Part shown: positions 1 to 64,000 of the stretch, piece after piece
How the letters are laid out: each line of letters begins with the position of its first letter
Numbering within the stretch: position 1 is the stretch's first letter
Source: an uncultured Acidimicrobiales bacterium
Lineage (GTDB): Bacteria > Actinomycetota > Acidimicrobiia > Acidimicrobiales > Hopanoidiivorantaceae
Assembly: GCA_958295755.1 (NCBI GenBank)
Contig: OY282367.1
Coordinates: 932,022-996,021, forward strand
DNA length: 64,000 nt
Reading direction: 5' to 3'
The notes under the pieces: model-generated
The model's input: only the letters and a program-made list of their open reading frames with translations
Told to the model about the DNA's origin: nothing
Databases searched by the model: none
Program-made: the position numbers and the translations under genes

Positions 1-22
1 AGACGGACATCACATTGAATAT

Positions 23-1360
23 ATGCCATATGTGCGCGACCTTCTAGCCGAAGACGCTGGCAAAAATCTCACCGAGAAGTTCGACCAACTTATGCGTGGC
101 TCAGCTCTGTTCCGTCAAGTTCCGCTGGAGGCTCGCCGAGCAGCAGGTGTGACTCGTACAGCCTGGTGGGGTTTGCCTACCCGCAATACTTTGGATCGCG
201 CCACAGCCCTGCTACCTGCTCTTCTGTACGACAGGTTGGAAGAACTTGGCATTGACTACGCCCTGCTATATCCCACTTACGGTTTAACCGTCACAGCTCA
301 CCCGGATGACGAACTTCGCACGGCAATGGCCAGAGCTTTCAACCGTTACTCAGCCGAAGTTTTTGCAGGGCTTCGTGATCGTCTGGAACCGGTAGCAGCA
401 ATACCTATGAATACACCAGAAGAAGCCTTAGCCGAACTAGATCACGCAGTTACAGAGCTAGGACTTAAGTCGGTGATGATGGCTGGAATCGTGCCCCGCC
501 CAGTGCCGGGAACTGATAATTCCAGAGCCGCCCGCTATATTGACACCGTCGGACACGACAGCCTCTACGATTATTCACCCGTCTGGGAGAAATGCGAAGA
601 GCTGAAAGTATCACCTACCTTTCATGCTGGTTCGCAAGGTCTGGGAATGAGGGTCTCACGCAGCAACTATGTCTATAACCATGTGGGCAATTTCGCTGCG
701 GCTGGGGAGGCTGCAGCGAGGTCGCTATTTTTTGGTGGGGTTCCCTTTCGCCATAAATCGCTGCGTTTTGCTTTTCTGGAAGGCGGCGTGGCTTGGGGCG
801 CAAATCTGCTAGCCGACATCATCGGACACTACGAAAAGCGCAACAAAGCCGACCTTGAGCATTACAATCCCGCCAATCTTAACCGCCCACAGATGACCGA
901 ACTCATCGGAGAATTCGGCACAGCCGAAGTTGTAAAACACCTAAACCAACTTGACGACGCCCTCATTATGCTCAGCGACCCTGAAGAGCCAACCGAAGGA
1001 CGAGATGAGTTTGGCGAAAGCGGAGTCGCTTCGGTTCAAGACATCTTAGATATCTTCACCAAGCAGTATTTCTTCGGGTGCGAAGCTGACGACCCTATGA
1101 ACGCCGTGGGTTTTGCTTCTAGCCTCGTGCCTGGTGGCAAACCTTTGGGGGCGATCTTTGCTAGTGACATCGGCCACTGGGATGTCCCTGATATGACTGG
1201 AGTGCTCCCCGAAGCCTATGAACTGCTAGAAGACGGTCACCTAACCGAAGCTCAATTCAAAGACTTCACCTTCACTAACGCTGTTCGCCTCTGGGCAGGC
1301 GCTAACTCTGATTTCTTCTCTAATACCTCTGTAGAAAGCCAAGCCAAAGCAGTTATTTGA
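23..1360 (+). CDS. Amidohydrolase-family (amidohydrolase_2-like) metal-dependent hydrolase; possibly 5'-truncated by the window edge
   Basis: 445-aa ORF. The frame stays open upstream of ATG-23 to the window edge (reads DGHHIEY, a possible HxH metal motif). FHAGS, FLEGGVAWG and SDIGHWD segments resemble TIM-barrel amidohydrolases. Family-level call only. Confidence 0.55.
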   Translation: MPYVRDLLAEDAGKNLTEKFDQLMRGSALFRQVPLEARRAAGVTRTAWWGLPTRNTLDRATALLPALLYDRLEELGIDYALLYPTYGLTVTAHPDDELRTAMARAFNRYSAEVFAGLRDRLEPVAAIPMNTPEEALAELDHAVTELGLKSVMMAGIVPRPVPGTDNSRAARYIDTVGHDSLYDYSPVWEKCEELKVSPTFHAGSQGLGMRVSRSNYVYNHVGNFAAAGEAAARSLFFGGVPFRHKSLRFAFLEGGVAWGANLLADIIGHYEKRNKADLEHYNPANLNRPQMTELIGEFGTAEVVKHLNQLDDALIMLSDPEEPTEGRDEFGESGVASVQDILDIFTKQYFFGCEADDPMNAVGFASSLVPGGKPLGAIFASDIGHWDVPDMTGVLPEAYELLEDGHLTEAQFKDFTFTNAVRLWAGANSDFFSNTSVESQAKAVI

Positions 1361-1386
1361 AGAAGATGCTTGACAACAACGGTGAG

Positions 1387-1441
1387 TGCTATAATATTTG
1401 GCAGTGTGACTTCATATGAAGGTTGCCAGCAACGCTTGATA
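1387..1441 (+). promoter_or_regulatory. Conserved promoter/leader of family copy 1: extended -10 (TGcTATAAT) plus the 12-bp palindrome CTTCATATGAAG
   Basis: tgcTATAAT at 1387-1395 and cttcatatgaag at 1410-1421. The same layout precedes copies 2-4. The second hairpin is less perfect here (cagcaacgcttgata). Confidence 0.5.
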
Positions 1442-1544
1442 CCGCAAAATACCAGGGAGGAAAAGTGATACTTCGTAAATCTAGAGAATCGTCAGGTGCG
1501 ATGCTAAGGAGTGTCACCTCTAGTACAGTGCCAGCTCTAGTACT

Positions 1545-2573
1545 ATGAAGCGGCTAGCTCAGGGCGGACATCAGGTGTCAGTTGGTGCTACTGATAAGTC
1601 AAGAAGTCTGAGTTCTGCGCCTCTATCTATAGGTGGCGGACAGGGCACCCCCCCCCGACTACGCCCTGAATCAAGCCACACCGAGAGAGGTATTACCCTT
1701 CAAACGCTTATCGTAACAGCCGTGCTGGTGCTGGTGGCTGTTGGGGCAGCATTGGTGCTGGTTGCTATCAACCGCAGCTCTAGTGATGATTTTGAAGAAG
1801 CCGGCAATATTGACATTGAAGGTAAGTGCCAGACTTGGGAAATTCACTTGGCGACGCTTGAAGCCGCAGGCCACGGCGGGCCAGAAGGCCACGGCGGGGT
1901 TTTCTCAAGCAACATAGGCTGCCTAGCCACCTGCTACTGGGAACTAACCAACTGGGCACTGAGTATCCCAAATGCTAAATGGGAACTTCATCCGGGTGCG
2001 TATTCTGTGAGGAACAGAAAAGTACCCCAAGGAACCACCAATCCGCATCCGCATGTCTCTAAGTTGTATTACCACGATGACAACAGAGCACCAGCTATCG
2101 ATCAAATACGATTAGGAGTAGTCAGCCTGAGAGTAGGCGCAGGAACACAAGAACCGTCTCGTGGTTTTGGTGCTGGTACTACTGATCATCTGCCTGGACA
2201 TACAAGTCCTGGAAACGCAGGTCCTGATAAAGATGGAAAATCGCATTATTTCCGCTTCAGACCTGGTGCAAAGGGAGCTATGGGAAATCCTGGGAGACCT
2301 CTAACACCGGCAATGATAAAGAAAGGTATAGCCACTATTGCTGAACCAAACTGGATGTCCCGTGGGAATAACCCTGGCAGTGGTGTGCTCGCTACAAACT
2401 ACCCCAAAACCAGCGGGGCAACCGATTCCGATTGGGAAAGATATCTTTGGGAAGACGAATCATGGGAAGTACGAGCCGACCCGGGTCGAGAAGTCTGCGA
2501 AATAGTAAATGTCGCCCACGACGATCTACTAGTCTGCTCCTCAGCCAAAGAGGAATGCGAATCAACTACTTAG
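1545..2573 (+). CDS. Pilin-like (class III signal-peptide-like) secreted Cys-rich variable protein, family copy 1; leader disrupted upstream
   Basis: 342-aa ORF, identical to copy 2 from SAPLSIGGGQGTPPRL to the end. It has the ERGITLQTLIVTAVLVLVAVGAALVLVAI motif, six Cys, and the conserved tail WEDESWEVRADPGREVCEIVNVAHDDLLVCSS. The family GTG start with RBS (GTG at 1465) ends at TGA 1546-1548, which overlaps ATG 1545 as ATGA. Confidence 0.7.
   Translation: MKRLAQGGHQVSVGATDKSRSLSSAPLSIGGGQGTPPRLRPESSHTERGITLQTLIVTAVLVLVAVGAALVLVAINRSSSDDFEEAGNIDIEGKCQTWEIHLATLEAAGHGGPEGHGGVFSSNIGCLATCYWELTNWALSIPNAKWELHPGAYSVRNRKVPQGTTNPHPHVSKLYYHDDNRAPAIDQIRLGVVSLRVGAGTQEPSRGFGAGTTDHLPGHTSPGNAGPDKDGKSHYFRFRPGAKGAMGNPGRPLTPAMIKKGIATIAEPNWMSRGNNPGSGVLATNYPKTSGATDSDWERYLWEDESWEVRADPGREVCEIVNVAHDDLLVCSSAKEECESTT
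1648..1656 (+). repeat. Poly-C tract (C9) in the leader codons of copy 1
   Basis: Counted by eye: gggca-CCCCCCCCC-gact; encodes TPPR. Confidence 0.9.
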
Positions 2574-2594
2574 CATTCACATCCCCTCCCTATT

Positions 2595-3053
2595 CTAGTC
2601 GGTGTCGCTAGCGGCGCGAAGTCCGAAGCCGATTTGCAATGTGTTATGGATGCCTCTAACTTCTCCTTTAATGCCTCTAACTTCTCCTTCTAGGTGCTTG
2701 ATATCGCCTGATAATCTTCCCTCTAGCTTTTCCAGTTTGACAGAGAACTCTCCCTCTAACTTTTTCAGATCGACTGACAACTGCTTGTGATCTTCGGCTA
2801 ATTTATCGAGTTTTGTGGTGGTGGCTTCTAAAGCCTTGTCGAATCTGGTGTTAGTGGCTTCTAAAGCTTGGCTGAAACTGGTGTTAGTGGCTTCTAAAGC
2901 TTGGCTGAAACTGGTGTTGGTGGCTTCTAAAGCTTGGCTGAAGCCGTTTAGCTTGACTTCATAGTTGTCTAGTAGTTTGCGGGTTAGGCAACCCAATACT
3001 CCCAGGAATGCCGCCAGTGCGATACTGCCGAGTGTGATGATTACTACTTCCAT
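2595..3053 (-). CDS. N-terminally membrane-anchored coiled-coil protein with 11-aa tandem repeats (partner gene, copy 1)
   Basis: 152 aa. The N-terminal hydrophobic helix MEVVIITLGSIALAAFLGVLGCL is followed by 4 x (F[SD][QK]ALEATNTx) and then heptad-like LEGE/VRGIKGEVRGI segments. It is convergent with copy 1, with 21 nt between the stop codons. No recognised family. Confidence 0.7.
   Translation of the reverse strand: MEVVIITLGSIALAAFLGVLGCLTRKLLDNYEVKLNGFSQALEATNTSFSQALEATNTSFSQALEATNTRFDKALEATTTKLDKLAEDHKQLSVDLKKLEGEFSVKLEKLEGRLSGDIKHLEGEVRGIKGEVRGIHNTLQIGFGLRAASDTD
2811..2942 (-). repeat. 33-bp in-frame tandem repeat, 4 units, inside the coiled-coil gene
   Basis: Units ggtgttagtggcttctaaagcttggctgaaact encode FSQALEATNTS-type 11-mers. 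Confidence 0.85.
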
Positions 3054-3224
3054 CGCTACTCCTTTCGGTGGGGGAATTTCGTGGTTTCTTTTACCTATTT
3101 GCTCATATCAGCTAGTGTAGCAAATGAAGGCTGCAATTCTGTTTAGCGAAATCTGCCGATGTAAATGTACTGCTGGAATAGCTGAAGTGATTCCAACTGA
3201 AAAGCACTAAATATAATGTGGTAG

Positions 3225-3279
3225 TGCTATAATTTATGGTGGTGTGACTTCATATGAAGGTTGCTATCAACGCTTGATA
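3225..3279 (+). promoter_or_regulatory. Conserved promoter/leader of copy 2: extended -10, 12-bp palindrome, short hairpin
   Basis: tgcTATAAT at 3225-3233, CTTCATATGAAG at 3248-3259, and tatcaa-cgc-ttgata at 3265-3279. RBS GGGAGG lies 4 nt before GTG 3303. Confidence 0.55.
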
Positions 3280-3302
3280 CCGCAAAATAACAGGGAGGAA
3301 AA

Positions 3303-4415
3303 GTGATACTTCGTAAATCCAGAGAATCGTCAGGTGCGATGCTAGGGAGTGCCAGCTCTAGTAGTATGAAGCGGCTACCTCAGGGAAGGCATCAGGCGTC
3401 AGCCGGCACTGCTGATAGCCCAGTTGATACTGCTCGCAAGCCAAGAAGTATGAGTTCTGCGCCTCTATCTATAGGTGGCGGACAGGGCACCCCCCCCCGA
3501 CTACGCCCTGAATCAAGCCACACCGAGAGAGGTATTACCCTTCAAACGCTTATCGTAACAGCCGTGCTGGTGCTGGTGGCTGTTGGGGCAGCATTGGTGC
3601 TGGTTGCTATCAACCGCAGCTCTAGTGATGATTTTGAAGAAGCCGGCAATATTGACATTGAAGGTAAGTGCCAGACTTGGGAAATTCACTTGGCGACGCT
3701 TGAAGCCGCAGGCCACGGCGGGCCAGAAGGCCACGGCGGGGTTTTCTCAAGCAACATAGGCTGCCTAGCCACCTGCTACTGGGAACTAACCAACTGGGCA
3801 CTGAGTATCCCAAATGCTAAATGGGAACTTCATCCGGGTGCGTATTCTGTGAGGAACAGAAAAGTACCCCAAGGAACCACCAATCCGCATCCGCATGTCT
3901 CTAAGTTGTATTACCACGATGACAACAGAGCACCAGCTATCGATCAAATACGATTAGGAGTAGTCAGCCTGAGAGTAGGCGCAGGAACACAAGAACCGTC
4001 TCGTGGTTTTGGTGCTGGTACTACTGATCATCTGCCTGGACATACAAGTCCTGGAAACGCAGGTCCTGATAAAGATGGAAAATCGCATTATTTCCGCTTC
4101 AGACCTGGTGCAAAGGGAGCTATGGGAAATCCTGGGAGACCTCTAACACCGGCAATGATAAAGAAAGGTATAGCCACTATTGCTGAACCAAACTGGATGT
4201 CCCGTGGGAATAACCCTGGCAGTGGTGTGCTCGCTACAAACTACCCCAAAACCAGCGGGGCAACCGATTCCGATTGGGAAAGATATCTTTGGGAAGACGA
4301 ATCATGGGAAGTACGAGCCGACCCGGGTCGAGAAGTCTGCGAAATAGTAAATGTCGCCCACGACGATCTACTAGTCTGCTCCTCAGCCAAAGAGGAATGC
4401 GAATCAACTACTTAG
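3303..4415 (+). CDS. Pilin-like secreted Cys-rich variable protein, family copy 2 (intact, GTG start)
   Basis: 370 aa. Strong RBS (cagGGAGGaaaaGTG), long leader with a C9 tract, ERGITLQTLIV plus a hydrophobic helix, and the conserved N- and C-terminal modules. Confidence 0.75.
   Translation: MILRKSRESSGAMLGSASSSSMKRLPQGRHQASAGTADSPVDTARKPRSMSSAPLSIGGGQGTPPRLRPESSHTERGITLQTLIVTAVLVLVAVGAALVLVAINRSSSDDFEEAGNIDIEGKCQTWEIHLATLEAAGHGGPEGHGGVFSSNIGCLATCYWELTNWALSIPNAKWELHPGAYSVRNRKVPQGTTNPHPHVSKLYYHDDNRAPAIDQIRLGVVSLRVGAGTQEPSRGFGAGTTDHLPGHTSPGNAGPDKDGKSHYFRFRPGAKGAMGNPGRPLTPAMIKKGIATIAEPNWMSRGNNPGSGVLATNYPKTSGATDSDWERYLWEDESWEVRADPGREVCEIVNVAHDDLLVCSSAKEECESTT
3490..3498 (+). repeat. Poly-C tract (C9) in the leader codons of copy 2
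   Basis: Counted by eye; in frame with the downstream body. Confidence 0.9.
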
Positions 4416-4436
4416 CATTCACATCCCCTCCCTATT

Positions 4437-4895
4437 CTAGTCGGTGTCGCTAGCGGCGCGAAGTCCGAAGCCGATTTGCAATGTGTTATGGATGCCTCTA
4501 ACTTCTCCTTTAATGCCTCTAACTTCTCCTTCTAGGTGCTTGATATCGCCTGATAATCTTCCCTCTAGCTTTTCCAGTTTGACAGAGAACTCTCCCTCTA
4601 ACTTTTTCAGATCGACTGACAACTGCTTGTGATCTTCGGCTAATTTATCGAGTTTTGTGGTGGTGGCTTCTAAAGCCTTGTCGAATCTGGTGTTAGTGGC
4701 TTCTAAAGCTTGGCTGAAACTGGTGTTAGTGGCTTCTAAAGCTTGGCTGAAACTGGTGTTGGTGGCTTCTAAAGCTTGGCTGAAGCCGTTTAGCTTGACT
4801 TCATAGTTGTCTAGTAGTTTGCGGGTTAGGCAACCCAATACTCCCAGGAATGCCGCCAGTGCGATACTGCCGAGTGTGATGATTACTACTTCCAT
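4437..4895 (-). CDS. Membrane-anchored 11-aa-repeat coiled-coil protein (partner gene, copy 2; identical to copy 1)
   Basis: The 152-aa translation is identical to 2595-3053. Confidence 0.7.
   Translation of the reverse strand: MEVVIITLGSIALAAFLGVLGCLTRKLLDNYEVKLNGFSQALEATNTSFSQALEATNTSFSQALEATNTRFDKALEATTTKLDKLAEDHKQLSVDLKKLEGEFSVKLEKLEGRLSGDIKHLEGEVRGIKGEVRGIHNTLQIGFGLRAASDTD
4653..4784 (-). repeat. 33-bp in-frame tandem repeat, 4 units
   Basis: Same as 2811-2942, shifted by 1842 nt. Confidence 0.85.
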
Positions 4896-5066
4896 CGCTA
4901 CTCCTTTCGGTGGGGGAATTTCGTGGTTTCTTTTACCTATTTGCTCATATCAGCTAGTGTAGCAAATGAAGGCTGCAATTCTGTTTAGCGAAATCTGCCG
5001 ATGTAAATGTACTGCTGGAATAGCTGAAGTGATTCCAACTGAAAAGCACTAAATATAATGTGGTAG

Positions 5067-5121
5067 TGCTATAATTTATGGTGGTGTGACTTCATATGAA
5101 GGTTGCTATCAACGCTTGATA
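5067..5121 (+). promoter_or_regulatory. Conserved promoter/leader of copy 3
   Basis: Identical to 3225-3279, shifted by 1842 nt. Confidence 0.55.
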
Positions 5122-5144
5122 CCGCAAAATAACAGGGAGGAAAA

Positions 5145-6226
5145 GTGATACTTCGTAAATCCAGAGAATCGTCAGGTGCGATGCTAGGGAGTGCCAGCTC
5201 TAGTAGTATGAAGCGGCTACCTCAGGGAAGGCATCAGGCGTCAGCCGGCACTGCTGATAGCCCAGTTGATACTGCTCGCAAGCCAAGAAGTATGAGTTCT
5301 GCGCCTCTATCTCTAGGTGGCGGACAGGGCACCCCCCCCCGACTGGATCAAGCCATAGATCAAGCCGCGAGTCAAGCAACACCGAGAGAGGTATTACACT
5401 TCAGACGCTTATCGTAACAGCCGTGCTGGTGCTGGTGGCTGTTGGGGCAGCATTGGTGCTGGTTGCTATCAACCGCAGCTCTAGTGATGATTTTGAAGAA
5501 GCCGGCAATATTGGCATTGAAGGTAAGTGCCAGACTTGGGAAATCCACTTGGCGACGCTTGAAGCAGCAGGGCACGGCGGGCCAGAAGGCCACGGCGGGG
5601 TTTTCTCAAGCAACATAGGCTGCCTAGCACCCTGCTACTGGGATATAACAGGTTATACGGATGCTGGCGCAATTAAAACTTTATGGCCGACGGCAATTCA
5701 TGTGCGAACTTATAATAATCCCCCTTCTTGGTATTCGCACACCTCAAGGTTGTATTACCACGATGACAACAGACCACCAACTATGGACCAATATAGATTA
5801 GGGGTTGTCTACTCTAGAGGCGGTGATAGGGATCACATGGCGAATAGGAACAAAAGTTGGATGAATCCAAATTATGAAGGGAGTGAGCCGTTTTTTCGTC
5901 GGACACTTCCTGGTGTTGGAACGCACCCGGGGACTCCTTTGAGTTCGGCATGGTTATTCCATCGACACCTTAACAAGAGGCTCCCTACTGTTACAAAACC
6001 CAATTGGATATCTTATGGTCCAGATCCTGGCAACGTGCTAGCTACAAATACAGGTTTAACTGCTACCTCCGATCATGATGAATTAGCAAAATACACCTGG
6101 GAAGACGAATACTGGGAAGTACGAGCAGATCCGGGCCGAGAAGTTTGTGAGATAGTAAATGTTGCCAATGACGATCTTCTCGTCTGCTCATCAGCCAAAG
6201 AAGAATGCGAACCAGCTGATACTTAG
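5145..6226 (+). pseudogene. Pilin-like variable protein, family copy 3, frameshifted at the poly-C tract (phase-OFF allele or pseudogene)
   Basis: The leader ORF 5145-5417 stops early. The family body (…LVLVAVGAALVLVAINRSSSDDFEEAGNI… to …VCSSAKEECEPADT) continues in another frame to 6226. Relative to copy 4 the only frame-relevant difference is C9 versus C10. Confidence 0.75.
5332..5340 (+). repeat. Poly-C tract (C9) in copy 3, one C short of the in-frame length
   Basis: Counted by eye: gggca-C9-gactggatcaagcc. Confidence 0.85.
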
Positions 6227-6279
6227 AAGCGAAGACGCTAACCCCTGAGCAACTACCGAAGTGGTGAAATCCTTCGGTT

Positions 6280-6804
6280 CTAGTCGGTGTCGCTAGTGGC
6301 GCGAAGTCCGAAGCCGATTTGCAATGTGCTATGAATGCCTCTAACTTCTCTTTTAATGCCTCTAACTTCTCCTTCTAGCTGCTTCAGATCGCCTGACAAC
6401 TGCTTGTGATCTTCGGCTAATTTGTCGAGTTTTATGTTGGTGGCTTCCAAAGCCTTGTCAAATCTGCTGCTGGTGGCCTCTAAAGCCTTGTCAAATCTGA
6501 TGTTGGTGGCCTCTAAAGCACTATCAAGCTTTGTGTTGGTGGCTTCCAAAGCCTTGTCAAATCTGATATTGGTGGCCTCTAAAGCCTTGTCGAATCTGAT
6601 GTTGGTGGCTTCCAAAGCCTTGTCGAATCTGATGTTGGTGGCTTCCAAAGCACTATCAAGCTTTGTGTTGGTGGCTTCTAAAGCTTGGCTGAAGCCGTTT
6701 AGCTTGACTTCATAGTTGTCTAGTAGCTGGCGGGTTAGCCAACCCAATACTCCCAGGAATGCCGCCAGTACGATACTGCCGAATGTGATGATTACTACTT
6801 CCAT
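6280..6804 (-). CDS. Membrane-anchored 11-aa-repeat coiled-coil protein (partner gene, copy 3, expanded repeat)
   Basis: 174 aa. Same N-terminal helix and C-terminal GEVRGIKREVRGIHSTLQIGFGLRATSDTD tail, but 8 repeat units instead of 4. Confidence 0.7.
   Translation of the reverse strand: MEVVIITFGSIVLAAFLGVLGWLTRQLLDNYEVKLNGFSQALEATNTKLDSALEATNIRFDKALEATNIRFDKALEATNIRFDKALEATNTKLDSALEATNIRFDKALEATSSRFDKALEATNIKLDKLAEDHKQLSGDLKQLEGEVRGIKREVRGIHSTLQIGFGLRATSDTD
6430..6693 (-). repeat. 33-bp in-frame tandem repeat, 8 units
   Basis: Encodes FSQALEATNTK/LDSALEATNIR/FDKALEATNIR… 11-mers. Confidence 0.85.
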
Positions 6805-6912
6805 CGCTACTCCTTTCAGTGGGGGCGGTTTCTTTTACCTATTTGCTCATATCAGCTAGTGTAGCAAATGAAGGCTGCAATTCTGTCTAACGAAATCTGC
6901 CGACAGCGACTA

Positions 6913-6988
6913 TCTGGGAAATACATTTATCGACGCTTGAAGCAGCAGGTCACGGCGGGCCAGAAGTCCATGGCGGTGTCTTCTGAAA
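6913..6988 (+). pseudogene. Orphan fragment of a pilin-like family gene (about 76 nt)
   Basis: ctgggaaatacatttatcgacgcttgaagcagcaggtcacggcgggccagaagtccatggcgg matches the family segment encoding WEIHLATLEAAGHGGPEGHGG. There is no start and no body. Confidence 0.6.
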
Positions 6989-6989
6989 C

Positions 6990-7218
6990 CTAGAGAGTCC
7001 CAGAATCTCGCTGCTTTGTCTCAGGGTTCAAAGGCAAAAATCTTCTGGCTTTAGTATTCCCCTCTGCAAGAATTTGGCCAGAATCCAGGAGCTTATTGAG
7101 AATTCGTCTGGTGGCAGGTATTGACTTGCCTCCTTGTGGGTAGCTCGCGCTTGAACTCCAGCTCTTCATGCTCAATGCGGCCGAAGTGCTCCCAAAATTC
7201 CTCTTCTGTGAATCGCAT
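6990..7218 (-). pseudogene. Decayed remnant of a regulator-like gene (AlbA_2-type N-terminus joined to a winged-helix-like C-terminus)
   Basis: The minus-strand ATG at 7218 gives MRFTEEEFWEHFGRIEHEELEFKRELP and then stops. A second frame (6990-7175) gives …GKSIPATRRILNKLLDSGQILAEGNTKARRFLPL. The family resemblance is by eye only. Confidence 0.3.
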
Positions 7219-7348
7219 CATAATTCTAAAGATTATACAATCTTTGGCGATTTTTAGCAATTTATGGCGATTTTTCTAAAGTTGTTAGAATTAACTGTTG
7301 GAATAGATGAAGTGATTCCACTGAATGGCACTAAATATAATGTGGTAG

Positions 7349-7403
7349 TGATATAATTTATGGTGGTGTGACTTCATATGAAGGTTACCATCAACGCTTG
7401 ATA
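7349..7403 (+). promoter_or_regulatory. Conserved promoter/leader of copy 4
   Basis: tgaTATAAT at 7349-7357, CTTCATATGAAG at 7372-7383, and atcaa-cgc-ttgat at 7390-7402. RBS GGGAGG precedes GTG 7427. Confidence 0.55.
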
Positions 7404-7426
7404 CCGCAAAATAACAGGGAGGAAAA

Positions 7427-8512
7427 GTGATACTTCGTAAATCTAGAGAATTGTCAGTTGCCAGTCTCAAGGGAGCCGGCTCTAAGCTGGCTCAGGGCGG
7501 ACATCAGGTGTTAGCCGGCACTGCTGATAGCCCAGTTGATACTGCTCGCAAGTCAAGAAGTATGAGTTCTGCGCCTCTATCTCTAAGTGGCGGACAGGAC
7601 ACCCCCCCCCCGACTGGATCAAGCCATAGATCAAGCCGCGAGTCAAGCAACAGCGAGAGAGGTATTACACTTCAGACGCTTATCGTAACAGCCGTGTTGG
7701 TGCTGGTGGCTGTTGGGGCAGCATTGGTGCTGGTTGCTATCAACCGCAGCTCTAGCGACGATTTTGAAGAAGCCGGCAATATTGGCATTGAAGGTAAGTG
7801 CCAGACTTGGGAAATCCACTTGGCGACGCTTGAAGCAGCAGGGCACGGCGGGCCAGAAGGCTACGGCGGGGTTTTCTCAAGCAACATAGGCTGCCTAGCA
7901 CCCTGCTACTGGGAACTAGGCAGCTGGAGTTCCACAAGTGCTAAATGGAGTTTTTATCCGGGTGCGTATTCTGTGAGGAATAGAGCGGGCAAGCATGTCT
8001 CTAAGTTGCATTACCACGATGACAACAGAGCACCAGCTATCAATCAAATACGATTAGGAGTAGTCAGCCTACGAGTATCAATAACAGACACAGAACCGTT
8101 TAATTATGGTGATACTGATCATCTCCCTGGAACTTCAGGTCCTGGAAGGGCAGGTCCTGATAAAGATGGAAAGTCGCATTATTTCCGCTTCAGATCTGGT
8201 TCTCCTACGCAGGGTGGAGCTAGGAGCTATTCTGGGAGACCTTTAACACAGAACATGATAGAAGCTGGGATAGACACTATTGCGGAACCTAACTGGATGT
8301 CCCGTGGGAATAACCCCGGCAGTGGTGTGCTCGCTACAAACTACCCCCAAACCAGCGGGGGAACCGATTGGGAAAGATATCTTTGGGAAGATGAATCATG
8401 GGAAGTACGAGCCGACCCGGGCCGAGAAGTCTGTGAAATAGTAAATGTCGCCCACGACGACCTTCTAGTCTGCTCTTCTGCTAAAGAAGAATGCGAACCA
8501 GCTGATACTTAG
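7427..8512 (+). CDS. Pilin-like secreted Cys-rich variable protein, family copy 4 (intact, C10 tract)
   Basis: 361 aa, with SERGITLQTLIV plus a hydrophobic helix, the conserved modules, and a distinct core. No coiled-coil partner lies downstream. Confidence 0.75.
   Translation: MILRKSRELSVASLKGAGSKLAQGGHQVLAGTADSPVDTARKSRSMSSAPLSLSGGQDTPPPTGSSHRSSRESSNSERGITLQTLIVTAVLVLVAVGAALVLVAINRSSSDDFEEAGNIGIEGKCQTWEIHLATLEAAGHGGPEGYGGVFSSNIGCLAPCYWELGSWSSTSAKWSFYPGAYSVRNRAGKHVSKLHYHDDNRAPAINQIRLGVVSLRVSITDTEPFNYGDTDHLPGTSGPGRAGPDKDGKSHYFRFRSGSPTQGGARSYSGRPLTQNMIEAGIDTIAEPNWMSRGNNPGSGVLATNYPQTSGGTDWERYLWEDESWEVRADPGREVCEIVNVAHDDLLVCSSAKEECEPADT
7602..7611 (+). repeat. Poly-C tract (C10) in the leader codons of copy 4
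   Basis: Counted by eye: ggaca-C10-gactggatcaagcc; encodes TPPP. Confidence 0.85.
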
Positions 8513-8702
8513 AAGTAAGCCATCAGATATCACAGCTTCGACTGCTACTCAACGGTGGGTTCGTATAGATGATCTTCCGCGTCAGAAGAACAGACCTGCA
8601 AATCACGATTTGACTATCTAGTAGGACTTGATATTTACTGATGGCATATCTATGAAAGCTTCTGCTAGCGTATAATGAAGGTAACCACAAAGGAGGAGTA
8701 CA

Positions 8703-8939
8703 ATGGGGAAGCCGTCACTGATTGAAAGAATGCCGACAAAAGATCCTGGCGAAATTTGGACAGCTTGGGACGGTAAAGACTACACGATACACGCCGATGG
8801 AACAACACTCATTGACGAAGGCGGGAACTATCTATCCCCCTTCGATCTTCAACCACTGCCTAACGATACTGTTGATTTCGTCGCGCCGCTAGCCTGCGCC
8901 ACGCCCGAAGATGTGGAACGGGCAATAGCGATGTCCTAG
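8703..8939 (+). CDS. Hypothetical 78-aa protein (antitoxin position upstream of the PIN remnant)
   Basis: TATAAT at about 8670 and a strong RBS (aaAGGAGGagtacaATG). No recognisable domain. Confidence 0.5.
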   Translation: MGKPSLIERMPTKDPGEIWTAWDGKDYTIHADGTTLIDEGGNYLSPFDLQPLPNDTVDFVAPLACATPEDVERAIAMS

Positions 8940-8941
8940 AA

Positions 8942-9151
8942 GTGGAAGTGGTACTTGTAGACACCTCTGCTGTTTCGGCTTTGCTTTCTGTACGTAGCAG
9001 AAAGCGCCCGTTACAGAATGCAGTATTGAGAGCAATAGCCGGCAGAAAAACTGCGGTTTCGCCTGTGATAGAGGCGGAATATAGTTCTCTTACCTATTGT
9101 AGTCTTGTAGGGGGCGGACAGTTAGGGGGTGTTCTTGCCATTCACGAATAG
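8942..9151 (+). pseudogene. Truncated VapC-like PIN-domain ORF
   Basis: It starts 2 nt after the upstream stop. The N-terminus VEVVLVDTSAVSALLS…SPVIEAEY looks like a PIN domain with its first Asp. It is only 69 aa, and the last ~20 codons are antisense to the carB 3' end. Confidence 0.4.
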
Positions 9152-12100
9152 CTTCTATGGCAGCTCTAGTTGCTGCGAGGGTGGTGAGAGTGGGGATGCC
9201 CCTGCGGGAAGTCAGTCGGCGAAGATCGGCAGTACTTTCATCTCGGCTGTCTGAAGAGGCTGCTATGACAGCTAGTGAAACTGCGCTGTTCTGCAGGAGA
9301 TCTGCTGGAGCAACTGCCTTGTCAGCTTGCGTGCCAGATGCCATATCAACTGCCTTGATTTCAAAGCCCAAATTCTCAAAGCCCGTAGCTATCTCTTCGG
9401 CTACTTCAGGCGTTTGACCGGGCAAGCACAAAATCACACTGCCTTCTAGGGGCAAGTGCGAGCCTGCAGCCATCTGGCTTTTCATAAAAGCTCTGCCAAA
9501 GCTCACGTCTATCCCCATCACTTCACCTGTAGAGCGCATCTCGGGGCCGAGCAAAGTATCAGTTTCGGGGAAGCGATTGAAAGGCAACACAGCTTCCTTT
9601 ACGGCAACATGGCCTGGAATATGATTTGGAATATGATCCGCAACACCCTCAGGCCAAAAAGTTTTTGACACCAACATTGCCTCGTCTCGAAGCTCCGTAA
9701 GGCTAGCACCGAGCATCACTCTGGCTGCTATTTTTGCCAGCGGCACACCAGTAGCTTTAGCCACAAATGGCACTGTTCTGGAAGCTCTAGGGTTTGCCTC
9801 TATCACATATACTTGATTCTCACTAACCACATATTGCACATTCAGAGGGCCGCGCACATCCAAAGCGGCTGCGATTCTAGCTGTGTAGTCCGACATAGTT
9901 TTCAAGCTCTCCTCGCTAAGAGACATCGGCGGAAGCACACAGGCACTGTCGCCAGAATGCACGCCAGCTGCTTCAACATGTTCCATGATCCCCCCGATAA
10001 GCACCTCGCCGTCTTTATCACGAACAGCATCCACATCAACCTCAACGGCATTTTCCATAAAGCGATCCAACAGCACAGGCCGCTCAGCCGACAACCCCCC
10101 TTCCTTGCCCAGAGATCGCTCTATCTCATCCATAGCCTCATCTAAGGTTTCTTGATCGTATGCCAGCACCATAGCCCTACCGCCCAACACATACGACGGG
10201 CGCACCAATAATGGAAAGCCGATTTCTTCTGCCACTTCAAAAGCTTCGGTTTTAGTGCTGGCTGTTCCGCCGGGCGGCAACAAGATGTCTTCGCGTTGGC
10301 ACAATTCAGCCCACCGCTGTCTGTCTTCTGCGATGTCTATAGCGTCGGGGCTGGTGCCCGCGATGAGTTCTTGAGGCAAATCGTGGGCCAGCTTCAGCGG
10401 AGTCTGCCCGCCGAGACCGATAATCACAGCTTCTACTCCGGGTGTGCCAGTGGCTTGTGCTACCCGCTCTTCGGCTGCTATAACAGCGAGCACATCTTCA
10501 GCTGTGAGGGGCTCGAAAAAGAGCCTGTCGCTGGTGTCGTAATCGGTAGAGACAGTTTCCGGATTGCAATTGAACATAACGGTGGCATAGCCAGCTTCTC
10601 GCAGAGCCATGCTGGCATGGACGCAGCAATAGTCAAACTCAATGCCTTGCCCGATGCGGTTCGGCCCAGCCCCCAAAATAATCACCTTGGGAAGCTCAGA
10701 AGGTAGAACTTCATCGGTATCTTCACAGGCGGAATAGTGATAAGGAGTGATAGCTTCAAACTCAGCCCCGCAAGTATCTACCGTTTTATAGACAACCTCT
10801 ACGCCGCTGCCTTTGCGAGTGGTAGACACATCTTCGGCTGAGACACCCAAGAGCCAGCCGAGCTGGGTATCGGAAAAGCCGAGTTGTTTGGCACGTCGCC
10901 AGTCAGCTGGGGTGAGTTGAGAGATGTCTGTGACCGAAGCAAGCCTCTGTCTCTCTTCCACGATGGCTAGCATTTGGTCGATAAACCACGGGTCAATTTG
11001 GGTTGCCTCATGGACTTCTCCCACGCTTGCTCCTTGGCGTAAAGCAGTTTCCATCTGAAAGATACGATCTGGAGTGGGCTCAGACATTGCCTCAAGTAGC
11101 TCAGCTATTGACATTGCCTCCCAAGCAGTTTCCCCCACATCGCAGTTGAGACCGAACCTGCCTTGTTCAAGCGAGCGAACTGCCTTTTGCAGAGATTCTG
11201 GGAATGTCCTGCCGAGTGCCATCACCTCCCCCACCGATTGCATGGCAGCCCCTAGCACTGGCGGTGTAGATGGAAACTTCTCAAATGACCAGCGAGGGAT
11301 TTTGGTCACCACATAATCAATAGTGGGTTCAAAACAAGCTGGAGTTGCTTGGGTGATGTCGTTTGGTATTTCGTCTAATGTGTATCCCACAGCTAAGCGA
11401 GCGGCGATCTTAGCTATCGGAAAGCCAGTAGCTTTAGATGCCAAAGCAGACGATCGGCTCACTCTGGGATTCATCTCAATCACCACCTGCCGCCCGTCTT
11501 GCGGGTTCACAGCGAACTGCACATTTGACCCGCCCGTTTCTACGCCAACTCTTCGCATGCATGCGAATGCAGCGTCTCGCATAGCTTGATATTCAATATC
11601 TGAAAGCGTCTGAACTGGAGCAACGGTGATGCTGTCGCCGGTGTGGACGCCCATCGGGTCAAAGTTTTCAATGGAACACACCACAACACAGTTGTCGGCT
11701 TTGTCGCGCATCACTTCAAGCTCAAACTCTTTCCAGCCGGCTATGGACTCTTCTATGAGCACTTCGTTTATTGGGCTGGCGGCGAGACCTTCGGCTAGGG
11801 CGGCATCAAACTCATGCTGGCTTTCAGCGATGGTCGCACCTTTGCCACCCAGAATGAAGGCAGGGCGGATAATCACAGGCAACCCGAGCTCAGCCACCAC
11901 AGCAAGCCCCTCTTCCATACTGCGAGCTATCCCAGAAGTCGGCACAGAAAGCCCGATGCCGATCATGGCTTCTTTGAACTGCTCTCTGTCTTCGGCTGTG
12001 GCGATGGCTTCCATGCTGGCACCGATCAGCTCTACGCTGTAAGTCTCAAGAGTGCCAGAATCCGACAAGGCTTTAGCCAAGTTGAGTGCTGTTTGCCCGC

Positions 12101-12371
12101 CGATGGTAGGAAGTAGCACATCGGGGCGTTCTTTGGCGATGATGGCTTCAATGACTTCTGGCACAAGCGGTTCAACATAGGTAGCGTCGGCAAAATCAGG
12201 GTCTGTCATTATGGTGGCCGGGTTGGAGTTAGCGAGGATTACTCGGTAGCCTTCTTCTCGCAACACGCGGCAGGCTTGAACCCCCGAATAGTCGAACTCA
12301 CAGGCTTGGCCTATCACAATAGGGCCAGAACCGATTATGAGAATTGAAGAAATGTCGGTGCGCGCTGGCAT
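9090..12371 (-). CDS. carB: Carbamoyl-phosphate synthase large subunit
   Basis: 1093 aa. N-terminus [25 protein letters not shown], duplicated ATP-grasp halves, and a C-terminal MGS-like domain. Confidence 0.97.
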
Positions 12372-12377
12372 TGCTAT

Positions 12378-14180
12378 CTAGTGAAAGCTCTCTAGTAATT
12401 CGGCGAACTCACCGAAAAGATAGCGGCTATCGTGGGGGCCGGGGCCGGCTTCGGGGTGGTATTGCACACCAAAAGCTGGGGCGTCGGTTGCTCGCAGACC
12501 TTCTACGGTGCCGTCGTTGAGGTTGAGGTGAGTGATTTTGAAAGATGGCGAGGTGAGGCTCGGAGAGGCGACCGAGAAGTTGTGATTTTGGGCAGTGATT
12601 TCAATCTCACCTGTGGCGCAGTTTTGAACGGGGTGGTTGCCGCCGTGATGTCCGAAAGGCAGTTTTATGATTTCTGCCCCTAGAGCTTGCGCCAAGATTT
12701 GATGCCCCAAGCAGATGCCAAATATTGGGACTGCACCTAGCAGTTCTTCTACTGTGGCTGAAGCGTAAAGTGCTGTTGCTGGGTCACCGGGGCCGTTGGA
12801 GAGAAAAACCCCTTGAGGTTCTCTAGCTAAAATGTCGGCAGCTGTTGTGGAAGCTGGCACTACTTCAACTTCGGCTATAGCGGTGAGCTGGCGTAAAATC
12901 GTGTGCTTGATGCCGAGATCTAAGGCGACTACTTTCCATCTTGGGTCAGCAGATGCTGATGTAAGGTTGGTGCTTTTATTGGTGAAGCTGGGTTTTTTAT
13001 CGGCTAAGCCTAGCTTTTCATCTGCGAACCAAGGCTCTTGGCTCGTTACTTCTGCCACTAGATCTACCCCTGATGTGCCAGGTTCTTGCTGGGCTACTTT
13101 TAGCAACATATCCATTGCGTCTGTGCTGTCAGACGGGCCGAAAGCACCTACCATCGCACCTTCTTCGCGGATGTGGCGCGTCAGGCGGCGGGTGTCTACT
13201 CTACTCAGAACAGCAATACCAGCTGCTTGCAAGCTGGCTTCCAAGCTATGTTCTGAACGCCAGCTGCTAGGGATTCGTGCTAGGTCGCGCACTATCACAC
13301 CACGGCAGGCTGGCGACCAACTTTCGCTGTCTTGAGCAGATGTGCCGTAGTTGCCGATGTGCGGATATGTAAAGGCGATGATTTGGCCAGCATAGGAAGG
13401 GTCAGTAATGATCTCTTGATAGCCGGTAAGTGCAGTATTGAACACGACTTCGCCGGCAACGAAGCTTCTGCCCCTAGCCGCAGCAGCGACACTTCTAGCA
13501 CTTGTCTCATCATCTCTTGAGAGTTCGGCTGATCTTGAGAGTTCCGCTGGAAGTTCCGCTCCGCGCAGCTCGCCGTGAAAGACTTCACCGTCGCGCAAAA
13601 CCAGCATTCCGGGGCGTATCGCTCCTCTTTGCCCACTCACTTTTACTGCCTGTGACGCAGTGTTTTCTGCGACCTGGTCTTCTGCCACTTGGTTTTCTGC
13701 TACCTGGTTTTCTGCTACTTGCGGCGCATCACTGGCAACACTTGAAGCAGTCAATATGCCAGAGAGCACACCATTTACAAAGCGAGAAGAATCTTCTGTT
13801 GAATACTCTTTGGCGAGTTCCACAGCTTCGTCAATAGCCACCGCCACAGGTATATCCTCGCAAAAACACATCTCATATACCGCCAGCCGCAAAACAGCCA
13901 AATCAACTTGCGCCAGCCTTTCAGTTCGCCATTGGTCACTATGAGCACCGATGAGGGCGTCTATCTCACTGTGATGCTTAACTACACCTTCAAGCTGTGC
14001 CACCACGAAATCCGTGGGTGGAACATCTTGCCCCTCCAACACTTCAAGGGGAGACACTTGCTTTATGTCGGCTTCATATAAAAGAGCGATGGTGCGTTCT
14101 CTGCCACGATGGCGAGTTTTGCTGGGGAGTAAGCCGTCGCTCACTTCTGTGCCCCAAATCTTTCCACGCTTGCGCCCCAA
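12378..14180 (-). CDS. carA: Single ORF encoding NusB (N-terminal ~145 aa) fused in frame to carbamoyl-phosphate synthase small subunit CarA (C-terminal ~410 aa)
   Basis: NusB motifs: [28 protein letters not shown]. Then comes the linker [20 protein letters not shown], followed by CarA motifs: [36 protein letters not shown], and the GATase [10 protein letters not shown]. There is no in-frame stop between the parts. An internal ATG at 13607 could start a separate CarA. Confidence 0.85.
13665..13724 (-). repeat. 15-bp tandem repeat, 4 units, encoding the (QVAEN)n linker
   Basis: Plus-strand units: ttctgcgacctggtc, ttctgccacttggtt, ttctgctacctggtt, ttctgctacttgcgg. Confidence 0.8.
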
Positions 14181-14247
14181 ATCTTCTCACGCTTACGCTC
14201 GCTTTTGCTGCAAATAGACATTTTGCGATCTGCAGCTAGATGCGCGC

Positions 14248-14811
14248 TCAAGCTCGGCTCAAATACGAGCCGTTACGAGTATCAACTTTGATGCGTTCTC
14301 CAGTTTCAATGAAGAGCGGCACCTGCACCACAAGACCTGTTTCCAAAGTGGCAGGCTTGGTTGCGCCCGAGACTCTATCGCCTTGAATTCCCGGCTCTGT
14401 GTGGGTTACTTCCATCTCAACTGAGGTTGGAAGCTGCATCTCCACCGTCTCTTGTTTGTGCATCATCAGTAAAACACCATCGCCTTCTCGCAGATAGTTA
14501 GCGGCATCTCCGACAGCTACTTCGCTCACATGTTGCTGCTCGTAGCTTTCAGTATCCATGAACACAAAATCGCTACCATCACGATAAAGAAACTGCATCC
14601 CTCGTTTATCTATCATGGCTCGCTCTACCTTCTCACCTGCTCGGAAGGTGCGATCTAAAACCGCTCCTGAGCGGGCGTTCTTCAGGGTAGTGCGCACAAA
14701 AGCGTGACCTTTACCCGGTTTCACATGCTGGAATTCCACGACCTGCAACAAGTCGCCGTCTATCTCTAAGGTCATTCCGTTTTTGAGGTCGTTTGTGGTT
14801 ATTGCTGGCAT
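14248..14811 (-). CDS. efp: Elongation factor P
   Basis: [15 protein letters not shown] motif. The start was moved to ATG 14811 ([12 protein letters not shown]), which is preceded by AGGAAAG. Confidence 0.95.
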
Positions 14812-14891
14812 TGACTTTCCTGTCTTGTGGGTAAAAGGCAAACACTTGTGGGAAGTAGCAAGTAGGAGCTAGATAACAATCATTTTAGAGG

Positions 14892-16061
14892 TCAGATAAC
14901 AAGCACTTTAGGGGTTTTTGTGAGCGGTCGGCAGCCTGTACTGGTAACTGAGACGGTATCTTCAATTCGCACCCCGCCGTGTTCGCCGAGATAGATGCCC
15001 GGCTCCACGGTAATGACTTCACCAACTTGTAGGATTTCCTCGGTATTTGCGCTCACAGCTGGTATTTCGTGGATGTCTAAGCCCACACCATGCCCTGTGC
15101 TGTGCATGAAGGCTTCGCCCCAGCCTGCGCTGTTGATGATATCGCGACAGATTTTGTCTATCTCTCCTGTGGTGGCTCCTGCTTTTACGGCATCTACTCC
15201 GGCTTGTTGTGATTCCTGCACCACCTGCCACATCTGCTGAGCTACCTCCGATGGTTTGCCGACAGAGACCGTACGCGTCATATCAGAGCGGTAGCCGTCT
15301 ACCACTGCACCTGAGTCAATCACTGTTAGCTCGCCGGGCTGGATTGTGCGAGGGCCAGGCTGAGCGTGCGGGCGAGCACCGTTACTGCCTGCGGCAACGA
15401 TAGTTGGAAAAGCCGAGTCTGAAGCCCCGAGACGGCGAAATTCTCTGTCTAGGTCGGCGGCAAAATCTTGCTCGGTCATGCTGGTGCTCGTGTCGGCCAA
15501 TTTGGGTAGCATTGCGGCAAGGGCTGCGTCGGCGATTGCGGCGGCAGCTTCAATGCGAGCTATCTCACCGTGGTCTTTGCTGCGGCGTAGCTTTTCTATC
15601 ACTCCTTTTATGGGCACCAAATCGTTGAATTCTTGGCTAAGGGTTTGTTGGCGTTCCCAAGAGATATGTTCGGCTTCTAGCCCGACTTTGGGGTTTTGTT
15701 TCACCGATGCCTTAGACCTGTTTCCGAGTACTGCCTCTTTGAGCAGTTCATTTTGCTGGCCGCCTCTTTGGGAAATTCGTACTTCTGCGGCAGTGGTAGC
15801 GGTTTCTTCAGGGGCTTGGACGGCGTAGCGACCATCGGTGATTAGCACGCAGGTGTTCTCTGACACCACGAGTATTCCAGCTGAGCCTGAAAAGCCGCTC
15901 AGCCAGCGGATGTTTGTGAGGTTGGTGACGATGAAGGTGTCGCATTGGTTTGCAGTTGGGGCGTCACCGCCGAATAAGGCTTCACGTAGCTTCGGTAGCC
16001 GACTTGGCACATCCATAGGGGGCAAGTTGGCGAGGCGTTCGGCAAGATTGTTGTTGGACAT
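14892..16061 (-). CDS. pepP: Xaa-Pro aminopeptidase / M24 family peptidase
   Basis: 389 aa with HSTGHGVGLDIHE and the C-terminal GGVRIED metal-ligand pattern. Sits in the conserved actinobacterial position between aroQ and efp. Confidence 0.85.
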   Translation of the reverse strand: MSNNNLAERLANLPPMDVPSRLPKLREALFGGDAPTANQCDTFIVTNLTNIRWLSGFSGSAGILVVSENTCVLITDGRYAVQAPEETATTAAEVRISQRGGQQNELLKEAVLGNRSKASVKQNPKVGLEAEHISWERQQTLSQEFNDLVPIKGVIEKLRRSKDHGEIARIEAAAAIADAALAAMLPKLADTSTSMTEQDFAADLDREFRRLGASDSAFPTIVAAGSNGARPHAQPGPRTIQPGELTVIDSGAVVDGYRSDMTRTVSVGKPSEVAQQMWQVVQESQQAGVDAVKAGATTGEIDKICRDIINSAGWGEAFMHSTGHGVGLDIHEIPAVSANTEEILQVGEVITVEPGIYLGEHGGVRIEDTVSVTSTGCRPLTKTPKVLVI

Positions 16062-16122
16062 CTCTAGTTACTTTCTAGCTCTGCTGAGGTTTTTGTAGTT
16101 TTGCTTAGTTTATTGTTGGGAG

Positions 16123-16578
16123 TTAGTTATGCCCAGCTTCTAGCAACTCTGCTACGGCGTCAATAGCCATCTCATAGCCCTTGCCGCCATAACCGGCAAT
16201 GCAGACATCGGCTACTGGTTCTATCACCGAGAATTGTCGCCATTCTTCGCGCTGCTTCAGGTCTGATATATGTAGCTCCACGACAGGGCCGTCAAAAGTT
16301 GCCAGAGCGTCATGGATGCTCCAAGCGTAGTGTGTCAAGGCGGCGGCATTTATGACTATGGCGTCGTGAGTGTTGCGAGCATTTTGAATGGCTGTGACCA
16401 AGTCGCCCTCGCTGTTTGACTGCAGGTGATCTAAGCTCATGGCGTGCGATTCGGCTTGGCGCGTTGCTCTGGCGATGTGGTCGTCCAAAGTATCTGTGCC
16501 GTAGATTTCAGGCTCACGCTCGCCCAACAAGTTTAAGTTAGGCCCCGATAAGACCAACACACGCATCATTGTCTTCAA
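16123..16578 (-). CDS. aroQ: Type II 3-dehydroquinate dehydratase
   Basis: VLSGPNLNLLGEREPEIYG; about 150 aa. Confidence 0.93.
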   Translation of the reverse strand: MKTMMRVLVLSGPNLNLLGEREPEIYGTDTLDDHIARATRQAESHAMSLDHLQSNSEGDLVTAIQNARNTHDAIVINAAALTHYAWSIHDALATFDGPVVELHISDLKQREEWRQFSVIEPVADVCIAGYGGKGYEMAIDAVAELLEAGHN

Positions 16579-16656
16579 TTCTATGACTGACTTTACAAAT
16601 CAGCATCGCCTGTCTTCTTCATCAACGACCTCTGTACATTCTGAGGTAGTCGCGAG

Positions 16657-17772
16657 CTATAGCACTCGTTCTAGGGCGTTTTGTAGCACTGAATTGGGGA
16701 CACCTTTGACGACTTCGGGGCCGTTTGGGCCGTCTAGCACGAAAGTGAGGTCGCCGATTGCCTTTTTGTCGCGAGCGAAGAGAGCTATCAGGGTTTCAGG
16801 GGGCGGGATTGCTGAAGTGCTAGCGAAAGCTTCACTTAGCGATGTTGCTAAACCGTAGCTACTTACCACTTGCCGATCTTCAGCTACGCGCTCATCGTCA
16901 ATGCGGCCCATCAGATGCGCTACCTCTGCTGCGTATATCAGTCCGATGCCGACAGCTTCGCCATGAGTGAGTTCAAAACCGCCTGCTATTTCTAAAGCAT
17001 GTGCCAGAGTATGTCCGTAGTTGAGCAGTGCACGCCGACCTGATTCGCGTTCGTCACTAGCCACTATCTCAGCTTTCAAGGCAACGCAACGGGCTATACG
17101 CTCTTCTAAGGCCATATCGTTCAGTCGCTCAGCCCCGAGTAGTTCGTATTTTGCTATCTCGCCACAGCCGCTACGAAATTCACGCTCTGGCAGGGTGCTT
17201 AAAGTTTCAGTGTCGCAAAGCACGGCAGATGGTTGCCAAAAAGCTCCGACTAAGTTTTTCCCCTCTGGCAGGTTTACTCCTGTCTTGCCCCCTATAGCGG
17301 CATCTACCTGACCTAACAAAGTTGTGGGCACATGAATCACAGGCAGTCCGCGATGATAAACCGCAGCAGCAAATCCAGCTACATCCGTTACCACTCCCCC
17401 GCCCACGCCCACCACTACATCGCCACGCGTTAGCCCCCATTCAGCAAAATCTCGACACAGCCTCTCTATTACCGACATCGTCTTCGCTTCTTCGCCGTCG
17501 GGAATAACGAACATTTTTTTCTCGATGAAACCACCCGCTGGCTCTTTTTGTGCCCTGCTTTCACCTTCTGCCTCGCCCGAACTTCCCCATCCCAGATCTT
17601 CCCCCCAGCCGATATTCGCCTGCATCACCACAGCCACTCGCCGCACCCCCTCAGGCAGACATTCGCGCAGACATTCACCAAGCTCTAGGCGAACTCCCGC
17701 CCCAACCCGCACAACATAAGAAGCATCTCCCAACTCCACAGGTACTTCTATGACCTTTTGAGATTCACTCAC
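16657..17772 (-). CDS. aroB: 3-dehydroquinate synthase
   Basis: GGGVVTDVAGFAAAVYHRGLPVIHVPTTLLGQVDAAIGGKTGVN. Contains a Gly/Glu-rich insertion (GWGEDLGWGSSGEAEGES…). Confidence 0.93.
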   Translation of the reverse strand: MSESQKVIEVPVELGDASYVVRVGAGVRLELGECLRECLPEGVRRVAVVMQANIGWGEDLGWGSSGEAEGESRAQKEPAGGFIEKKMFVIPDGEEAKTMSVIERLCRDFAEWGLTRGDVVVGVGGGVVTDVAGFAAAVYHRGLPVIHVPTTLLGQVDAAIGGKTGVNLPEGKNLVGAFWQPSAVLCDTETLSTLPEREFRSGCGEIAKYELLGAERLNDMALEERIARCVALKAEIVASDERESGRRALLNYGHTLAHALEIAGGFELTHGEAVGIGLIYAAEVAHLMGRIDDERVAEDRQVVSSYGLATSLSEAFASTSAIPPPETLIALFARDKKAIGDLTFVLDGPNGPEVVKGVPNSVLQNALERVL

Positions 17773-17779
17773 CTTGAAT

Positions 17780-18322
17780 TCACCTGTCTTTCATATCTTT
17801 GCTACTTTTCACATTTTCAATCACAGCTTCTACGGCTGCGGATTGACCAATTTGTGAGACATTCAGGGTTATGTCGGCCACTGCTTTGTATAGATGGTGG
17901 CGTTCATCTTGAAGTCGGGTCAGCGTGGCTTCCATTTCGGCAACATCGCCTTTGGGCACAAGTGGGCGAGGATTAGGACTATTGGATAGATGGTGAGCAA
18001 TAGAGCTTATGTCGGCTTGCAGCCACAAGACTACGGCGTGTTCGTTCAACAGATGTCGGTTATCTGCTCGCAGCACCACTCCTCCACCTGTGGAGATGAT
18101 AGCTTGTCGCGTGTCGCTCAAGAGATCGTTGAGCACCTTGTGCTCCAACTCTCTAAACGCTTCTTCGCCGTCTTCGCTGAAAATTTCGGCTACAGGTTTG
18201 CCTGCTATTCGTGAAACTAAAGCGTCGCTGTCTCTAAAAGGCGTCTCGCAGGCGCGCGATGCTTTGCGGGCAACACTTGTTTTGCCTGCCCCCATCATTC
18301 CCACTAAGGCAACATGGCGCAC
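17780..18322 (-). CDS. aroK: Shikimate kinase
   Basis: P-loop VGMMGAGKTSVAR; 180 aa. Confidence 0.9.
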   Translation of the reverse strand: MRHVALVGMMGAGKTSVARKASRACETPFRDSDALVSRIAGKPVAEIFSEDGEEAFRELEHKVLNDLLSDTRQAIISTGGGVVLRADNRHLLNEHAVVLWLQADISSIAHHLSNSPNPRPLVPKGDVAEMEATLTRLQDERHHLYKAVADITLNVSQIGQSAAVEAVIENVKSSKDMKDR

Positions 18323-18362
18323 AATCTCATTCTAAATGCTGTGTTTCAAGCTATGGCAATCT

Positions 18363-19262
18363 TTACGACGCTGGGCTTTGCGATGATGCTGGGCCTTGCG
18401 ATGCCGCTGCTGTCATAGCTTGTATCGGGGCTGGGTGAGAAGTCCAGAGTTCAAAGGCACGGGCGGCTTGGTGGATGAGCATGCCAAGTCCGTTGTGAGC
18501 TTTGATGCCTTTGGAGCGAGCTTGTGTTAAGAAAGGGGTTTCAGGAGGGTCGTAGATGAGGTCTAAGACTGTCTGGTCGGGGTGGAGCAACATCGGCGAT
18601 ATCGGAGTTTCGCCAGCTAGCTTGCCCATGCCTAGAGGGGTGGCATTTATTATCAAGTCAAACTCGCCGGCGGTGTCTGGTGCGACGACCTCCCCTTTGT
18701 CGCCTGCCAGAGCTGCTGCTTGTTCGGCTCGCTCGGAGGTGCGGTTGGCTACGGCTATGCGAACAGCACCAGCTTGGGCTAAAGCAAGCGCGGCTGCTCG
18801 GGCTGCCCCGCCCGCACCTAGGATGAGGCAGGTGGAGCCGTCTGGGTTGAAGGCTAGATCTTCGCGCAGGCTAGTGATGAGACCATAACCGTCAGTGTTG
18901 TGACCTACTAGTTCTGTTTCGCTGTCAGTCTTGCACACCACACAATTCACTGCATTTAGTGTTTTGGCTTCTTCTGTGAGGCTGTCTACCGCTTCGGCAA
19001 CTGCCGATTTGTGAGGCATCGTCACCGACAGCCCTGCTATTCCAAAACGTTCCATGCTCGCAAGAGCTTCGGGAGCGTACCCGTCTGGCACTTCCCACGC
19101 CACAAACACCCAGGGCAGTCCAACTTCTCGAAATGCGGCATTGTGAATAGCTGGCGACAGCGAATGCCCCACCGGTGCCCCGATAACCGCTGCCAAAGCT
19201 GGTTTAGTTTGCATGGCTGAAGATTCTTTGGTTTGCATGTCTATTGATTCACTTGACTCCAC
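18363..19262 (-). CDS. aroE: Shikimate dehydrogenase
   Basis: GHSLSPAIHNAAF, SVTMPHK, GAGGAARA. The true start may be the internal MQTKPALAAVIG. Confidence 0.9.
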   Translation of the reverse strand: MESSESIDMQTKESSAMQTKPALAAVIGAPVGHSLSPAIHNAAFREVGLPWVFVAWEVPDGYAPEALASMERFGIAGLSVTMPHKSAVAEAVDSLTEEAKTLNAVNCVVCKTDSETELVGHNTDGYGLITSLREDLAFNPDGSTCLILGAGGAARAAALALAQAGAVRIAVANRTSERAEQAAALAGDKGEVVAPDTAGEFDLIINATPLGMGKLAGETPISPMLLHPDQTVLDLIYDPPETPFLTQARSKGIKAHNGLGMLIHQAARAFELWTSHPAPIQAMTAAASQGPASSQSPAS

Positions 19263-19287
19263 AGTGCTTATCGTGAGTATATTGAAT

Positions 19288-20550
19288 TTAAAATAGGCCT
19301 TCGGCTTGGGAGCGGTTTACTTGGTTGAGGAAATCTTCATAGTTGTTGGTGAAGAAGTGGGAGCCATCTGGGGCGGCTAGCACATAGAATAGCCAGTCGC
19401 CTTCGGCTGGGTTGAGGGCGGCTTCTAAGGCGGCACGGCCGGGGGTGGCTATGGGAGTTGGTGGAAGACCTTTATAGAGCCGGGTGTTGTAGGGGGAATC
19501 TACAGCTAAGTCATCTACGGTGAGTTCGGCTGTGTGGCGGCCGATGGCGTAAAGCACAGTGGCGTCTATCTCTAGGCGCATGTCTTGGGCTAAACGGTTG
19601 TAGATGACTCTAGCTATTTTGGCTCGGTCTTCTGGCACACGGGCCTCTTCTTCTACCATTGAAGCCACGATTATGACTTCATAGGCAGTGAGGCCGGTGC
19701 GACTTAGGGCATCGCTATAGCCGAGTTCTGCTACCACTTCATCGAACTGGTTAACCATTCGAGTGACTAGACCGGCTTCGTCTTCAAAATCGTTTTCGCC
19801 CACTTGGTAGGTGTCGGGGAAAAGCAAACCTTCTAGGTTGGTATTGCCTTCTGGTTGAAAGTCTGAGCGGATGATACCTGTGTATATTGCTGTGTTGAGC
19901 TCAGTTTCGTTGAATTCGGGCAGAGCGTCAAGGAGGCGACCTGAGATATCGGTGAGCCAGAGACCTTCAGGCAGAGTAACTGATTTGCCCGGGAGCACTA
20001 GAGGGCCTGAAACGAGCACAGATTCTGCTTCCGAGAGCGACATGTTACGGTTGAATTGGTAGTCGCCTGCCTGATATGGCCCATCGCCACGCCATGCGAA
20101 GCGGGTGACTAAGGCATTGGATACTACATTTTCATCAGCAAGAATGCGAGCGATGTCGTTGGTGGAAGCTCCTTGAGGGATGGCTACAAGCACTTCGGTA
20201 CCGGGCGGGCCGGGCGGATCTATTTGATCTCTCAACCAGCTGTAAGCAACGAAAACAGCACCGCCGATCAAACCGAAAAGGATAGTAGCTAGAAGGACTA
20301 GACGGGCAAATAGTGGCCAAGGTCTGCGGAAGCGCACCCATGTTTCGTCATGTGATGTCTCGGTGGGTGGCGCAGACTGAGGGGGTGGGGCTACCTGAGG
20401 GTGTGCGGGTAGAGGCGATGAGGCTGGCTGGTGAGATGATGGTTGAGGCGGCACGGGATGAGGGGGTGCGACGGGCTGAGGTGACGCAGGCGATACTTGC
20501 TCGCCGTCGAAGTCTTCAAACCCCAGTAGTTTCCGCCAATACGCAGGCAT
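19288..20550 (-). CDS. mltG: Endolytic murein transglycosylase MltG (YceG-like) with a Pro-rich N-terminal extension
   Basis: One TM segment and SPYNTRLYKGLPPTPIATPG. Sits in the conserved position after ruvX. Confidence 0.88.
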   Translation of the reverse strand: MPAYWRKLLGFEDFDGEQVSPASPQPVAPPHPVPPQPSSHQPASSPLPAHPQVAPPPQSAPPTETSHDETWVRFRRPWPLFARLVLLATILFGLIGGAVFVAYSWLRDQIDPPGPPGTEVLVAIPQGASTNDIARILADENVVSNALVTRFAWRGDGPYQAGDYQFNRNMSLSEAESVLVSGPLVLPGKSVTLPEGLWLTDISGRLLDALPEFNETELNTAIYTGIIRSDFQPEGNTNLEGLLFPDTYQVGENDFEDEAGLVTRMVNQFDEVVAELGYSDALSRTGLTAYEVIIVASMVEEEARVPEDRAKIARVIYNRLAQDMRLEIDATVLYAIGRHTAELTVDDLAVDSPYNTRLYKGLPPTPIATPGRAALEAALNPAEGDWLFYVLAAPDGSHFFTNNYEDFLNQVNRSQAEGLF

Positions 20551-20559
20551 AGACGAACT

Positions 20560-20994
20560 TTAGGGGGTGCGGGCGTCTAGCCAGGATTGAAGCATTACAG
20601 TAGCTGCGGATTTGTCTATTACTTCTTTTCGGCGTTTGCGACTGAGATCGGCTTCTAGCATGGCTTGCTCGGCTATGGATGTGGTGAAGCGTTCGTCGTG
20701 GGTGAAAACAGGAATATCTATAAGCTCGCGCAAAACCTCTATTTGAGCATCAGCTGCTTGAGTAGCCGGCCCAGAGGTGCCATCTAAACTCAGCGGCATT
20801 CCCACTACCACTGCCTCTGCTTTGATTTCTGAAGCCATCTCAAGCAATTTTCGACACAAAACTTCGCTACTAGTTTTGCTACTAGATTTTGCGGGCAACT
20901 CAATAACCGTATAGGGAGTTGCCACGACACCATCGGGGTCGCTCACGGCTACGCCCACTCGCCGTTCCCCCAGATCGATCCCCAAAACCCTCAC
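20560..20994 (-). CDS. ruvX: Holliday-junction resolvase-like nuclease RuvX/YqgF
   Basis: RVLGIDLGERRVGVAVSD; 144 aa; overlaps the alaS stop. Confidence 0.92.
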   Translation of the reverse strand: MRVLGIDLGERRVGVAVSDPDGVVATPYTVIELPAKSSSKTSSEVLCRKLLEMASEIKAEAVVVGMPLSLDGTSGPATQAADAQIEVLRELIDIPVFTHDERFTTSIAEQAMLEADLSRKRRKEVIDKSAATVMLQSWLDARTP

Positions 20995-23645
20995 TTTAAT
21001 AGCTGCTCCTTCGCAGTTTGGCGGGCTAGCTCTAAAGCTTCAGCTAACTTGTCGGCATTTTTACCACCTCCCATAGCTAGATCGGGGTTTTCTGCACCCC
21101 CACCTTGCACCAGTTTGAGAGCATCTTTGAGCATCTCTGAAGCGTGCAAGCCTTTGTCTGGGGCGACTGAAGCAACCAATGTAACTCCGCCTTTGGCAGC
21201 AGCGGTGCCCAGGATAACTGCGCTCAAGTCTTCCTTCTGGCAAACTTCTACCGCCAGCGCACGAAGGTCGTTTTTGTCTATGTCGGCGACCTCAGCAGCC
21301 AGCACTCCTCCTTCGGCTTGTTTTGCCAAATCGCCCGCTTGGCCAACAGCAGCTTGGCGGCGGGTGTCGCTCAACTCGTCTCGCAAGCTTTTGATTTCTT
21401 CGCGGTGCTTGCGGGCACTGTCTTCTAAATCTTCTTGTGGCACACCTAGAATACCTGCTGCCTGTGCAAGTTTATTTTCGGCTTGGCGCAGGCGATCCAT
21501 CACGCCCGTGCCGCAGATAGCTTCTATCCTGCGGATGTTCGCGCCGATAGAACTCTCTGAGATAACCTTCAACAGACCGATGTCGCCTGTGGCTTTCACA
21601 TGAGTGCCACCGCATAGCTCAAGTGAATGGCTACCTGCTTCCAACACCAAAACTTCATCTCCGTATTTGTCGCCGAAGAATGAGAGCGCACCTAGGGATT
21701 TTGCTTCGTTGAATGTGGTCTCAAAATGGCGGACTTGCTCATTAGCTAACACATCTGTGTTCACGAGGTCTTCTATGGTTTGGATCTCTTCATCTGTTAC
21801 AGCTTGGAAATGAGTGAAGTCAAAACGGAGCCTATCGTGGCCCACCCACGAGCCTTGTTGCGTAACATGATCGCCTAGAACTTCCCGCAATGCCCAATGA
21901 AGCAAGTGTGTGCCAGTATGATGACGGCGAATAGAGGAGCGACGGTCGGTGTCTATCTGTGCGAGAACTGAATCGCCCGGCGAAAGTTGAGCGGCCTCGG
22001 CTGTGTGATGCAAACGGATACATGGAACAACATAAGTTGTGTCGGTTATGCGAATTGCTGTATCTTTTGAGGCTTTATTATCAACCGAATCTCCAGAAGC
22101 CTCATCACTAGAAAGCAGCCACAAAACCCCAGTATCTCCCACTTGCCCGCCAGCCTCAGCATAGAACGGAGTGCGATCTAAGATCACACCTTGGGGCGTT
22201 ACTAGCAGCACTTTTGCTTCAGTAGGTTTGCTGACAGCAGAGTCTTCACGCCCCATGAAAAGCGTCTCGCCGTGCTCTTCCAATATCGCAATCTCAGCCG
22301 ACAAATCTTCACTTTGGGGCAGTTTGTCTTGGCGGTCTTTGCGGGCACGCTCGCGTTGCTTAGACATCTCGTCGTTGAAACCCTCAACATCCACTGCCAT
22401 TTCTTGTTCCATAACAGCTTCTTCAATTAACTCCAGCGGAAAGCCGTAGGTGTCGTGCAGTTGGAAAGCCGTCGCGCCAGAAAGGGTATCGCCAGCGCGC
22501 ATTTGCCCTAACTCGTCTGTTAAAATCGCCATCCCTCGTGAGAGTGTCGCACGAAATCGCTCTTCCTCGCGCTCTACTACTTCACGCACAAAATGGTGAT
22601 TATTATCCAAGTCGGGATATTCGCTGTCCATCATCGCCACTACTTCGTCCACCATCTCGGGGCAAGCCACCCGCTCAACCCCGAGCAAATGTGCATGACG
22701 AATAGCACGGCGCATAATGCGGCGCAACACATAGCCTCTGTCTTCGTTGGAAGGGAACACTCCGTCTGTAATCAAAAAAGTCATGGCTCGTGCGTGCTCT
22801 GCCATGATTCGCAGAGAAATATCTTTTTGTGGGTCTTTGCCGTAGGGAATGGCTGCTATCTCAGAAGCCTTATCTACTAGACGCGCCATCTCGTCTATTT
22901 CAAACACTGAAGTGACTTTTTGAAGGATGACAAGTAGCCGCTCTAAACCGGCTCCAGTATCTATGCTCGGTTTCGGCAGAGGATGTAGCCCGTCAAGGCG
23001 TTGCTCAGACTGCATAAACACGAGATTCCAAAACTCCACATAGCGGTCTTCACCGAAAGTGTGCAGACTTGAGGCCTCAGCAGGGCCGGGATTATCGGTT
23101 CGCTTATCAGCAGGAAGAGTGTCAAAAAAGAGTTCTGAACAGGGGCCACACGGGCCAAGCTCGCCCATACGCCAATAGTTGTCATCGTCTAGTCGTTGGA
23201 TGCGGTCGGGGGCTACGCCTGCTGCGTCTCGCCAGATTTCAGCGGCTTCGTCATCGTTGATGTGGACAGTAATCCAGATATTGTCAGGGTCAAAACCGAG
23301 GATTTCTGTGCTGAATTCCCAACTCCAGACGATGGCGTCATGTTTGAAATAGTCGCCGAAGCTGAAGTTGCCTAGCATCTCAAAAAATGTGAGATGGCGG
23401 TTGGTGCGGCCAACTCCGTCTAAGTCGTTATGTTTGCCACCAGCGCGCACACACTTTTGCACACTCACTGCCCGGGGCCAAGGTGCTGGCTCTTCCCCCA
23501 CGAAATACGACTTGAAAGGAACCATCCCTGCCACTGTGAAAAGCAAACTCGGATCGTGGGGCACGAGATTGCCAGAAGGCACTTTGGTGTGCCCTCGCTC
23601 GGCGAAAAATCGCAAAAACTGCTCACGAAGTTGCTTGGCTTCCAT
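20991..23645 (-). CDS. alaS: Alanine--tRNA ligase
   Basis: 884 aa; FTVAGMVPFK, RAGGKHNDLDGVGRTNRHLTFFEMLGNFSFGDYFK. Confidence 0.97.
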   Translation of the reverse strand: MEAKQLREQFLRFFAERGHTKVPSGNLVPHDPSLLFTVAGMVPFKSYFVGEEPAPWPRAVSVQKCVRAGGKHNDLDGVGRTNRHLTFFEMLGNFSFGDYFKHDAIVWSWEFSTEILGFDPDNIWITVHINDDEAAEIWRDAAGVAPDRIQRLDDDNYWRMGELGPCGPCSELFFDTLPADKRTDNPGPAEASSLHTFGEDRYVEFWNLVFMQSEQRLDGLHPLPKPSIDTGAGLERLLVILQKVTSVFEIDEMARLVDKASEIAAIPYGKDPQKDISLRIMAEHARAMTFLITDGVFPSNEDRGYVLRRIMRRAIRHAHLLGVERVACPEMVDEVVAMMDSEYPDLDNNHHFVREVVEREEERFRATLSRGMAILTDELGQMRAGDTLSGATAFQLHDTYGFPLELIEEAVMEQEMAVDVEGFNDEMSKQRERARKDRQDKLPQSEDLSAEIAILEEHGETLFMGREDSAVSKPTEAKVLLVTPQGVILDRTPFYAEAGGQVGDTGVLWLLSSDEASGDSVDNKASKDTAIRITDTTYVVPCIRLHHTAEAAQLSPGDSVLAQIDTDRRSSIRRHHTGTHLLHWALREVLGDHVTQQGSWVGHDRLRFDFTHFQAVTDEEIQTIEDLVNTDVLANEQVRHFETTFNEAKSLGALSFFGDKYGDEVLVLEAGSHSLELCGGTHVKATGDIGLLKVISESSIGANIRRIEAICGTGVMDRLRQAENKLAQAAGILGVPQEDLEDSARKHREEIKSLRDELSDTRRQAAVGQAGDLAKQAEGGVLAAEVADIDKNDLRALAVEVCQKEDLSAVILGTAAAKGGVTLVASVAPDKGLHASEMLKDALKLVQGGGAENPDLAMGGGKNADKLAEALELARQTAKEQLLK

Positions 23646-23694
23646 AGTATTATCAGTCTATCTGTGGGTGTGATGAGCATAAGATGGAATACTG

Positions 23695-24717
23695 ATGACA
23701 ACTGTGTTGGTAACTTTTGCTTGGGAGAGAGTGCGGGAGCTGGCTGAGCGGCACTCTGATGTGGAATTTTTAGAGGTGAAAGCGTCTGGGCAGCTGGAAC
23801 GGAGTATGGGAGGAGACGGAGTCAAGAGGGACGGAGTGGGGGGCGAAACCAGCAACACAGCAACCCACCTAGAGAGCATGAAGGCAACTACCCCAGAAGG
23901 CGAAGTTTTGCTTACTTCACCACAGGGAGTTGACGGATTAGCTGAGATATTAGAGGCAGGGGTGCGATGGGTGCATGTGGTGGGGACGGGAGTAGATCGC
24001 TTCCCGATGGAGTTGCTAGGCGAACAACTACTAACTTGCTCGCGAGGTGCCAGTGCTGTGCCAATTTCAGAATGGGCGATGGCGCACATTTTGGCAGAGG
24101 CGAAACACCTGCCTGAGGCATGGGTCACAGAAAAACCAGAACGATGGTTCTTCCCTCAAACACCAGCGGCGACACTAGTAGGGCAACGGCTCGGGATTAT
24201 CGGGCTAGGTGCTATTGCCACAGAAACAGCCAAGCGAGCAATGGCTTTTGGAATCGAAGTAATGGCTTTGCGGCGCACCGACAAGCCTGCTCCCTTGCCC
24301 GGCATTCAAGTGACGACATCACCAGAAGAGTTGGTAGCCGAAGCAGATTGCTTGCTCGTGGCTTGCGCCTTGACTGATTCAACACGAGATTTCGTAGACA
24401 GCAAGATGTTGGCAGCGTGTAAGCCCGGCTTACATCTACTGAATGTGGCTCGAGGGGAAATCATCAACGAAGACGCTTTGCGACAAGCTCTGGATTCTGG
24501 CATCGTAGAGCGCGCATCATTAGATACAGCAAAAAGCGAACCTTTGCCTGAAGACCACTGGATGTTTAGCCATCCTAAAGTTCGCCTCACTCCGCATATC
24601 TCATGGAGCGAACCGGGTGCCTTGGAACGTCTGCTAGAAGATTTCAGTCATAACTTGAGCCGCTGGGTAAGCGGCGAGCCGTTAGAGGGTGTGGTAGACC
24701 GCGAAGCTGGCTACTGA
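23695..24717 (+). CDS. D-isomer-specific 2-hydroxyacid dehydrogenase family protein
   Basis: NAD fold GIIGLGAIATETAKRA, then ARGEIINEDAL and TPHISW. Confidence 0.8.
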   Translation: MTTVLVTFAWERVRELAERHSDVEFLEVKASGQLERSMGGDGVKRDGVGGETSNTATHLESMKATTPEGEVLLTSPQGVDGLAEILEAGVRWVHVVGTGVDRFPMELLGEQLLTCSRGASAVPISEWAMAHILAEAKHLPEAWVTEKPERWFFPQTPAATLVGQRLGIIGLGAIATETAKRAMAFGIEVMALRRTDKPAPLPGIQVTTSPEELVAEADCLLVACALTDSTRDFVDSKMLAACKPGLHLLNVARGEIINEDALRQALDSGIVERASLDTAKSEPLPEDHWMFSHPKVRLTPHISWSEPGALERLLEDFSHNLSRWVSGEPLEGVVDREAGY

Positions 24718-25379
24718 ACATCTGGCGTTTGTAATCGCTTCAAGTGTTCGGCGAATAAATCATTCATGCCGCTATCTACTTTACTTTCAGCTAAATAGCG
24801 TTTCAGAAGTTCTCCGTATTTGTTCCAATGTTCAGACATAATAGTCACCGCTTGGGTATGCATAGCCCGCGGGGTTGACGGCAACGGTGCTTCTAATGGT
24901 ATGTTTCCGACACCTGCGACTCCGTAAAAATTGATTTCCACATGTCCTTCTTGGAAATGCTCATCTAAGGCTGTTCGTTTTCCATAAACATACCTGATGG
25001 GGAGAGACTTACTAGGTATCCAAGACAACCTGTAGTTGCCGTCCGGGTCTGACAGCGCATCTAATGGCAAGTGTTCTTCGCAGATGACTTGCTTGCTAGG
25101 AACTGTTACATACTCAGCTAGGTGCTCTTCCAAGGTTTTGTCATCTATCCAAGGGTTGGAAATTTCCAGCGGCGGCAAAGACGCTATTTCAAGATAAGGC
25201 ACTAAGTCTTGACCGTATATGGGGGCTCTATCGTATGTGGAATATTCACGGTGCGGAGGAGCCAGTCGCACCCAAACTTCTAGCTTGTCTCTAGCAGGGC
25301 GCAACGCAAGCCAGTATCCGCGAACTTGAAAGTCTTTGAGGGTAGCTATTACCACCTGTATGTATGTTGTGCTTGACAT
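24711..25379 (-). CDS. Hypothetical protein, 222 aa, no recognised domain (downstream of fic)
   Basis: Clean ORF. A duplicated RBS-like motif (ttagaaggggaaa x2) lies just upstream. The 3' end overlaps the convergent dehydrogenase by 7 nt. Confidence 0.5.
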   Translation of the reverse strand: MSSTTYIQVVIATLKDFQVRGYWLALRPARDKLEVWVRLAPPHREYSTYDRAPIYGQDLVPYLEIASLPPLEISNPWIDDKTLEEHLAEYVTVPSKQVICEEHLPLDALSDPDGNYRLSWIPSKSLPIRYVYGKRTALDEHFQEGHVEINFYGVAGVGNIPLEAPLPSTPRAMHTQAVTIMSEHWNKYGELLKRYLAESKVDSGMNDLFAEHLKRLQTPDVQ

Positions 25380-25418
25380 TGTTTCCCCTTCTAAATTTCC
25401 CCTTCTAAGTTGCCATTT

Positions 25419-26747
25419 CTAACTCGTGTCAGCCTGTTGCGGGATACGCGAAGAGTGGTTCGCCCCGGGGCGCACCTCTGTGATATCTCCGCTGGAATCT
25501 ATATAAAAGGCAGAACCGCCAGTTTGTTCAGGTTGTACGGCAGACCCAAACATAGTTTTGGCATAGTCTTCTATATTCCGCTCAAGTTTTTCAGCAAGCC
25601 GATATATATCTGGCGGCTCCCAAGTCTGTTCGCTACGCTTCTTGGAAGGATTCCAACGCTTTCTGCCAATCTGAACAATATCATCAGCTTCAAGCCTGTC
25701 AATGATCCGCCTCGCAGTAATCTCAGACACGTCCAACCTGTTTTGCATTTCATATCGGGTAAACACAGGAAACTCAGAGAGGTGAACAACAGCTTCGTAC
25801 AGATTCCTGCGTTTGCCATGAGACGCACCCAACCTCCCAAACCACTCTGACATCAATGCGTCACGCTCTGCGTAAAATTCTGCCATGCCCGCCAGAGCCG
25901 CTTCGACAGCCACAGCCTGAATCTGAACAGCCGGGTTGATGTCTCCGGCGCGATAAGAGTCAAACGATGCGAAATACTGAGATTTGAGAGCCAGCAAAGC
26001 CGAAGACACAGGTAGCGGCTTAGCACCGGACAGCAGTAGCATTCTTTGAATAGCTACCCTTCCCACACGGCCGTTGCCGTCTAAAAACGGGTGGATGCTC
26101 TCAAACTGAGCGTGCGACAAAGCCAACCGCTCCACTATCCCAATATCAGAACGAGAAGAAAATTCCACCCAGTCGTTTATCAGCCCGCTTACCGCTTCCG
26201 GCAAGGGTGCTACATAGTGTGCATCAAAAATCCCGCCTCGGCTGCCTATCCAGACTCGATCATCAGATTTGGAGCGGAAACGCCCAGCATAGTCCTCATC
26301 TCGCATGATTATCTCGTGATCTGCCAAAATCGTCTGCCGTGTTAAAGGCTGCGAGGGATGTTCCATAACCCGCAACAGACATTCCAAATTTTTTGCTGTT
26401 TCAAGTGCCCCGGGTTTAGCGTCCACTCCGGCGGCGGCACGGCATAAGTTCTGAAATTTAGTGCGGTTTCCTTCTATCCGAGAAGAGTTGATGGCTTCGG
26501 TTCTTAAGAGCAGTCCTTCCATGAATCCGCCCGTGCCACGGCGATGCTGTTCTAGTTTTTCTCTGGCACTCAGTGCCGCTTCCTTGATTTCTGCCGACAG
26601 AGGCACAGACGCTATGTCGGCTATGAGTGGCGGGACAGCGAATTCCACATTGCCGTATCTACTTTGCCCGATGTCTGTTAGCTCATTGACTCTGCGCACA
26701 ATTGCGCCAAACGGAGGGAGAGTTAATGATGTGCTCATCAAAACCAT
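25419..26747 (-). CDS. fic: Fic family protein (class II type with an N-terminal inhibitory helix motif)
   Basis: Fic motif HPFLDGNGRVGR. The N-terminal segment SSRIEGN fits the inhibitory pattern [ST]xxxE[GN]. A winged-helix-like C-terminal region reads ITARRIIDRLEADDIV. Confidence 0.88.
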   Translation of the reverse strand: MVLMSTSLTLPPFGAIVRRVNELTDIGQSRYGNVEFAVPPLIADIASVPLSAEIKEAALSAREKLEQHRRGTGGFMEGLLLRTEAINSSRIEGNRTKFQNLCRAAAGVDAKPGALETAKNLECLLRVMEHPSQPLTRQTILADHEIIMRDEDYAGRFRSKSDDRVWIGSRGGIFDAHYVAPLPEAVSGLINDWVEFSSRSDIGIVERLALSHAQFESIHPFLDGNGRVGRVAIQRMLLLSGAKPLPVSSALLALKSQYFASFDSYRAGDINPAVQIQAVAVEAALAGMAEFYAERDALMSEWFGRLGASHGKRRNLYEAVVHLSEFPVFTRYEMQNRLDVSEITARRIIDRLEADDIVQIGRKRWNPSKKRSEQTWEPPDIYRLAEKLERNIEDYAKTMFGSAVQPEQTGGSAFYIDSSGDITEVRPGANHSSRIPQQADTS

Positions 26748-26750
26748 TAT

Positions 26751-26830
26751 AGCTTATCTGATAGGAAAAGACAACCTATCTGATAGATTTCTTTGAAAAG
26801 CTGCTTATGCAGCAAGATTATCTGATAAAG
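26751..26830. repeat. 80-bp inverted-repeat element, left copy, rich in TATCTGATA motifs
   Basis: The reverse complement of 28818-28897 matches at about 73/80 positions by eye. Motif copies start at about 26754, 26776 and 26818. Confidence 0.8.
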
Positions 26831-26896
26831 ATTTACAGATAAAAATCAGATAATCCTCGCAAGCTTTCTTGCACGGCATCTAGCTCTAAGAGCTGG

Positions 26897-27874
26897 TTAG
26901 GATGTGTCCTCTTCGCATAGGTTGTCTTTTGCGGCTGAGGAGCAGACTAGTAGGTCGTCGTGGGCGACATTGACTATCTCACAGACCTCTCGGCCAGGGT
27001 CGGCTCGCACTTCCCATGATTCGTCTTCCCAAGAGTATCTTGCCAAATCGACGTCAGCTATGGTTTCAGGGTAGCCAGTAGCGAGGACACCGCTACCGGG
27101 ATTCTCACCAAAAGAAAACCAATTAGGTTCCATAATACCGGGGATACCAGCTGCTATCTGTGCCTGCGTCACAGGTCTCCCAGGAAATATATCAACTGAA
27201 GCCGCACGGCCACGTATGAAGAAATGCCATTCTTCATCTGAATATAAACCTGCAGCCTTAGCAAACGAGCCGGCACCAGGGCTTCGATGATCAAGAGGAT
27301 TTCTACCACGTATATTCGCTTCTGGTGTTGATGGTGATACTCTCGCGTTGATAACTCCTAATCGTATTTGGTCGATAGCTGGTGCTCTGTTGTCATCGTA
27401 ATAATACAACTTAGAGACATGATCATGCACAGAGCCTGGTGGTCTGTTCCTCACAGAAAACGCGCCCGGACGCGCATCGACACCAGGCCCAGTACCGCCT
27501 CCCCAATTGGTTATTTCCCAGTAGCATGGTGCTAGGCAACCTATGTTGCTTGAGAAAACACCGCCGTTGCCTTCTGGCCCGCCGCGTCCTGCTGCTTCAA
27601 GCGTCGCCAAATGAATTTCCCAAGTCTGGCACTTAGCGTCAATGTCAATATTGCCGGCTTCTTCAAAATCATCACTAGAGCTTCGGTTGATAGCAACCAA
27701 CACCAAAGCCGCCCCAACAGCCACTAGTACCAATACAGCTGTAACAATCAGCGTCTGAAGCGTGAAGCCTCTCTCGGTTTGCTTTAATCTAGCACCCCCC
27801 CCCTCCGCAGTAACCCGCAAAGACGGCAACCTCGACACAGACACCATCAACCTCCCAAACTTACGAAACACCAA
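26897..27874 (-). CDS. Pilin-like secreted Cys-rich variable protein, family copy 5 (dispersed copy)
   Basis: 325 aa. TERGFTLQTLIVTAVLVLVAVGAALVLVAINRSSSDDFEEAGNI… and …WEDESWEVRADPGREVCEIVNVAHDDLLVCSS. Short leader with a G9 tract (EGGGA). Confidence 0.75.
   Translation of the reverse strand: MVFRKFGRLMVSVSRLPSLRVTAEGGGARLKQTERGFTLQTLIVTAVLVLVAVGAALVLVAINRSSSDDFEEAGNIDIDAKCQTWEIHLATLEAAGRGGPEGNGGVFSSNIGCLAPCYWEITNWGGGTGPGVDARPGAFSVRNRPPGSVHDHVSKLYYYDDNRAPAIDQIRLGVINARVSPSTPEANIRGRNPLDHRSPGAGSFAKAAGLYSDEEWHFFIRGRAASVDIFPGRPVTQAQIAAGIPGIMEPNWFSFGENPGSGVLATGYPETIADVDLARYSWEDESWEVRADPGREVCEIVNVAHDDLLVCSSAAKDNLCEEDTS
27795..27803. repeat. Homopolymer tract: C9 on the plus strand, G9 in the copy-5 mRNA
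   Basis: Counted by eye: agca-CCCCCCCCC-tccgc. Confidence 0.9.
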
Positions 27875-27909
27875 AACAGAACTCCTCTCTATGAATCACA
27901 CATCATATT

Positions 27910-27915
27910 ACTATA
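27910..27915 (-). promoter_or_regulatory. Candidate -10 box (TATAGT) of copy 5, with a leader homologous to copies 1-4
   Basis: The minus strand reads TATAGT-aatatgatgtg-tgattcata. Copies 1-4 read TATAAT-ttatggtggtg-tgacttcata at the same spacing. Confidence 0.4.
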
Positions 27916-28012
27916 ATATATAGGCTATCCTAGCTTATATACCTAGCTATCATATTTCCACACCGCAAGTTTGAACTTTCTGCTGTAGCAGCTATCTTGA
28001 GATGGTGTTCTC

Positions 28013-28762
28013 TTAGCTGTTGCGTGGGGGGTGGCCGGCCCAGCCACCGCCGTCTATTATGTATTCGCCGCCGCTTTGGAAGCTGGCGTCATCTGATGCT
28101 AGGTAGAGGGCGAGTTGCGCTACTTCTTCTGGCTGGCCTGCTCTTCCTAATGGTAGATGTGAGAAGGTATCGGGGTTGTCTCGCACTCGGTCGGGGAGCA
28201 TAGCTGTGTTGATCGGGCCGGGGTGAATAGAGTTCACTCTGATACCTAGGGGGCCTAGTTCTAGTGCTGCCACTTTTGTAAGTCCGCGCACTGCCCACTT
28301 GCTCATCCCGTAGGCTGAGTGGCCGTGTATGCCTGTCATCCCCGCCACTGATGAGATATTGACTATAGACCCGCCTCCGGCACGGCTCATCGGTTCGCGC
28401 ACTGCTTGAATACCCATAAAGCTTCCCAAAGCATTTACTGAGAACATCTGGAGTGCTTTGTCGGGTTGTTCTTCTTCTATGGGGCACACCCAGTGAATGC
28501 CAGCGTTGTTGATGAGCACATTTAGCGGCCCTATCTCTTCGGCTAGCTTCACGGCGTGCGTCCAATCATCAGGGTTAGTAACATCTAGGTGCAGATAGCA
28601 CGCGGCCTCGCCCAACTCGGCGGCTAGAGCTTCACCTTGATCGTCTAACACGTCGCCCATCACCACTTGCGCCCCTTCTGCCAAGAACAGCCGAGCTTCT
28701 GTTGCCCCCTGCCCTCTAGCTGCTCCTGTGATAATGGCTGTTTTGCCTGTAAGTCGTCCCAT
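28013..28762 (-). CDS. Short-chain dehydrogenase/reductase (SDR) family oxidoreductase
   Basis: TGAARGQG (TGxxxGxG), NNAG, and YGMSK (YxxxK). Confidence 0.88.
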   Translation of the reverse strand: MGRLTGKTAIITGAARGQGATEARLFLAEGAQVVMGDVLDDQGEALAAELGEAACYLHLDVTNPDDWTHAVKLAEEIGPLNVLINNAGIHWVCPIEEEQPDKALQMFSVNALGSFMGIQAVREPMSRAGGGSIVNISSVAGMTGIHGHSAYGMSKWAVRGLTKVAALELGPLGIRVNSIHPGPINTAMLPDRVRDNPDTFSHLPLGRAGQPEEVAQLALYLASDDASFQSGGEYIIDGGGWAGHPPRNS

Positions 28763-28817
28763 TAGGTATAACTTAGCTGATACCTCTAGAAAACTTAGCT
28801 ACTAACTGACATCGCTT

Positions 28818-28897
28818 CTTTATCAGATAATCTTGCTGCCTAAACGCCTTTTCAAAGAAACCTATCAGATAGGTTGTCTTTGCCTATCTGATAAGCT
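28818..28897. repeat. 80-bp inverted-repeat element, right copy
   Basis: See 26751-26830. Contains tatcagata, ctatcagatag and ctatctgataag. Confidence 0.8.
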
Positions 28898-28969
28898 AAT
28901 GTTTGCGAAACAATAGAGAACTATGCCTAAATCATTGGTTGGCATCCCTGTCTGTTGCGAAAGCAGCAA

Positions 28970-30202
28970 TCAAGTTACCGATTTTGGTTTTTCGGCAATT
29001 TGTGACCAGCGGATGGGCATCTTCGCATAGCCGTCAATCAAGTTAGACCAAACTCTGGGCAAGCTTTCTTGCTCGGCATCTAGCTCTAAATCTTTCACAC
29101 GGGTCAGTAGCTCGCGAAACATAATCTTGGCTTCCATACGGGCGAGACTGGCACCGAGGCAGAAATGCGGGCCGCCCGCTCCGAATGAGACATGCAGATT
29201 CGGATCGCGAGTGATATCTAATCCGTTGGGGTTCTCAAAAGCATCTTCATCTCGGTTTGCCGAGCAATACCACATCACAATCGGCTCGCCTGCTGCGATT
29301 TTCTGTCCGCCGACTTCAGTGTCTTCCAATGGCGTGCGCTTGAACTGCATCACAGGGGTGGTGTAGCGCAACAGCTCTTCCACAGCTGAAGGGATAAGCG
29401 AATGATCGTTAAGCAGCATCTCTAGTTGCTCAGGGTGATTCAGCAAAGCTAAAGTGCCAGAGGTAATGAGATTGCGTGTGGTTTCTGAGCCGGCGTTCTG
29501 CAGCAACATAAAAAAGAGGTCTATCTGCAGCTGAGTGAGCTTTTCACCATCTATCTCAGCGTGAAGGATGATGCTGATGAGATCGTCCATCGGCTGTTCT
29601 TTGCGGATTTCACACATCTGGTCGGCATAGGCGTACATCTTGGTTGCTGCAGCTTGACGCTCTTCTGCGGGAATCGTCTGGTCGAAACCAAAAGTGGCTT
29701 CTGTTAGCTCGAAAATGTAGTGGCGATCTTCGGGAGGCACACCTACAAGGTCGGCGATGACCTGCAGGGGCAACTCCACGGCTATGTCGTTTACGAGGTC
29801 GCAACCCTTTCGTCCTGCCACATCGTCTAGCAGCCTGTCGACCGTGGCTTGGATTTTCTCTTCTAAGTCGGCAACTCGCCTGGGGGTGAAGCCTCGGTTG
29901 ATGATTTTGCGCATCTTGGTGTGATCCGGCGGGTCTAAACTGATGAGGAACTCCAAATCGCCCTCGTCCATGCTGCGGCCTTCTTCTGGGTCTAAGAACG
30001 GGTGCGGACGGCTGCTGAAGATTTGCGAATGGCGTGAAACATAGACCACATCCTCGTGGCGAGTCAAATTCCAATAGCCTTCTGGATACACATCGTGCGA
30101 CTGCTTGAAGATGGGGTTGTTCTTGCGCAGGTGGGAAAAATGTTCGTAATCCACTCCGTTCTCAAACGACTTCGGATGGTGGAGGGGTGTGGCTCTTTCC
30201 AT
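28970..30202 (-). CDS. Cytochrome P450
   Basis: Heme-Cys loop FGAGGPHFCLG and ExxR (EELLRY). The start was moved to ATG 30202 (MERATPLHH), preceded by AAGGAG. The longer ORF to 30409 runs into the neighbouring gene. Confidence 0.9.
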   Translation of the reverse strand: MERATPLHHPKSFENGVDYEHFSHLRKNNPIFKQSHDVYPEGYWNLTRHEDVVYVSRHSQIFSSRPHPFLDPEEGRSMDEGDLEFLISLDPPDHTKMRKIINRGFTPRRVADLEEKIQATVDRLLDDVAGRKGCDLVNDIAVELPLQVIADLVGVPPEDRHYIFELTEATFGFDQTIPAEERQAAATKMYAYADQMCEIRKEQPMDDLISIILHAEIDGEKLTQLQIDLFFMLLQNAGSETTRNLITSGTLALLNHPEQLEMLLNDHSLIPSAVEELLRYTTPVMQFKRTPLEDTEVGGQKIAAGEPIVMWYCSANRDEDAFENPNGLDITRDPNLHVSFGAGGPHFCLGASLARMEAKIMFRELLTRVKDLELDAEQESLPRVWSNLIDGYAKMPIRWSQIAEKPKSVT

Positions 30203-30383
30203 TGTGTGCTCCTTGAATGTTGCTGTGGTGATGGTGGTAGTGGGGAGAATGTTGCTATGGTGGTCGGGGAGAATATTGCTGTTGGTGATTATGGCTGTGG
30301 GTGATTTGGATACTGATACGGCTAGAGTTTTGCGATTAGGGTTTGCTACTGGTGTTTTGCTATTAAATTTTACAATATAGGGT

Positions 30384-31175
30384 TTAGGGTTTGCGACCCC
30401 AAGTGGCAACAGACAAAGTGCTGAGCATCACCATATTCGGGTTTCGTGCTTGCTCCATAGCCTCCTTGAACTGCTCTTCAGTAATAATACCCGCTGAAAT
30501 GAGCATAGGTCCAGCACGCTCCAAAGCCAAGAACCACCACTCCCCTGCCGACTCGCCGGGCCGCATCGCCCACACATCGCCCGTCAAATCTAAATCTATG
30601 AGGCCGCGCTCGGCCATCTTCGCCAACATTTTGTTGCCTAAGTCGGGATCGCGCCAAGGGGTTGTGGCACCAGAACATACCACCTTGTGCATAGTCGCAT
30701 AAGGTTCGGGCAGAGGTTGGGAAGCAAAAGCCTCAAAATGCCCCTCCTCAACTACCAACACTGCGCCAGGTACCAACGAAGCGATGAATTTGTCTAACAC
30801 TTCATCACGCTCAGGGATGTGCTGCAGCACAGCACGAGCATGGATGAGAGAAAAATAGTTTTCTGGAAGGTCGTCTTGGGCGTGATCGTGTTGCATCACC
30901 TTCACATTTGCTGGCATCTGATCGTGAAACTGTAAGTCAATGTCGCACGACCAAACTTCACCCTCTTCGCCGACTTGTTCTGCCAGCCAAGCCGACACCG
31001 TTCCTGCTCCGGCTCCAGCCACCAAGCATCGCCACCCCGACTCCACTCCAACCTCTTTCAAAATACTGAAAGTCTTAGGGTCTCGAGCAGATGCCAAATG
31101 CTTTAGCCGCACATGCTCTAAAGTGGCCTCATCATCAGGTACTTCATAGCGTTCAGGAAACTCAGCCATTTTCAT
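30384..31175 (-). CDS. SAM-dependent methyltransferase (class I)
   Basis: Gly-rich motif I-like CLVAGAGAGTVSAWLA; 263 aa. Family-level call. Confidence 0.65.
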   Translation of the reverse strand: MKMAEFPERYEVPDDEATLEHVRLKHLASARDPKTFSILKEVGVESGWRCLVAGAGAGTVSAWLAEQVGEEGEVWSCDIDLQFHDQMPANVKVMQHDHAQDDLPENYFSLIHARAVLQHIPERDEVLDKFIASLVPGAVLVVEEGHFEAFASQPLPEPYATMHKVVCSGATTPWRDPDLGNKMLAKMAERGLIDLDLTGDVWAMRPGESAGEWWFLALERAGPMLISAGIITEEQFKEAMEQARNPNMVMLSTLSVATWGRKP

Positions 31176-31951
31176 TAGGCTCCTTTGTAGTCTGGCTGGC
31201 GATCTTCGGAGCGGGCGGCTCGGAATTCGGCGAAATCATCTGAGCGATTGATATAAGTCTGAGCGATCATCTCATCTGCCAGCGAACGGCGCAAAACTGG
31301 GTCAGACATATTGCGAATCACCCAGCGGGCAGTTTCAACTGTTGCAGCGGGTGAAGCTACTATTCGCTCTGCCATCTCTCGGGCTGTGTCGTGCAGCTCA
31401 TCTGGCTCTACCACTCGCGAGACAATGCCATAACTCAAAGCTTCTTGAGCACTCAGGCGGCGACCTGTCAAAACCATATCGCTCACGAGACCGTGCCCGG
31501 CTATTTCATAGAGGGCAGCCACTCCCCCAGTGTCGGGAATCACGCCGTGAGTTACCTCTGGAAGCATAAAGCGAGCATCAGATGAAGCGATGCGAATGTC
31601 GCAGAGCAAAGCCCGCTGGAAAGAGCCGCCGATAGCCCAGCCATGTATTGCCACGATGATCGGCATCGGTAGCTGAAATATCTGCATGATGCCTTCGTGG
31701 CCTCGCAACATGAGATGGTGATGAGGCATCCCTGAAATATTGGTGCCGATGGATCCGACATCTCGCCCTGAAGACCACGACTTACCTTCGCCTTGCCAGA
31801 TAACCGCCCTGACATCTCGGCGAGTGCGAAGCTCGCTCAGAATCTCAAATAAGCGGGCATCCATCTCGTCGGTGAAAGCGTTGTGCTTCTCGGGGTTGTT
31901 GTTGGTGATGGTAGCTATGTGGCCGTCAATTTCAAAAAGGACTTGATCCAT
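31175..31951 (-). CDS. Enoyl-CoA hydratase/isomerase (crotonase) family protein
   Basis: 258 aa with a crotonase-like layout (ITNNNPEKHNAF…, HGWAIGGSFQRALLCDIRIAS). Confidence 0.8.
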   Translation of the reverse strand: MDQVLFEIDGHIATITNNNPEKHNAFTDEMDARLFEILSELRTRRDVRAVIWQGEGKSWSSGRDVGSIGTNISGMPHHHLMLRGHEGIMQIFQLPMPIIVAIHGWAIGGSFQRALLCDIRIASSDARFMLPEVTHGVIPDTGGVAALYEIAGHGLVSDMVLTGRRLSAQEALSYGIVSRVVEPDELHDTAREMAERIVASPAATVETARWVIRNMSDPVLRRSLADEMIAQTYINRSDDFAEFRAARSEDRQPDYKGA

Positions 31952-32081
31952 GGTTCTGTCTCCCTATGGTGAATAGTGTTGGGCTTGCTGAGCTTGGTGG
32001 GCCCTGTCTATCTTCTAGAGTAGTTAGAAGCAGGTGGCGGCGACTAGCAAGAGCAACAAAAGGTAACTGAAGGAGACAACC

Positions 32082-33002
32082 ATGGAAGGTTCTATCGGCT
32101 GGATAGGCACTGGGGTAATGGGGCAATCAATGTGTTCCAACTTGCTGACGGCAGGCTTCAGCCTAGCTGTGCACTCCCGCACGAAGAGCAAAGCCGAGTT
32201 GCTCATTGAGCAAGGCGCGAGGTGGTGCGACACGCCAGCGGAAATCGCAGAGCAGTCAGATGTGATAGTAACGATGCTCGGATACCCATCAGATGTGCGC
32301 GAGATCGTACTGGGGGATGCTAAATCCGAAGCAGGTTCGGGCAAAGCAAGCGTGTTGGCGCATTGTTCTGGAGGTGAAGTGTTGATAGATATGACTACCA
32401 GCGAGCCAGCTCTAGCCATAGAGATCGCTGAAAAAGCAAGTAGGCGAGGCGTGATTTCTATGGACGCTCCTGTCTCTGGCGGCGATGTCGGCGCACGCAA
32501 CGGCACGCTTTCAATAATGATCGGCGGCGATGTTGCCACTGCAGAGCGACTAGAACCGATCTGGGATGCTTTAGGTAGCAAATGGGTGCTACAAGGCGGC
32601 CCCGGAGCAGGACAGCACACCAAGATGGTCAATCAAATTCTCATCGCCTCAGGGATGCTGGGCATCTGCGAGGCGTTGCTATACGCACAAGAGGCTGGTC
32701 TAGATGCTGAGACAGTGCTGGAGTCGGTATCTTCAGGCGCGGCAGGTAGCTGGTCGCTCAGCAACTTGGCACCGAGAATGCTGGCAGGCAACTTTGATCC
32801 GGGTTTTTACATTGAACACTTCATAAAAGATATGTCGATAGCTCAAAGTGAAGCCAAGGCAATGAGTTCGCCCACCCCCGGTCTATCACTTGCCATAGAA
32901 CGCTATCAAATGCTTGCTAGAGAAGGTCATGGACGGCTGGGCACGCAGGCTTTGATACTGGCTATGGCAAAAGAAGCGGGGCTAGAATGGAGAAAGGAAT
33001 AG
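32082..33002 (+). CDS. NAD(P)-dependent oxidoreductase, 3-hydroxyisobutyrate/6-phosphogluconate dehydrogenase-like
   Basis: [13 protein letters not shown] (GxGxxG) and the [11 protein letters not shown] region. Confidence 0.82.
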
Positions 33003-33934
33003 CTATAGACATTAACAGACACAGCGACCCCCACCACTACAGCCACAACGACTCCCACCACCACAGCACTATGACAGCCACAATGACAGCCACCACAGCG
33101 ACACCCACCGCCACTCGTATAGGCACCACCATCGGAGCAGTAGTGGAGGGGGTAGATTTTGATAACTTAACGCCCGAAGTTGCTGAGCATCTGAACGAGT
33201 TGGTCTTGGAACACGCAGTTCTCATCTTTGAAGGAGTGCACGCCAGCGAAGACCAACAAGAGAGATTTGCTCGCTGTTTCGGCGAGCCATATATCTATCC
33301 ACTCACTCGCTACGCCAACCCCGACGGCGACATCTGGACAGAGTTCATTGACACTCCCGACAGCCCGCCCGAAGCAGATGTTTGGCACACCGACCTCACT
33401 TGGGTTCCAGACCAACCTAAATTCGGCATACTTTCGGCAGAAGAAGTGCCAGAAACTGGTGGCGACACCATGTGGGCAGATCTGTACGCTGCCTATGACA
33501 GCCTTTCACCAGTGATGCAGGAAATCTGTGAAAATCTAAATGTCATGCATCAGATAGGTAGAAATGTGCTTGACCCTGTGGAACGAAATGCGGGCTTTGC
33601 AGCGGCAGCTTTTTTGCGAGATAACTACCCCGAGATAAAACATCCGCTAGTGCGAACTCACCCCGAGACCGGCCGCAAGGTGTTGCTTTTAGCTGGCGGG
33701 TTTATGAAGTGCGTTGAAGGGATGCACCCAGAAGAGTCAGATCTCGTTTTGAAATATCTCAGGAACCATATCAACGACCCAAACTTCCACTTCGGCTGGC
33801 GATGGAAGAAAGGCGACTTAGGCATCTGGGACGAACGTTGCACCAACCACAGAGGCTTGGCTAACCACTACCCGCAGTATCGCAAGATGCGCCGTTGCAC
33901 TGTGCGGGGAAGCAAGCAGTTTTCGGGCATTTGA
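32987..33934 (+). CDS. TauD/TfdA-family Fe(II)/2-oxoglutarate dioxygenase, paralog 1
   Basis: WHTDLTW (HxD), GGDTMWAD and CTNHRG. The start is uncertain (alternative ATG at 33071). Confidence 0.82.
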
Positions 33935-33982
33935 ATATTGCTCTAACATTGCCCTGCTAACATTGCCCTGCTAACCTAAAAG

Positions 33983-35107
33983 ATGATGCCGCATTCTGTG
34001 GTAGGGGTTCCCCGAGAAGTCAAACACGAAGAACATCGTGTGGCAATCACTCCTGACGGGGTGCAAGAACTTGTGGCACACGGCGTCAAGGCAATCGTGG
34101 AAGCTGGAGCAGGAGTTGATTCAGGCATTCCCGATGAAGACTACAAGGCGGCAGGTGCAACCCTTCTGAACAGTCCAGAAGAAATCTGGGAACAGGCAAC
34201 TCTAATAGCTAAAGTCAAAGAACCAATCGAAGAAGAGTACTGCTACTTGCGTGACGACCTTATGTTGTTTACCTATCTGCATTTGGCCGCCTACCCGCAG
34301 CTGGCGGAAGTTTTAGTCAAATCGGGAACCTGCGCTATCGCCTATGAGACTGTAGAGCGAGACAGCGGCGCGCTCCCGCTACTTGCCCCGATGAGCGAAG
34401 TGGCGGGGCGTATGGCAGTGCAAATCGGAGCGCGATACCTAGAGGCTCACAGAGGCGGGCGAGGTGTGTTACTTGGGGGTGTGCCGGGGGTGCGACCGGG
34501 CCGGGTGTGTGTGATCGGAGCTGGCAATGTCGGCTGGAATGCTGCTTGGATAGCCGCAGGTATGGAAGCTGAAGTGCTGTTGTTTGACCGTGACTTAGAT
34601 CGTCTCAGATGGACAGACCAGATACACCGAGGGCGCATCACCACCTTGGCGTCCAACAGAGGCGCGCTGGAGCGGGCACTCTCAACGGCTGATTTGCTAA
34701 TCGGGGCTGTGCTTGTGGCAGGAGACAGAGCACCTGTAGTTGTGCCCGATGAGATGGTGCAGCTGATGCCGCATCAAGCGGTGATCGTGGATGTGGCGGT
34801 GGATCAAGGCGGATGCGTGGCAACGACCAAAGAAACCACCCACACTGAACCCATCTATGAAACTCACGGAATCATCCATTACGGAGTGGCCAATATGCCA
34901 GGGGCTGTGCCGCACACATCTACTTGGGCACTCACCAACGCCACAATGCCCTATCTTGTTGAATTGGCTGCATATGGAATAGATGCGGCGACAAGACGCT
35001 ATCCTGAACTTCAAAAGGGCATAAACACTAGAGATGGCAAATTGGTCAATGAGGCAGTTAAAAACGCTGAAAGATCAAGGAAGGAGAACGATGGCGGTCA
35101 TAGCTGA
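33983..35107 (+). CDS. ald: Alanine dehydrogenase
   Basis: VGVPREVKHEEHRVAITPDGV and VIGAGNVG; 374 aa. Confidence 0.92.
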   Translation: MMPHSVVGVPREVKHEEHRVAITPDGVQELVAHGVKAIVEAGAGVDSGIPDEDYKAAGATLLNSPEEIWEQATLIAKVKEPIEEEYCYLRDDLMLFTYLHLAAYPQLAEVLVKSGTCAIAYETVERDSGALPLLAPMSEVAGRMAVQIGARYLEAHRGGRGVLLGGVPGVRPGRVCVIGAGNVGWNAAWIAAGMEAEVLLFDRDLDRLRWTDQIHRGRITTLASNRGALERALSTADLLIGAVLVAGDRAPVVVPDEMVQLMPHQAVIVDVAVDQGGCVATTKETTHTEPIYETHGIIHYGVANMPGAVPHTSTWALTNATMPYLVELAAYGIDAATRRYPELQKGINTRDGKLVNEAVKNAERSRKENDGGHS

Positions 35108-35966
35108 GTCAAATACCAGAACAGAACAAACTACCGTCAAGCAGATCGGAGTAACCTTCGCGGCTGAGGTGGACGGGGTGGATTTTGCGAACCTTACAGA
35201 TGAAGTCACTGACCACATATATGATCTGCTGTTGGAATATGGCGTGCTGTTTTTCAGAGGCGCAAATATCACAGCAGAACAGCAAGAAATCTTGGCGCGC
35301 TCCTTCGGCGAACCTGCTGTATTTCCTATATCGCGCATCACCCACCCTGAACGCGAAGTGCCGTTCTTGAGTGAAATCACAGACACTCCTGATAGCCCGC
35401 CAGACGCCGACGGTTGGCACACCGACATCACTTGGATCCCGAACCCGCCCAAGATTGGCATTTTGGCGGCTTTAGATATTCCAGAATCAGGTGGAGACAC
35501 CTTGTGGGCTGATTTGTATGCCGCTTATGATAATCTTTCGCCTGTGATGCAGGAGTTCTTTGAGAAACTCACCTTGAAACATGTCATATCTGATGTGATT
35601 CTTAACGCAGTAGTGCGCCTCGGCAAACCTGAAGCTGTGTCTTACATCAAAGAGAAGTTCCCGCCAGTTTCGCATCCTCTTATCCGCACACACCCCGACA
35701 CCGGCCGCAAGGCACTATTCGTGGCTGGACATTTCATGCAAAGTGTGGAAGGGATGAACGACAAAGAGTCGGAGATGCTGATTAACTGGCTTAGTGAATA
35801 TATAAACAACCCGAACTTTCATGTGCGCTGGCGGTGGCAAGAAGGCGATCTGGCTATCTGGGACGAGCGATGCACTAACCACCGGGCACTTTCTAACCAC
35901 TATCCCCAATATCGCCGCATGAGGCGGTGCACGATTGAAGGCGATGTCCCCTTCTTCAGTGCTTGA
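35091..35966 (+). CDS. TauD/TfdA-family Fe(II)/2-oxoglutarate dioxygenase, paralog 2
   Basis: WHTDITW, GGDTLWAD and CTNHRA. The start was moved to ATG 35091, which follows AAGGAAGGAG. It overlaps the ald end by 17 nt. Confidence 0.82.
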   Translation: MAVIAESNTRTEQTTVKQIGVTFAAEVDGVDFANLTDEVTDHIYDLLLEYGVLFFRGANITAEQQEILARSFGEPAVFPISRITHPEREVPFLSEITDTPDSPPDADGWHTDITWIPNPPKIGILAALDIPESGGDTLWADLYAAYDNLSPVMQEFFEKLTLKHVISDVILNAVVRLGKPEAVSYIKEKFPPVSHPLIRTHPDTGRKALFVAGHFMQSVEGMNDKESEMLINWLSEYINNPNFHVRWRWQEGDLAIWDERCTNHRALSNHYPQYRRMRRCTIEGDVPFFSA

Positions 35967-36567
35967 TTCTTCAGAGTTTGGCTATGTAAGTGGCGATGAA
36001 GTGAGTCGCCCTAGAGCTCTTATCTCTGTGGCAGACAAGACTGGCATCGTGGAGTTAGCGAAATCGCTAGAGTCGTATGGCTGGGAAATCATAGCCTCTG
36101 GAGGCACCGCAGATCATCTGTTAGAAGCCGGTGTTGAGGTGACTTCGGTGACCGAAATCACAGATTTCCCTGAGATTTTAGACGGACGAGTAAAAACCAC
36201 ACATCCTAAAATCTTCGGCGGAATTTTGGCCGACAGAAATAACCTAAACCATTTGTACGATCTGGTGCAACAAGAAATTGATCCCATAGAGATGGTGGTT
36301 TGTAACTTTTATCCGTTTGAACAGATGCCTTCGCTTGAGATGATTGATATCGGCGGACCAGCGATGGTACGCGCTGCTGCTAAGAACTATGAGAATGTTT
36401 TGGTGCTTGTTTCTCCCAGCGATTACGCCCCTGTTCTGGAGGTAGTTTTGCCGTGGGAAAGTGCCACCGAAGATTTCTCGCCTGTGGAGATGCGCAGAAG
36501 TTTGGCGCGCAAAGCTTTTGAGATGGCCTCAGCATACGATGCTGCCATAGCTGAGTGGCTCAGCTGA
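35935..36567 (+). CDS. purH: PurH N-terminal part: IMP cyclohydrolase (MGS-like) domain; gene split from the transformylase part
   Basis: ALISVADKTGIVELA, SGGTA, GRVKTTHPKIFGGIL, IDIGGPAMVRAAAKN. It ends …AYDAAIAEWLS-TGA. The start is uncertain (35944 or 36001 are possible). Confidence 0.8.
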   Translation: MKAMSPSSVLDSSEFGYVSGDEVSRPRALISVADKTGIVELAKSLESYGWEIIASGGTADHLLEAGVEVTSVTEITDFPEILDGRVKTTHPKIFGGILADRNNLNHLYDLVQQEIDPIEMVVCNFYPFEQMPSLEMIDIGGPAMVRAAAKNYENVLVLVSPSDYAPVLEVVLPWESATEDFSPVEMRRSLARKAFEMASAYDAAIAEWLS

Positions 36568-37661
36568 ACATGGGAGACAGCGGGGAAGAATTCTCTGAAG
36601 TGTTGCCTGAGAGCATCAACCTTCAACTTGAAAAAGCCGAAGACTTGCGCTACGGCGAAAACCCGCATCAACAAGGAGCGCGGTATCGCTTCGTGGGGGC
36701 TGGCAGTTGGTTGGACACGGCCCAACAGCACGGGGGCAAACAGCTTTCGTATCTGAATTTGAACGATAGCGAAGCGGCGTGGAGCCTGGCTTGTGCACTA
36801 GATGGTGTGGAAGCTCAAGATGGTGCGGAGCTGGACAATGGTGCAGGGCTGGAAGACGGGCAACAGGGAGGCGGGCAGCAGGGCCAGTCAGCGGCGGTGA
36901 TTGTGAAACATGCCAACCCCTGCGGAGTAGCTATAGCTGAAGATATAGGTGTCGCTTGGGAGAGAGCGTATGCTTGCGACCCGAACTCTGCTTTCGGTGG
37001 AGTTGTGGCTCTAAGTCGCCCTGTGGATGCTAAGTTGGCTAAGAAAATCACGGAGAACTTCCTGGAAGTCTTGATTGCTCCTGGCTTTGAAGAAGCTGCT
37101 TTAGAAGTGCTAGCGAAAAAGAAGAACTTAAGAGTGATTGAAGCTTCGCAACCTCCAACCGCAACGCTTCATTTTCGCAGTATAGACGGCGGATTGTTGG
37201 TACAAAAAGCTACTGCGCTTCCAGATTTTTTGGCATTTCACAAACAGCTAGGTGCCGAGAGTTACGGTGAGGCTGGTATGGCAGAAATAGTCACCCGTCG
37301 CCCTCCCACAGAAGAAGAAATTCGTGACTTGGCGTTCGCGTGGGTGGTAGTGTCGGCCACTCAATCCAACGCAATAGTGTTAGCCAAAAACTTACAAGCT
37401 GTAGGAATAGGGGCAGGCCAGCAAAACCGCAAAGACGCAGCAATGCTGGCAGCTTTCAAAGCCGATGTGCGAGCCGCAGGATCTGCGTGTGCTAGCGATG
37501 CTTTCTTTCCTTTCAGAGATGGCTTGGATCAAGTAGGTGAGGCAGGATGCACGGCTGTGATACAGCCGGGTGGCTCAATCCGAGACGAAGAAGTAATCGC
37601 AGCAGCTGATGAACACAATCTGGCAATGATTTTCACCCACCAAAGGCGATTCCTGCACTAG
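36555..37661 (+). CDS. purH: PurH C-terminal part: AICAR transformylase domain, in a different frame
   Basis: LRYGENPHQ, VKHANPCGVA, and the C-terminal RRFLH. It overlaps the upstream part by 13 nt in another frame. Confidence 0.8.
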   Translation: MAQLNMGDSGEEFSEVLPESINLQLEKAEDLRYGENPHQQGARYRFVGAGSWLDTAQQHGGKQLSYLNLNDSEAAWSLACALDGVEAQDGAELDNGAGLEDGQQGGGQQGQSAAVIVKHANPCGVAIAEDIGVAWERAYACDPNSAFGGVVALSRPVDAKLAKKITENFLEVLIAPGFEEAALEVLAKKKNLRVIEASQPPTATLHFRSIDGGLLVQKATALPDFLAFHKQLGAESYGEAGMAEIVTRRPPTEEEIRDLAFAWVVVSATQSNAIVLAKNLQAVGIGAGQQNRKDAAMLAAFKADVRAAGSACASDAFFPFRDGLDQVGEAGCTAVIQPGGSIRDEEVIAAADEHNLAMIFTHQRRFLH

Positions 37662-37699
37662 TAGCAATTTCTTTGGCTAGCTTTCTTTGGCTAGCTCTG

Positions 37700-39121
37700 T
37701 CAAACTATCTCAGCTGGCAAATATTGCGAAGCTTGGGGAAAGCGATTGAGATACTGCCGCGCTTCAGCCGCGAAAGCCTGAACTTGCTTTTGGGCAGCAC
37801 TGGTATCTGGGGCGGCAAGCAAAGTTTTAACTTCGGCTGCTGTCATCGGAAAATCAGTGTCGGCACCTAAGCTATTTGCCACCCTGCTTATTTTTCCCTC
37901 GCTAGCTTTCAAATCCTCGCTTGCTTTCAAATCGGTAGCAAGATGCTTCCTCAAAATGCTGTGAGCCTCTTCACGCCCTAACCCCTTATCTACTACGACT
38001 GCTAATAGCCGGCTAGACGCAAGAGGCACCAAGTTTGCGTCAATCTCATCCCTTAGTGAATCTTCAAAAACTTCTAGCGAATCTAAGACTGAGATAAAAG
38101 TTTCAAAGATGGCATCGCAAGTGTAAAAAGCGTCAGGTAGCATCACTCTGCGCACTACTGAACAGCTCACATCGCCTTCGTTCCACTGCGACCCCGACAG
38201 CTCAACAGCCATAGCCATGTGTCCGCCCAGAATGATCTTCAGCCCGCCAATCCGCTCGCAAAGTCGGGCGTTCATTTTGTGGGGCATAGCTGAAGATCCG
38301 ACTTGTTCATCTGCAAAACCTTCACGCAAATGCCCTTGACCAGCCATCAGCCGCAAAGTAGTAGCCAAACTTACCGGCCCCGACACTAAATGAAGCAAGC
38401 AAGATACGACTTCGGCATCTATAGAGCGAGGATAGATTTGCCCGACTGCTCCTAGGCAGGTTTCGAACCCGAGTTCGGCTGCCACACGCCTTTCCAACTC
38501 TTCAACTTTGGTGTGGTCACCGTCAAACATCTCAAGCAGGTCTTGCTGAGTGCCGACTGCGCCCTTTATACCTCGCAGTTTCTGCCGCTCTAGGAGGCTG
38601 TCTAAGGCTTTCAAACTTTCGAGAAGCTCCTCCCCCGCTGCGGCAAATCGTTTGCCTAAAGTTGAGGTTTGAGCAACAACATTATGGGTGCGCGCCGCCA
38701 CCGGCACTTCGCAAAATTCCTCAGCTAGTGATGTCAGGCGGCACAGGGCAGCCTCAGCTTTAGACTGCACCTGCAACAGTGCTTCACGCACTAGAGTCTG
38801 CTCAACATTATCGGTAACATCACGAGAGGTGAGGCCGCGATGAATGTGCTCGTATCCGGCTAGAGCGCAATATTCCTCTATGCGAGCTTTCACATCGTGG
38901 CGGGTGATGCGCTCGCGGGCGGCGATGGACGCTAAATCAATCTGGTCTAAGTTGGCACGAAAAGCTTCTACTGCTTCTGCTGGAATAGCCACCCCTAAGT
39001 TTCTTTGAGTTTCCAGCACGCAGAGCCAGAGTTTGCGCTCGCGCAACACTTTGGCTTCTGGCGACCAGAGAGAGACCATAGCATCGCTCGCGTATCGCGT
39101 CGCTAATATGTTTTGTGTCAT
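37700..39121 (-). CDS. purB: Adenylosuccinate lyase
   Basis: MTQNILATRYAS…, SSAMPHKMN. The ORF stays open upstream to 39277, but that extension derives from a duplicated fragment. Confidence 0.9.
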   Translation of the reverse strand: MTQNILATRYASDAMVSLWSPEAKVLRERKLWLCVLETQRNLGVAIPAEAVEAFRANLDQIDLASIAARERITRHDVKARIEEYCALAGYEHIHRGLTSRDVTDNVEQTLVREALLQVQSKAEAALCRLTSLAEEFCEVPVAARTHNVVAQTSTLGKRFAAAGEELLESLKALDSLLERQKLRGIKGAVGTQQDLLEMFDGDHTKVEELERRVAAELGFETCLGAVGQIYPRSIDAEVVSCLLHLVSGPVSLATTLRLMAGQGHLREGFADEQVGSSAMPHKMNARLCERIGGLKIILGGHMAMAVELSGSQWNEGDVSCSVVRRVMLPDAFYTCDAIFETFISVLDSLEVFEDSLRDEIDANLVPLASSRLLAVVVDKGLGREEAHSILRKHLATDLKASEDLKASEGKISRVANSLGADTDFPMTAAEVKTLLAAPDTSAAQKQVQAFAAEARQYLNRFPQASQYLPAEIV

Positions 39122-39149
39122 CGCCGCATTTTCGGGGCTGCTACTACGC

Positions 39150-39390
39150 CTGTCGTCGTAGTGGGGTTGCTCAAGCGGTGAAGGACTCGGCAAAATCACA
39201 GGTGCGTGGGGAGTGTCTTCGTTCAGCCAGTTATCTATAGTGGCGGTGCGCTCAGAAGTGGCGACTGAGTTTGACATAGCTGACTTTCCTTCCTCCCCGC
39301 TTCAGTCTAACAGATCCCAGCCTGCAACTTACGGCAATTTACAAAGTAAAGCTAACTCCCGATAGCCCTATGTTTCAGCGAACCCTAGCT
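39150..39390. repeat. Chimeric partial duplicate of the neighbouring oxidoreductase gene (internal fragment joined to the 5' end/upstream region)
   Basis: 39150-39240 resembles 40344-40434, and 39244-39390 resembles 41695-41843, both at about 85-90% by eye. At protein level, MSNSVATSE plus IDNWLNE.T.HA.VILP..SPLEQPHYD is shared. Confidence 0.8.
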
Positions 39391-39433
39391 TGCAAAAGGG
39401 AAGCTCAGGCAAAAGGGAAGTTCAGACTGAAGT

Positions 39434-41728
39434 TCAGCCAACAGGCGCGACCTCCACAGGGATACCATTCACAGCAGCGTTGCCGGAGATTGCATCTACG
39501 AAAGTGCCGGGTGCCAATATGTTGTTGTTGATACCGGCATGTTCTGAAGCTATGGAAAGCCGGGCACCTGATTTGTTGTGCCCCCAGCCGTGTGGCAAAC
39601 TGACTACGCCAGCTTTGATGCCTTCGGTTACTTCCACTGGCACCTCAACTGTGCCAGCTTCAGATGAAACCTGCGCTAAAGAGCCGTCTGTTACACCTGT
39701 GCGTTTGGCATCGTCGGGGTGTATCAGCAGAGTGCATCGATCTTTACCCTTCACTAACACCTTCACATTGTGCATCCAAGAATTATTAGAGCGCACATGC
39801 CGGCGACTTACCAACACGAGGCCTTCGGCTGTGCCGCTAGCGCTGCCATTTGTGCTGGCGGTGCTGCTAGTGCTTCGCGAACGCTCCACGCGGGCTTTAA
39901 GGCGAGGCAGGTCACCGAGGATGTATTCGGGGGCAATCTCAATCATGCCTGATGGCGTGTGCAAAATATCGCGGACTCTAGGCAGCATCGGCCCCATATC
40001 TATGCCGTGAGGGTTGTCTTTGAAATGTTGCAGAGTGAGACCTTCTGGATTCTCACCGTAACGGTCGCCCCAAGGACCCACACGAATCATGAAGTCGGCC
40101 ATGCGCTCGGGTCCGCCGCTTTCATAGTGAGACAGGACATGTTCGGGATCCATCTGGAAGTACGCACACAGACCCGATAGGAAGCCATCGTCAATAGTTG
40201 CCAGATCGAAGGTTTCTTCGTCCATGCCAGCTAGGTATGCTCCCAAGCGAGTTAGTATCTCCCACTCTTGAGGATGATCGTCTGAAGGCGGGAAAATGGC
40301 TGGCGAATAGTTGCCTGCGCTTCGCACCGCCCACGACCAAATCATCTCGTCGTAGTGAGGTTGTTCAAGCGGTGAGAGACCCGGCAAAATCACATGTGCG
40401 TGGCGAGTGGTTTCGTTCAGCCAGTTGTCTATAGAAATCATGCACTCTAGTTGCGGAAGGGCTTCGTCTAGAGCTTCAGGTTCGGGCGAGCTGATGACTG
40501 GATTGCCCGCTATTGTTATTAAGCCTTTGATCTGGCCATCGCCAGGTGTGCCTATCTCTTCGCTGAGACACGAAACTGGCACTTGACCTAAAACCTCTGG
40601 GGCACCTCGCACTCGGCTGTGCCAGCGACCGAACTCTTGCTCTGAAGGTGGCTCGAAGTTGAGAGTTGCCATTGCTGGTGCTATTGGAGTGCCGAACATC
40701 AGCCCGCCTGGGCGGTCGAAGTTGCCTGTGATGATGTTGAGCACATCAATGAGCCAAGAAGCTAGAGTGCCGAACTCTTGATTGCAAAGCCCGATGCGAC
40801 CATAAACAATCGCACAAGGAGCCGCAACTACTTCTCGGGCAATTCTGCGTATCGTCTCGGCAGGGATGTCGCAAGTTTCCGACACCCATTCAGGTGAAAA
40901 ATCTTCGGCAACTTTGCGTAAATCCTCGAGGCCGCTTACGATTTCGCTCACATCGCCAAGGTCGACTAAGTCTTCTTCAAAGATGGTGTGAGCCATCGCC
41001 AGCAGAAACGCCGCGTCTGTGCCTGGCACGATGGGCACCCATTCGTCGGCGTGGTTGCAGGTGCCGGTACGCACGGGATCGACCACAACACACTTGCCGC
41101 CTCGCTCGCGCACTTTGTCCATTTCGCCGAGCACATCGGGGCAGGCCAGCAGACTGCCTTGCGAAGCGTGCGGATTGGCACCCATTACGAGGAAATAGCT
41201 GGTGCGGGGAAGGTCAGGCGCGGGGATTACCCAAGAGTTGCCGTACATGAGCCTGCAAGACACATTCTTGGGCCACTGATCTATAGTGCCGGCCGAATAG
41301 CAGACATCTAGTCCGGCGAGAGCTTGAAAAAGTCCGATATAGCGACCGAGCGAGAAGTTGTGAACTGTGGGATTGCCCACATAGTAAGTAAAGGCAGACT
41401 TGCCGTGTCGCTCGAGAACGCCGTCAATCAGCTCTTTGCAGCGGGCGAAAGCCTCTTCCCAGGTGGCTTCACGCCAAACGTCTCTCTCACGGATCATGGG
41501 CTCGCGGAGCCTGTCGGGGTCGTGATAGATGTGACCTAGCGTGGTGCCCTTGGGGCAGATATATCCTTTGCTCCAAACATCGTCTCTGTCGGGGCGAATG
41601 AGTTTGACCTCTTCGTTTTCAACATGAATTTGTAGCCCACACATGGCCTCACAAAGCGGACATGTGCGTATATGGACTTCTCTTTCAGAAGTTTCGGTGT
41701 GCTCAGAAGTGGCGACTGAATTTGACAT
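39434..41728 (-). CDS. Molybdopterin (bis-MGD) oxidoreductase family protein
   Basis: 764 aa with an N-terminal 4Fe-4S motif CPLCEAMCGL. Size and layout match formate-dehydrogenase/nitrate-reductase-like enzymes. The substrate cannot be inferred. Confidence 0.85.
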   Translation of the reverse strand: MSNSVATSEHTETSEREVHIRTCPLCEAMCGLQIHVENEEVKLIRPDRDDVWSKGYICPKGTTLGHIYHDPDRLREPMIRERDVWREATWEEAFARCKELIDGVLERHGKSAFTYYVGNPTVHNFSLGRYIGLFQALAGLDVCYSAGTIDQWPKNVSCRLMYGNSWVIPAPDLPRTSYFLVMGANPHASQGSLLACPDVLGEMDKVRERGGKCVVVDPVRTGTCNHADEWVPIVPGTDAAFLLAMAHTIFEEDLVDLGDVSEIVSGLEDLRKVAEDFSPEWVSETCDIPAETIRRIAREVVAAPCAIVYGRIGLCNQEFGTLASWLIDVLNIITGNFDRPGGLMFGTPIAPAMATLNFEPPSEQEFGRWHSRVRGAPEVLGQVPVSCLSEEIGTPGDGQIKGLITIAGNPVISSPEPEALDEALPQLECMISIDNWLNETTRHAHVILPGLSPLEQPHYDEMIWSWAVRSAGNYSPAIFPPSDDHPQEWEILTRLGAYLAGMDEETFDLATIDDGFLSGLCAYFQMDPEHVLSHYESGGPERMADFMIRVGPWGDRYGENPEGLTLQHFKDNPHGIDMGPMLPRVRDILHTPSGMIEIAPEYILGDLPRLKARVERSRSTSSTASTNGSASGTAEGLVLVSRRHVRSNNSWMHNVKVLVKGKDRCTLLIHPDDAKRTGVTDGSLAQVSSEAGTVEVPVEVTEGIKAGVVSLPHGWGHNKSGARLSIASEHAGINNNILAPGTFVDAISGNAAVNGIPVEVAPVG

Positions 41729-41804
41729 AGCTGATTTCCTTTCTCCCCGTTTCAGTCTAGCAAATCTCAGCCTGGCTACTTACGGCAACTTACAAAGTAA
41801 AGCA

Positions 41805-41813
41805 CCCCCCCCC
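41805..41813. repeat. Homopolymer tract: C9 on the plus strand, G9 upstream of the oxidoreductase gene
   Basis: Counted by eye: aagca-CCCCCCCCC-gatagcc, 77 nt upstream of the ATG at 41728. The paralogous copy at about 39352-39360 has taactccc instead. Confidence 0.9.
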
Positions 41814-41837
41814 GATAGCCGTATGTTTCAGCGAACC

Positions 41838-42836
41838 CTAGCTGTTTCGTGCCTGCAGTGCCTCTATCAACTTTGGCAGCACCTTGTGCAGATCTCCTAC
41901 GATGCCCAAATCAGCTACGGCAAAAATAGGTGCCTCTGGGTCTTTATTGATGGCAATGATATTCTTAGCCCCCTTCATTCCAACTAGATGCTGAGTAGCA
42001 CCTGAAATACCACAAGCCACATACACACTCGGTTTCACAACCTTGCCTGTCTGGCCAACCTGGTAGGAATACGGCACCCAGCCAGCATCCACGATGGCTC
42101 GTGAAGCACCTGGAGCTCCACCTAATAGAGAAGCCAGAGTATCGATCAGCTGGTAATTCTCAGCAGAACCAAGCCCTCGTCCGCCTGAGACCACGATGTC
42201 AGCTTCGTCTAGTTTGGGGCCTTGGGTTTCTTCAGCGAACCGGTTTAGAATTTCTGCCTCGGCCGTGCGTCCAGTCTCGCCAGCAGCTAGGTCGTTTGTT
42301 TCTGCTGGTTCGCCGCCTGTCTCTTCAGCCACAAACGATTTGGGTCGCACCAAAAAAATTGGCAAGGCATCTCCGGTGAAGCGTGTTTGAACATTGACTA
42401 CTCCACCGAACGCAGGCTCGGTGGCTTCCAGAGAAGCCGCGTCAGTGCCGTGAAGTTCCACCACATTGGTGAGCACCGGAGCGTCTAGCTTCACAGAGAG
42501 TCGCCCTGCTACATCTCGCCCGTCATAGGTGGTGCCGAAAAGCACAGCATCGGGCTTTGGCGTGCCCATTGCCCATGCCTCAACCATGGCAGATGCCACT
42601 TTGGGGCCAGCTAGTTTGGTGCCCAAATCGCCCGTGGCGTGAACTTTTATTACGCCGTGCGCGCCTAGCTCGGCTGCGACTGTTTGACCGTCACCCGCAA
42701 ACACAGCCTCTACGGGGCCAAGCTCGCGAGCTTTGGCAGCAAGCTCTAAAGTGATGGGGGCGACTTTGCTATTTGCTTGGCCGTTTGCTTGGCTGTTTGA
42801 TGAGCCGCCAGATGTTTCTGCATATATCCAAATCAT
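41838..42836 (-). CDS. etfA: Electron transfer flavoprotein alpha subunit
   Basis: ACGISGATQHLVGM; 332 aa; follows etfB. Confidence 0.93.
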   Translation of the reverse strand: MIWIYAETSGGSSNSQANGQANSKVAPITLELAAKARELGPVEAVFAGDGQTVAAELGAHGVIKVHATGDLGTKLAGPKVASAMVEAWAMGTPKPDAVLFGTTYDGRDVAGRLSVKLDAPVLTNVVELHGTDAASLEATEPAFGGVVNVQTRFTGDALPIFLVRPKSFVAEETGGEPAETNDLAAGETGRTAEAEILNRFAEETQGPKLDEADIVVSGGRGLGSAENYQLIDTLASLLGGAPGASRAIVDAGWVPYSYQVGQTGKVVKPSVYVACGISGATQHLVGMKGAKNIIAINKDPEAPIFAVADLGIVGDLHKVLPKLIEALQARNS

Positions 42837-43616
42837 TTAGAGCACCTTTAACTCTTCCAGGAAAGTGATCAGCCGCTCGTGGGCGTCGCCTTCGTCTTCT
42901 ATTACTTCTCCGCCTTGACGAGCTGGAGCGTCTGCTATGGCAGTGATTTCTTGACCTGCCCCCGCCCAGCCGACTGATTCTGCTGGTATGGCTAAGTCTT
43001 CCAGACTTGGCTGAGCTAGCGGCTTTGACTTGGCAGCCATGATGCCTTTGAATGATGGAAAACGAGGCTCCACCACGCCAGCTGTTACTGATACCACGCA
43101 AGGCAGGGGGCAGACGACTTCGTCATATCCCTCTTCGGTTTGGCGTTGCACATGGACGTTACCGTTTTGCACTTCCACCGCTTTGGCAAATGTCACCGAA
43201 GGCCATCCCAATAGCTCAGCGATTTGTTCGGGCACGGTGCCTGTATAGCCATCGCTGGATTCTGTAGCTGCAATTACGAGATCAGGTGAGGCTTGTGCAA
43301 TGGCAGCAGCGAGAACCTTGGCGGTCGCCAGCGAATCGCTTCCGAGAAGCCTAGAGTCGCTCACCAAAATAGCGTCTTCGGCACCCATCGCAAGAGCGGT
43401 TCGCAAACCGTTGGTCTCTTCGTGCGGTGCCATAGACACGAGAGTTACCGACCCCTGCTCTGCTGCGTCTGCTAGCTGCAGACCGATCTCAACGCCGTAG
43501 CTGTCAGACTCGTCCAAGATGAGCTTCACATCTCTTTTGAGTGTTTTAGTTTCGGGGTTGAGTTCTGAGGGATCGGCTGGGTCTGGAATTTGTTTAGCGC
43601 AAACAACAATTTTCAT
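42837..43616 (-). CDS. etfB: Electron transfer flavoprotein beta subunit
   Basis: MKIVVCAKQIPD; 259 aa. Confidence 0.93.
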   Translation of the reverse strand: MKIVVCAKQIPDPADPSELNPETKTLKRDVKLILDESDSYGVEIGLQLADAAEQGSVTLVSMAPHEETNGLRTALAMGAEDAILVSDSRLLGSDSLATAKVLAAAIAQASPDLVIAATESSDGYTGTVPEQIAELLGWPSVTFAKAVEVQNGNVHVQRQTEEGYDEVVCPLPCVVSVTAGVVEPRFPSFKGIMAAKSKPLAQPSLEDLAIPAESVGWAGAGQEITAIADAPARQGGEVIEDEGDAHERLITFLEELKVL

Positions 43617-43669
43617 TTCTCAAGTGTATATCTGAAATCGCAACTTCAGATAGCCTAGAAAACCTGAAC

Positions 43670-44644
43670 TTGCTGCTTTTAGTTAACCCTTATGCTTCGG
43701 CGGTTTCACCTAGGGTGCATGCTCGTATCAGGCGTTTGCTAGGTAAGGATCACTTTCTGGCTGAAGAACTTACTAGCGAACGAGGGCACGCCACCGAGAT
43801 AGCCAAGAATGCCTCTAAAGAAGGTGCTGAAGCTGTGTTTGTGCTGGGCGGAGACGGCACCTTGAACGAAGTGGCTAACGGATTGCGAGGCACCAAGACG
43901 GTCCTCGCGCCGCTACCGGGTGGTTCCACGAATGTGCTGGCTCGTTCGTTAGGAATTCCCATGAATCCCGTAGATGCTACTGAGCTAACTTTGAATGCCT
44001 TGCAAAGGTGCGAGTATTCGCAGATCGGGCTCGGATCGGTGAATGAACGAAGGTTTTTGTTTCATGCTGGTGTGGGATTTGATGCCAAAGTTGTAGAGCT
44101 GGTGGAAAGGCGTGCCGACCTGAAGCGGTGGCTGCGACACCCTCTGTTCATTTGGGAAGCTGGAGCGTCTTGGCTATGGCATTTCGACAAAAAAAACACG
44201 CGCTTTGAAGCTTCGTTTAACCAGAAGGCTGAAAATCTCCACAAATCTAAGATGAGAAGGCGAAAATTTTCTTTGCGGAAGCAGACGGGGGGAGAAGAGT
44301 TTGCCGGAGGGCAGTTGGCTGTGTGTCTTAATACCAGCCCATATACCTATCTGGGCAACCGTCCTCTTGACATCGCCCCAGATGCCAACTTAGACAGCGA
44401 TCTAGTGCTTGCTTTTGTACATTCCCTGAGTGCGTTCGGGCTGATTCGCTTAGCTATGAAAGCTTTACGCGGTGGCAATCGCCTCAAGAAAGATTGGAGA
44501 GTGGATTATCGCTGCGACTTGAAGTCGTTCTCTATTACTAGCCACATACCGGTGCCCTATCAAGTAGATGGCGACTTCGTGGAATGCGCCACACATTTGG
44601 ATTTCCGTTATGATGCTGAAGCTCTTTGGCTTCTGCGACCCTAA
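43670..44644 (+). CDS. Diacylglycerol/lipid kinase family protein (YegS/BmrU-like)
   Basis: VFVLGGDGTLNEVANGL; TTG start. Confidence 0.82.
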   Translation: MLLLVNPYASAVSPRVHARIRRLLGKDHFLAEELTSERGHATEIAKNASKEGAEAVFVLGGDGTLNEVANGLRGTKTVLAPLPGGSTNVLARSLGIPMNPVDATELTLNALQRCEYSQIGLGSVNERRFLFHAGVGFDAKVVELVERRADLKRWLRHPLFIWEAGASWLWHFDKKNTRFEASFNQKAENLHKSKMRRRKFSLRKQTGGEEFAGGQLAVCLNTSPYTYLGNRPLDIAPDANLDSDLVLAFVHSLSAFGLIRLAMKALRGGNRLKKDWRVDYRCDLKSFSITSHIPVPYQVDGDFVECATHLDFRYDAEALWLLRP

Positions 44645-44712
44645 CCCTCCCCCACCTCTCACTCTCTAGTCACTTTTCACTCTCTAGTGACTGGCGACTC
44701 TCTAGTCACTTT

Positions 44713-45465
44713 CTAGCTTTTCTTTCTTTTTCTCTTTAGTGCCTTGTCTACAATCTTTCGGGCGATGTCGGGATGATCGCTTACGATACCGTCTACTCCC
44801 ATATCTATCTGTTGACTCATTTGGTCGGCTTCGTTGACTGTCCATGTATGGACGAGCAGACCAGCAGCATGGGCTCGGCCCACTAGTGCCTCCGAAATAT
44901 TGGAACTGTGAAAAGAAACTACACTGTGCTCGTTATCACAAGCCATCTGGATACTCTGTGAGGCCATAACAGGATCAAACACCAAAAAGCCAGTGGTGAT
45001 TTCAGCATCAAAAGCACGAATTCTATTAACGCTGTCAAGGTTGAAAGAGATGACGAGGATGTCTTCAGGTTCGCGGTAAGCTCTCAAGGTTCCAGCTACA
45101 GCAACTGAGATCATATGTTCAGTGTCATAACCTGGCTCGTTCGGGAAGTTTTTGATTTCCACGACTACGCCTGCCCCTTCGCAAACTTCTAAGGCTTCAG
45201 CAAAACTAGGGATTTCTGAAGGGAGTTCTTTGCTGGGGGTGTGAGCTATTGTGCGTCGGTCAGCTAGATTGGCATCGTGGTGCACGACAAGCATGCCGTC
45301 GCCGGATTTACGCACATCCATCTCCACCCAATCGGCACCCATTTCAATTGCCAGTTTGAAGGCACCCAACGAATTTTCATCAACATGCCCAGATGCGCCC
45401 CTGTGAGCGATGACTTGGATATCTTCAGTGAGCCTGGAAGCAATCTTCATGAGATATTGCCTCAA
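44713..45465 (-). CDS. Glycerophosphodiester phosphodiesterase
   Basis: IAHRGASG…ENSLGAF…GADWVEMDV. Confidence 0.88.
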   Translation of the reverse strand: MRQYLMKIASRLTEDIQVIAHRGASGHVDENSLGAFKLAIEMGADWVEMDVRKSGDGMLVVHHDANLADRRTIAHTPSKELPSEIPSFAEALEVCEGAGVVVEIKNFPNEPGYDTEHMISVAVAGTLRAYREPEDILVISFNLDSVNRIRAFDAEITTGFLVFDPVMASQSIQMACDNEHSVVSFHSSNISEALVGRAHAAGLLVHTWTVNEADQMSQQIDMGVDGIVSDHPDIARKIVDKALKRKRKKS

Positions 45466-45701
45466 GCAGAGCCGAAACCGATGCGAGAATCATCGGCTTG
45501 GGGGTCTATTTCCACATACGCGAGATTATCAGGCGAGATTCCGTAAGTGCGCCCGTTGCGGTCGGCAACCCACAGCATCCGTACTTTTTGCGTGCCGATG
45601 GCAGATTCTACGTTGGTCTTCAACTTTTCCAAGTCGGTGTCGTCGGGAAGTTCCACGATGACTTCACGAGGAGTCTCTATAAATCCGAAACGGGCTTTCA
45701 T
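45462..45701 (-). CDS. DUF3107-like small actinobacterial protein
   Basis: 79 aa (MKARFGFIETPREVIVELPDD…YVEI…RIGF). The resemblance is recalled from memory, not searched. Confidence 0.6.
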   Translation of the reverse strand: MKARFGFIETPREVIVELPDDTDLEKLKTNVESAIGTQKVRMLWVADRNGRTYGISPDNLAYVEIDPQADDSRIGFGSA

Positions 45702-45726
45702 GTTTGAATCCTTTCTAGGGGTGGGT

Positions 45727-46602
45727 CTAGTTGCTAACTATCTTGAGGGCGGGATTGTAGCGGCGAGTGGGGGCTAATTCATCGTCTATCTCTCGAGCCA
45801 AATTCCGTAGCACTTCGGCAAGTTCGCTCTCTGGATGTGAAACTAGCACTGGTTGGCCTGTGTCTGCTCCTTCGCGTAGCTCTGGCACCAGAGGAACTTG
45901 AGCTAGTAGTGGGACAGCTAGCTTCTCGGCTAGTTCATTGCCTCCACCTGAACCAAAAAGTTCATATCGCTTAGAATCATCACCGATGAAATACGACATA
46001 TTCTCAATGACGCCCTTGACTTCCAGATTGACTTTCTTTGCCATATACGCAGCACGTTGAGCAACTTTTTGGGCAATGGGTTGGGGCGTGGTGACAATAT
46101 ATACCTCTCCTCGTGGCAGAAACTGCGACAGCGAAATGGAAATGTCGCCAGTGCCTGGGGGAAGATCTAAAACCAGAAAGTCAAGATCGTTCCAGAGCAC
46201 ATCGCTGAGGAACTGTTGAAGAGCTTTGTGGAGCATCGGTCCTCGCCAGATAACAGGCTGGTCTTCTTCGGCAAAAAAGCCCATTGAGATGCACTGGACG
46301 CCGTGGGCTTCGGGCGGGATTATCTTGTCGGCTAGGGCTTTGGGGGGTTCGGTGATGCCCAACATACGCGGAATGGAAAATCCCCATACATCAGCATCCA
46401 AGATTGCAACTGAGCGGTCTCTATCGGCTAGGGCTACAGCGAGGTTGGCAGAGAGGGACGACTTGCCTACTCCTCCCTTGCCTGAGGCAATCAGCAGGCA
46501 ACGAGTTTTGGTGTCATTGAATGGGAGTGTGTCGCTCAGGGTCTTGTGGCTTTCGGTTTCGGCTATTGGGTTTGTGTTTTGGCTACTGGGCTTGTGCTGG
46601 TG
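45727..46602 (-). CDS. Mrp/ApbC-type Fe-S cluster carrier ATPase; no canonical start upstream of the Walker A motif, and no DUF59 N-domain
   Basis: The manually translated stop-to-stop frame gives …LLIASGKGGVGKSSLSANLAVALA…ILDADVWGFSIPRMLG. The first ATG/GTG/TTG is TTG 46401, downstream of the P-loop. The in-frame TAA is at 46603-46605. Confidence 0.7.
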   Translation of the reverse strand, partial: HQHKPSSQNTNPIAETESHKTLSDTLPFNDTKTRCLLIASGKGGVGKSSLSANLAVALADRDRSVAILDADVWGFSIPRMLGITEPPKALADKIIPPEAHGVQCISMGFFAEEDQPVIWRGPMLHKALQQFLSDVLWNDLDFLVLDLPPGTGDISISLSQFLPRGEVYIVTTPQPIAQKVAQRAAYMAKKVNLEVKGVIENMSYFIGDDSKRYELFGSGGGNELAEKLAVPLLAQVPLVPELREGADTGQPVLVSHPESELAEVLRNLAREIDDELAPTRRYNPALKIVSN

Positions 46603-46711
46603 TTATGGCTTGTGCTGCTGCTGTGGCTTGTATGGTGTTGCTGCTTGTATCGCTCAGCTTTTAATGCTAGCTTTGCCTAGCTATTTGCTAGACACTAGAA
46701 TTTTCGTTGCT

Positions 46712-47824
46712 ATGCGCCACTACTTCGATCACGCTTCCACATCTCCTCTCCGACCTGTGGCAAAGGAGGCAATGCTTGCTGCCTTGGAGGTATGTGGGGA
46801 TCCTGGTCGTATCTATGCCGAGGCATTAGAGGCGCGAGGGTTGGTGGAACAGGCTCGTGAGCAAGTGGCGCAGTTTTTGGGAACACAAGCTCGCAGTGTT
46901 GTTTTCACCAGTGGTGCCACTGAAGCTATAGCGACGGTCGTGCGTGGCTCGGCGAGGCGAGGCCGCCACCACGTTGCCAGCCCTATAGAGCATTCTGCTG
47001 TGCTGAAGAACATCGGGGCTGATGATGTGCGGTCTACTCTCGTTGATGCTTACGGCTATGTGGATCCCGATGATTTGATGTCGGCTGTGACCGAAGAAAC
47101 TGCTGTAGTGCATCTGCAGATGGTGAATCACGAAGTCGGCACTCTTCAAGATGTGAAAGCGGCTACCAGCTTGTGCCGCGAGCGGGGTGTTTGGCTGCAT
47201 GTGGATGCAGCCCAAGCTGTTGGGCACATGGGTGTTAGTTTTGACGAACTAGGTGCTGATTTCATGTCGGTGAGCGCGCACAAGTTCGGGGGCCCTGCCG
47301 GAGTGGGGGCATTGCTGGTGAGACGCGGCGTGCGACTGGATCCATTGCTGGCAGGGGGCGACCAAGAACGAGCGCGGCGTGCAGGTTTGGAAAATGTGGT
47401 AGCTATTGCGGGTTTCGGTGCAGTGTGTGAATCTTTGCAATACCCAGAAACAATGAATAAAGAGGCAACCGAGCAGTATGCGATGACAAATCGTATTTGC
47501 GAAGAGTTGACATCTGTGGAAGGAGTGGAAGGTATCGGCAGTCCAACTCAGCGCGCCCCTCACATCGCCTGTTTTCATATTGCTGATGTAGAACCGCAAG
47601 CCTTGGTGTTGGAGCTAGATCGCAGAGGTTTAGCTGTACATTCAGGTAGCGCGTGCTCGTCTGAGTCGCTAGAGCCCTCGCCTGTGCTGGCTGCTATGGG
47701 ATATGACGGCCAGCGAAGTTTGCGTATCAGCGTAGGTTGGCCGACAACGCAAGCCGATGTGGATGCTTTGGTGTCGGCTGTGCCAGAAGTGCTGAACGAA
47801 CTGCGATCTCTTCGGCCGCGCTGA
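46712..47824 (+). CDS. Cysteine desulfurase (class V aminotransferase, NifS/IscS-like)
   Basis: SAHKFGGPAGVGAL (PLP-Lys) and HSGSACSS (catalytic Cys). The start was set at ATG 46712 (MRHYFDHASTSPL). Confidence 0.88.
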   Translation: MRHYFDHASTSPLRPVAKEAMLAALEVCGDPGRIYAEALEARGLVEQAREQVAQFLGTQARSVVFTSGATEAIATVVRGSARRGRHHVASPIEHSAVLKNIGADDVRSTLVDAYGYVDPDDLMSAVTEETAVVHLQMVNHEVGTLQDVKAATSLCRERGVWLHVDAAQAVGHMGVSFDELGADFMSVSAHKFGGPAGVGALLVRRGVRLDPLLAGGDQERARRAGLENVVAIAGFGAVCESLQYPETMNKEATEQYAMTNRICEELTSVEGVEGIGSPTQRAPHIACFHIADVEPQALVLELDRRGLAVHSGSACSSESLEPSPVLAAMGYDGQRSLRISVGWPTTQADVDALVSAVPEVLNELRSLRPR

Positions 47825-47935
47825 TTTTTGCTGGGCTTATTTTTGCTGAGCTTATTATCGCTCGGCTGATTATTACCGGGCAGATGCTTGCGGACTTATT
47901 TTTTGCTGGGCTTATTTTTTGCTGAGCTGATTTTT
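47822..47935. repeat. Imperfect tandem repeat of about 15 nt, T-rich, about 8 units, intergenic
   Basis: gcttatttttgctgg / gcttatttttgctga / gcttattatcgctcg / gctgattattaccgg …. Confidence 0.6.
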
Positions 47936-47947
47936 TAAATGCCAAAA

Positions 47948-47990
47948 CCCCGCACCAAACTCTTAGCTTGGGCGGGGATTTGGGTTTTCT
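47948..47990. terminator. Candidate bidirectional terminator between the cysteine desulfurase and HU genes
   Basis: Stem ccccgc…gcgggg with a long (~18 nt) loop, flanked by an A-run and a T-run (aaaaccccgc…gcggggatttgggtttt). Confidence 0.35.
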
Positions 47991-48009
47991 GTCTAGTCGA
48001 CTGCGTTGT

Positions 48010-48282
48010 CTAGTTGACAGCGTTCTTGAGCTTGGAACCAGCTGAGACTTTCACAGCATTGCGAGCTGATATCGTGATTGACTCGCCTGTCTGAGGATTG
48101 CGCCCTTGACGAGCTGGGCGGTGCACCCGCTCGAAGGAAATCCAACCGGGAACAACCAACTTCTCGCCGGAGGCGACCTGCTTGGCTGCCTCTTCGAAGA
48201 AAGCCGAGAGCACTCTGTCGGTGTCGGCCTTGGAAACGCCAGTGCGATGCGCGATGACATCAACGGCTTCTGATTTATTCAT
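48010..48282 (-). CDS. hup: HU family DNA-binding protein
   Basis: 90 aa; MNKSEAVDVIAHRTGVSKADTDRVL…RPARQGRNPQTGE. Confidence 0.93.
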   Translation of the reverse strand: MNKSEAVDVIAHRTGVSKADTDRVLSAFFEEAAKQVASGEKLVVPGWISFERVHRPARQGRNPQTGESITISARNAVKVSAGSKLKNAVN

Positions 48283-48423
48283 TGTTAGCTCCTTATTTTC
48301 TTGGAGATTTCACGCCGGTGTCCTAGGTAACACTGGCTATTTACTCTGATACTAGACGACGCCCCCACCCAAAACAGGTATTTCAATAAAGTTTCAAGGG
48401 GTTTCCAAAGCTTTAATTTTCCT

Positions 48424-49797
48424 CTAAATGTCTGTGTTGGAGGGGATGATGGTGGTGGATTTGTTGAAGGTAGCCCAGGCGAACCAGAAGGTATCTAGGT
48501 ACTCTTGTGGGGTTAGCTGTGCGCCTTCGTAGGTGCCATCGGTAGCTTTGCCAGAGGCTGACCAAAGGGAGCCTGTTTCTCTGTCGCGAAAGCCGCCTTC
48601 TGCGGGTTCAAAAGTTAGAGCTATGTCGCCAATCAGAGCTGAGAATACACCTGTGGTGCCAACATCTTGGCCTTCGTAGACAAATCTGCCATCAATCGCG
48701 GATGTAGCACCAGGAAGGTTCCACACAACTAACGGCAAACCAGCGAAAGACAACTCTATTACTTGTGCTTCTCGTAGGTAGGCGTGGCGGATGGCAACTG
48801 CTTCTCCCTCTGGAGTGCGAAGGCCGATAACACGCTCTTTTGGTGCCAACCGCTCGTCAATAGGTTCAGACTGAAAACCTGGGCTCAGAAGATTGCTTGA
48901 AGTTTCATAACCCACATAGGGATTGCTACCATAGACCTCTAGGGAGCGGCCGTCAATTTCGCCGGTCAGCACTTGGCTTTCGGGGTTGTCTTGTTGCCAC
49001 TCGCCCCAAGCAATTATCTGCGTAGGGAAGAAATCAAGCTGCGCTCCAGCTAGATGACCAATAACTGCCTTGCCGTCGTAGTGCGTCCAGAGCGACTGGG
49101 TTTGGCGGTCGTACATCACCAGAGATGACTGATAAAGACTGCCAGATGTGCCGAAGTCCAGCACTCGGTTGGCTGCGCGGCGGTCATAAGTAACCGCTGA
49201 GTTGCAGAGTGGGCAATAAGAAATAGTGACTGGCACCCCGCCCAAAGTATCATTCACTAACTCATGACGGGTAAGGATGCGTATCGGATAGGCGCGAGCT
49301 TCACCGTTGATTGACACAGCTACTACGGGCTCGGCTTCGTCTAGCTCTTCAACTTCAGAGACATCCGCAAACCTAGGGTTGTCGATGCTGGGGATACCGT
49401 CGGGGGTTGGCCCGCCAGAGCGAATGCTGGCAGGCTCAACAAGTTTTTGGAATCTGGGATTGTTTGGGTCAGACAGAGCGGACGGAACATCTTCACGGCA
49501 AGTTGAATCACTGAGCGGATCGCGCCCCCAAATCTGTGAAGCAGATACTTCTTCGGAACAGACAATCTCGGGGGCGACAAATATCGTGCTTGTGGTAGCT
49601 GGACTTGTGGGGGTAGAACTTGTGGGGGTAATCGCTACTGGACTCTTGGAGTCTGTGGCGGAAGGCGAGTTGGTTTGCTGAGTCGCCGGTTGAGACTGGG
49701 TTGTGGGTTGAGACTGAGTTTCAGAATCCGAAGAAGAACAAGCTGCGCCGAATACTGCCAGAAGCAACCCAGTAGCGATAATGAATCTGCTTGTCAT
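48424..49797 (-). CDS. DUF3179-domain secreted or lipid-anchored protein
   Basis: Signal-like N-terminus ending …FGAACSSS, a Thr/Ser/Pro-rich linker, and the YCPLCNS motif typical of DUF3179. Confidence 0.7.
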   Translation of the reverse strand: MTSRFIIATGLLLAVFGAACSSSDSETQSQPTTQSQPATQQTNSPSATDSKSPVAITPTSSTPTSPATTSTIFVAPEIVCSEEVSASQIWGRDPLSDSTCREDVPSALSDPNNPRFQKLVEPASIRSGGPTPDGIPSIDNPRFADVSEVEELDEAEPVVAVSINGEARAYPIRILTRHELVNDTLGGVPVTISYCPLCNSAVTYDRRAANRVLDFGTSGSLYQSSLVMYDRQTQSLWTHYDGKAVIGHLAGAQLDFFPTQIIAWGEWQQDNPESQVLTGEIDGRSLEVYGSNPYVGYETSSNLLSPGFQSEPIDERLAPKERVIGLRTPEGEAVAIRHAYLREAQVIELSFAGLPLVVWNLPGATSAIDGRFVYEGQDVGTTGVFSALIGDIALTFEPAEGGFRDRETGSLWSASGKATDGTYEGAQLTPQEYLDTFWFAWATFNKSTTIIPSNTDI

Positions 49798-49813
49798 TGC
49801 TAGAGCAGTGTAT

Positions 49814-50593
49814 CTAAAGCAGTGTGTCTAAAGCTGTGCGGAACTCGCCGACAGTTTCACCGATGTCTTCAGGAGAGGCACCTTCTAACATACGCCGCAC
49901 GAAGGCTGACCCTACCACTACTCCATCTGCGACCCTTGAAGCTTCCACCGCTTGATCTGGAGTTGAAACGCCCACACCTACTAGCACAGGTTTGTTGGTT
50001 AGAGCTTTCAGACGAGACGCTACCATTGTTGCGCTATCGGCTAGTCGTTCGCGCTCACCGGTAACGCCTAGAAGCCCCACAGCATAGATGAAACCTCTGG
50101 AACGTTCAGCTATAGCTCGGCAGCGGTCGTCTGAGGAAGTCGGAGCAGCTAAGAGTATGGTGGCAACTCCCGAAGCATCGGCAGCTTCACACCAGGGGCC
50201 GGCTTCGTTCAGTGGCAAGTCGGCGAGAATCGCTCCAGATACGCCTGCGTCTGCTAGCGACCGAGCGAAACGGTCGTAACCCATGTGATGGGCAATGTTT
50301 GTATATGTCATCACGATGGTTGGCACCGGCGGTGGCGACTTGGCGAGGTTGGCTATGATCGAATCTGGCGTGGTGCCTGCAGCTAAAGATTTATCACTGG
50401 CTTGCTGGATTGTAGGGCCGTCCATGACTGGATCTGAAAAAGGTATCCCGACCTCCACAGCGTCTGCCCCAGCTTCTGCTGCTGCATGGAGACATTCAAT
50501 CCAACCTTCAAGCCCGGCCGTCAGGTAAGGCACTAAACATTTTCTGCCGCTGGCACAGAGATCACTGAAATGATTGTCTAAAGATACTTGCAT
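49814..50593 (-). CDS. trpA: Tryptophan synthase alpha chain
   Basis: VGIPFSDPVMDGPTIQ. Confidence 0.94.
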   Translation of the reverse strand: MQVSLDNHFSDLCASGRKCLVPYLTAGLEGWIECLHAAAEAGADAVEVGIPFSDPVMDGPTIQQASDKSLAAGTTPDSIIANLAKSPPPVPTIVMTYTNIAHHMGYDRFARSLADAGVSGAILADLPLNEAGPWCEAADASGVATILLAAPTSSDDRCRAIAERSRGFIYAVGLLGVTGERERLADSATMVASRLKALTNKPVLVGVGVSTPDQAVEASRVADGVVVGSAFVRRMLEGASPEDIGETVGEFRTALDTLL

Positions 50594-50664
50594 GTTTTGA
50601 AAAGCTATCGAGATTTGGCAAAACTATCGAGACTTGCCTATATATGACTTGCCTGTATATTCGG

Positions 50665-51849
50665 TCATTTGAAATATTCCACCATCTGTGCGGCGTCTTT
50701 GTCGCCTCTGCCCGAAAGGTTCAGCAGTACTACTTCGCCTGCCAGATCAGCCCTCTCTCTTGAAATCCACGCCAGAGCATGGGCAGGTTCTAAGGCTGGC
50801 ATTATTCCTTCCGTGCGCGACAACAAACCGAAAGCTTCCACTACTTCTTCGTCGGTAACGCAGTGGTATTCGGCCCTGCCGGTGTCGGCAAGGTAGGAAT
50901 GTTCGGGGCCAACCCCGGGATAGTCGAGACCGGCCGAGATACTTTCGGCTTCGCTCACTTGACCGAACTCGTCTTGCAACAGATAAGAAAGCGAACCGTG
51001 CAACACTCCTGGCACTTTGCGACCGACGGTGGCAGCACCGGCTGGTTCAACCCCAACAAGCCTCACTTGAGAATCGTTGGCGAAGCCACTGAAAATGCCT
51101 GCCGCGTTGGAGCCTCCGCCTACGCACGCAACAACTGTGTTGGGAAGTTTGCCGACTTGCTTCAGACATTGCTCACGAGCTTCGCTTCCGATGACCCTAT
51201 GAAACTCTCGCACCATCCAAGGATACGGATGCGGACCCATGACAGAGCCTAGGCAGTAATGGGTGGTTTCAACGGTTGCTACCCAGTCGCGCAAAGCTTC
51301 ATTCACAGCGTCTTTGAGTGTGCGGCTGCCTGTTGTAGCAGGGCGAACTTCGGCACCTAGCAGACGCATGCGAAATACATTTAAGGCTTGGCGTTCCATA
51401 TCCACCTCGCCCATGTAAACCTCACATTCCAGACCGAAAAGGGCGGCTGCTGTGGCTGTGGCAACTCCGTGCTGTCCGGCTCCGGTTTCTGCTACTAAGC
51501 GGCTCTTGCCCATTCTCTTAGCCAGCAGGGCTTGGCCAAGAACATTGTTGATTTTGTGTGAGCCCGTGTGATTGAGATCTTCGCGTTTGAGCAGCACGGA
51601 AGTGCCGAGTTCTTCAGAAAGACGCCCGCAGATCGTAAGTGGTGAAGGCCGGCCAGCATAATCAGCTAGGAGGCGATCTAGTTCGCTGTGAAACTGCTCG
51701 TCAGCCCAAGCCTCGCGGAAAGCTATTTCAAGTTCTTGGCAGGCTGGAACGAGAGTTTCGGGGATAAAGCATCCGCCGAAGTTGCCAAAACGCCCCGAGG
51801 TGCCCGGATCAGAAGTAAGTAAATCAGTTTCCGCCTCTTCTGTGCCCAT
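50665..51849 (-). CDS. trpB: Tryptophan synthase beta chain
   Basis: [17 protein letters not shown]. Confidence 0.96.
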
Positions 51850-51851
51850 GA

Positions 51852-52529
51852 CTATTCCACCTCCCAGTCGTAGGGCATCTCTTCGTCTTCGCCCCCTCTA
51901 GCTGCTACTGCTTCTTCTTCCATCACCTGAGCTGAGTTTCGGGCGGCATCTACGAAGCGTTTGATCAAGGTGGGATCCTTTTTCCCGGGGGCCGATTCCA
52001 CACCTGTAGAGACATCTACCCCCCACGGCTGAACTTTGCGGATGGCAACAGATACATTTTCGGGGGTAAGCCCACCAGCCATGATGACTCGAAAATCACG
52101 GGGGGCGTTCTCGGCGAGCGACCAGTCGAAAACTTGCCCTGCGCCTGGTGCTGGAGCGTCTAGCAGAATATATTTTGTGCCGTAGCCTCTGAGATTGGGA
52201 GTTGAGGTATCGCCCATAGCGAAGCCTTTGATCATCATGGGCACCCGCTCGGCTATCCATAGACATTCCTCTGAGGTTTCATGGCCGTGCAGTTGGGCGC
52301 AACTTAGGCCAGATTCTGCGATAGTTCGCACGACACGCTCTTTTGATTCGTTTCGGAAAACGCCCACAGTGCGGGTTTCTTTGGGTAGTCGTTTGGCGAT
52401 GTCGCTGGCTTTTGAGGGGCTGATCTGGCGGGGCGAAGGGGCAAAAACGAAGCCCACAGCATCTGCGCCCATTGCTACGGCAATGAGAGCATCGTCCTCG
52501 TTAGTGATTCCACAGATTTTGACGAACAT
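51852..52529 (-). CDS. trpF: Phosphoribosylanthranilate isomerase
   Basis: MFVKICGIT…GADAVGFVF. Confidence 0.9.
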
Positions 52530-52553
52530 GGTCGTTTTTTCAGTCTATAAACT

Positions 52554-53333
52554 TCAAGCAAGAAAACTGGCTACAGCTTCTGCTGGATGGGCAGACTTGA
52601 CAAAACCCTCCCCCACCAGAATCGCGTCAAAGCCTCCCTCGAAAAGTCTTCGGGCATCTGCTGGTTCGGAGATGGCAGATTCTGCAACCTTCACAGCGTC
52701 AGTGGGGAATTGAGGCAGTAGGTTCAGGGCAAGTTCGCGGTCGACTTCAAAGGTGCGAAGATCTCGTTGGTTCACTCCGATGAGGGTGACACCTGCTGCT
52801 ATGGCAAGCTCTAGCTCAGCAGCAGTGTGGATTTCAACTAAGGCATCAAGGCTTAACTCTCTGGCAAGCGATATAAAGTCGTGAAGTTCGGATACTTCAA
52901 GGGCTGAAACAATCAGAAGCACTGCGTCGGCACCCATAATGCGTGCATCGCATATGTCGCGGGCATCTACTGTGAAATCTTTGCGCAATACGGGCAGGTC
53001 GCACCCCATTCGGGCTGCTTTGAGGTCAAAAGCTGAACCTCCGAAATACTGCTGGTCGGTTAGCACAGAAATACAGGAAGCTCCACCGGTGGCATAGGAA
53101 CGAGACAAAGCTAGCGGGTCGAGCGTGGGGCGGAGGTTACCTTTGGATGGAGAACGGCGTTTTATTTCAGCGATGACTGCGCCTGCCTTCCGGCTCACAT
53201 TCTTCAGAGCTGCTTCAAAACCTCTAGTCGGCGGACATACCATAGCTTCTTCTCTAAGCTGTTCAAAAGAGCGATTATCTTCTGCTGCCATCTCTCTGTG
53301 GGTGGCAAGTATTTCGTCTAGGTATACGGTCAT
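52554..53333 (-). CDS. trpC: Indole-3-glycerol phosphate synthase
   Basis: VIAEIKRRSPSKG, LRKDF. Confidence 0.93.
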   Translation of the reverse strand: MTVYLDEILATHREMAAEDNRSFEQLREEAMVCPPTRGFEAALKNVSRKAGAVIAEIKRRSPSKGNLRPTLDPLALSRSYATGGASCISVLTDQQYFGGSAFDLKAARMGCDLPVLRKDFTVDARDICDARIMGADAVLLIVSALEVSELHDFISLARELSLDALVEIHTAAELELAIAAGVTLIGVNQRDLRTFEVDRELALNLLPQFPTDAVKVAESAISEPADARRLFEGGFDAILVGEGFVKSAHPAEAVASFLA

Positions 53334-53351
53334 TATTCAAATACAGCACTG

Positions 53352-55637
53352 CTACAGATCAAAGGGTGTGAGCACTACAACTACCGTGTCGGATGACTTT
53401 TGAAGCACTTGTTCTGCTGTGTGACCCAAGAAAATGCGATTGTTGACACGCCGTAGCTGGGCTCCGAGAATAATGAGGTCGGCCTCTTCTGTTTCGCTTA
53501 CTTCTAGAATGCCTTCCGCCGCATTGATGGAATGATGTACAACGCTGCGCGCTTGTGCACCCATCTCTTGGGCAAGCATGAGAGTTTTTCCAAGTATTTC
53601 CTCGCCCTGGTGGACATCTCTATGACTGGTGGTTGCACTTTTAGACGCTGTAGAACGCCGTCTGCCACCATGTCTGAGATCGGGAAACAAGAAGCCTGCG
53701 GGGGCTTTTTCTGACGCTGACCGCTTTTTGGTTTCTCTGGCAGACTTTTCTTCAACAATGTGAGCAAGGGTTACCTGTGTGCCCAGCTGGGAGCTGATAC
53801 TGAATGCAACTTCGCAAGCCATGCGCGTGGTAGATCTGGCAGCGACCGGCACCAGTACTCTGCTAAATGCTGCAGGGTGGCGGTCGCTAGGCGGTCGCAC
53901 AATGAGAATAGGCAGAGTTGAAAGAGTTAACAATTCTTCTGCCATAGGCGATATAGACAGAACCCCTTCTTCGTTTCTAGCTACACCCAAACCAATCACC
54001 CCGTATCCAAGCTGACTCTCAGAAATAATGGCATCTGCTACATCTGGAGATCGCACTGTTCTATGTTCTACTTCTCTCTCATAAAGCACATTTTGCAAAG
54101 GAGTTATATCTATCTCTGAGAGATCTTGGGAGGGTTGCTGACGTCTGTCCCGTGTGTCTCCTCGCTCAGCACCGCGCAAAAAGCGAGTCAGTAATCGCCC
54201 CTGAGATTGATTGACTGTGAAAATCGTGGCACCTGTTTCCAGCGGCCAAGCAAATTGCATCACCTGGGCAGCTCCGATTGATGCCCTTCCGCCACGACTG
54301 GGCAAGAGTATGCGAGAGGTATTAACCAGTAGATTTTCACTCAAGGCTTCCTCGCGCTCCAACCGCTCTATCTCTCCTGGATCGCCGCGCCAGCCTCGCA
54401 CTATCAGCCGCAAAGCTACAGAAGCAAACAGCGACGTAACGATGGGAACTAGCACGATAACGGTGTAGGAAGTTTGGTTAAAGACTCCCAAATCTAGGGC
54501 GACTGTGGCTATGACGATTTCCAGTGCGCCGCGAGCGTTCAATCCAGCTCCCAGAGCCAGCGCGCCGCGGTTTGTGCGATCTGCTAATAACGCCCCCCAG
54601 TAAGTTCCGAAGAACTTCATTCCCATTGCAACCCCAAGGATTACGATTGCCCAAATAAGTGTGTTTGTATCTCCAAGCTCAGATAGATCCACTCGCAAGC
54701 CGGCTAAGGCAAAAAATAGCGGAGCAAAGAAACCTACAGTGATATGCTCAATAAACTCTAAGGCGCGATGATCGAAGAACCGCGAGCGGTTGAGTATTAC
54801 TCCTGCAACAAAGGTACCTAAAACTGCTTCAATGCCTATGTACTGGGTGGCAATCGCAAATAGAAGTGCGGTTGTGAACAAAACTGTGAGTGACCCTTTA
54901 GCAGGGTTCGTTGTGCGCCTCATGCCACGTAGCCAAACATCTATAATCTTCTGCCCAACAGTGAATGCGAAGATAATGAAAATCGTAAGACCGCCGACGG
55001 TGGTTAGAAGGTCGAGCGGATCGAACCGCCCTGAAGCCGCCAAACCACTGAAAATTCCTAGCATGACCCAGCCGATGATATCATTTGCCATCCCTGCGGC
55101 TACGGTGATTTGACCGAAATCTCGCCGCATGAGACCTAAATCGCCAAGTATCTTGGCTACTACCGCCAAAGACGATACGCTCACCGCGAGCATTATGAAA
55201 AGAAGAAATACTATTCTTGAATGCTGTTCGGGATCGTAAAAAGAATCAGGTATGGTAGCCCCAAGCAAAATACCACCGAACATAGGAAACACAAGACTGC
55301 CTGATGTTACATAAGCTGCAGACTTGCCAAGCTTGGTAATAAGACCTAAATCAGTTTCAAATCCAGTCACAACCAACAGAAACGCCAAACCTACCCAACC
55401 CACAGCCAGAATGGCACCTGATTGCAGCTCTTCGCCGGGTAGATACCATTCAAAGCCCTCTGGCCAGACTTTGCCAAAAATAGAAGGCCCTAAGACAACC
55501 CCAGCAGCTAACTCGCCAATGATGCCGGGCATACCGATGCGCCTCATCCCCCATCCGAGCAGACGAGCTAGAAGCACTAAAGAGGCAACCTGCACCCAAA
55601 ATACAAGAAGATGGTGTTCGTCAAGCGGGATTAACAT
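53352..55637 (-). CDS. Cation:proton antiporter (CPA2-like) fused to C-terminal universal-stress-protein-like domains
   Basis: 761 aa. About 420 aa of polytopic membrane domain are followed by two USP-like halves (…ILLPSRGG…, …VLVPVAA…VVVVL). Confidence 0.75.
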   Translation of the reverse strand: MLIPLDEHHLLVFWVQVASLVLLARLLGWGMRRIGMPGIIGELAAGVVLGPSIFGKVWPEGFEWYLPGEELQSGAILAVGWVGLAFLLVVTGFETDLGLITKLGKSAAYVTSGSLVFPMFGGILLGATIPDSFYDPEQHSRIVFLLFIMLAVSVSSLAVVAKILGDLGLMRRDFGQITVAAGMANDIIGWVMLGIFSGLAASGRFDPLDLLTTVGGLTIFIIFAFTVGQKIIDVWLRGMRRTTNPAKGSLTVLFTTALLFAIATQYIGIEAVLGTFVAGVILNRSRFFDHRALEFIEHITVGFFAPLFFALAGLRVDLSELGDTNTLIWAIVILGVAMGMKFFGTYWGALLADRTNRGALALGAGLNARGALEIVIATVALDLGVFNQTSYTVIVLVPIVTSLFASVALRLIVRGWRGDPGEIERLEREEALSENLLVNTSRILLPSRGGRASIGAAQVMQFAWPLETGATIFTVNQSQGRLLTRFLRGAERGDTRDRRQQPSQDLSEIDITPLQNVLYEREVEHRTVRSPDVADAIISESQLGYGVIGLGVARNEEGVLSISPMAEELLTLSTLPILIVRPPSDRHPAAFSRVLVPVAARSTTRMACEVAFSISSQLGTQVTLAHIVEEKSARETKKRSASEKAPAGFLFPDLRHGGRRRSTASKSATTSHRDVHQGEEILGKTLMLAQEMGAQARSVVHHSINAAEGILEVSETEEADLIILGAQLRRVNNRIFLGHTAEQVLQKSSDTVVVVLTPFDL

Positions 55638-55639
55638 AG

Positions 55640-56533
55640 CTATATCTCAAAAGATGCTGTGAGGGGGGCGTGATCGGAGGGTTTGTCTTCTCCCCATGTT
55701 TTGCGTGCATTTCGGTCTAGCACGATCCAGTTCAAATTCTTAGATAGGGGCGCGGATGCCAGAATGTAATCGATTCTCATGCCTTCGCGCCTGTTGAAGC
55801 GGCCGGCGCGATAGTCCCAGTATGTATAAAGCCCGTCGGTGTGCCCGTAGCGATCGCGAAATACATCGTTTAGCCCCCACTCGCAGACTTCACGCAGCTT
55901 TTCTCTTTCGGGAACGCTTACATGAGTGTTGTCGGCAAAAGCTTCTATATCCCAAACATCGTTGTCTGCTGGAGCAATATTGAAATCTCCTGTTACCACA
56001 ACGGGTGCTTCGGGAGACTCTCTCAGATCGAGATGTGCCCGCAGGCAGCTGAGCCAGCGGAGTTTGTAGTGATAGTGAGGGTGATTGAGTTCTCTGCCGT
56101 TGGGTACATACGCACTCGCGACGCGTACTCCCCCACAGGTTGCCCAGATGAGTCTGGCTTCTGGCTCAGCAGCGTTTTGCAGAGTGCCCTGGGCAGCACT
56201 TTGGGAAGTGCTATTGGAAGTGGTATCTGCGGAATCTGCTGAGCCGGCTGAATCAACAGGTGTTTCCATCATCGGAATACCTGATTGTTCATCAAAGTTG
56301 TGAAAATCGTTTTCTAAACCCACTCGCGAGAGAATTGCCACTCCATTCCACTGCCCCTGCCCGCAATGCACCGACTCGTAGCCGAGATTGGCAAACTCAG
56401 CAAAAGGGAAGGCCTCGGTTTTGAGTTTCGTCTCCTGCAAGCAAAGCACGTCAGGCTTGGCTATTTCTATCCAAGCTGTGACATAAGGCATGCGTGCCTT
56501 CAGAGAGTTCACATTCCATGTGGTGATTTTCAT
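55640..56533 (-). CDS. xthA: Exodeoxyribonuclease III
   Basis: MKITTWNVNSLKAR, LCLQETK, and the C-terminal SDHAP. Carries a low-complexity insertion of about 30-40 aa. Confidence 0.9.
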   Translation of the reverse strand: MKITTWNVNSLKARMPYVTAWIEIAKPDVLCLQETKLKTEAFPFAEFANLGYESVHCGQGQWNGVAILSRVGLENDFHNFDEQSGIPMMETPVDSAGSADSADTTSNSTSQSAAQGTLQNAAEPEARLIWATCGGVRVASAYVPNGRELNHPHYHYKLRWLSCLRAHLDLRESPEAPVVVTGDFNIAPADNDVWDIEAFADNTHVSVPEREKLREVCEWGLNDVFRDRYGHTDGLYTYWDYRAGRFNRREGMRIDYILASAPLSKNLNWIVLDRNARKTWGEDKPSDHAPLTASFEI

Positions 56534-56554
56534 GTGCTCTCCTTAACGCTCTAG

Positions 56555-58165
56555 TTAGATATTACGCTCTCGACCCTCCCAATATGGGTCACGCAACCTA
56601 CGCTTATAGAGTTTGCCGTTGGGGTCTCTGGGCATCTCGTCTGTGAAATCCAGCGAACGAGGCCATTTCTGTTTGGCAATTTGATCGTGCAGATGGGCCA
56701 TGATCTGCTCACGGGCTTCATCTTCTGAGAGATCAGCATTGGGCGATAGCTCGACCACTGCTTTAATCTCTTCGCCAAAATCTTCGTTGGGTATGCCGAA
56801 CACCGCCGCATCGCCCACCAAAGGAGACTGCAGCAATGCGCCTTCAATTTCGGCAGGATAGATGTTGACACCGCCGACGATGATCATGTCGTTGCTGCGA
56901 TCGTTCAAGAACAAATAGCCCTCATCGTTGAAATAGCCGATGTCGCCTACTGTGAAGAAATCGCCCAGGCGCGCTTTGGAAGTCTTGTCTTTATCTTTGT
57001 AGTAAGAAAACGACATACCGGGCATCTTCATGTAGATGGTGCCGCTTTGGCCCGTAGGCAGTTCTTCTCCGCTTTCGTCCACTACGATGACCTCCGACCC
57101 AGGCCAGGGCTTACCGACCGTGCCGGGGAACTTCCGCCATTCTTGCGGTGTTACATAGGTGCCGCCGCCTTCAGTGGCTGCGTAATACTCCCAGATAGTG
57201 TCGCCCCACCAGTCGAGCATCTTGAGTTTTGTTTCGGGCGGACAAGGCGCGGCAGCGTGGATCATTCGGCGTAGCGAAGAGACATCGTATTTCTCTTTTA
57301 CTTCGTCGGGCAGCTGCAAAAGACGGTGGAACATCGTGGGAACCATATGGCTCTGGGTGACTTTGCAGCGATCTATTCGCTCCAAAGCTCCTTCAGGCGT
57401 CCATCTGTCCATAAGCACCACGGAGTGCCCCATGTGCAGAGAGGTGGTCGTCCAGACATTCACCGCAGTGTGATATAAAGGTGCTTGAGTGATATGGACA
57501 TTGTCATCGTGTGGCATAATGCCCAGCAGCATAAACAGTCCGCCAGAAGATGCTGCCGACTCGTCGGGGTGCATGTCGACCAGATCTCGTCTGACGCCTT
57601 TGGGGCGACCTGTGGTGCCTGATGTGTAGAACATGAAGGAACCTGTAGAGAGATTTTCGGGGCGGCTAGTGGGCTGACCGGATATGAGATCAGAAAACGG
57701 CTGACAGCCTTGCACAGTGCCTATAGAGAAGCGATTGGGGACATCGGTTTCGCTGATTGCTCGCTCAGCTTCATCTGTGAAGCGGTCACTCACCACGAGG
57801 GCTTTTGTTTCGCTGTCGGTGAGGATATAGGCGATCTCTGGCCCAGCTAGATGCCAGTTGACTGTGGTCACATAAAACCCGGCCTGGTAAGCGGCTAAAC
57901 AGACGGCGATTTGCTCCATGCAGTTGGGTAGCAGAGTTGTAACTTGATCGCCTTTTTGGAGCCCGAGCGACCGCAAGCCGTGCACGATCTGATTGGTGAG
58001 ATCGTATAGCTCGCCTGTGGTCGTCTCGTTATAGTCAGGGTCGACTACAGCGAGGCGGTTTGGTGCTAGTTCTGCTATCTTCCAAAATCCGAGCGTGTCG
58101 GTGATGCCCGGTGTTTCTGAAGGGGTTTCTGAAGATATTTCTGAAGTGGTTTCTGTATCTGGCAT
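56555..58165 (-). CDS. AMP-dependent acyl-CoA synthetase/ligase
   Basis: YTSGTTGRPKGV. The start was moved to ATG 58165, preceded by AAGGAGG. Confidence 0.88.
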   Translation of the reverse strand: MPDTETTSEISSETPSETPGITDTLGFWKIAELAPNRLAVVDPDYNETTTGELYDLTNQIVHGLRSLGLQKGDQVTTLLPNCMEQIAVCLAAYQAGFYVTTVNWHLAGPEIAYILTDSETKALVVSDRFTDEAERAISETDVPNRFSIGTVQGCQPFSDLISGQPTSRPENLSTGSFMFYTSGTTGRPKGVRRDLVDMHPDESAASSGGLFMLLGIMPHDDNVHITQAPLYHTAVNVWTTTSLHMGHSVVLMDRWTPEGALERIDRCKVTQSHMVPTMFHRLLQLPDEVKEKYDVSSLRRMIHAAAPCPPETKLKMLDWWGDTIWEYYAATEGGGTYVTPQEWRKFPGTVGKPWPGSEVIVVDESGEELPTGQSGTIYMKMPGMSFSYYKDKDKTSKARLGDFFTVGDIGYFNDEGYLFLNDRSNDMIIVGGVNIYPAEIEGALLQSPLVGDAAVFGIPNEDFGEEIKAVVELSPNADLSEDEAREQIMAHLHDQIAKQKWPRSLDFTDEMPRDPNGKLYKRRLRDPYWEGRERNI

Positions 58166-58232
58166 TTTCGCCTCCTTATTCCAAATATAGACTAGCCACA
58201 CCCTACGATGAGCATTGCTATAAGCTATAGCT

Positions 58233-58676
58233 ATGACGCAACCTAACACTCTTCAACTACTCTCACATGTGCCAATTTTCTCAGAACTGTCACAGTCTGA
58301 ATTGCGCTCAATCACGCGCCTGATGACCAGCACAAATGTAAAAGAAGGCAGGTCGCTCACCAAGCAAGGTCAGGTGGGGAGGGAGTTCATAATCATTTTG
58401 AAAGGCGAGGCTAGCGTGGTGCAAAACTTTAGAACTGTCGCTACCTTGCGTCCGGGAGATTTCTTCGGAGAGCGTTCTGTCTTGACAGGCGAACCTCGCT
58501 CAGCAACAGTGACGGCTGAAACCGACATGCTAGTTGAAGTCCTTACTCGGCGTGAATTGCTAGCCCTGCTAGACGACAAACCTGTAGTAGCCAAAAAGAT
58601 GCTCATCGGAGTTGTGCGCCGCTACCAAGGGTTGCTGACTTCCCTGCAGAATATCACACAGTCGCCCGTTAGCTAG
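58233..58676 (+). CDS. Stand-alone cyclic-nucleotide-binding domain protein
   Basis: GDFFGERSVLTGEPRSATV; 147 aa; no HTH. Confidence 0.8.
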   Translation: MTQPNTLQLLSHVPIFSELSQSELRSITRLMTSTNVKEGRSLTKQGQVGREFIIILKGEASVVQNFRTVATLRPGDFFGERSVLTGEPRSATVTAETDMLVEVLTRRELLALLDDKPVVAKKMLIGVVRRYQGLLTSLQNITQSPVS

Positions 58677-58712
58677 CTGGCAATCTCAGCTAGTGGCTTG
58701 ATAGCATAGCTG

Positions 58713-59726
58713 CTAGTAAGGCTTCCAATCTGGTTGGCGGCCTTCGCGAAAAGCTCGGCTGGCTTCTGTCATGTTGCCTGTGAAGGTGCCGAGCACTTGT
58801 GTGCGGTTTTCTATTTCCAGAGCGTGACGGTGGCTAGGGGCGTCTAACACAGCGTTTAAGCCGGTTTTTGTCATCCAGACGCCGTATTGATTATTGAGGG
58901 CGATTTCAGCCGCCAAGGACTTTGCTTCACCTAGTAAATCTTCGGCGGAGACTATGCGGTTGACCAGATTGATCCTGGCGGCTTCTTCGGCATCAATCAT
59001 TCTGCCTGTGAGCATAAGCTCGCGGGCATGGCCGACACCTACGATCTTTGGCAACAGGTAGCTCGTCCCTACATCTAAAGACGACAGCCCAACCTTGATA
59101 AAAACCGACCCGAAACGAGCTTGCGGAGAAGCTAGGCGCACATCGCAGTGCAGTGCGATTGCTAACCCTCCTCCTACTGCTGGGCCGTTTACTGCGGCTA
59201 TAACAGGTTGGGGTAATTCGTAGATACGCAACATGAGATTCGCCAAGTCAAGTTGAGCGTCATAGACCCAGCCGACGCGGCTGCGCTCTTCTGGCATCTC
59301 TGCTGTCTGCTTCAAATCTGCGCCTGAGCAAAAGGCTCGTCCGGCTCCGGTCAAGACGACGGCTCGCACGGAACGGTCGACTGCGATTTCGTCTAGGGCT
59401 GCTGCGAAATCGGCGATGAAATCTGGATTTATAGCGTTGAGACTTTCTGGGCGATTCATGGTGAGCACTACTACGCCGTTTTCTTTGGGGCTTCTTAGGA
59501 GCGTGGACGAGGGGCTTGCCTCGGTGGTTGCTTCCTGGTTGCTACCTGCTGCGTTGCTAGTTTCGCTGCCAGTTTGGCTGCTATGTTCCTGGTTCGCTTC
59601 ACTCCTGGCTTCACTGCTAGCTTCATTGCTAGCTTTCTGCTCAGATTTAGGTTGAGTGCTGGGATGGTGCGGCTGTGGCAGAGAAAATCTGGTGTAGTCA
59701 GCACCTTCTGTAGGCTTTTTCGCCAC
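58713..59726 (-). CDS. Enoyl-CoA hydratase/isomerase family protein with a ~75-aa low-complexity N-terminal extension
   Basis: VAAVNGPAVGGGLAIALHCDVRLAS. The N-terminus is rich in S/E/A/T/Q. Confidence 0.82.
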   Translation of the reverse strand: MAKKPTEGADYTRFSLPQPHHPSTQPKSEQKASNEASSEARSEANQEHSSQTGSETSNAAGSNQEATTEASPSSTLLRSPKENGVVVLTMNRPESLNAINPDFIADFAAALDEIAVDRSVRAVVLTGAGRAFCSGADLKQTAEMPEERSRVGWVYDAQLDLANLMLRIYELPQPVIAAVNGPAVGGGLAIALHCDVRLASPQARFGSVFIKVGLSSLDVGTSYLLPKIVGVGHARELMLTGRMIDAEEAARINLVNRIVSAEDLLGEAKSLAAEIALNNQYGVWMTKTGLNAVLDAPSHRHALEIENRTQVLGTFTGNMTEASRAFREGRQPDWKPY

Positions 59727-59773
59727 TATCTGTTATCCCAATGATCTTTCTGCGGTTGCCTTCAGCGGTTGCC

Positions 59774-59830
59774 TATCTCAGACAATTATCTCAGACAATT
59801 ATCTCAGACAACTATCTCAGGCAACTATAG
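59774..59830. repeat. 13-bp tandem repeat TATCTCAGACAAT, about 4.4 units, intergenic
   Basis: tatctcagacaat x2, tatctcagacaac, tatctcaggcaac, tatag. Lies between the ogt stop and the hydratase start. Confidence 0.85.
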
Positions 59831-59850
59831 TCCCATCCCAGCTACGCCGA

Positions 59851-60414
59851 CTATGCGGCTAGCGGAGTTTGGAGTTTGTCTAAAACGCCACGCTCAAATG
59901 CCAATAAATATTTCTTAGCGTCCACTCCCCCGCCATAGTTGCCTATATCACCGCCGCTGCGCACCACACGATGGCACGGCACGACTATAGAAATCGGGTT
60001 TGTAGCCATTGCTGTTCCTGCTGCTCGAGCCGCCCTAGGATTGCCAGCTTCTGTTGCCAACTCACCGTAGGAAAGCGTCTCTCCGTAGCCGATTTCATAG
60101 GCTGCTTCTTGTGCGGCGCGACGAAACCCACTTGTCAATCGCCAATCCAGGGGGATGTTCCAAGTTGTGCGATCTCCTGCGAAATATTCAGACAACTCAT
60201 CAGCTACAGCGGCAAATCCAGAAGTGGAATCATCTCGAAAACGAGCATCGGGAATATGGGTTTCAATTCGCTTCCTAAGGCGGCTCTCAGCCAATTGTTG
60301 ACTGCTTGTATTAGAGCTACCTGCATAGGAGACTGCCAAAAGACCGACTTCCGAACAGCCGATAAGCAGTTGCCCGACCGGAGTGTCGCAATTTCCGAAT
60401 GCTATATATGTCAT
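59851..60414 (-). CDS. ogt: Methylated-DNA--protein-cysteine methyltransferase
   Basis: PCHRVV active site. The start was moved to ATG 60414 (MTYIAFGNCDTPVG). Confidence 0.9.
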   Translation of the reverse strand: MTYIAFGNCDTPVGQLLIGCSEVGLLAVSYAGSSNTSSQQLAESRLRKRIETHIPDARFRDDSTSGFAAVADELSEYFAGDRTTWNIPLDWRLTSGFRRAAQEAAYEIGYGETLSYGELATEAGNPRAARAAGTAMATNPISIVVPCHRVVRSGGDIGNYGGGVDAKKYLLAFERGVLDKLQTPLAA

Positions 60415-60565
60415 TTTGTGGCCTTTCGCAAGAGTTGTGCTTCTATGAGTTGTGCTTCTATCGTGGCTGCCTATTTCAGGTTTTGCCCATTTTAGCTTTT
60501 GTATACTAGTGAGATGAGATAGAGGTGGGCATAAGCGAATTATAGACACTCTGACTTCTCACAGT

Positions 60566-60604
60566 GATATTTAAGCAGGATATTTAAACAGGATATTTGA
60601 GTTG
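60566..60604. repeat. 13-bp tandem repeat (gatatttaaRcag), 3 units, abutting the start of the phosphotransferase gene
   Basis: gatatttaagcag / gatatttaaacag / gatatttgagttg. Confidence 0.7.
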
Positions 60605-61669
60605 ATCATGGCAGAAATTTTAGCAACTGATACACCTGATGGGCAAAGCGACCCTTCTCGCCTTTCAACCTGGCTATCTGAGACGATTGATACTGGCGAA
60701 CCTCCTTTCCATTATGAACTGATCGCTGCTGGTGGCTCCAATCTCACTTATTCTGTAACTGATGCCAACGGACAGCGGTGGGCCTTACGCCGTCCGCCGA
60801 TGACTCACGCTCTCGCAACTGCACACGATATGGGAAGGGAATGGCGCATCATGTCGGCTCTGGGCGAAAATAGCTCGGTACCTGTGCCAGAATGCGTGGC
60901 TTACTGTGAAGACGCTAGTGTGATTGGCGCGCCGTTTTACATGATGAGCTTCATGGATGGACTGATTCTGCGCGACCAACAATCTACCTTGGCTATGACC
61001 GAGGCTGAAGCCAGAGTTGCTACCGACTCGCTCATAGAAGTACAGATAGCCCTTCACACTCTGGATTTGGAAGCAGTTGGCTTGGCTGATCTCGGGCGAC
61101 ACGACAACTATGTAGGGCGACAATTAAAACGGTGGCGAAGGCAAGTACTAGAGGGAGGTTCTAGGGAAGTGCCACTTCACGGCGAGCTGCACGAACGTCT
61201 TGTGACCGCAATGCCACCCGAACGAGAACCCCCTGCCCTAGCACACGGCGACTATAGATTTGACAACTGCGTCTTAGGTGACAACTTCAAGGTGATAGCT
61301 GTTTTGGACTGGGAACTCTGCACCACTGGCAATCCCGTTGCCGATTTTGTGTGGTCGTTGCAGTATTGGGGCGATCCTGAAGACAAGATGAGTTTTCTGC
61401 TTGATCCGCCAACCTTGAACCCTGTATTCATGCGCCGCCAAGAATACTGCAACTTGTACGCCCAACGCAGTGGCTTTGACCTCTCTGACCTCCCCTACTA
61501 CCAGATTTTCTCGTGGTGGAAACAAGCGTCAATAGTGGAGGGTGCTTATGCCCGGCGGCTGGCGGGAGCAGTAGGCGGCATGACACCAACTGGCGATGTT
61601 CACGATATTGCTCGCCGAGTGGATGAAATGCTAGAGCAAGCCTCTGATTGGGCCGATGCCTGGCTGTAG
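60602..61669 (+). CDS. Phosphotransferase (APH/choline-kinase-like) family protein
   Basis: HGDYRFDNCVL (HxDxxxxN) and LDWEL. The likely start is ATG 60608. Confidence 0.82.
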   Translation: MIMAEILATDTPDGQSDPSRLSTWLSETIDTGEPPFHYELIAAGGSNLTYSVTDANGQRWALRRPPMTHALATAHDMGREWRIMSALGENSSVPVPECVAYCEDASVIGAPFYMMSFMDGLILRDQQSTLAMTEAEARVATDSLIEVQIALHTLDLEAVGLADLGRHDNYVGRQLKRWRRQVLEGGSREVPLHGELHERLVTAMPPEREPPALAHGDYRFDNCVLGDNFKVIAVLDWELCTTGNPVADFVWSLQYWGDPEDKMSFLLDPPTLNPVFMRRQEYCNLYAQRSGFDLSDLPYYQIFSWWKQASIVEGAYARRLAGAVGGMTPTGDVHDIARRVDEMLEQASDWADAWL

Positions 61670-61711
61670 AAATGCCCGGCTCTGAAAATGCCTGGCTGTA
61701 GATTTCAGGCT

Positions 61712-61966
61712 TTAGCCTTCAGGCAGAATATCTACTAGCCTGCGACCGCGGCGGGAGCCGTATTGCACTTTGCCTGTGGCTTTGGCAAAGAGGGTGTCGT
61801 CTCCGCCTTTGCCGACATTTTCGCCAGGATGAATCTTGGTGCCACGTTGGCGCACAAGAATAGCACCGGCTGTAGCAATCTGTCCGCTGTGAATCTTCAC
61901 GCCTAGTCGCTTGGATTTAGAGTCGCGTCCGTTCTTGGTGGAGCCTCCACCTTTGGTCTTTGACAT
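61712..61966 (-). CDS. rpmA: 50S ribosomal protein L27
   Basis: [20 protein letters not shown]. Confidence 0.96.
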
Positions 61967-62086
61967 AATCTTCTGCCTTTCTTTGAAGTGCTTGATGAGG
62001 GTCTCTGAAATGCCTGATATTTGCCTGTGTCAGACTTTGGAGTGATTAGGTGTTTATGGGCGTAGGTGACTGTTTTGTGTAACTCT

Positions 62087-62419
62087 TTACTTGCGTGTGA
62101 TTTCAGTGATCTCTATGCGTGAAAGCTTTTGCCGATGCCCCCAGCGTCGCCGCTGATTGGATTTTGACTTGTAGGTAAAACCTGTTATTTTGTTGGCTTT
62201 CACCTGGTCTTTCACCACTGCTGCAACCTTCACACCTGATAACTCCTCTGGGGTAGCCAACACATCGCCTCCGTCAACTAGCATCACAGGTTGCAACGCT
62301 ACCTTGGAGCCAGCTTCTGAGGTTTTGCCTCCTATGAGCTCCACATCCAAGACCTGCCCAGAGGTGACTTTGTATTGCTTGCCACCCGTTTGGACGACAG
62401 CGTATAGTTGATTGTTCAT
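62087..62419 (-). CDS. rplU: 50S ribosomal protein L21
   Basis: LYAVVQTGGKQYKV. Confidence 0.96.
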   Translation of the reverse strand: MNNQLYAVVQTGGKQYKVTSGQVLDVELIGGKTSEAGSKVALQPVMLVDGGDVLATPEELSGVKVAAVVKDQVKANKITGFTYKSKSNQRRRWGHRQKLSRIEITEITRK

Positions 62420-62699
62420 TTGAAACCTCTATTTAGGAGCGCGGTGCTGCACACCAGTCTTTGTGGTCGTCTCCGGGCAGGGCTTGACACTCTGGGCAAG
62501 GCGATTCAGAATCTTCAAAGAGAAGATCGAAATTGTCGCCTAGTTGTTTCAGTGCCCGTGCTTCCTCGTAGCGGCGGTGTCGTCCCTTCTTCACGAAATA
62601 ACCTCTTGTATTTATTTTTTTGTAGTTTAGCGCAGCATACAGAGTTTGCAGTGTCTAACTTTGCTGTTTTTGATTTGCGGTTTCTAAGATAGCAGTATT

Positions 62700-63287
62700 T
62701 TATGTAGTTTTCGGCATCTCGTCTAGGTCGCGCAGAGATGTCACATCTGAAACTTGGCAGAATTTTACCGCATCTAGCATCTCAATTCCGTCTTTGATAG
62801 ATCTTCCGCCAGATGTAAAAGCCGCCTTAAAAGCAGACAGGCACCTGACCCGCCACGCCCCGTGGAGATACTGCGGAATATCGTCTTCATCCAGTGGCAC
62901 AGCACCATCGGCTTTGGGCTCACAAGCCAGAGCTGCTACTACTTCTCTCACAGAGCTAGCCGAAGCGGAAGGTAAATCGCATGAAAGCACTAGGCATATG
63001 CTTGGAAGTTCGTTGCTAGCTAGGCGTAGGGCAGAAATCAAACCTCCTAGAGGCCCTTCGCCGGGATAGTCGTCTGGCACAGATCGAAAACCCATATTGG
63101 CTAAAGCATCCACATCGCCTCCGATGCTCCAAACCTTAGATGCCCCGGCTTCAAGCAGAGCGAGCAAAGCTATCTTTGCCAGCGGTTGGCCGTTGTGTAG
63201 ATAGGTGGCTTTGTCTTGACCGAATCTGCTACTCGCTCCGCCGCAAAGCACAGCACCCACAAATTCTGAGTTGTCTTTTGGCATCAC
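62700..63287 (-). CDS. mobA: Molybdenum cofactor guanylyltransferase
   Basis: GAVLCGGASSRFGQDKA; 195 aa. Confidence 0.8.
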   Translation of the reverse strand: MMPKDNSEFVGAVLCGGASSRFGQDKATYLHNGQPLAKIALLALLEAGASKVWSIGGDVDALANMGFRSVPDDYPGEGPLGGLISALRLASNELPSICLVLSCDLPSASASSVREVVAALACEPKADGAVPLDEDDIPQYLHGAWRVRCLSAFKAAFTSGGRSIKDGIEMLDAVKFCQVSDVTSLRDLDEMPKTT

Positions 63288-63760
63288 CTGCGCTTTTGTG
63301 ACAGCTTGTGCGACAACTTACCTTCATTCCAATTTGGGTCTAGCTGTCGCAAGAAAACAGCACAACGTTCAGCTTCGTCTTTCTCGCCGATCATCTCAGC
63401 AGTTCGCCTCAACCCTTCCAAGCAGTGTAGAAATCCTTGGTTGCCAAGATGCTCCCAGCGAACTAACCCTGAGCCTCGCCATCCGCTTTGGCGCAGGCGG
63501 TCTAAACCTCTGTGATAGCCAACTCTGAAACAAGCATAGGCTTCCACCACATCTCGCGCTGACTCGCCCAGCTGTGCCCAACCTTCTATGAAATCGGGCC
63601 ATCTAGCTACCAACCCAGAGATAGCCATATGCCTTTGCATGCCTGTCAAATTCAAAGCTTCATCAAGAGCCTGCCTCGCTGCTGCTAGCTCTAGCTCAAG
63701 GATAGTTTCAGGCGGCCCCGAGGCCGACAGATTAACAGGAGAATGATCTGGGTGGCTCAA
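63284..63760 (-). CDS. DUF3151-like protein
   Basis: FRVGYHRGLDRLRQSGWRGSGLVRWEH…; the resemblance is recalled, not searched. Confidence 0.6.
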   Translation of the reverse strand: MSHPDHSPVNLSASGPPETILELELAAARQALDEALNLTGMQRHMAISGLVARWPDFIEGWAQLGESARDVVEAYACFRVGYHRGLDRLRQSGWRGSGLVRWEHLGNQGFLHCLEGLRRTAEMIGEKDEAERCAVFLRQLDPNWNEGKLSHKLSQKRR

Positions 63761-63765
63761 AGCAA

Positions 63766-64000
63766 CTACTCTCTAACGGTCACCAGTCGGAATACATCAG
63801 TTTCACGCGAGTCTCGCGACAGCCCTGCGAGCACCCCGACAATATCGCCCGGGCGAATATAGCCGTGTTCTTTTGACATCGCAATGGCTTCGCGCACGCG
63901 CTTTTCGTAGCTGTCGGTAGATGAGCTGCGGATGACTTTAACTCCCCAACTCAAAGTTAGTTGCTGTAGCACGCGAGGGTCAGTTGAGAACCCTAAAATC
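63766..64000 (-). CDS. pyk: Pyruvate kinase, C-terminal end only (continues beyond the window)
   Basis: …ILGFSTDPRVLQQLTLSWGVKVI…GDIVGVLAGL…FRLVTV resembles the PK C-terminal domain. The frame stays open to the window edge. Confidence 0.65.
   Translation of the reverse strand, partial: ILGFSTDPRVLQQLTLSWGVKVIRSSSTDSYEKRVREAIAMSKEHGYIRPGDIVGVLAGLSRDSRETDVFRLVTVRE

Follow-up and report, generated by a model that had tools for sequence, protein, structure and literature searches.

A pilin-like, probably phase-variable surface-protein family in an uncultured lineage of Acidimicrobiia

Slippage switching of surface proteins is known mainly from host-adapted pathogens. In Neisseria, PilC carries a poly-G run and Opa carries CTCTT repeats, both within the region encoding the signal peptide. 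Variable surface multigene families that recombine include Neisseria pilE/pilS, Mycoplasma vlp/vsa and Anaplasma msp2. Homopolymer runs give rise to phase variation in general (PMC2831843, PMC5084427), and in the Mycobacterium tuberculosis complex this affects glpK, frd and other genes (PMC10334774, 10.1101/717272, PMC12263978). These mycobacterial genes are present in single copy, have metabolic or regulatory functions and contain runs of approximately 7 bases. Prepilin leaders are typically 6–26 aa long (PMC4471445).

The DNA analysed here is a stretch of 64,000 nucleotides (the window) on a 2,292,181-bp contig of an uncultured Acidimicrobiales bacterium. We consider it probable that its repeated genes encode a phase-variable, recombining, pilin-like surface-protein family with a class III-like sorting signal and prepilin-type processing. 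If so, an uncultured actinobacterial sponge symbiont possesses a fast-diversifying surface family switched by slippage. The features of the family in the window are given below; copies with the body in frame with the leader are called ON, the others OFF.

1465–2573, + strand: family copy 1; GTG at 1465 after a ribosome-binding site; frame broken, open from ATG 1545 to 2573
1648–1656, + strand: C9 run within the sequence encoding the leader of copy 1; the TLQ codons follow 38 nt downstream
1683–1769, + strand: signal module of copy 1, ERG followed by ITLQTLIVTAVLVLVAVGAALVLVAI
3303–4415, + strand: family copy 2; ON, in frame from the GTG start; C9, 38-nt spacer
3490–3498, + strand: C9 run, leader of copy 2
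3525–3611, + strand: signal module of copy 2, same as copy 1
5145–6226, + strand: family copy 3; OFF, leader frame 5145–5417 out of frame with body 5384–6226
5332–5340, + strand: C9 run, copy 3; 55-nt spacer as in copy 4, which has C10
5384–5470, + strand: signal module of copy 3, same as copy 1
6915–6987, + strand: family-gene remnant corresponding to module 2; 86% identity to the copies, with stop codons
7427–8512, + strand: family copy 4; ON; C10, 55-nt spacer
7602–7611, + strand: C10 run, leader of copy 4
7655–7741, + strand: signal module of copy 4, same as copy 1
26897–27874, − strand: family copy 5 (dispersed); ON
27689–27775, − strand: signal module of copy 5
27795–27803, − strand: coding-strand G9 run, equivalent to C9 on the + strand; leader of copy 5, encoding GGG

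All five open reading frames of the initial annotation were located at its coordinates. Alignment confirmed the three invariant parts that it had described, namely an N-terminal helix, a three-cysteine module and a tail, which enclose a divergent core, together with six invariant cysteines (C125, C156, C160, C336, C349 and C356 in copy 4). Its count of five members needs qualification: the five frames are real, but the coding sequences of copies 1 and 2 are identical from ERG to the stop codon (0 differences in 296 codons), as are the mature proteins, so the distinct variants in the window number four. The array repeats a unit of approximately 1842 bp in tandem, and a ribosome-binding site precedes the GTG start of each of copies 1–4 (1465, 3303, 5145 and 7427). 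Since the start of copy 1 is thus GTG 1465, ATG 1545 is merely an internal start; the GTG frame is lost through a 17-nt tandem duplication (1510–1543) plus a 21-nt deletion. At least four further members (P0009, P0012, P0015 and P0100) lie outside the window on the same contig.

The family had been proposed to be undescribed, and this was borne out. Neither Pfam nor NCBIfam gave a match above threshold, and the PDB gave no sequence match. AlphaFold modelled the protein confidently (pLDDT 83, pTM 0.79; a second model reached pTM 0.82), and a Foldseek search with these models retrieved no fold neighbour, and no pilin-like neighbour of the predicted globular part. The approximately 100 homologs were all unnamed and without Pfam domains, and among 1.84 billion proteins only 176 clusters were found. 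Genome matches came solely from Ca. Hopanoidivoransaceae (Acidimicrobiia), with one named metagenome-assembled genome derived from a sponge. This is an undescribed, lineage-specific family of Ca. Hopanoidivoransaceae-like Acidimicrobiia.

Across the lineage the N-termini share the motif [DE][RQ]G followed by [IFY]TLQTLIVTAV. Among 145 distinct N-termini, Gly-1 was present in 144, Gln+4 in all 145 and Thr+5 in 143, and a conserved hydrophobic helix comes after Gly-1. The same module heads RCC1 propeller proteins and proteins with a weak, just sub-threshold Calx-beta match. Judged by these sequences, the N-terminus has the appearance of a class III (prepilin) signal lacking Glu5. In an hhalign comparison, the profile and canonical pilin N-termini matched in register with a probability of 54% (P = 1.3e-4); a reversed control reached 1.2%. 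In distant members, the leaders are short and basic and end in G. The resemblance to a class III signal noted initially, including T instead of E at +5, is therefore supported by the near-invariant glycine, the helix and the in-register alignment. The TadE/TadG-like assignment was not supported: the models PF07811, PF13400 and PF07963 and the NCBIfam prepilin models, including TIGR02532, gave nothing at E ≤ 1.

As in type IV pilins (PMC4471445), a hydrophilic leader with an invariant Gly precedes a conserved hydrophobic helix of at least 21 residues, and an A24 peptidase is encoded in the genome. As in the sugar-binding proteins of the Sulfolobus "bindosome" and in modular pilins (PMC4471445), one signal serves unrelated extracellular domains. 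Unlike type IV pilins (PMC4471445), the family has Thr rather than Glu at +5 and an invariant Gln at +4. The leaders also differ from those of pilins: those of 76–78 aa far exceed the length typical of prepilins, many reach 130 aa, and an extra TM helix lies within the leader in 38 of the 145 N-termini. Neither the window nor approximately 0.5 Mb of related loci yielded an assembly ATPase or a platform gene. The contig of the window does encode an A24 prepilin peptidase (P0312), and its stand-alone orthologs (160–167 aa) are kept in relatives. A PF01478 protein at L002:9238–9741 is divergent from a family gene, and locus L028 has the same adjacency (two relatives in total). The link between peptidase and family is circumstantial, since outside this one genomic arrangement the peptidase lies in housekeeping synteny.

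The leader-coding region of every copy in the window has a C9, C10 or G9 run, which had been overlooked in the initial annotation. C9 matches were far more frequent in the window than expected by chance (7 observed, 0.27 expected), and five of the six runs of at least 9 bases sit in family leaders. In related loci, a run of at least 8 bases was located within 200 nt upstream in 23 of 43 family 5' ends; in other subfamilies the run is positioned inside module 2. The interval from the run to the signal contains no start codon. The frameshift in copy 3 falls exactly at its C9 run, where copy 4, with the same spacer, has C10; one extra C would therefore restore the frame, and the body of copy 3 is still an intact open frame. 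The runs thus point to phase variation and explain the copy previously noted as frameshifted.

Alleles in related genomes behaved in the same manner. In a sister genome, C9/C10 copies were ON and C11/G10 copies OFF. In H. cymbastelae, 9 of 12 copies with a TM1 leader had lost the frame in the run or next to it but retained full-length bodies. Orthologous loci from independent assemblies differed by one run base and were ON or OFF as a result: L027 (a MEGAHIT contig; C10, ON) and L026 (C11, OFF) are 98.8% identical, and L028 (C9) is OFF where L002 (C10) is ON, although long-read assemblies can miscall run length and an individual ON or OFF assignment may therefore be wrong. Within clusters at 90% identity, one and the same gene was called full-length in some entries and N-truncated in others. 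Each copy thus appears to be switched on and off by slippage in a short poly-C or poly-G run. As in PilC and Opa, a simple repeat whose length fixes the reading frame is placed after the start codon and ahead of the mature protein, in a leader that would be discarded, and paralogs of probably host-facing surface proteins would switch independently. In contrast to them, the bacterium is an actinomycetote rather than a pseudomonadote, the proteins belong to an unrelated family with an unrelated fold and carry a class III-like signal instead of one of Sec type, and we infer the switching from comparisons of alleles, and with it its rate. The M. tuberculosis complex shares the phylum and reversible frameshifts from coding C or G runs; here, however, the runs are 9–11 bases long, have a fixed place in the leader and belong to a large, recombining, paralogous surface family.

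The copies also showed a mosaic structure. Copies 3 and 4 have a dS of 0.04–0.06 in the 5' part but 1.6 in the core, and P0397 and P0398 combine different leader types with the same body. Comparison of copy 5 with the array copies over the 29 codons of ERG..AI gave 13–15 synonymous changes and one non-synonymous change (dS 0.8–1.07, dN 0.017), in agreement with the synonymous differences reported initially. The dN/dS was 0.4–1.05 in the core and 0.02 in the helix, which upholds both purifying selection on the hydrophobic segment and the idea of a diversifying family directed to the surface, its surface location being a prediction. Conserved ends around a hypervariable core, tandem and dispersed copies, mosaic synonymous divergence and copy numbers that change between close relatives are all shared with pilE/pilS, vlp/vsa and msp2. 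Unlike those families, the genes show no evident division into silent cassettes and an expression site; a promoter-like region, a ribosome-binding site and a switch accompany each copy individually.

We hypothesize that the proteins are extracytoplasmic, disulfide-bonded and displayed at the surface. A cytoplasmic, basic leader of variable length would end in the invariant Gly, and the nearly invariant helix that follows ([IFY]TLQTLIVTAVLVL...) would insert N-in/C-out. The stand-alone A24 peptidase of the lineage would cut after the Gly, leaving the ectodomain anchored by, or assembled through, the helix. Strand slippage in the C or G run (7–11 bases) in the interval between start codon and signal would set the frame of the body, so that expression would be stochastic for each copy. 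Recombination among copies would exchange leaders and variable cores, while purifying selection would keep the helix, the three-cysteine module and the tail. The result would be a surface that differs from cell to cell, with phage or host (sponge) recognition probably being the selective agent.

It is possible, though rather unlikely, that these are ordinary bitopic (type II, N-in/C-out) proteins with the helix as an uncleaved signal-anchor, conserved through packing on another membrane protein or oligomerisation; the A24 peptidase would then serve another substrate, for example a Flp pilin, and phase variation and diversification would still hold. The long leaders with their occasional extra helix, the absence of Glu5 and of any pilin HMM or fold match, the mostly housekeeping context of the peptidase, and a dip in pLDDT at NRSSS, between helix and globular part, instead of an alpha1C helix packed on the sheet, are consistent with this. 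A plain anchor, however, needs no invariant Gly-1, Gln+4 and Thr+5 across proteins of approximately 30% identity or unrelated ectodomains. Prepilin-like short basic leaders in distant members and the register with pilin N-termini also argue for processing, and a frame-shifting run encoding PPP or GGG is most easily tolerated in a leader that is removed. An unlikely alternative is that the proteins are true subunits of a type IV filament, either major pilins or modular minor ones. A Tad- or T4P-like machine from another part of the genome would then polymerise them through the helix into a pilus with varying tip or shaft domains. In its favour, the helix is as conserved as alpha1N of pilins, through which filaments assemble (PMC4471445), the genome encodes a prepilin peptidase, and one signal serves many cargo domains; sponge-associated relatives in the order UBA5794 were reported with some Tad genes (PMC12008989), although the present lineage may lie outside UBA5794. 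Against it, bacterial pilins mutated at Glu5 cannot homopolymerise (PMC4471445) and Thr is nearly universal at +5 here. Moreover, no ATPase, platform protein or Flp gene adjoins any of approximately 50 family genes, and mature parts of approximately 260–290 aa with a non-pilin fold would be unusual for major subunits.

Phase variation itself would be doubtful if the runs simply coded for Pro or Gly and the OFF copies were decaying pseudogenes or long-read miscalls, which we regard as quite improbable. Long-read assemblies do underlie several source contigs, copy 1 is disrupted by its duplication and not by run length, and in some pairs of OFF and ON copies the indel lies beside the run. Yet the runs are strongly enriched in, and nearly confined to, family genes. 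A7 and A8 runs in ordinary genes of the window leave the frames unbroken. The family runs consist of C or G at positions differing between subfamilies, which suggests repeated recruitment. OFF copies have full-length open bodies with purifying selection on the conserved modules, and OFF forms also occur in short contigs that are probably short-read (scaffold L028 and seven contigs of 1.8–8.6 kb in the P0020 cluster).

Array units 1–3 each carry, on the minus strand, one gene whose product combines a TM helix with a coiled coil; these co-amplified genes were not mentioned in the initial annotation.

2595–3053, − strand: partner gene 1; 152 aa, N-terminal TM helix and coiled coil with 33-nt (11-aa) repeats; convergent with copy 1
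4437–4895, − strand: partner gene 2, identical to partner gene 1
6280–6804, − strand: partner gene 3; 174 aa, TM plus coiled coil, 33-nt repeats

The 33-nt repeat is present in 7.6 copies in partner gene 3 (6431–6684), compared with 3.7 in partner genes 1 and 2.

All five open reading frames (ORFs) that the initial annotation had assigned to a six-cysteine, pilin-like family were present, and the three invariant parts and six invariant cysteines that it described were recovered in an alignment of the five copies. Copies 1–4 formed a head-to-tail array with a unit of approximately 1842 bp, and copy 5 was dispersed. Units 1–3 consisted of two genes each, a family gene on the forward strand and a convergent gene on the reverse strand. 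The convergent genes encoded an N-terminal transmembrane helix and a coiled coil built of 33-nt repeats (3.7 repeats in the first two genes, 7.6 in the third). Copies 1 and 2 did not differ between the ERG motif at the leader end and the stop codon.

Features of the array and of copy 5 in the window, and of the sister contig L026
Window, 1380–8512: array of family copies 1–4
Window, 2595–3053, − strand: transmembrane and coiled-coil gene
Window, 4437–4895, − strand: transmembrane and coiled-coil gene
Window, 6280–6804, − strand: transmembrane and coiled-coil gene
Window, 6915–6987: remnant of a family gene
Window, 26897–27874, − strand: family copy 5
Window, 1408–1424: palindrome site
Window, 3246–3262: palindrome site
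Window, 5088–5104: palindrome site
Window, 7370–7386: palindrome site
L026, 2004–2429: coiled-coil gene
L026, 3864–4352: coiled-coil gene
L026, 11068–11757: coiled-coil gene

The coiled-coil products were 152, 174 and up to 229 aa long, with varying numbers of the 33-nt (11-aa) repeat. In two of the L026 genes, the ATG was preceded at 14 nt by a C10 or C11 run; the window had CCCCCACC at this place. The coiled-coil protein was rejected as a conserved partner of the family: its homologs occurred only in the window and in L026, not beside the family genes of more distant genomes. All four array copies shared a perfect 12-nt palindrome (CTTCATATGAAG) in the 5' untranslated region, downstream of a TGcTATAAT-like −10 element and ahead of the ribosome-binding site; copy 5 had no such sequence upstream. 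The palindrome is possibly an operator or an RNA hairpin.

Every family copy in the window contained a homopolymer run in its leader-coding region, either C9 or C10, or in copy 5 G9 on the coding strand. The runs lay 31–55 nt upstream of the TLQ codons of the signal and 44–187 nt downstream of the start codon following the ribosome-binding site, and no family copy had a start codon between run and signal. Five of the six runs of at least 9 bases in the window were in family leaders, within the 5' coding region, and such runs were enriched over chance (7 matches vs 0.27 expected). Copies 3 and 4 shared the same 55-nt spacer between run and TLQ codons; copy 4, with C10, was in frame and copy 3, with C9, was out of frame. 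The frameshift noted earlier in copy 3 corresponds to this difference, its site being the C9 run where copy 4 has C10. Copy 2 (38-nt spacer, C9) was in frame. On the sister contig, C9 with a 38-nt spacer and C10 with a 37-nt spacer were in frame, and C11 with a 37-nt spacer and a G10 copy were out of frame. In the metagenome-assembled genome (MAG) of H. cymbastelae, a subfamily with transmembrane-containing leaders carried G7–G10 runs, with the leader in another frame in 9 of 12 copies; the bodies of these nine were open at full length. Another subfamily had G9–G10 inside module 2, the part of approximately 60 aa with three cysteines, and one copy was shifted at that point.

Alleles of one locus differed in both run length and reading frame. 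Long-read assemblies may misstate the length of any single run, and switching between a body in frame (ON) and out of frame (OFF) was inferred by comparing alleles across assemblies: at one locus, the MEGAHIT contig L027 (C10, ON, 336-aa product) was compared with L026 (C11, OFF, product called from an internal start; 98.8% identity over 1.6 kb), and at another, L028 (C9, OFF) with L002 (C10, ON). Clusters at 90% identity mixed full-length and truncated calls; in one of them, 7 of 13 members, from separate short contigs, were N-truncated. OFF copies were otherwise intact, since the body of copy 3 was open for 280 codons and the OFF bodies of five related loci (L016–L020) for 183–208 codons, like ON copies. 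These data from the window, its relatives and the same-locus pairs indicate that the run has been conserved and recruited more than once, and that its naturally varying length sets the predicted reading frame. Slipped-strand phase variation is typically recognized by such a variable, frame-setting run (PMC2831843, PMC5084427), and M. tuberculosis provides a homopolymer precedent for it within the Actinomycetota (PMC10334774). As an architecture read from sequence, phase variation is our strongest result and is more secure than the cleavage considered below. In Neisseria pilC and opa, the phase-variation switch is located in the leader, and the switch of this family mirrors that position. Such a switch would be easiest to tolerate if the leader were removed.

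The copies also diversified by substitution and recombination. The dN/dS ratio was 0.02 in the helix, 0.03–0.18 in module 2 and the tail, and 0.36–1.05 in the variable core. Synonymous divergence was mosaic, with a dS between copies 3 and 4 of 0.04–0.06 in leader, helix and module 2 vs 1.6 in the core, and P0397 and P0398, from two genomes, shared one mature sequence but differed in the leader before it, one being G-type and the other C-type. Together, the mosaic and the exchange of leaders before one body indicate that recombination among copies reshuffles leaders and cores. In the helix, copy 5 differed from the array copies with a dS of approximately 0.8–1.07 and a dN of 0.017, so the earlier proposal that its identity reflects selection, and not only gene conversion, holds.

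The family is new. Among 5.8 billion proteins there were 102 matches at E ≤ 0.001, none of them named or with a Pfam domain, and 1.84 billion cluster representatives, searched exhaustively with a profile, yielded only 176 clusters. Searches of Pfam, NCBIfam and PDB sequences with the family gave nothing above threshold, the 43-aa signal on its own recovered no usable homologs, and literature searches found no match for the signal motif or for Hopanoidivorans. Among 185,579 representative genomes, only two records contained the conserved peptide, both Ca. Hopanoidivoransaceae (Acidimicrobiia), one of them bearing the name of the sponge genus Cymbastela. This MAG alone had 27 distinct gene starts across 15 loci, and the contig of the window (2,292,181 bp) contained at least four additional family members. 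The sister contig L026, 97.7% identical to the window in the flanking amidohydrolase gene, had six differently arranged copies around the same carB locus, which indicates that copy number and order change fast.

Across 145 distinct N-termini, the pattern was [DTS][EQ][R.]G followed by [IFY]TLQTLI[VI]TAVLVL.AV. A class III signal has been defined as a hydrophilic leader with a terminal Gly that precedes approximately 21 hydrophobic residues; the leader is usually 6–26 aa long, and Glu5 is usual in bacteria, although dispensable for cleavage (PMC4471445). The leaders of the family were basic and hydrophilic and ended in Gly in 144 of the 145 N-termini, and approximately 21 hydrophobic residues followed directly (+1 to +26: [IFY]TLQTLIVTAVLVLxAVxAGxxxxAI). 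Position +4 was Gln in all 145, and position +5 was Thr in 143 and Ser in two, in place of the Glu of type IV pilins. Leader length was 6–133 aa (median 32), thus running longer than usual. Distant members had short basic leaders (MEERG before ITLQ, MTNQKG before YTLQ, MKYRRRMPRGESG before FTLQ); other leaders were long, and 38 of the 145 had an extra transmembrane-like stretch. The module resembles a class III signal in all features except Glu5. The same module headed unrelated ectodomains, namely four RCC1 propellers, several unknown families and one protein whose weak match to Calx-beta fell just below threshold. If confirmed, G followed by [IFY]TLQTLIVTAV would be a new and easily searchable sorting signal for many extracellular proteins of the lineage.

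No curated pilin profile matched the family. Pfam N_methyl (PF07963), NCBIfam TIGR02532, TadE (PF07811) and Tad (PF13400) had no match at E ≤ 1 in the window copies and none at E ≤ 0.1 in 66 members, and the sole pilin-type match, PilX_N, was below threshold (E = 0.06). An hhalign comparison of the N-termini with a hand-entered set of eight canonical pilin N-termini placed Gly-1 on Gly-1 at a probability of 54% (P = 1.3e-4), vs 1.2% in the reversed control.

A prepilin peptidase was encoded in the same genome. A motif scan of the related loci detected a 167-aa ORF with a GxGDxR motif (L002:9238–9741), which was also the only peptidase found in the A24 GxGDxK scan of the loci. It was divergent from a family gene at a distance of 176 nt and scored 41 bits on Peptidase_A24 (PF01478; cut-off 26.5). 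Its ortholog P0312 (167 aa), on the window's own 2,292,181-bp contig, retained both catalytic Asp motifs; a tblastn search of the window itself with the L002 peptidase was negative. In related contigs, orthologs with 57–93% identity were present as a single gene between an amidohydrolase (Amidohydro_2) gene and nadA, outside any pilus operon. A conserved operon link between peptidase and family was rejected: the arrangement of peptidase, family gene and leucine-rich-repeat gene recurred in L028, an independent scaffold, but adjacency was confined to L002 and L028. The window contained no pilus genes, no PilB/TadA-type ATPase and no PilC/TadBC platform protein, and no T2SSE Walker A motif was found in 476 kb of related loci.

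At L002, the N-terminus of the A24 peptidase recurred as an 18-aa piece of 72% identity just downstream of the family gene (10958–11011), a hint that insertion of the family gene duplicated flanking sequence. ECH_1 fragments likewise flanked family genes in L021. The gene adjoining the peptidase and the family gene encoded an 844-aa leucine-rich-repeat protein with a Sec-type signal (L002 11115–13649; L028 2182–3465). It had a C9 run 27 nt after the ATG in L002 and was split by a C5/C6 difference in L028; further surface genes of the lineage may be switchable as well.

A confident AlphaFold model from the family alignment (pLDDT 83, pTM 0.79) had a long N-terminal helix (residues 5–41), a dip at NRSSS and then a mixed alpha/beta domain; the ectodomain alone was modelled with a pTM of 0.82. 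Foldseek searches of the PDB with both predicted models gave no match at E < 1, no pilin among the weak matches and no pilin fold (alpha1C packed on an antiparallel sheet), and a BFVD search found no neighbour. The three-cysteine module of 60 aa (C..E...LEA.G.GGP.G.GG..S..GC...CYW) was duplicated in distant members and present eight times in one 1089-aa protein. Six conserved cysteines in an actinobacterial protein are consistent with an extracytoplasmic location. Since the ectodomain, with three conserved disulfide-forming cysteine pairs and the three-cysteine module, had no structural neighbour, it is a candidate new fold, which would matter if confirmed. The suggestion of a pilin-like N-terminus was reasonable and was strengthened by the peptidase. 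Membership of the type IV pilins or of TadE/G was not established, because Glu5, HMM signatures and fold tests all failed.

As a whole, the observation in the initial annotation stood. We lean towards reading the family as surface proteins that vary in phase, recombine and carry a class III-like signal. Much more tentatively, and with considerable doubt, we propose that sponge-associated Acidimicrobiia use a new branch of the prepilin pathway for an A24-processed, phase-toggled, recombining and stochastic surface coat that serves escape. In this proposal, dozens of cargo proteins with the Glu5-less signal G|xTLQTLIVTAV, among them the six-cysteine family, RCC1 propellers and others, would be processed by a TadV-like A24 peptidase that stands alone, and the conserved helix would display or polymerize this cargo on the surface of the monoderm cell. 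A separate poly-C/G run would toggle each gene independently, while recombination reshuffled leaders and cores. The resulting combinatorial, stochastic coat could let the symbiont escape sponge phagocytosis or phage. If confirmed, the signal would broaden the class III concept in bacteria to include a form that lacks Glu5 and is paired with an orphan prepilin peptidase. Contingency loci, in which repeat slippage switches surface genes, are characteristic of host-adapted pathogens, and literature searches found no report of them in sponge symbionts. A large phase-variable family, if confirmed, in an uncultured Acidimicrobiia symbiont with a reduced genome (~2.3 Mb) would be a concrete, testable mechanism of surface variation under host or phage pressure.

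The remaining sizeable ORFs of the window matched families with housekeeping or metabolic roles (carAB, efp, aro genes, alaS, trp genes, etfAB and others); a 222-aa ORF (24711–25379) had no match, and scans of the window for Rfam families and tRNAs found none. Nothing favoured a prophage or mobile-element origin of the array, which is flanked by carAB, efp and aro genes. At the array border, a 78-aa ORF (8703–8939, +) differed in 1 of 78 residues from an L026 ORF that precedes an intact PIN-domain gene. In the window, it is followed by just a short piece running into carB (8942–9151, +), and the region 8703–9151 looks like a toxin–antitoxin remnant. The immediate neighbour of copy 5 encoded a 442-aa Fic/DOC-domain protein (25419–26747, −), and defence-type genes (AlbA_2/HATPase_c_4, AAA_15/21, N6 methylase) also adjoined family genes in L001 and L022, which suggests that the family tends toward variable islands.

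The sixth long run of the window (41805–41813; C9 on the forward, G9 on the reverse strand) was intergenic, between the etfA stop codon (41838) and a molybdopterin oxidoreductase gene (39434–41728, −), 77 nt upstream of the ATG of the latter. It could be a promoter or UTR switch. The small subunit of carbamoyl-phosphate synthase (12378–14180, −) had an N-terminal NusB domain (PF01029 + CPSase_sm_chain + GATase), a fusion that is unusual yet kept in the sister contig (L026 17046–18782). PurH was encoded in two overlapping ORFs on the forward strand, the first with MGS and the start of AICARFT (35935–36567) and the second with the rest of AICARFT (36555–37661). The same split was called in a distant relative (L021 2761–4545), so it is probably real and not an error.

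Follow-up and report, generated by a model that had tools for sequence, protein, structure and literature searches.

Three small genes in a sponge symbiont point to a new family of membrane-anchored rod proteins, carried in a cassette with a putatively switchable surface-protein gene

In the genome of an uncultured Acidimicrobiales bacterium, three small ORFs lie tail-to-tail with pilin-like genes, on the opposite strand. Are these ORFs genes at all, what kind of protein would they encode, and does that protein belong functionally with its pilin-like neighbor? Coordinates below refer to the stretch of 64,000 nucleotides that was analyzed, hereafter the window (Table 1). An earlier note on this DNA had reported the three minus-strand ORFs, and all are present, encoding 152, 152 and 174 amino acids.

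Table 1. Coordinates of the coiled-coil genes, their pilin-like partners and associated elements in the window
Feature	Coordinates	Strand	Basis or remark
Coiled-coil gene copy 1	2595..3053	-	152 aa; ORF, hydropathy, 11-residue register
Predicted transmembrane helix, copy 1	2985-3047	-	Residues 3-23; hydropathy
Hendecad region, copy 1	2649-2945	-	Residues 37-135; 11-residue register
LAEDHKQL motif, copy 1	2778-2801	-	Residues 85-92; motif scan
33-bp repeat array, copy 1	2821..2942	-	Tandem Repeats Finder; same array in copy 2 at 4663-4784
Coiled-coil gene copy 2	4437..4895	-	152 aa; DNA identical to copy 1; in second duplication unit
Coiled-coil gene copy 3	6280..6804	-	174 aa; 8 ALEAT-type hendecads, 1 LEGE unit, 2 VRGI heptads
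33-bp repeat array, copy 3	6431..6684	-	Tandem Repeats Finder; with 99-bp higher-order period
Shine-Dalgarno AAAGGAG, copy 1	3059..3065	-	5 nt before ATG; GAAAGGAGTAG invariant in 8/8 aligned upstream regions
Same Shine-Dalgarno, copy 2	4901-4907	-	Sequence read
Same Shine-Dalgarno, copy 3	6810-6816	-	Sequence read
Invariant 33-nt core of ~75-nt conserved upstream block, copy 1	3109..3141	-	Alignment
Same conserved upstream block, copy 2	4951..4983	-	Exact match
Same conserved upstream block, copy 3	6853..6885	-	Exact match
Pilin-like partner gene 1	1545..2573	+	Convergent with coiled-coil copy 1
Pilin-like partner gene 2	3303..4415	+	Convergent with copy 2, divergent from copy 1
Pilin-like partner gene 3	5145..6226	+	Convergent with copy 3
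Gap between convergent stop codons, copy 1	2574..2594	.	21 nt
Gap between convergent stop codons, copy 2	4416-4436	.	Matches copy 1 gap
Gap between convergent stop codons, copy 3	6227-6279	.	53 nt

We regard the three ORFs as genuine genes of a new protein family, for whose products a membrane-anchored, length-variable rod is the most likely form. Each looks like a real gene: a strong ribosome-binding site precedes it, and its product is predicted to have one transmembrane helix at the N-terminus and an uninterrupted helix with an 11-residue register. The sequence GAAAGGAG is invariant, 5 nt before the ATG, in all eight aligned upstream regions, as is GAAAGGAGTAG. The 33-nt core of the conserved upstream block matched exactly at three sites in the window and in L001-L004, in every case ahead of a coiled-coil gene and nowhere else, and a short C-run of variable length lies between this block and the Shine-Dalgarno sequence. 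The block is a likely promoter or 5' leader. The window-subfamily ORF is open in seven copies, in which indels are whole repeats only, and relatives with 20-35% identity retain the same architecture as the window proteins. It is extremely unlikely that the ORFs arose by chance in repetitive DNA or are the antisense of another feature: the opposite strand is likewise open over the repeats (6422-6715, for example) and the exact window proteins were not found in a collection of 15 billion proteins, but the ribosome-binding site and ATG are strong and conserved, a transmembrane helix is present, and the architecture and motifs are conserved in distant relatives annotated as genes in other assemblies. 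In the window subfamily the few substitutions that can be counted yield pN ~ pS, and purifying selection is not evident there; for the N-terminus of a sister subfamily, pN/pS is ~0.44.

The three copies described originally are all there, but they do not amount to three sequences. Sequence comparison shows positions 1609-3470 and 3451-5312 to be exactly identical over 1,862 bp, a perfect tandem duplication with a period of 1,842 bp. Copies 1 and 2 are therefore not independent, which leaves two different alleles in the window; the exact repetition over 1,862 bp may itself be an artefact of assembly.

Length is where these alleles and their relatives diverge. Tandem Repeats Finder reports a period of 33 bp in copy 1 (3.7 copies, 94% matches, score 207) and in copy 3 (6434-6684, 7.6 copies, score 316), the latter with a higher-order period of 99 bp (2.6 copies, score 348). 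The repeat unit in the window proteins is xFxxALEATNx, and the proposed count of four versus eight units holds, with four ALEAT-type units in copies 1 and 2 (residues 37-80) and eight in copy 3 (residues 37-124). The segments that had been called heptad-like turn out to be of two kinds: the LEGE segments repeat every 11 residues, in register with the ALEAT units, and only VRGIKGE is a 7-residue (21-bp) repeat. Relative to copy 1, copy 3 carries four more ALEAT units and two fewer LEGE units, a net gain of 22 residues, and the tail LQIGFGLRA(A/T)SDTD is kept, as had been noted. Variation in length, likewise anticipated, extends to close relatives of 141, 141, 152, 162, 174 and 229 aa, which differ by whole 11- or 7-residue units. 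At orthologous loci of related strains, sister-subfamily proteins measure 112-141 aa and 172-268 aa, and the 23 family members together span 59-268 aa through varying numbers of 11- and 7-residue repeats. Such in-frame 33-bp and 21-bp repeats would be unstable, expanding and contracting by slippage or unequal recombination and so changing the length of the rod; the distance from the membrane anchor to the LxxDHxxL motif and the C-terminus might thus range from ~5 to ~30 nm among paralogues and strains.

Both the membrane anchor and the 11-residue periodicity claimed for these proteins were recovered, as a predicted anchor followed by one long helix with a hendecad pattern. The N-terminal hydrophobic helix has a Kyte-Doolittle mean of 2.46-2.54 over 19 residues from residue 3 (2.1-2.5 over residues 1-21). 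AlphaFold2 models copy 1 as a single helix over residues 4-151 with a mean pLDDT of 76; this model is a monomer built from a three-sequence alignment and is silent on oligomeric state. Hydrophobicity peaks at a period of 3.6-3.65 residues, and the core positions are a = F/L, d = A, e = L and h = T, in agreement with published hendecad rules (PMC9858780). Hydrophobic residues at a, d, (e) and h, a periodicity of ~3.67 residues and a continuous helix characterize a hendecad coiled coil, and the window proteins have this pattern; an oligomeric coiled coil is the probable state of the rod. The same periodicity could instead belong to an amphipathic helix on a lipid surface or a stress protein of the apolipoprotein, LEA or YtxH type, with its 11-mers lying flat on a membrane or lipid body. 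We regard this as very unlikely. Besides the period itself it can call on matches to Apolipoprotein A1/A4/E (PF01442; window proteins at 21.1 and 20.7 bits, the 229-aa relative at 32 bits), Baculo_PEP_C (PF04513; 28.6 and 23.4 bits), DUF948 (PF06103; 17.8 and 16.4 bits) and the ssr2422 thylakoid family, but these fall far below curated cut-offs (90, 38 and 37.2 bits for the three Pfam families), and the hydrophobic stripe here (F/L, A, L, T) is narrow and has small residues in positions d and h, as hendecad coiled-coil cores typically do (PMC9858780); lipid-binding faces are typically wide. DUF1664 (PF07889) was matched at 17.3 and 19.5 bits against a cut-off of 34.6, and matches to apolipoprotein E in the PDB had E values of 0.24 or worse.

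On which side of the membrane would such a rod lie? In all 17 members checked, the helix is preceded by 0-2 flanking residues without K/R, and 1-4 K/R fall within the 12 residues after the best 19-residue hydrophobic window. With no N-terminal tail and K/R right after the helix, the positive-inside rule, taken by itself, predicts that the rod is cytoplasmic, which argues against the external stalk or spacer suggested at first; for the variable domain of the pilin-like protein, an external position is expected. An N-in/C-out rod running through the cell wall, which would carry, space or shield the pilin-like protein and whose repeats would tune reach as in size-variable surface fibrils, is thus an unlikely alternative that nonetheless has points in its favor. 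The gene is tightly and repeatedly adjacent to one for a predicted external product, rod lengths of 18-30 nm are within the range of Gram-positive wall thickness, and repeat number changes fast between strains, a behavior more typical of surface-exposed proteins that suits an external rod better than the cytoplasmic one we favor. However, none of the 17 members has a positive N-region and all place K/R after the helix, the opposite of a signal anchor. Neither a signal-peptidase site nor LPXTG was found in the family proteins, nor a conserved lipobox: Cys22 (VLGC) occurs only in copies 1 and 2, with Trp at that position in every other member. The sister subfamily, moreover, is located away from pilin-like genes.

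The earlier note did not recognize the family, and every library match lies below its cut-off: the window proteins matched no family in Pfam, NCBIfam, PHROG, PADLOC or the PDB. Relatives in these searches, also recovered by profile search, came only from Candidatus Hopanoidivoransaceae (sponge-associated Acidimicrobiia) and related metagenome contigs; the remainder of the window and the flanks of the surveyed loci yielded no further member. A single [LIVM]xxDHxx[LM] motif follows the variable repeats in each of the 23 members (3 from the window and 20 relatives). The family is further characterized by the lack of an N-terminal tail, a membrane helix ending in (L)LGW or similar, K/R immediately after it, and the repeats themselves. 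By hhalign, a relative (P0072) aligns to the window family with 96.5% probability over the N-terminal 42 columns.

The proteins encoded opposite these genes combine six conserved Cys with a basic leader that runs into a membrane helix, and are predicted to be external. Type IV pilins and pseudopilins carry a class III signal, G↓F-T-L-x-E ahead of a hydrophobic helix; the partner proteins share an invariant (E)xG(F/I/Y)TLQTLIVTAV, with no Glu at +5, and among the pilin N-terminal models of Pfam only PilX_N gave a hit, below threshold (13.8 bits versus 25.5). No sequence or fold match was found for them in the PDB, and no pilus machinery in the window. The reading frame of the pilin-like genes is set by C9-C11 tracts, which suggests phase variation. 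In partner gene 3 the frame breaks at the C9 tract at 5332-5340: the leader ORF (5145-5417) runs in a different frame from the portion for the membrane and mature parts (5333/5423-6226).

Linkage between the two gene types is only partly supported. Every window-subfamily copy with a downstream flank (seven of seven, second genome included) lies tail-to-tail with a pilin-like gene, at a distance of 22-58 nt. Had the two types not occurred together elsewhere, the note's proposal of a functional pair would have been weakened; the pairing does recur, three times in another genome (L004) and on a short-read contig (L001). Adjacency holds within the window subfamily but is no rule for the wider family: a sister subfamily occupies a locus with leuD, CN_hydrolase (nitrilase family) and DUF3090, where 6 kb of surroundings contain no pilin-like gene. 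If the coiled-coil and pilin-like proteins are functionally linked, the link would belong to the window subfamily and not to the family as a whole. The coiled-coil gene might have a housekeeping-type membrane role of its own and simply have been captured and co-amplified by the recombination that multiplied the pilin-like genes, with no coupling between the products. We judge this somewhat unlikely, although it would account for family members at that metabolic locus, for the conserved upstream block that the gene has to itself, for the roughly half of close pilin-like genes (and most distant ones) that have no partner, and for the lack of co-variation between the coiled-coil variant and the type of its pilin-like neighbor. 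Against it, further small homologues at L005, L006, L007, L016 and L019 lie 136-2,200 nt from pilin-like genes, those at L005/L006 (genes of 59 and 94 aa), L016 and L019 being more distant, independent cases of adjacency, and the convergent layout with its 21-58-nt gap is kept in two genomes.

The close spacing also bears on a mainly regulatory role, in which convergent transcription in either direction would exert antisense control and the protein itself would play a subsidiary part. Stop codons just 21 nt apart, in a gap with no terminator or significant structure found, would suit such a role. But the 21-nt spacing first described applies to copies 1 and 2 and not to copy 3, the gap reaches 53-58 nt in other pairs, and protein architecture is conserved family-wide at 20-35% identity, and we hold a mainly regulatory role to be highly improbable. 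The ~250-bp divergent control region measures 249 nt from the coiled-coil ATG at 3053 to 3303, where the longest ORF of the next pilin-like gene starts.

The reading that we prefer, with a confidence slightly beyond an even chance, is a rod-shaped coiled coil of a new family, anchored in the cytoplasmic membrane, set in length by its repeats and borne here on a cassette. Gene structure, repeats, family distribution and adjacency are observed; the oligomeric state, the topology and any interaction are predictions. The protein would begin with a membrane helix followed by basic residues, a long alpha-helix of hendecads, a few heptads and a short tail, and the rod would extend into the cytoplasm like those of EzrA, RNase Y and ZapG/YhcB. 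The window subfamily, with its own upstream block and ribosome-binding site, would have become part of the 1.84-kb cassette of a pilin-like surface-protein gene that is present in multiple copies, and would have been duplicated and shuffled together with that cassette. If the two products are linked, the rod may contact the long cytoplasmic leader or the membrane helix of the pilin-like protein. A bolder extension, which we consider distinctly unlikely, is a two-gene contingency cassette, in which a C9-C11-switched, paralogue-diversified surface protein and the length-varying anchored rod would work physically together. The rod, whose gene also has the variable C-run ahead of the ribosome-binding site, would grow or shrink by 1.6 nm with each 33-bp repeat and set the presentation, retention or assembly of the surface protein. 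If true, this would give an uncultivated sponge symbiont combinatorial envelope variation against host recognition or phage.

How does this predicted cytoplasmic rod compare with known systems? With apolipoproteins, LEA proteins and the 11-mers of DUF948/YtxH it shares the 11-residue periodicity, and these gave the best, though weak, matches, but its hydrophobic face is narrow. A bacterial lipoprotein would have a conserved lipobox Cys, which only copies 1 and 2 have in Cys22. Streptococcal M proteins are likewise rod-shaped coiled coils whose length is set by in-frame tandem repeats; they are external and size-variable, lose their signal peptide by cleavage and are attached to the wall through a C-terminal LPXTG, whereas the window proteins have an uncleaved N-terminal anchor and no LPXTG, contain no Pro and no basic N-region, end in ...RAASDTD and are predicted to be cytoplasmic. 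Scy and FilP, actinobacterial proteins from the same phylum, resemble the family in their long hendecad coiled coil with small (Ala) core residues, but these hendecad-rich proteins have a DivIVA-like N-terminal RGYDxxEVD motif (PMC9858780) and no membrane helix. RGYD is absent from all 23 members. Matches to the ZapG-like and RNase_Y_N models were sub-threshold and fell on unrelated look-alikes; the EzrA model did not match the window proteins and scored 15.7 bits on P0072, against a cut-off of 556 bits. EzrA, RNase Y (in its N-terminal region) and ZapG/YhcB are N-terminally anchored cytoplasmic coiled-coil proteins of bacteria; they are not known to have hendecad tandem repeats or repeat-number polymorphism, and have no sequence relationship to the family. 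The likeness is one of plan: a helix at residue 1-3, basic residues after it, then a long helical coiled coil. Helix position and flank charges are of this EzrA type in 17 of 17 members; the cytoplasmic location of the coiled coil is predicted from the positive-inside rule.

The three ORFs that the earlier note had placed on the minus strand are present at exactly those positions, and its description of a length-variable, membrane-anchored coiled coil of unrecognised family is borne out: all library scores are sub-threshold, the N-terminal helix is hydrophobic and the repeats keep a hendecad (11-residue) register. Residues 3-21 are strongly hydrophobic (Kyte-Doolittle mean 2.5), a single 11-residue frame holds the whole stretch from residue 37 to about residue 135, and hydrophobic periodicity is maximal at 3.6-3.65 residues. 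AlphaFold2 gave one unbroken helix from residue 4 to 151 (mean pLDDT 76, from a shallow alignment). Core positions a, d, e and h are F/L, A, L and T, as has been described for hendecad coiled coils whose core residues are small (PMC9858780). Scans of these proteins against Pfam, NCBIfam, PHROGs and PADLOC yielded only sub-threshold coiled-coil noise, and a sequence search of the PDB had a sub-threshold best E-value of 0.19. The proteins lack a DivIVA/Scy/FilP motif, LPXTG and a conserved lipobox; a lipoprotein reading was rejected, as the cysteine is not conserved.

Positions of coiled-coil genes, their repeat arrays and pilin-like C tracts in the window
Feature	Position	Strand	Description	Source
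Coiled-coil copy 1	2595-3053	minus	ORF, 152 aa	
Coiled-coil copy 2	4437-4895	minus	ORF, 152 aa	
Coiled-coil copy 3	6280-6804	minus	ORF, 174 aa	
Period-33 array, copy 1	2821-2942		3.7 copies, 94% matches	Tandem Repeats Finder
Period-33 array, copy 2	4663-4784		3.7 copies, 94% matches	Tandem Repeats Finder
Period-33 array, copy 3	6434-6684		7.6 copies; plus 99-bp higher-order period	Tandem Repeats Finder
Pilin-like C tracts	1648-1656, 3490-3498, 5332-5340, 7602-7611, 27795-27803			

Counted in the protein register, copies 1 and 2 have four units of the xFSxALEATNx type each and copy 3 has eight, just as had been proposed. These ALEAT-type units are followed by one KLDKLAEDHKQ unit and then by units of the LSVDLKKLEGE type, three in copy 1 and one in copy 3. 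The LEGE and VRGIK segments had both been called heptad-like; the former are hendecads, because they fall in the same 11-residue frame as the ALEAT units, and the term fits only VRGIKGE, whose seven residues correspond to a 21-bp repeat. Copies 1 and 2 are one sequence (1609-3470 is identical to 3451-5312), so that the window holds two alleles rather than three. The perfect identity runs for 1,862 bp at an offset of 1,842 bp (window 1609-5312), spanning a cassette of pilin-like plus coiled-coil gene, and reflects a very recent tandem duplication, gene conversion of the cassette or an assembly artefact.

Three ENA metagenome proteins came up as relatives in a first protein search; two of them end inside the repeats at Nextera adapter sequence. 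The number of relatives is an underestimate, since the protein collection contained neither the window's own coiled-coil proteins nor those of the second genome, L004. Most of the 88 hits of an all-against-all HMM search were repeat-driven matches to unrelated proteins, for example giant proteins whose short tandem repeats have a comparable pattern of residues; the only credible relative among them is a distant one, P0072. The coiled-coil alignment had no match in GTDB representative genomes or JGI metagenomes. The family is new and lineage-restricted, of a familiar general kind, and previously undescribed. Its signature is clear: the N-terminus is an anchor, the hendecad repeats vary, and a DH motif, [LIVM]xxDHxx[LM], occurs exactly once, C-terminal to the variable repeats, in 23 of 23 members. 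Lengths range from 59 to 268 aa and vary by strain at orthologous loci: one position has forms of 123, 130 and 141 aa, the other has forms of 172, 176, 214, 228, 260 and 268 aa. It is therefore the repeats that fix how far the DH motif and the C-terminus lie from the anchor: at 0.15 nm per residue, about 18 nm in the 152-aa form, 22 nm in the 174-aa form and 30 nm in the 229-aa form.

Several features bear on whether these ORFs are genes. In each, GAAAGGAG stands 5 nt ahead of the ATG, and farther upstream lies a conserved block of about 75 nt with an invariant core of 33 nt, exact matches to which occur only upstream of coiled-coil genes: three in the window, plus one before each homologue in the related loci L001-L004. 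Substitution counts among close copies, with very few differences, gave pN close to pS and did not show purifying selection; dN/dS within the window subfamily is uninformative because the differences are too few. The whole architecture is kept in relatives at 20-35% identity, which is a stronger argument for coding than the substitution counts. A promoter scan found no site common to the copies, Rfam no RNA family anywhere in the window, and folding of the 5' leader was not significant (z-score -1.6). Between the conserved block and the ribosome-binding site lies a C-run of 5 to about 10 nt (minus strand, window about 3067-3080 and 6817-6826; also in the L004 upstream regions). In the window copies the run is broken (CCCCCACC); in L004 it is continuous, at 9-10 C. 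This variable run may modulate expression of the coiled-coil genes.

The earlier note had suggested that the rod may be a stalk or spacer functionally coupled to the variable pilin-like protein, and the adjacency behind that idea does recur. Seven copies of the window subfamily have usable flank, and in each of the seven a pilin-like stop codon is 22-58 nt away. The syntenic locus of the related genome, L004, has six pilin-like and three coiled-coil genes (141, 162 and 229 aa), each of the three convergent with a pilin-like gene, and the short-read contig L001 carries such a convergent pair as well. More distant pilin-like genes (33-37% identity) also have smaller or different members nearby: a repeat-less one of 59 aa (MHIAITITLL...LKADHKGL...) in L005 and L006, one of 207 aa with 11-mer and 7-mer repeats in L016, and, in L005, L006 and L019, a second type whose N-tail is short and acidic and of which L007 keeps a remnant. 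Other findings speak against a strict link. The sister subfamily (MVIITTLTSIG...LREDHARLEGKLDG...) lies in the order leuD, coiled-coil, CN_hydrolase, coiled-coil, DUF3090, giant protein, with no pilin-like gene within 6 kb, and both kinds of locus occur on one 2.0-Mb contig. About half of the close pilin-like genes have no coiled-coil partner, nor do most pilin-like loci of Ca. H. cymbastelae, and the coiled-coil variant does not follow the type of the adjoining pilin-like gene. The sequence observation was right; the functionally coupled stalk is only partly supported, and its topology is doubtful.

In the sister-type loci L027-L034 of related genomes, the sister subfamily adjoins a giant minus-strand ORF (from about 7000 onward), which reaches about 13,900 aa and is followed by a DUF3090 gene; within a few kilobases there is also a restriction pair of DNA methyltransferase / SacI-like type. 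The fifth pilin-like copy in the window (26897-27874) has no coiled-coil partner and adjoins a Fic/DOC-family gene and a 222-aa ORF without family match (25419-26747, minus strand).

The pilin-like family has 112 relatives, none with a name or Pfam domain, and within the genome collection is confined to Candidatus Hopanoidivoransaceae (Acidimicrobiales), where it matches a 2.6-Mb chromosome and Ca. Hopanoidivorans cymbastelae. Its alignment had no match in viral contigs or JGI metagenomes, and a decent AlphaFold2 model (pTM 0.74) matched no PDB fold; literature searches on Hopanoidivorans and on sponge Acidimicrobiia pilins yielded nothing relevant. Every pilin-like gene has a C9-C11 tract, G9-G10 in some, and five of the six C/G runs of at least 8 nt in the 64-kb window are these tracts. 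They recur in L001, L002, L004, L005-L010, L015, L017 and L020-L026, and even family members with only about 33% identity have them. The tract precedes the invariant TLQTLIV codons by 37-77 nt in most genes and by 134-143 nt in L006 and L010. Depending on its length, the leader ORF does or does not share the reading frame of the membrane and mature part: the two are in frame in copy 4 (C10, same context as copy 3) and out of frame in copy 3 itself (C9), in L004 8110 (C11) and in L001 (C9, a megahit-style k141 contig). This looks like slipped-strand phase variation, with the caveat that long-read assemblies can contain homopolymer errors. The apparently phase-variable pilin-like genes are the most interesting aspect of the region.

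A frameshift splits purH (MGS + AICARFT/IMPCHase) into overlapping ORFs at 35935-36567 and 36555-37661; either this is a symbiont pseudogene or the assembly has an indel error. The split bears on trust in the homopolymer lengths of the assembly. In L002, a stretch of about 430 bp (386-815) contains two pilin-like leaders that are inverted relative to each other and point inwards; either it is the junction of an inversion between copies of opposite orientation, or the short-read contig is chimeric.

The window is part of a 2.29-Mb contig, and its gene order (alaS, ruvX, mltG, aro genes, efp, nusB-carA and carB) is consistent with an actinobacterium. NusB and CarA are fused in one 600-aa ORF (NusB + CPSase_sm_chain + GATase; 12378-14180, minus strand), as in the related genome (L004 17046-18782). 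Upstream of coiled-coil copy 3 (6912-6983 and 7093-7260) lies a 24-codon pilin-like fragment (TWEI...GGPE...), adjoined by a short minus-strand ORF whose ...EELEFKRELP... stretch resembles the start of AlbA_2/Schlafen-type proteins; both look like scars that rearrangement left in the array. Full AlbA_2 genes adjoin the arrays in L005 and L006. A 78-aa ORF (8703-8939) precedes a truncated 69-aa ORF (8942-9151), and L004 has a near-identical 78-aa ORF (one substitution) with an intact 136-aa PIN-domain gene; between pilin-like copy 4 and carB, the window thus carries the decayed form of a toxin-antitoxin-like pair.

Variable envelope systems have been studied thoroughly in pathogens, but little is known of them in uncultivated symbionts. 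In sponge-associated Acidimicrobiia, the coiled-coil family sits in recombining cassettes with a multi-copy, apparently phase-variable surface-protein family. If both genes work together, they would offer a tractable case of a symbiont varying its display to host or phages; if not, the family still provides membrane-anchored hendecad rods in a natural series of increasing length.

The convergent arrangement had been described with 21 nt between stop codons, which holds for copies 1 and 2; in copy 3 the gap is 53 nt. The 21-nt gap contains no terminator-like site or significant structure (folding z-score +0.35), and the convergent transcripts may overlap across it. The pilin-like protein has a basic leader ahead of its helix and six conserved cysteines after it, so that its variable domain should be outside. 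In the coiled-coil proteins, the helix is preceded by 0-2 residues, none basic, and directly followed by 1-4 K/R in all 17 members checked for flank charges, and an N-out/C-in orientation is therefore predicted. An external stalk conflicts with that orientation and seems improbable to us; it is kept in consideration because repeats that change fast are commoner in exposed proteins. Most likely, judging from these flanks, the protein is a membrane-anchored rod that extends into the cytoplasm. EzrA, RNase Y and ZapG are cytoplasmic rods on membrane anchors, and by its predicted orientation the coiled-coil family would have the same architecture.

Follow-up and report, generated by a model that had tools for sequence, protein, structure and literature searches.

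In mucosal pathogens, homopolymer phase variation is textbook material; its acceptance in Mycobacterium and Bifidobacterium is recent. In the opa genes of Neisseria, CTCTT repeats lie in the region coding for the leader peptide, and the copies are switched independently, resulting in combinatorial expression. In pilC of Neisseria gonorrhoeae and Neisseria meningitidis, phase variation occurs through a poly-G tract in the stretch coding for the signal peptide (PMC5354566, citing Jonsson 1991); as summarized in that source, the product is pilus-associated, one-base changes cause RecA-independent ON/OFF frameshifts, and the run is absent from the mature protein. The sortase-dependent pilins bbr_0113 and bbr_1889 of Bifidobacterium breve carry a G11/G12 tract between a signal-sequence open reading frame (ORF) and the ORF of the LPXTG body; this tract is kept across species of the genus, and its length in the reference genome corresponds to OFF (PMC9187656). 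Mycobacterium tuberculosis has homopolymer-tract phase variants in glpK (7C), in ESX-1-associated genes and in others (PMC6667613, PMC10334774, PMC11898584). An initial annotation of the DNA studied here had called such switching unusual for Actinomycetota, which overstates the case, as homopolymer phase variation is documented in both M. tuberculosis (PMC10334774, PMC6667613) and Bifidobacterium pilins (PMC9187656).

The 64-kb stretch analysed here (hereafter the window) holds five copies of a gene family with C or G tracts in their leaders. The kind of switch that these tracts suggest is already known from Neisseria pilC, Bifidobacterium pilins and M. tuberculosis; the protein family and the lineage are new, and our literature search found no paper tying homopolymer phase variation to sponge symbionts or Acidimicrobiia. 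Similar to pilC, as the source above describes it, the family has a G/C homopolymer that follows the start codon and precedes the DNA for the mature portion of a putative surface protein. It differs from pilC in belonging to an unrelated protein family, in its host (monoderm Actinomycetota versus Proteobacteria) and in having at least five tract-bearing copies per genome, an arrangement more like that of opa; in addition, switching of the family is a prediction from sequence. With opa it shares multicopy, variable and probably surface-located proteins, a leader repeat in each copy and conserved ends around variable middles, whereas opa has pentamer repeats and encodes outer-membrane beta-barrels of unrelated sequence. 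The B. breve pilins belong to the same phylum, and there too a tract early in a surface-appendage gene joins or splits two ORFs. However, tracts are 8–11 nt long in our family against 11–12 nt, many paralogs stand against one gene per operon, and a class III (prepilin)-like N-terminus takes the place of a Sec signal. The family C-terminus reads ...CSSAKEECEPADT, unlike the pilins, and C-termini across the family end in ...VCSSAKEECEPADT, with neither LPXTG nor a C-terminal helix; no sortase was found among the neighbouring genes examined. M. tuberculosis is likewise a member of the Actinomycetota in which reversible C/G-tract frameshifts are recognised as adaptive, but its tracts are ~7 nt long, lie in metabolic or secretion genes rather than in the leaders of a surface family, and form no paralog array.

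Tract-bearing genes in the window

C runs of 6 nt occur five times in the window, runs of 7 or 8 nt not at all, runs of 9 nt five times and a run of 10 nt once; across the 64 kb, the listed strand has no G run longer than 6 nt. CCCCCCCCC matched 7 times, against 0.27 ± 0.71 expected from 100 dinucleotide-preserving shuffles, none of which reached 7. Apart from the family tracts, the sole C/G run above 6 nt in the 64 kb is an intergenic C9 (41805..41813, G9 on the minus gene strand), from which 76 nt separate the ATG of a downstream molybdopterin oxidoreductase gene.

Copies 1 to 4 are encoded on the plus strand. Copy 2 (3303..4415, 370 aa) starts at an SD-linked GTG, reads in frame through its C9 tract (3490..3498), and is thus ON; its product is identical to P0002 from its Met13. 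The body of copy 1 (1465..2573) is identical to that of copy 2, and its C9 (1648..1656) is in frame with the body. The frame of copy 1 is broken earlier, by a 17-nt insertion in the leader: the ORF from the SD-linked GTG at 1465 stops at 1546–1548, and only the ATG at 1545, lacking an SD and overlapping this stop as ATGA, reads through into the body (to 2573, 342 aa). Copy 4 (7427..8512, 361 aa, P0168) is ON, its GTG-initiated ORF passing through a C10 tract (7602..7611). Copy 5 (26897..27874, minus strand, 325 aa) is also ON. It starts at a TTG, P0010 being the same protein from Met10, and has an in-frame tract (27795..27803, minus strand; G9 on the gene strand, C9 on the plus strand) that is read as Gly-Gly-Gly, 31 nt before the TLQTLI codons.

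Copy 3 is OFF. Its leader ORF (5145..5417, 90 aa) begins at an SD-linked GTG that precedes the tract by 187 nt, passes through an out-of-frame C9 (5332..5340) and ends at a TAA at 5415–5417, 75 nt past the tract; the DNA around this stop, read in the other frame, codes for the membrane helix. One additional C (or the loss of two) would restore the full ORF from GTG 5145. Ahead of the helix, the body frame offers no start codon. The first start of its ORF (5423..6226, 267 aa, P0016), a GTG at 5423 without an SD, is inside the helix, and the ORF therefore lacks the GxTLQTLI motif. Copy 3 is also a chimera: it matches copy 2 at 100% identity over the 300 nt up to and including the C9, and the segment after the tract is of the copy-4 type. 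The distance from the tract to the Glu codon (GAG) of the Glu-Arg-Gly codons is 43 nt in copies 3 and 4 and 26 nt in copies 1 and 2. The OFF state of copy 3 may thus reflect recombination or mis-polishing among the 1,842-nt tandem repeats rather than slippage.

These features bear out the initial annotation to the base, with two refinements: the early frame break in copy 1 and the sixth tract outside the family. The annotation had given the positions of the C9 of copy 3 and the C10 of copy 4, and had reported the 34-nt segment of copies 1 and 2 (gagagagg counted in) with C9 in frame, the 51-nt post-tract string common to copies 3 and 4 apart from a c/g difference, the 361-aa read-through product of copy 4, the end of the copy 3 leader at 5417 with the frame restored by one extra C, and a G9 at the equivalent position in copy 5.

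Each of the first three copies has a convergent partner gene on the minus strand. The first (2595..3053, 152 aa) encodes an N-terminal membrane helix and a coiled coil with 33-nt tandem repeats, the second (4437..4895) is identical to it, and the third (6280..6804, 174 aa) has more 33-nt repeats. A relic fragment of a family gene (6915..6986, plus strand) encodes WEIHLSTLEAAGHGGPEVHGGVF followed by a stop.

Tracts across related assemblies

We surveyed 241.6 kb, comprising the window and loci from OZ241989.1 (Ca. Hopanoidivoransaceae), JAPYNY01 (Ca. Hopanoidivorans cymbastelae) and ENA metagenome contigs. The epithet 'cymbastelae' points to a sponge host. Among the 54 G/C runs of at least 8 nt in this DNA, 34 precede the invariant G[FIY]TLQTLI motif by no more than 160 nt, and 6 more lie within 320 nt downstream of the TLQTLI codons. 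Pure C or G runs of 8–11 nt are kept in paralogs and in orthologs from at least three species-level lineages; 39 of 41 family leader tracts fall in this size range, and one is a G7. At the same place, some genes have poly-C, encoding Pro, and others poly-G, encoding Gly, but always as a pure homopolymer, indicating that what is selected is the run in the DNA and not the peptide it encodes.

The tracts are situated 71–187 nt downstream of SD-linked starts, with a strong SD (GGGAGGA) 4–6 nt ahead of these starts, and the motif and helix follow 31–55 nt after the tract. By ORF logic, 21 of 41 leader tracts are in frame (ON) and 20 out of frame (OFF), calls that are approximate because some loci offer an upstream start in more than one frame. 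A one-base change restores the frame in all 20 OFF tracts. Clusters of proteins at 90% identity contain the same gene in two length classes, ~336–347 aa versus ~260–303 aa, the shorter of which begins inside the helix.

Orthologous loci differ by one base

Orthologous loci from independent assemblies showed one-base differences in the tract with almost nothing else changed. Locus L024 (C9, OFF) and locus L025 (C10, ON), from different samples, align over 1,625 columns, in which they differ by 2 mismatches and by one indel, located in the tract. Both contigs have MEGAHIT-style k141_ names, and these two, together with L026–L029 (k141_ or _METAG-scaffold_ names), are taken to be short-read assemblies. 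Within the latter set, a more distant ortholog has C9 in L029 and C10 in L026–L028, as well as in L001. Three further comparisons involve L031 and L032, from a 944-kb contig whose name, contig_3, suggests a long-read assembler, so that homopolymer errors are possible: L022:6998 (C9, OFF) and L032:10130 (C10, ON) differ by one indel in 1,177 columns, again in the tract; L030 (G9, OFF) and L031 (G10, ON) differ at an orthologous locus; and a third assembly, L032, has C11 (OFF) at the L024/L025 locus. The window's own 2.29-Mb contig could also carry such errors. Tract lengths fixed across related strains, named beforehand as the outcome that would speak against switching, are thus not what we found.

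Architecture of the family protein

Type IV pilins and pseudopilins have a class III signal peptide that is cut by an A24 prepilin peptidase. A family gene opens with an SD-linked start and a disordered leader of ~30–80 codons that holds the tract. The motif E-x-G-[F/I/Y]-T-L-Q-T-L-I, which is invariant, comes next, and after it a membrane helix and an extracytoplasmic domain that contains Cys and varies in its middle part. G79, T81, L82, Q83, T84 and L85 are invariant in 86 of 86 sequences. In the AlphaFold model, the leader is disordered, the helix spans residues 82–108, and helix and domain are confidently predicted (pLDDT mostly 85–97 in the globular domain). The same N-terminal module is common to several unrelated C-terminal bodies.

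Similar to pilins, the family has a charged leader ending in Gly at −1, a hydrophobic residue at +1 within F/I/Y-T-L, and a hydrophobic helix of ~25 residues, within the ~20–25 residues or so seen after pilin cleavage sites. The N-terminal segment gave sub-threshold matches to PilX_N (E = 0.007–0.009, 16.4–16.7 bits versus a cutoff of 25.5) and GspH (E = 0.017). An A24 peptidase gene (167 aa; L001 2292..2795, PF01478 E = 2.8e-10) divergently adjoins the ortholog in OZ241989.1, and one also adjoins the ortholog in L027 and L029; tblastn of the window gave no A24 match in its 64 kb. Unlike in pilins, the leader is long (30–80 aa), and position +5 is Thr, with Gln at +4, instead of Glu at +5. Full-length family proteins had no match in Pfam or NCBIfam, including the N_methyl models PF07963 and TIGR02532, and Foldseek of the model against the PDB returned no match with E < 1 and no pilin. 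The earlier label 'pilin-like' is suggestive only: the N-terminal Gly and helix layout agrees with it, but no pilin HMM threshold was passed. The exposure of the protein at the cell surface and its role there are putative.

Probable phase variation and competing explanations

The family tracts are probably simple-sequence contingency loci that undergo slipped-strand phase variation, a reading drawn from comparison of the DNA. The runs in the window (C9, C9, C9, C10 and G9) are of the hypermutable length of ~8 nt or more, they stand between a functional start and the essential part of the ORF, and tract length differs between close relatives with little other change. Gain or loss of one base decides whether the start codon shares the frame of the helix and domain; about half of the family genes are OFF, and every gene has its own tract. 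The proposal that each member carries its own homopolymer frameshift switch is thus supported by the conserved tracts, the OFF half restorable by one base and the length differences between orthologs. Length changes would arise by slipped-strand mispairing in replication and would be reversible, such that the members of a variable repertoire of surface proteins expressed in a population would change over time. The tract-bearing segment would lack structure and might be cut off by a prepilin-type peptidase, at no cost to the mature protein.

At copy 3 itself, the C9 could be a homopolymer miscall or polishing error in a genome that truly has C10 and all copies in frame. The stretch identical to copy 2 makes read mapping ambiguous within the tandem repeats, the source is a single contig that may be a long-read assembly, and copy 3 is without a second assembly, P0016 being the sole member of its cluster. 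We nevertheless consider this explanation unlikely, as it accounts neither for 20 OFF tracts in many assemblies, k141_ and _METAG-scaffold_ contigs included, nor for the presence and conservation of the tracts. A still smaller probability attaches to decay, by which the runs would be persisting mutation hot spots and the OFF copies pseudogenes in a redundant, recombining family, with no selection for switching. Unselected runs of 9–10 nt should erode by point substitution, yet they stay pure, as C or G, in paralogs with 33–37% protein identity and in different genera. Moreover, OFF bodies are intact ORFs, identical or nearly so to ON alleles elsewhere (P0008/P0128, P0019/P0139), and each OFF state is one base away from ON. 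These points outweigh the family relic at 6915–6986, the start codons lost in some orthologs (L027, L028, L029), the frameshifting insertion in copy 1 and the chimeric nature of copy 3, all of which would fit decay.

Recoding, in which −1/+1 slippage of RNA polymerase or the ribosome on the run yields full-length protein and the tract tunes its amount, appears highly improbable as the sole explanation, although it could exist alongside switching as leakiness. Identical CCC codons let tRNA-Pro re-pair after a shift, and runs of at least nine identical bases can give transcriptional slippage (discussed in PMC9187656). However, slippage is best documented on A/T runs, and recoding has no need of the observed variation of DNA length, and with it frame, between assemblies. 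That the protein needs Pro-Pro-Pro or Gly-Gly-Gly as a linker in the leader is barely credible: in-frame copies do read TPPR/TPPP or GGG, but the same position holds Pro in some genes and Gly in others, only CCC or GGG codons are used to the exclusion of their synonyms, the reading phase of the run differs among copies, and half of the tracts do not share the frame of the body. This codon and frame pattern effectively refutes a linker role.

Implications

If the switches are real, these uncultivated bacteria live under fluctuating, recognition-based selection, by host phagocytes, phages or neighbours, that is strong enough to keep dozens of mutable sites, and the uncharacterised family (no Pfam, NCBIfam or PDB match) is a likely interface molecule. 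Going beyond phase variation of the single genes, we tentatively suggest from the compared loci that an uncultivated marine Acidimicrobiia clade, consisting of Ca. Hopanoidivoransaceae and the window's organism, might keep a genome-wide set of C/G-tract switches as an antigenic-variation-like, Opa/Pil-style system. Its core would be a large prepilin-like family, new in fold and hypervariable in its middle part, whose paralogs would switch independently; a dedicated A24 peptidase would cut the proteins, so that the tract-bearing leader would be discarded. Adjoining coiled-coil membrane and LRR proteins would switch through tracts in their 5′ regions, and a mutualist or commensal would use the system against host recognition or phages. 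If true, this would place an Opa/Pil-style strategy outside pathogens and cultured bacteria. Finally, real switches would also mean that gene callers systematically truncate the family, many of whose database entries begin inside the membrane helix.

Leader tracts set the reading frame of the tandem paralogs

A homopolymer scan of the window placed one tract in the leader of each of the five paralogous pilin-like genes: C9 in copy 1 (1648–1656), copy 2 (3490–3498) and copy 3 (5332–5340), C10 in copy 4 (7602–7611), all on the plus strand, and, in the minus-strand paralog copy 5, C9 on the plus strand and hence G9 in the coding sense (27795–27803). Apart from one C9 at 41805–41813, these are the only C or G runs longer than 6 nt in the 64 kb. 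C runs of length 6 occur five times, those of 7 or 8 not at all, those of 9 five times and of 10 once, and the 9-C pattern gave 7 matches in the window versus 0.27 ± 0.71 in dinucleotide-preserving shuffles. The four plus-strand tracts fall in four cassettes of a tandem array with a period of 1,842 nt, in which the bodies of copies 1 and 2 are identical. Each cassette starts with ACAGGGAGGAAAA-GTG, i.e., a strong Shine–Dalgarno (SD) sequence and a start codon, and the tract lies 175–187 nt further on. A conserved TGCTATAAT / TGATATAAT was seen by eye ~70 nt upstream of each GTG; a sigma-70 and terminator consensus scan of 1300–8700 returned background level only. Between cassette 3 and copy 4, a relic of a family gene, WEIHLSTLEAAGHGGPEVHGGVF*, was observed at 6915–6986.

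The run is placed between the SD-linked start and the essential TLQTLI-containing motif and membrane helix, and changes in its length alter the reading frame. Copy 4, in which C10 lies 43 nt ahead of the Glu-Arg-Gly codons, has an open frame from GTG 7427 to 8512 (plus strand, 361 aa); copy 2, with C9 and 26 nt to these codons, is open from GTG 3303 (plus strand, 370 aa); and copy 5, with G9, is open from TTG 27874 (minus strand, 325 aa). Copy 3 has C9 followed by 43 nt: translation from GTG 5145 on the plus strand meets a stop at 5415–5417, and the body frame runs on to 6226. The earliest start codon for this body, GTG 5423, lies within the membrane helix and is not preceded by an SD sequence. 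Adding one C in silico restored the ORF from the same GTG as before. The tract coordinates and lengths of the initial annotation, as well as its frame assignments for copies 3 and 4, were reproduced from the sequence. Its statement that copies 1 and 2 are in frame with C9 holds for the tract-to-body phase of both, but not for the SD-linked GTG of copy 1. Relative to copy 2, the copy 1 leader carries a 17-nt insertion and a 21-nt deletion, and the insertion puts GTG 1465 in the wrong frame, whose ORF ends at a stop at 1546–1548. Copy 1 can be read through solely from ATG 1545, in an ATGA overlap with this stop codon; its expression would therefore occur only upon reinitiation.

Tract length differs by one base between assemblies

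The initial annotation had proposed phase variation of each family member and had named fixed tract lengths across related strains as evidence against it. The proposal withstands this check, as the tracts vary by one base at orthologous loci (C9/C10/C11; C9/C10; G9/G10). At the locus encoding MSLP(K/E)FEKSP..., the tract is C9 and OFF in a k141 contig of ERZ27241686 (L024), C10 and ON in a k141 contig of ERZ27241687 (L025; 336 aa, P0128), and C11 and OFF on a 944-kb contig of ERZ19489101. Alignment of L024 with L025 over 1,625 columns showed 2 mismatches and a single indel, located in the tract. At the locus of protein P0004, C9 (OFF, L022:6998) contrasts with C10 (ON, L032:10130), and across 1,177 aligned columns the sole indel again falls in the tract. 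Gene order in L032 matches that of the window (amidohydrolase, family array, carB, carA, efp and others), and the compared arrays are therefore orthologous. The P0009/P0171 locus has G9 (OFF) in L030 versus G10 (ON) in L031:10148, and a distant ortholog has C9 in contig L029 and C10 in L001 and L026–L028. One-base length polymorphism thus exists between populations. At the protein level, 90%-identity clusters contain a recurrent long form (336–347 aa) and a short form (260–303 aa) that begins within the helix. The mix of ON and OFF is roughly even among family tracts: 21 of 41 distinct leader tracts are in frame with an upstream start and 20 of 41 are not, and a one-base change restores the frame in all 20.

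Tracts across the family

A scan of GTDB species representatives identified 20 loci, all in Acidimicrobiia, belonging to Ca. Hopanoidivoransaceae bacterium OZ241989.1 and Ca. Hopanoidivorans cymbastelae; protein-pattern and DNA-pattern scans of JGI metagenome contigs gave no matches. Most paralogs in these two genomes carry C8–C10 or G9–G10, 25–122 nt upstream of the TLQTLI codons. In 241.6 kb made up of the window and every locus retrieved, with 50 occurrences of the motif, 34 of 54 G/C runs of at least 8 nt lie no more than 160 nt upstream of a motif, and 6 sit no more than 320 nt downstream of one. Several of the other 14 are at the 5' ends of neighboring genes for leucine-rich-repeat (LRR) proteins or coiled-coil partners. 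A subfamily of shorter proteins that share the N-terminal module (L004, L005, L006 and L012, from Ca. Hopanoidivorans cymbastelae) has G9 or G10 within the coding body, 176–256 nt past the motif in Gly-rich codons; in one copy (L006:2973, G10) the frame is broken, and loss of one base repairs it. This distribution ties the tracts to the family as a whole, not just to the window.

At the equivalent position, some genes carry poly-C (Pro) and others poly-G (Gly), the homopolymer is always pure, and its reading phase differs from copy to copy. Conservation therefore concerns the run of bases and not an encoded peptide.

Origin of the length differences

We propose that tract length would change by slipped-strand mispairing, reversibly and frequently, and that subsets of a variable set of surface proteins would be expressed stochastically as a result. 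An artefact as the general explanation of the tract pattern is argued against by the contigs named k141_ or _METAG-scaffold_, which we take to be short-read assemblies, and by the existence and conservation of the tracts themselves. Pure decay also fits poorly, as the runs stay pure across paralogs of 33–37% identity and OFF alleles keep intact bodies. Transcriptional or ribosomal slippage may operate in addition and make the switch leaky, but it does not predict polymorphism in DNA length. A role as a poly-Pro or poly-Gly peptide linker was ruled out by codon usage and by frame and phase.

From the promoter region through C9, copy 3 is 100% identical to copy 2 (5038–5340 vs 3196–3498), and its post-tract junction with the 17-nt insertion is of the copy 4 type (5341–5400 vs 7612–7671). 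The in-frame leader types are C9 plus 26 nt and C10 plus 43 nt; copy 3 combines C9 with 43 nt. Copy 3 is thus a mosaic, which points to recombination between cassettes or to gene conversion, and the crossover may have been at the tract. The combination of C9 with 43 nt could reflect slippage, a recombination event that crossed over in the tract, or mis-polishing among tandem repeats, and we consider an artefact confined to this one tract unlikely. No second assembly of copy 3 was found. The only other assembly of copy 4, L021 (ERZ27241687 k141_11552), is an assembly chimera in which an Illumina Nextera adapter (1–55) is fused to the gene just before the tract, and it is therefore uninformative for the copy 4 tract.

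A family with a putative prepilin-type N-terminus

Full-length copies 4 and 5 matched no family in Pfam or NCBIfam; N-terminal segments alone gave PilX_N and GspH matches at sub-threshold level only. Among 5.8 billion proteins searched, 109 relatives were found, all derived from metagenomes or MAGs. Their alignment shows, in order, an unconserved leader, the invariant E-x-G-[F/I/Y]-T-L-Q-T-L-I, a hydrophobic helix, a conserved acidic SSSDDFEEAG stretch and a domain with conserved cysteines, whose two ends are conserved and whose middle varies strongly. In an AlphaFold model built from 86 sequences, leader residues 1–78 are disordered (pLDDT ~40), residues 82–108 form the helix and the globular domain has pLDDT mostly of 85–97. 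A Foldseek search of this model against the PDB gave no match with E < 1.

The N-terminal module (Gly, an aromatic residue or Ile, Thr-Leu, helix) also occurs on proteins with unrelated bodies. In three Ca. Hopanoidivoransaceae assemblies, a 167-aa Peptidase_A24 (prepilin peptidase) gene divergently adjoins the family ortholog (L001 2292..2795, minus strand; L027 148..651; L029 283..786); by tblastn, A24 is absent from the 64-kb window. Given the module on unrelated bodies, the sub-threshold PilX_N and GspH matches and the A24 neighbor of distant orthologs, a class III (prepilin-type) signal at the N-terminus is a reasonable hypothesis. Membership in a described pilin family is disfavored, as Glu+5 is lacking, no pilin HMM passes its threshold, no pilin fold was found and the window has no A24 gene.

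Precedents and novelty

Actinomycetota, to our knowledge, lack MutS and MutL. In M. tuberculosis, homopolymer-tract frameshifts arise at ~100 times the substitution rate (PMC10334774). Together, these points make homopolymer switches in the phylum mechanistically plausible. A further paper, on Gardnerella (PMC11287997), may bear on such variation in Actinomycetota. The earlier description of the switches as unusual for the phylum was overstated, as Mycobacterium and Bifidobacterium already have homopolymer phase variation. In Bifidobacterium breve, pilin genes carry a G-tract between a signal ORF and a body ORF, a layout like that of the window family, and the reference genome has the OFF length (PMC9187656). 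In Neisseria pilC, a G-tract lies in the part of the gene for the signal peptide (PMC5354566), the same layout as in the window genes; the likeness to opa lies in the multicopy aspect.

The mechanism is already known; the protein family, with no HMM and no structural neighbor, and the lineage of uncultivated Acidimicrobiia are new. So is the scale: five tract-bearing paralogs in the window, no fewer than three others in the rest of the genome (P0012, P0014 and P0015 on the 2,292,181-bp source contig, judged from protein sequence only by the presence of TPPR or GGG) and similar numbers in two other species. No publication on these switches in this family or lineage was found in the searchable literature. 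The organism is placed in Actinomycetota through the named relatives of the family, which are Acidimicrobiia MAGs (Ca. Hopanoidivoransaceae); the epithet cymbastelae hints at a sponge host.

Neighboring genes and other tracts

Outside the family, the sixth tract (C9 at 41805–41813; G9 on the minus strand) is intergenic. It sits directly behind the ETF-alpha stop (41838), and the ATG of a molybdopterin oxidoreductase gene (41728) follows 76 nt later. TGCT follows its G-run, as it does the G-tracts of the family. This tract could be a promoter-region switch, a 5'-UTR switch or a relic.

Within the array, a 78-aa gene and a PIN-domain gene downstream of it, the latter of 136 aa in relatives, probably form a toxin–antitoxin pair (L032 9165..9814, L022 6034..6683). 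The window counterparts are 8703..8939 (78-aa gene) and 8942..9151; the latter ORF, with 69 aa and no PIN match, overlaps the end of carB and so appears truncated.

Cassettes 1–3 each contain a convergent minus-strand partner gene (2595..3053, 4437..4895 and 6280..6804) whose small product combines an N-terminal membrane helix with a coiled coil encoded by 33-nt tandem repeats (~3, ~3 and ~7 units, respectively). Partner genes in the syntenic L032 have C10 or C11 directly upstream of the SD (1981–1990, 11771–11781); the corresponding site in the window is degenerate, C5-A-CC.

In Ca. Hopanoidivoransaceae relatives, the family gene is followed by a gene for an 844-aa LRR protein with two C tracts, one ~40–50 nt upstream of the start and one ~27 nt inside (L001 4196–4204; L026 1327, 1401; L027 2039, 2114; L028 1339, 1412; L029 2135, 2209). 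In four contigs named _METAG-scaffold_, the upstream tract has the lengths C10, C11, C9 and C10.
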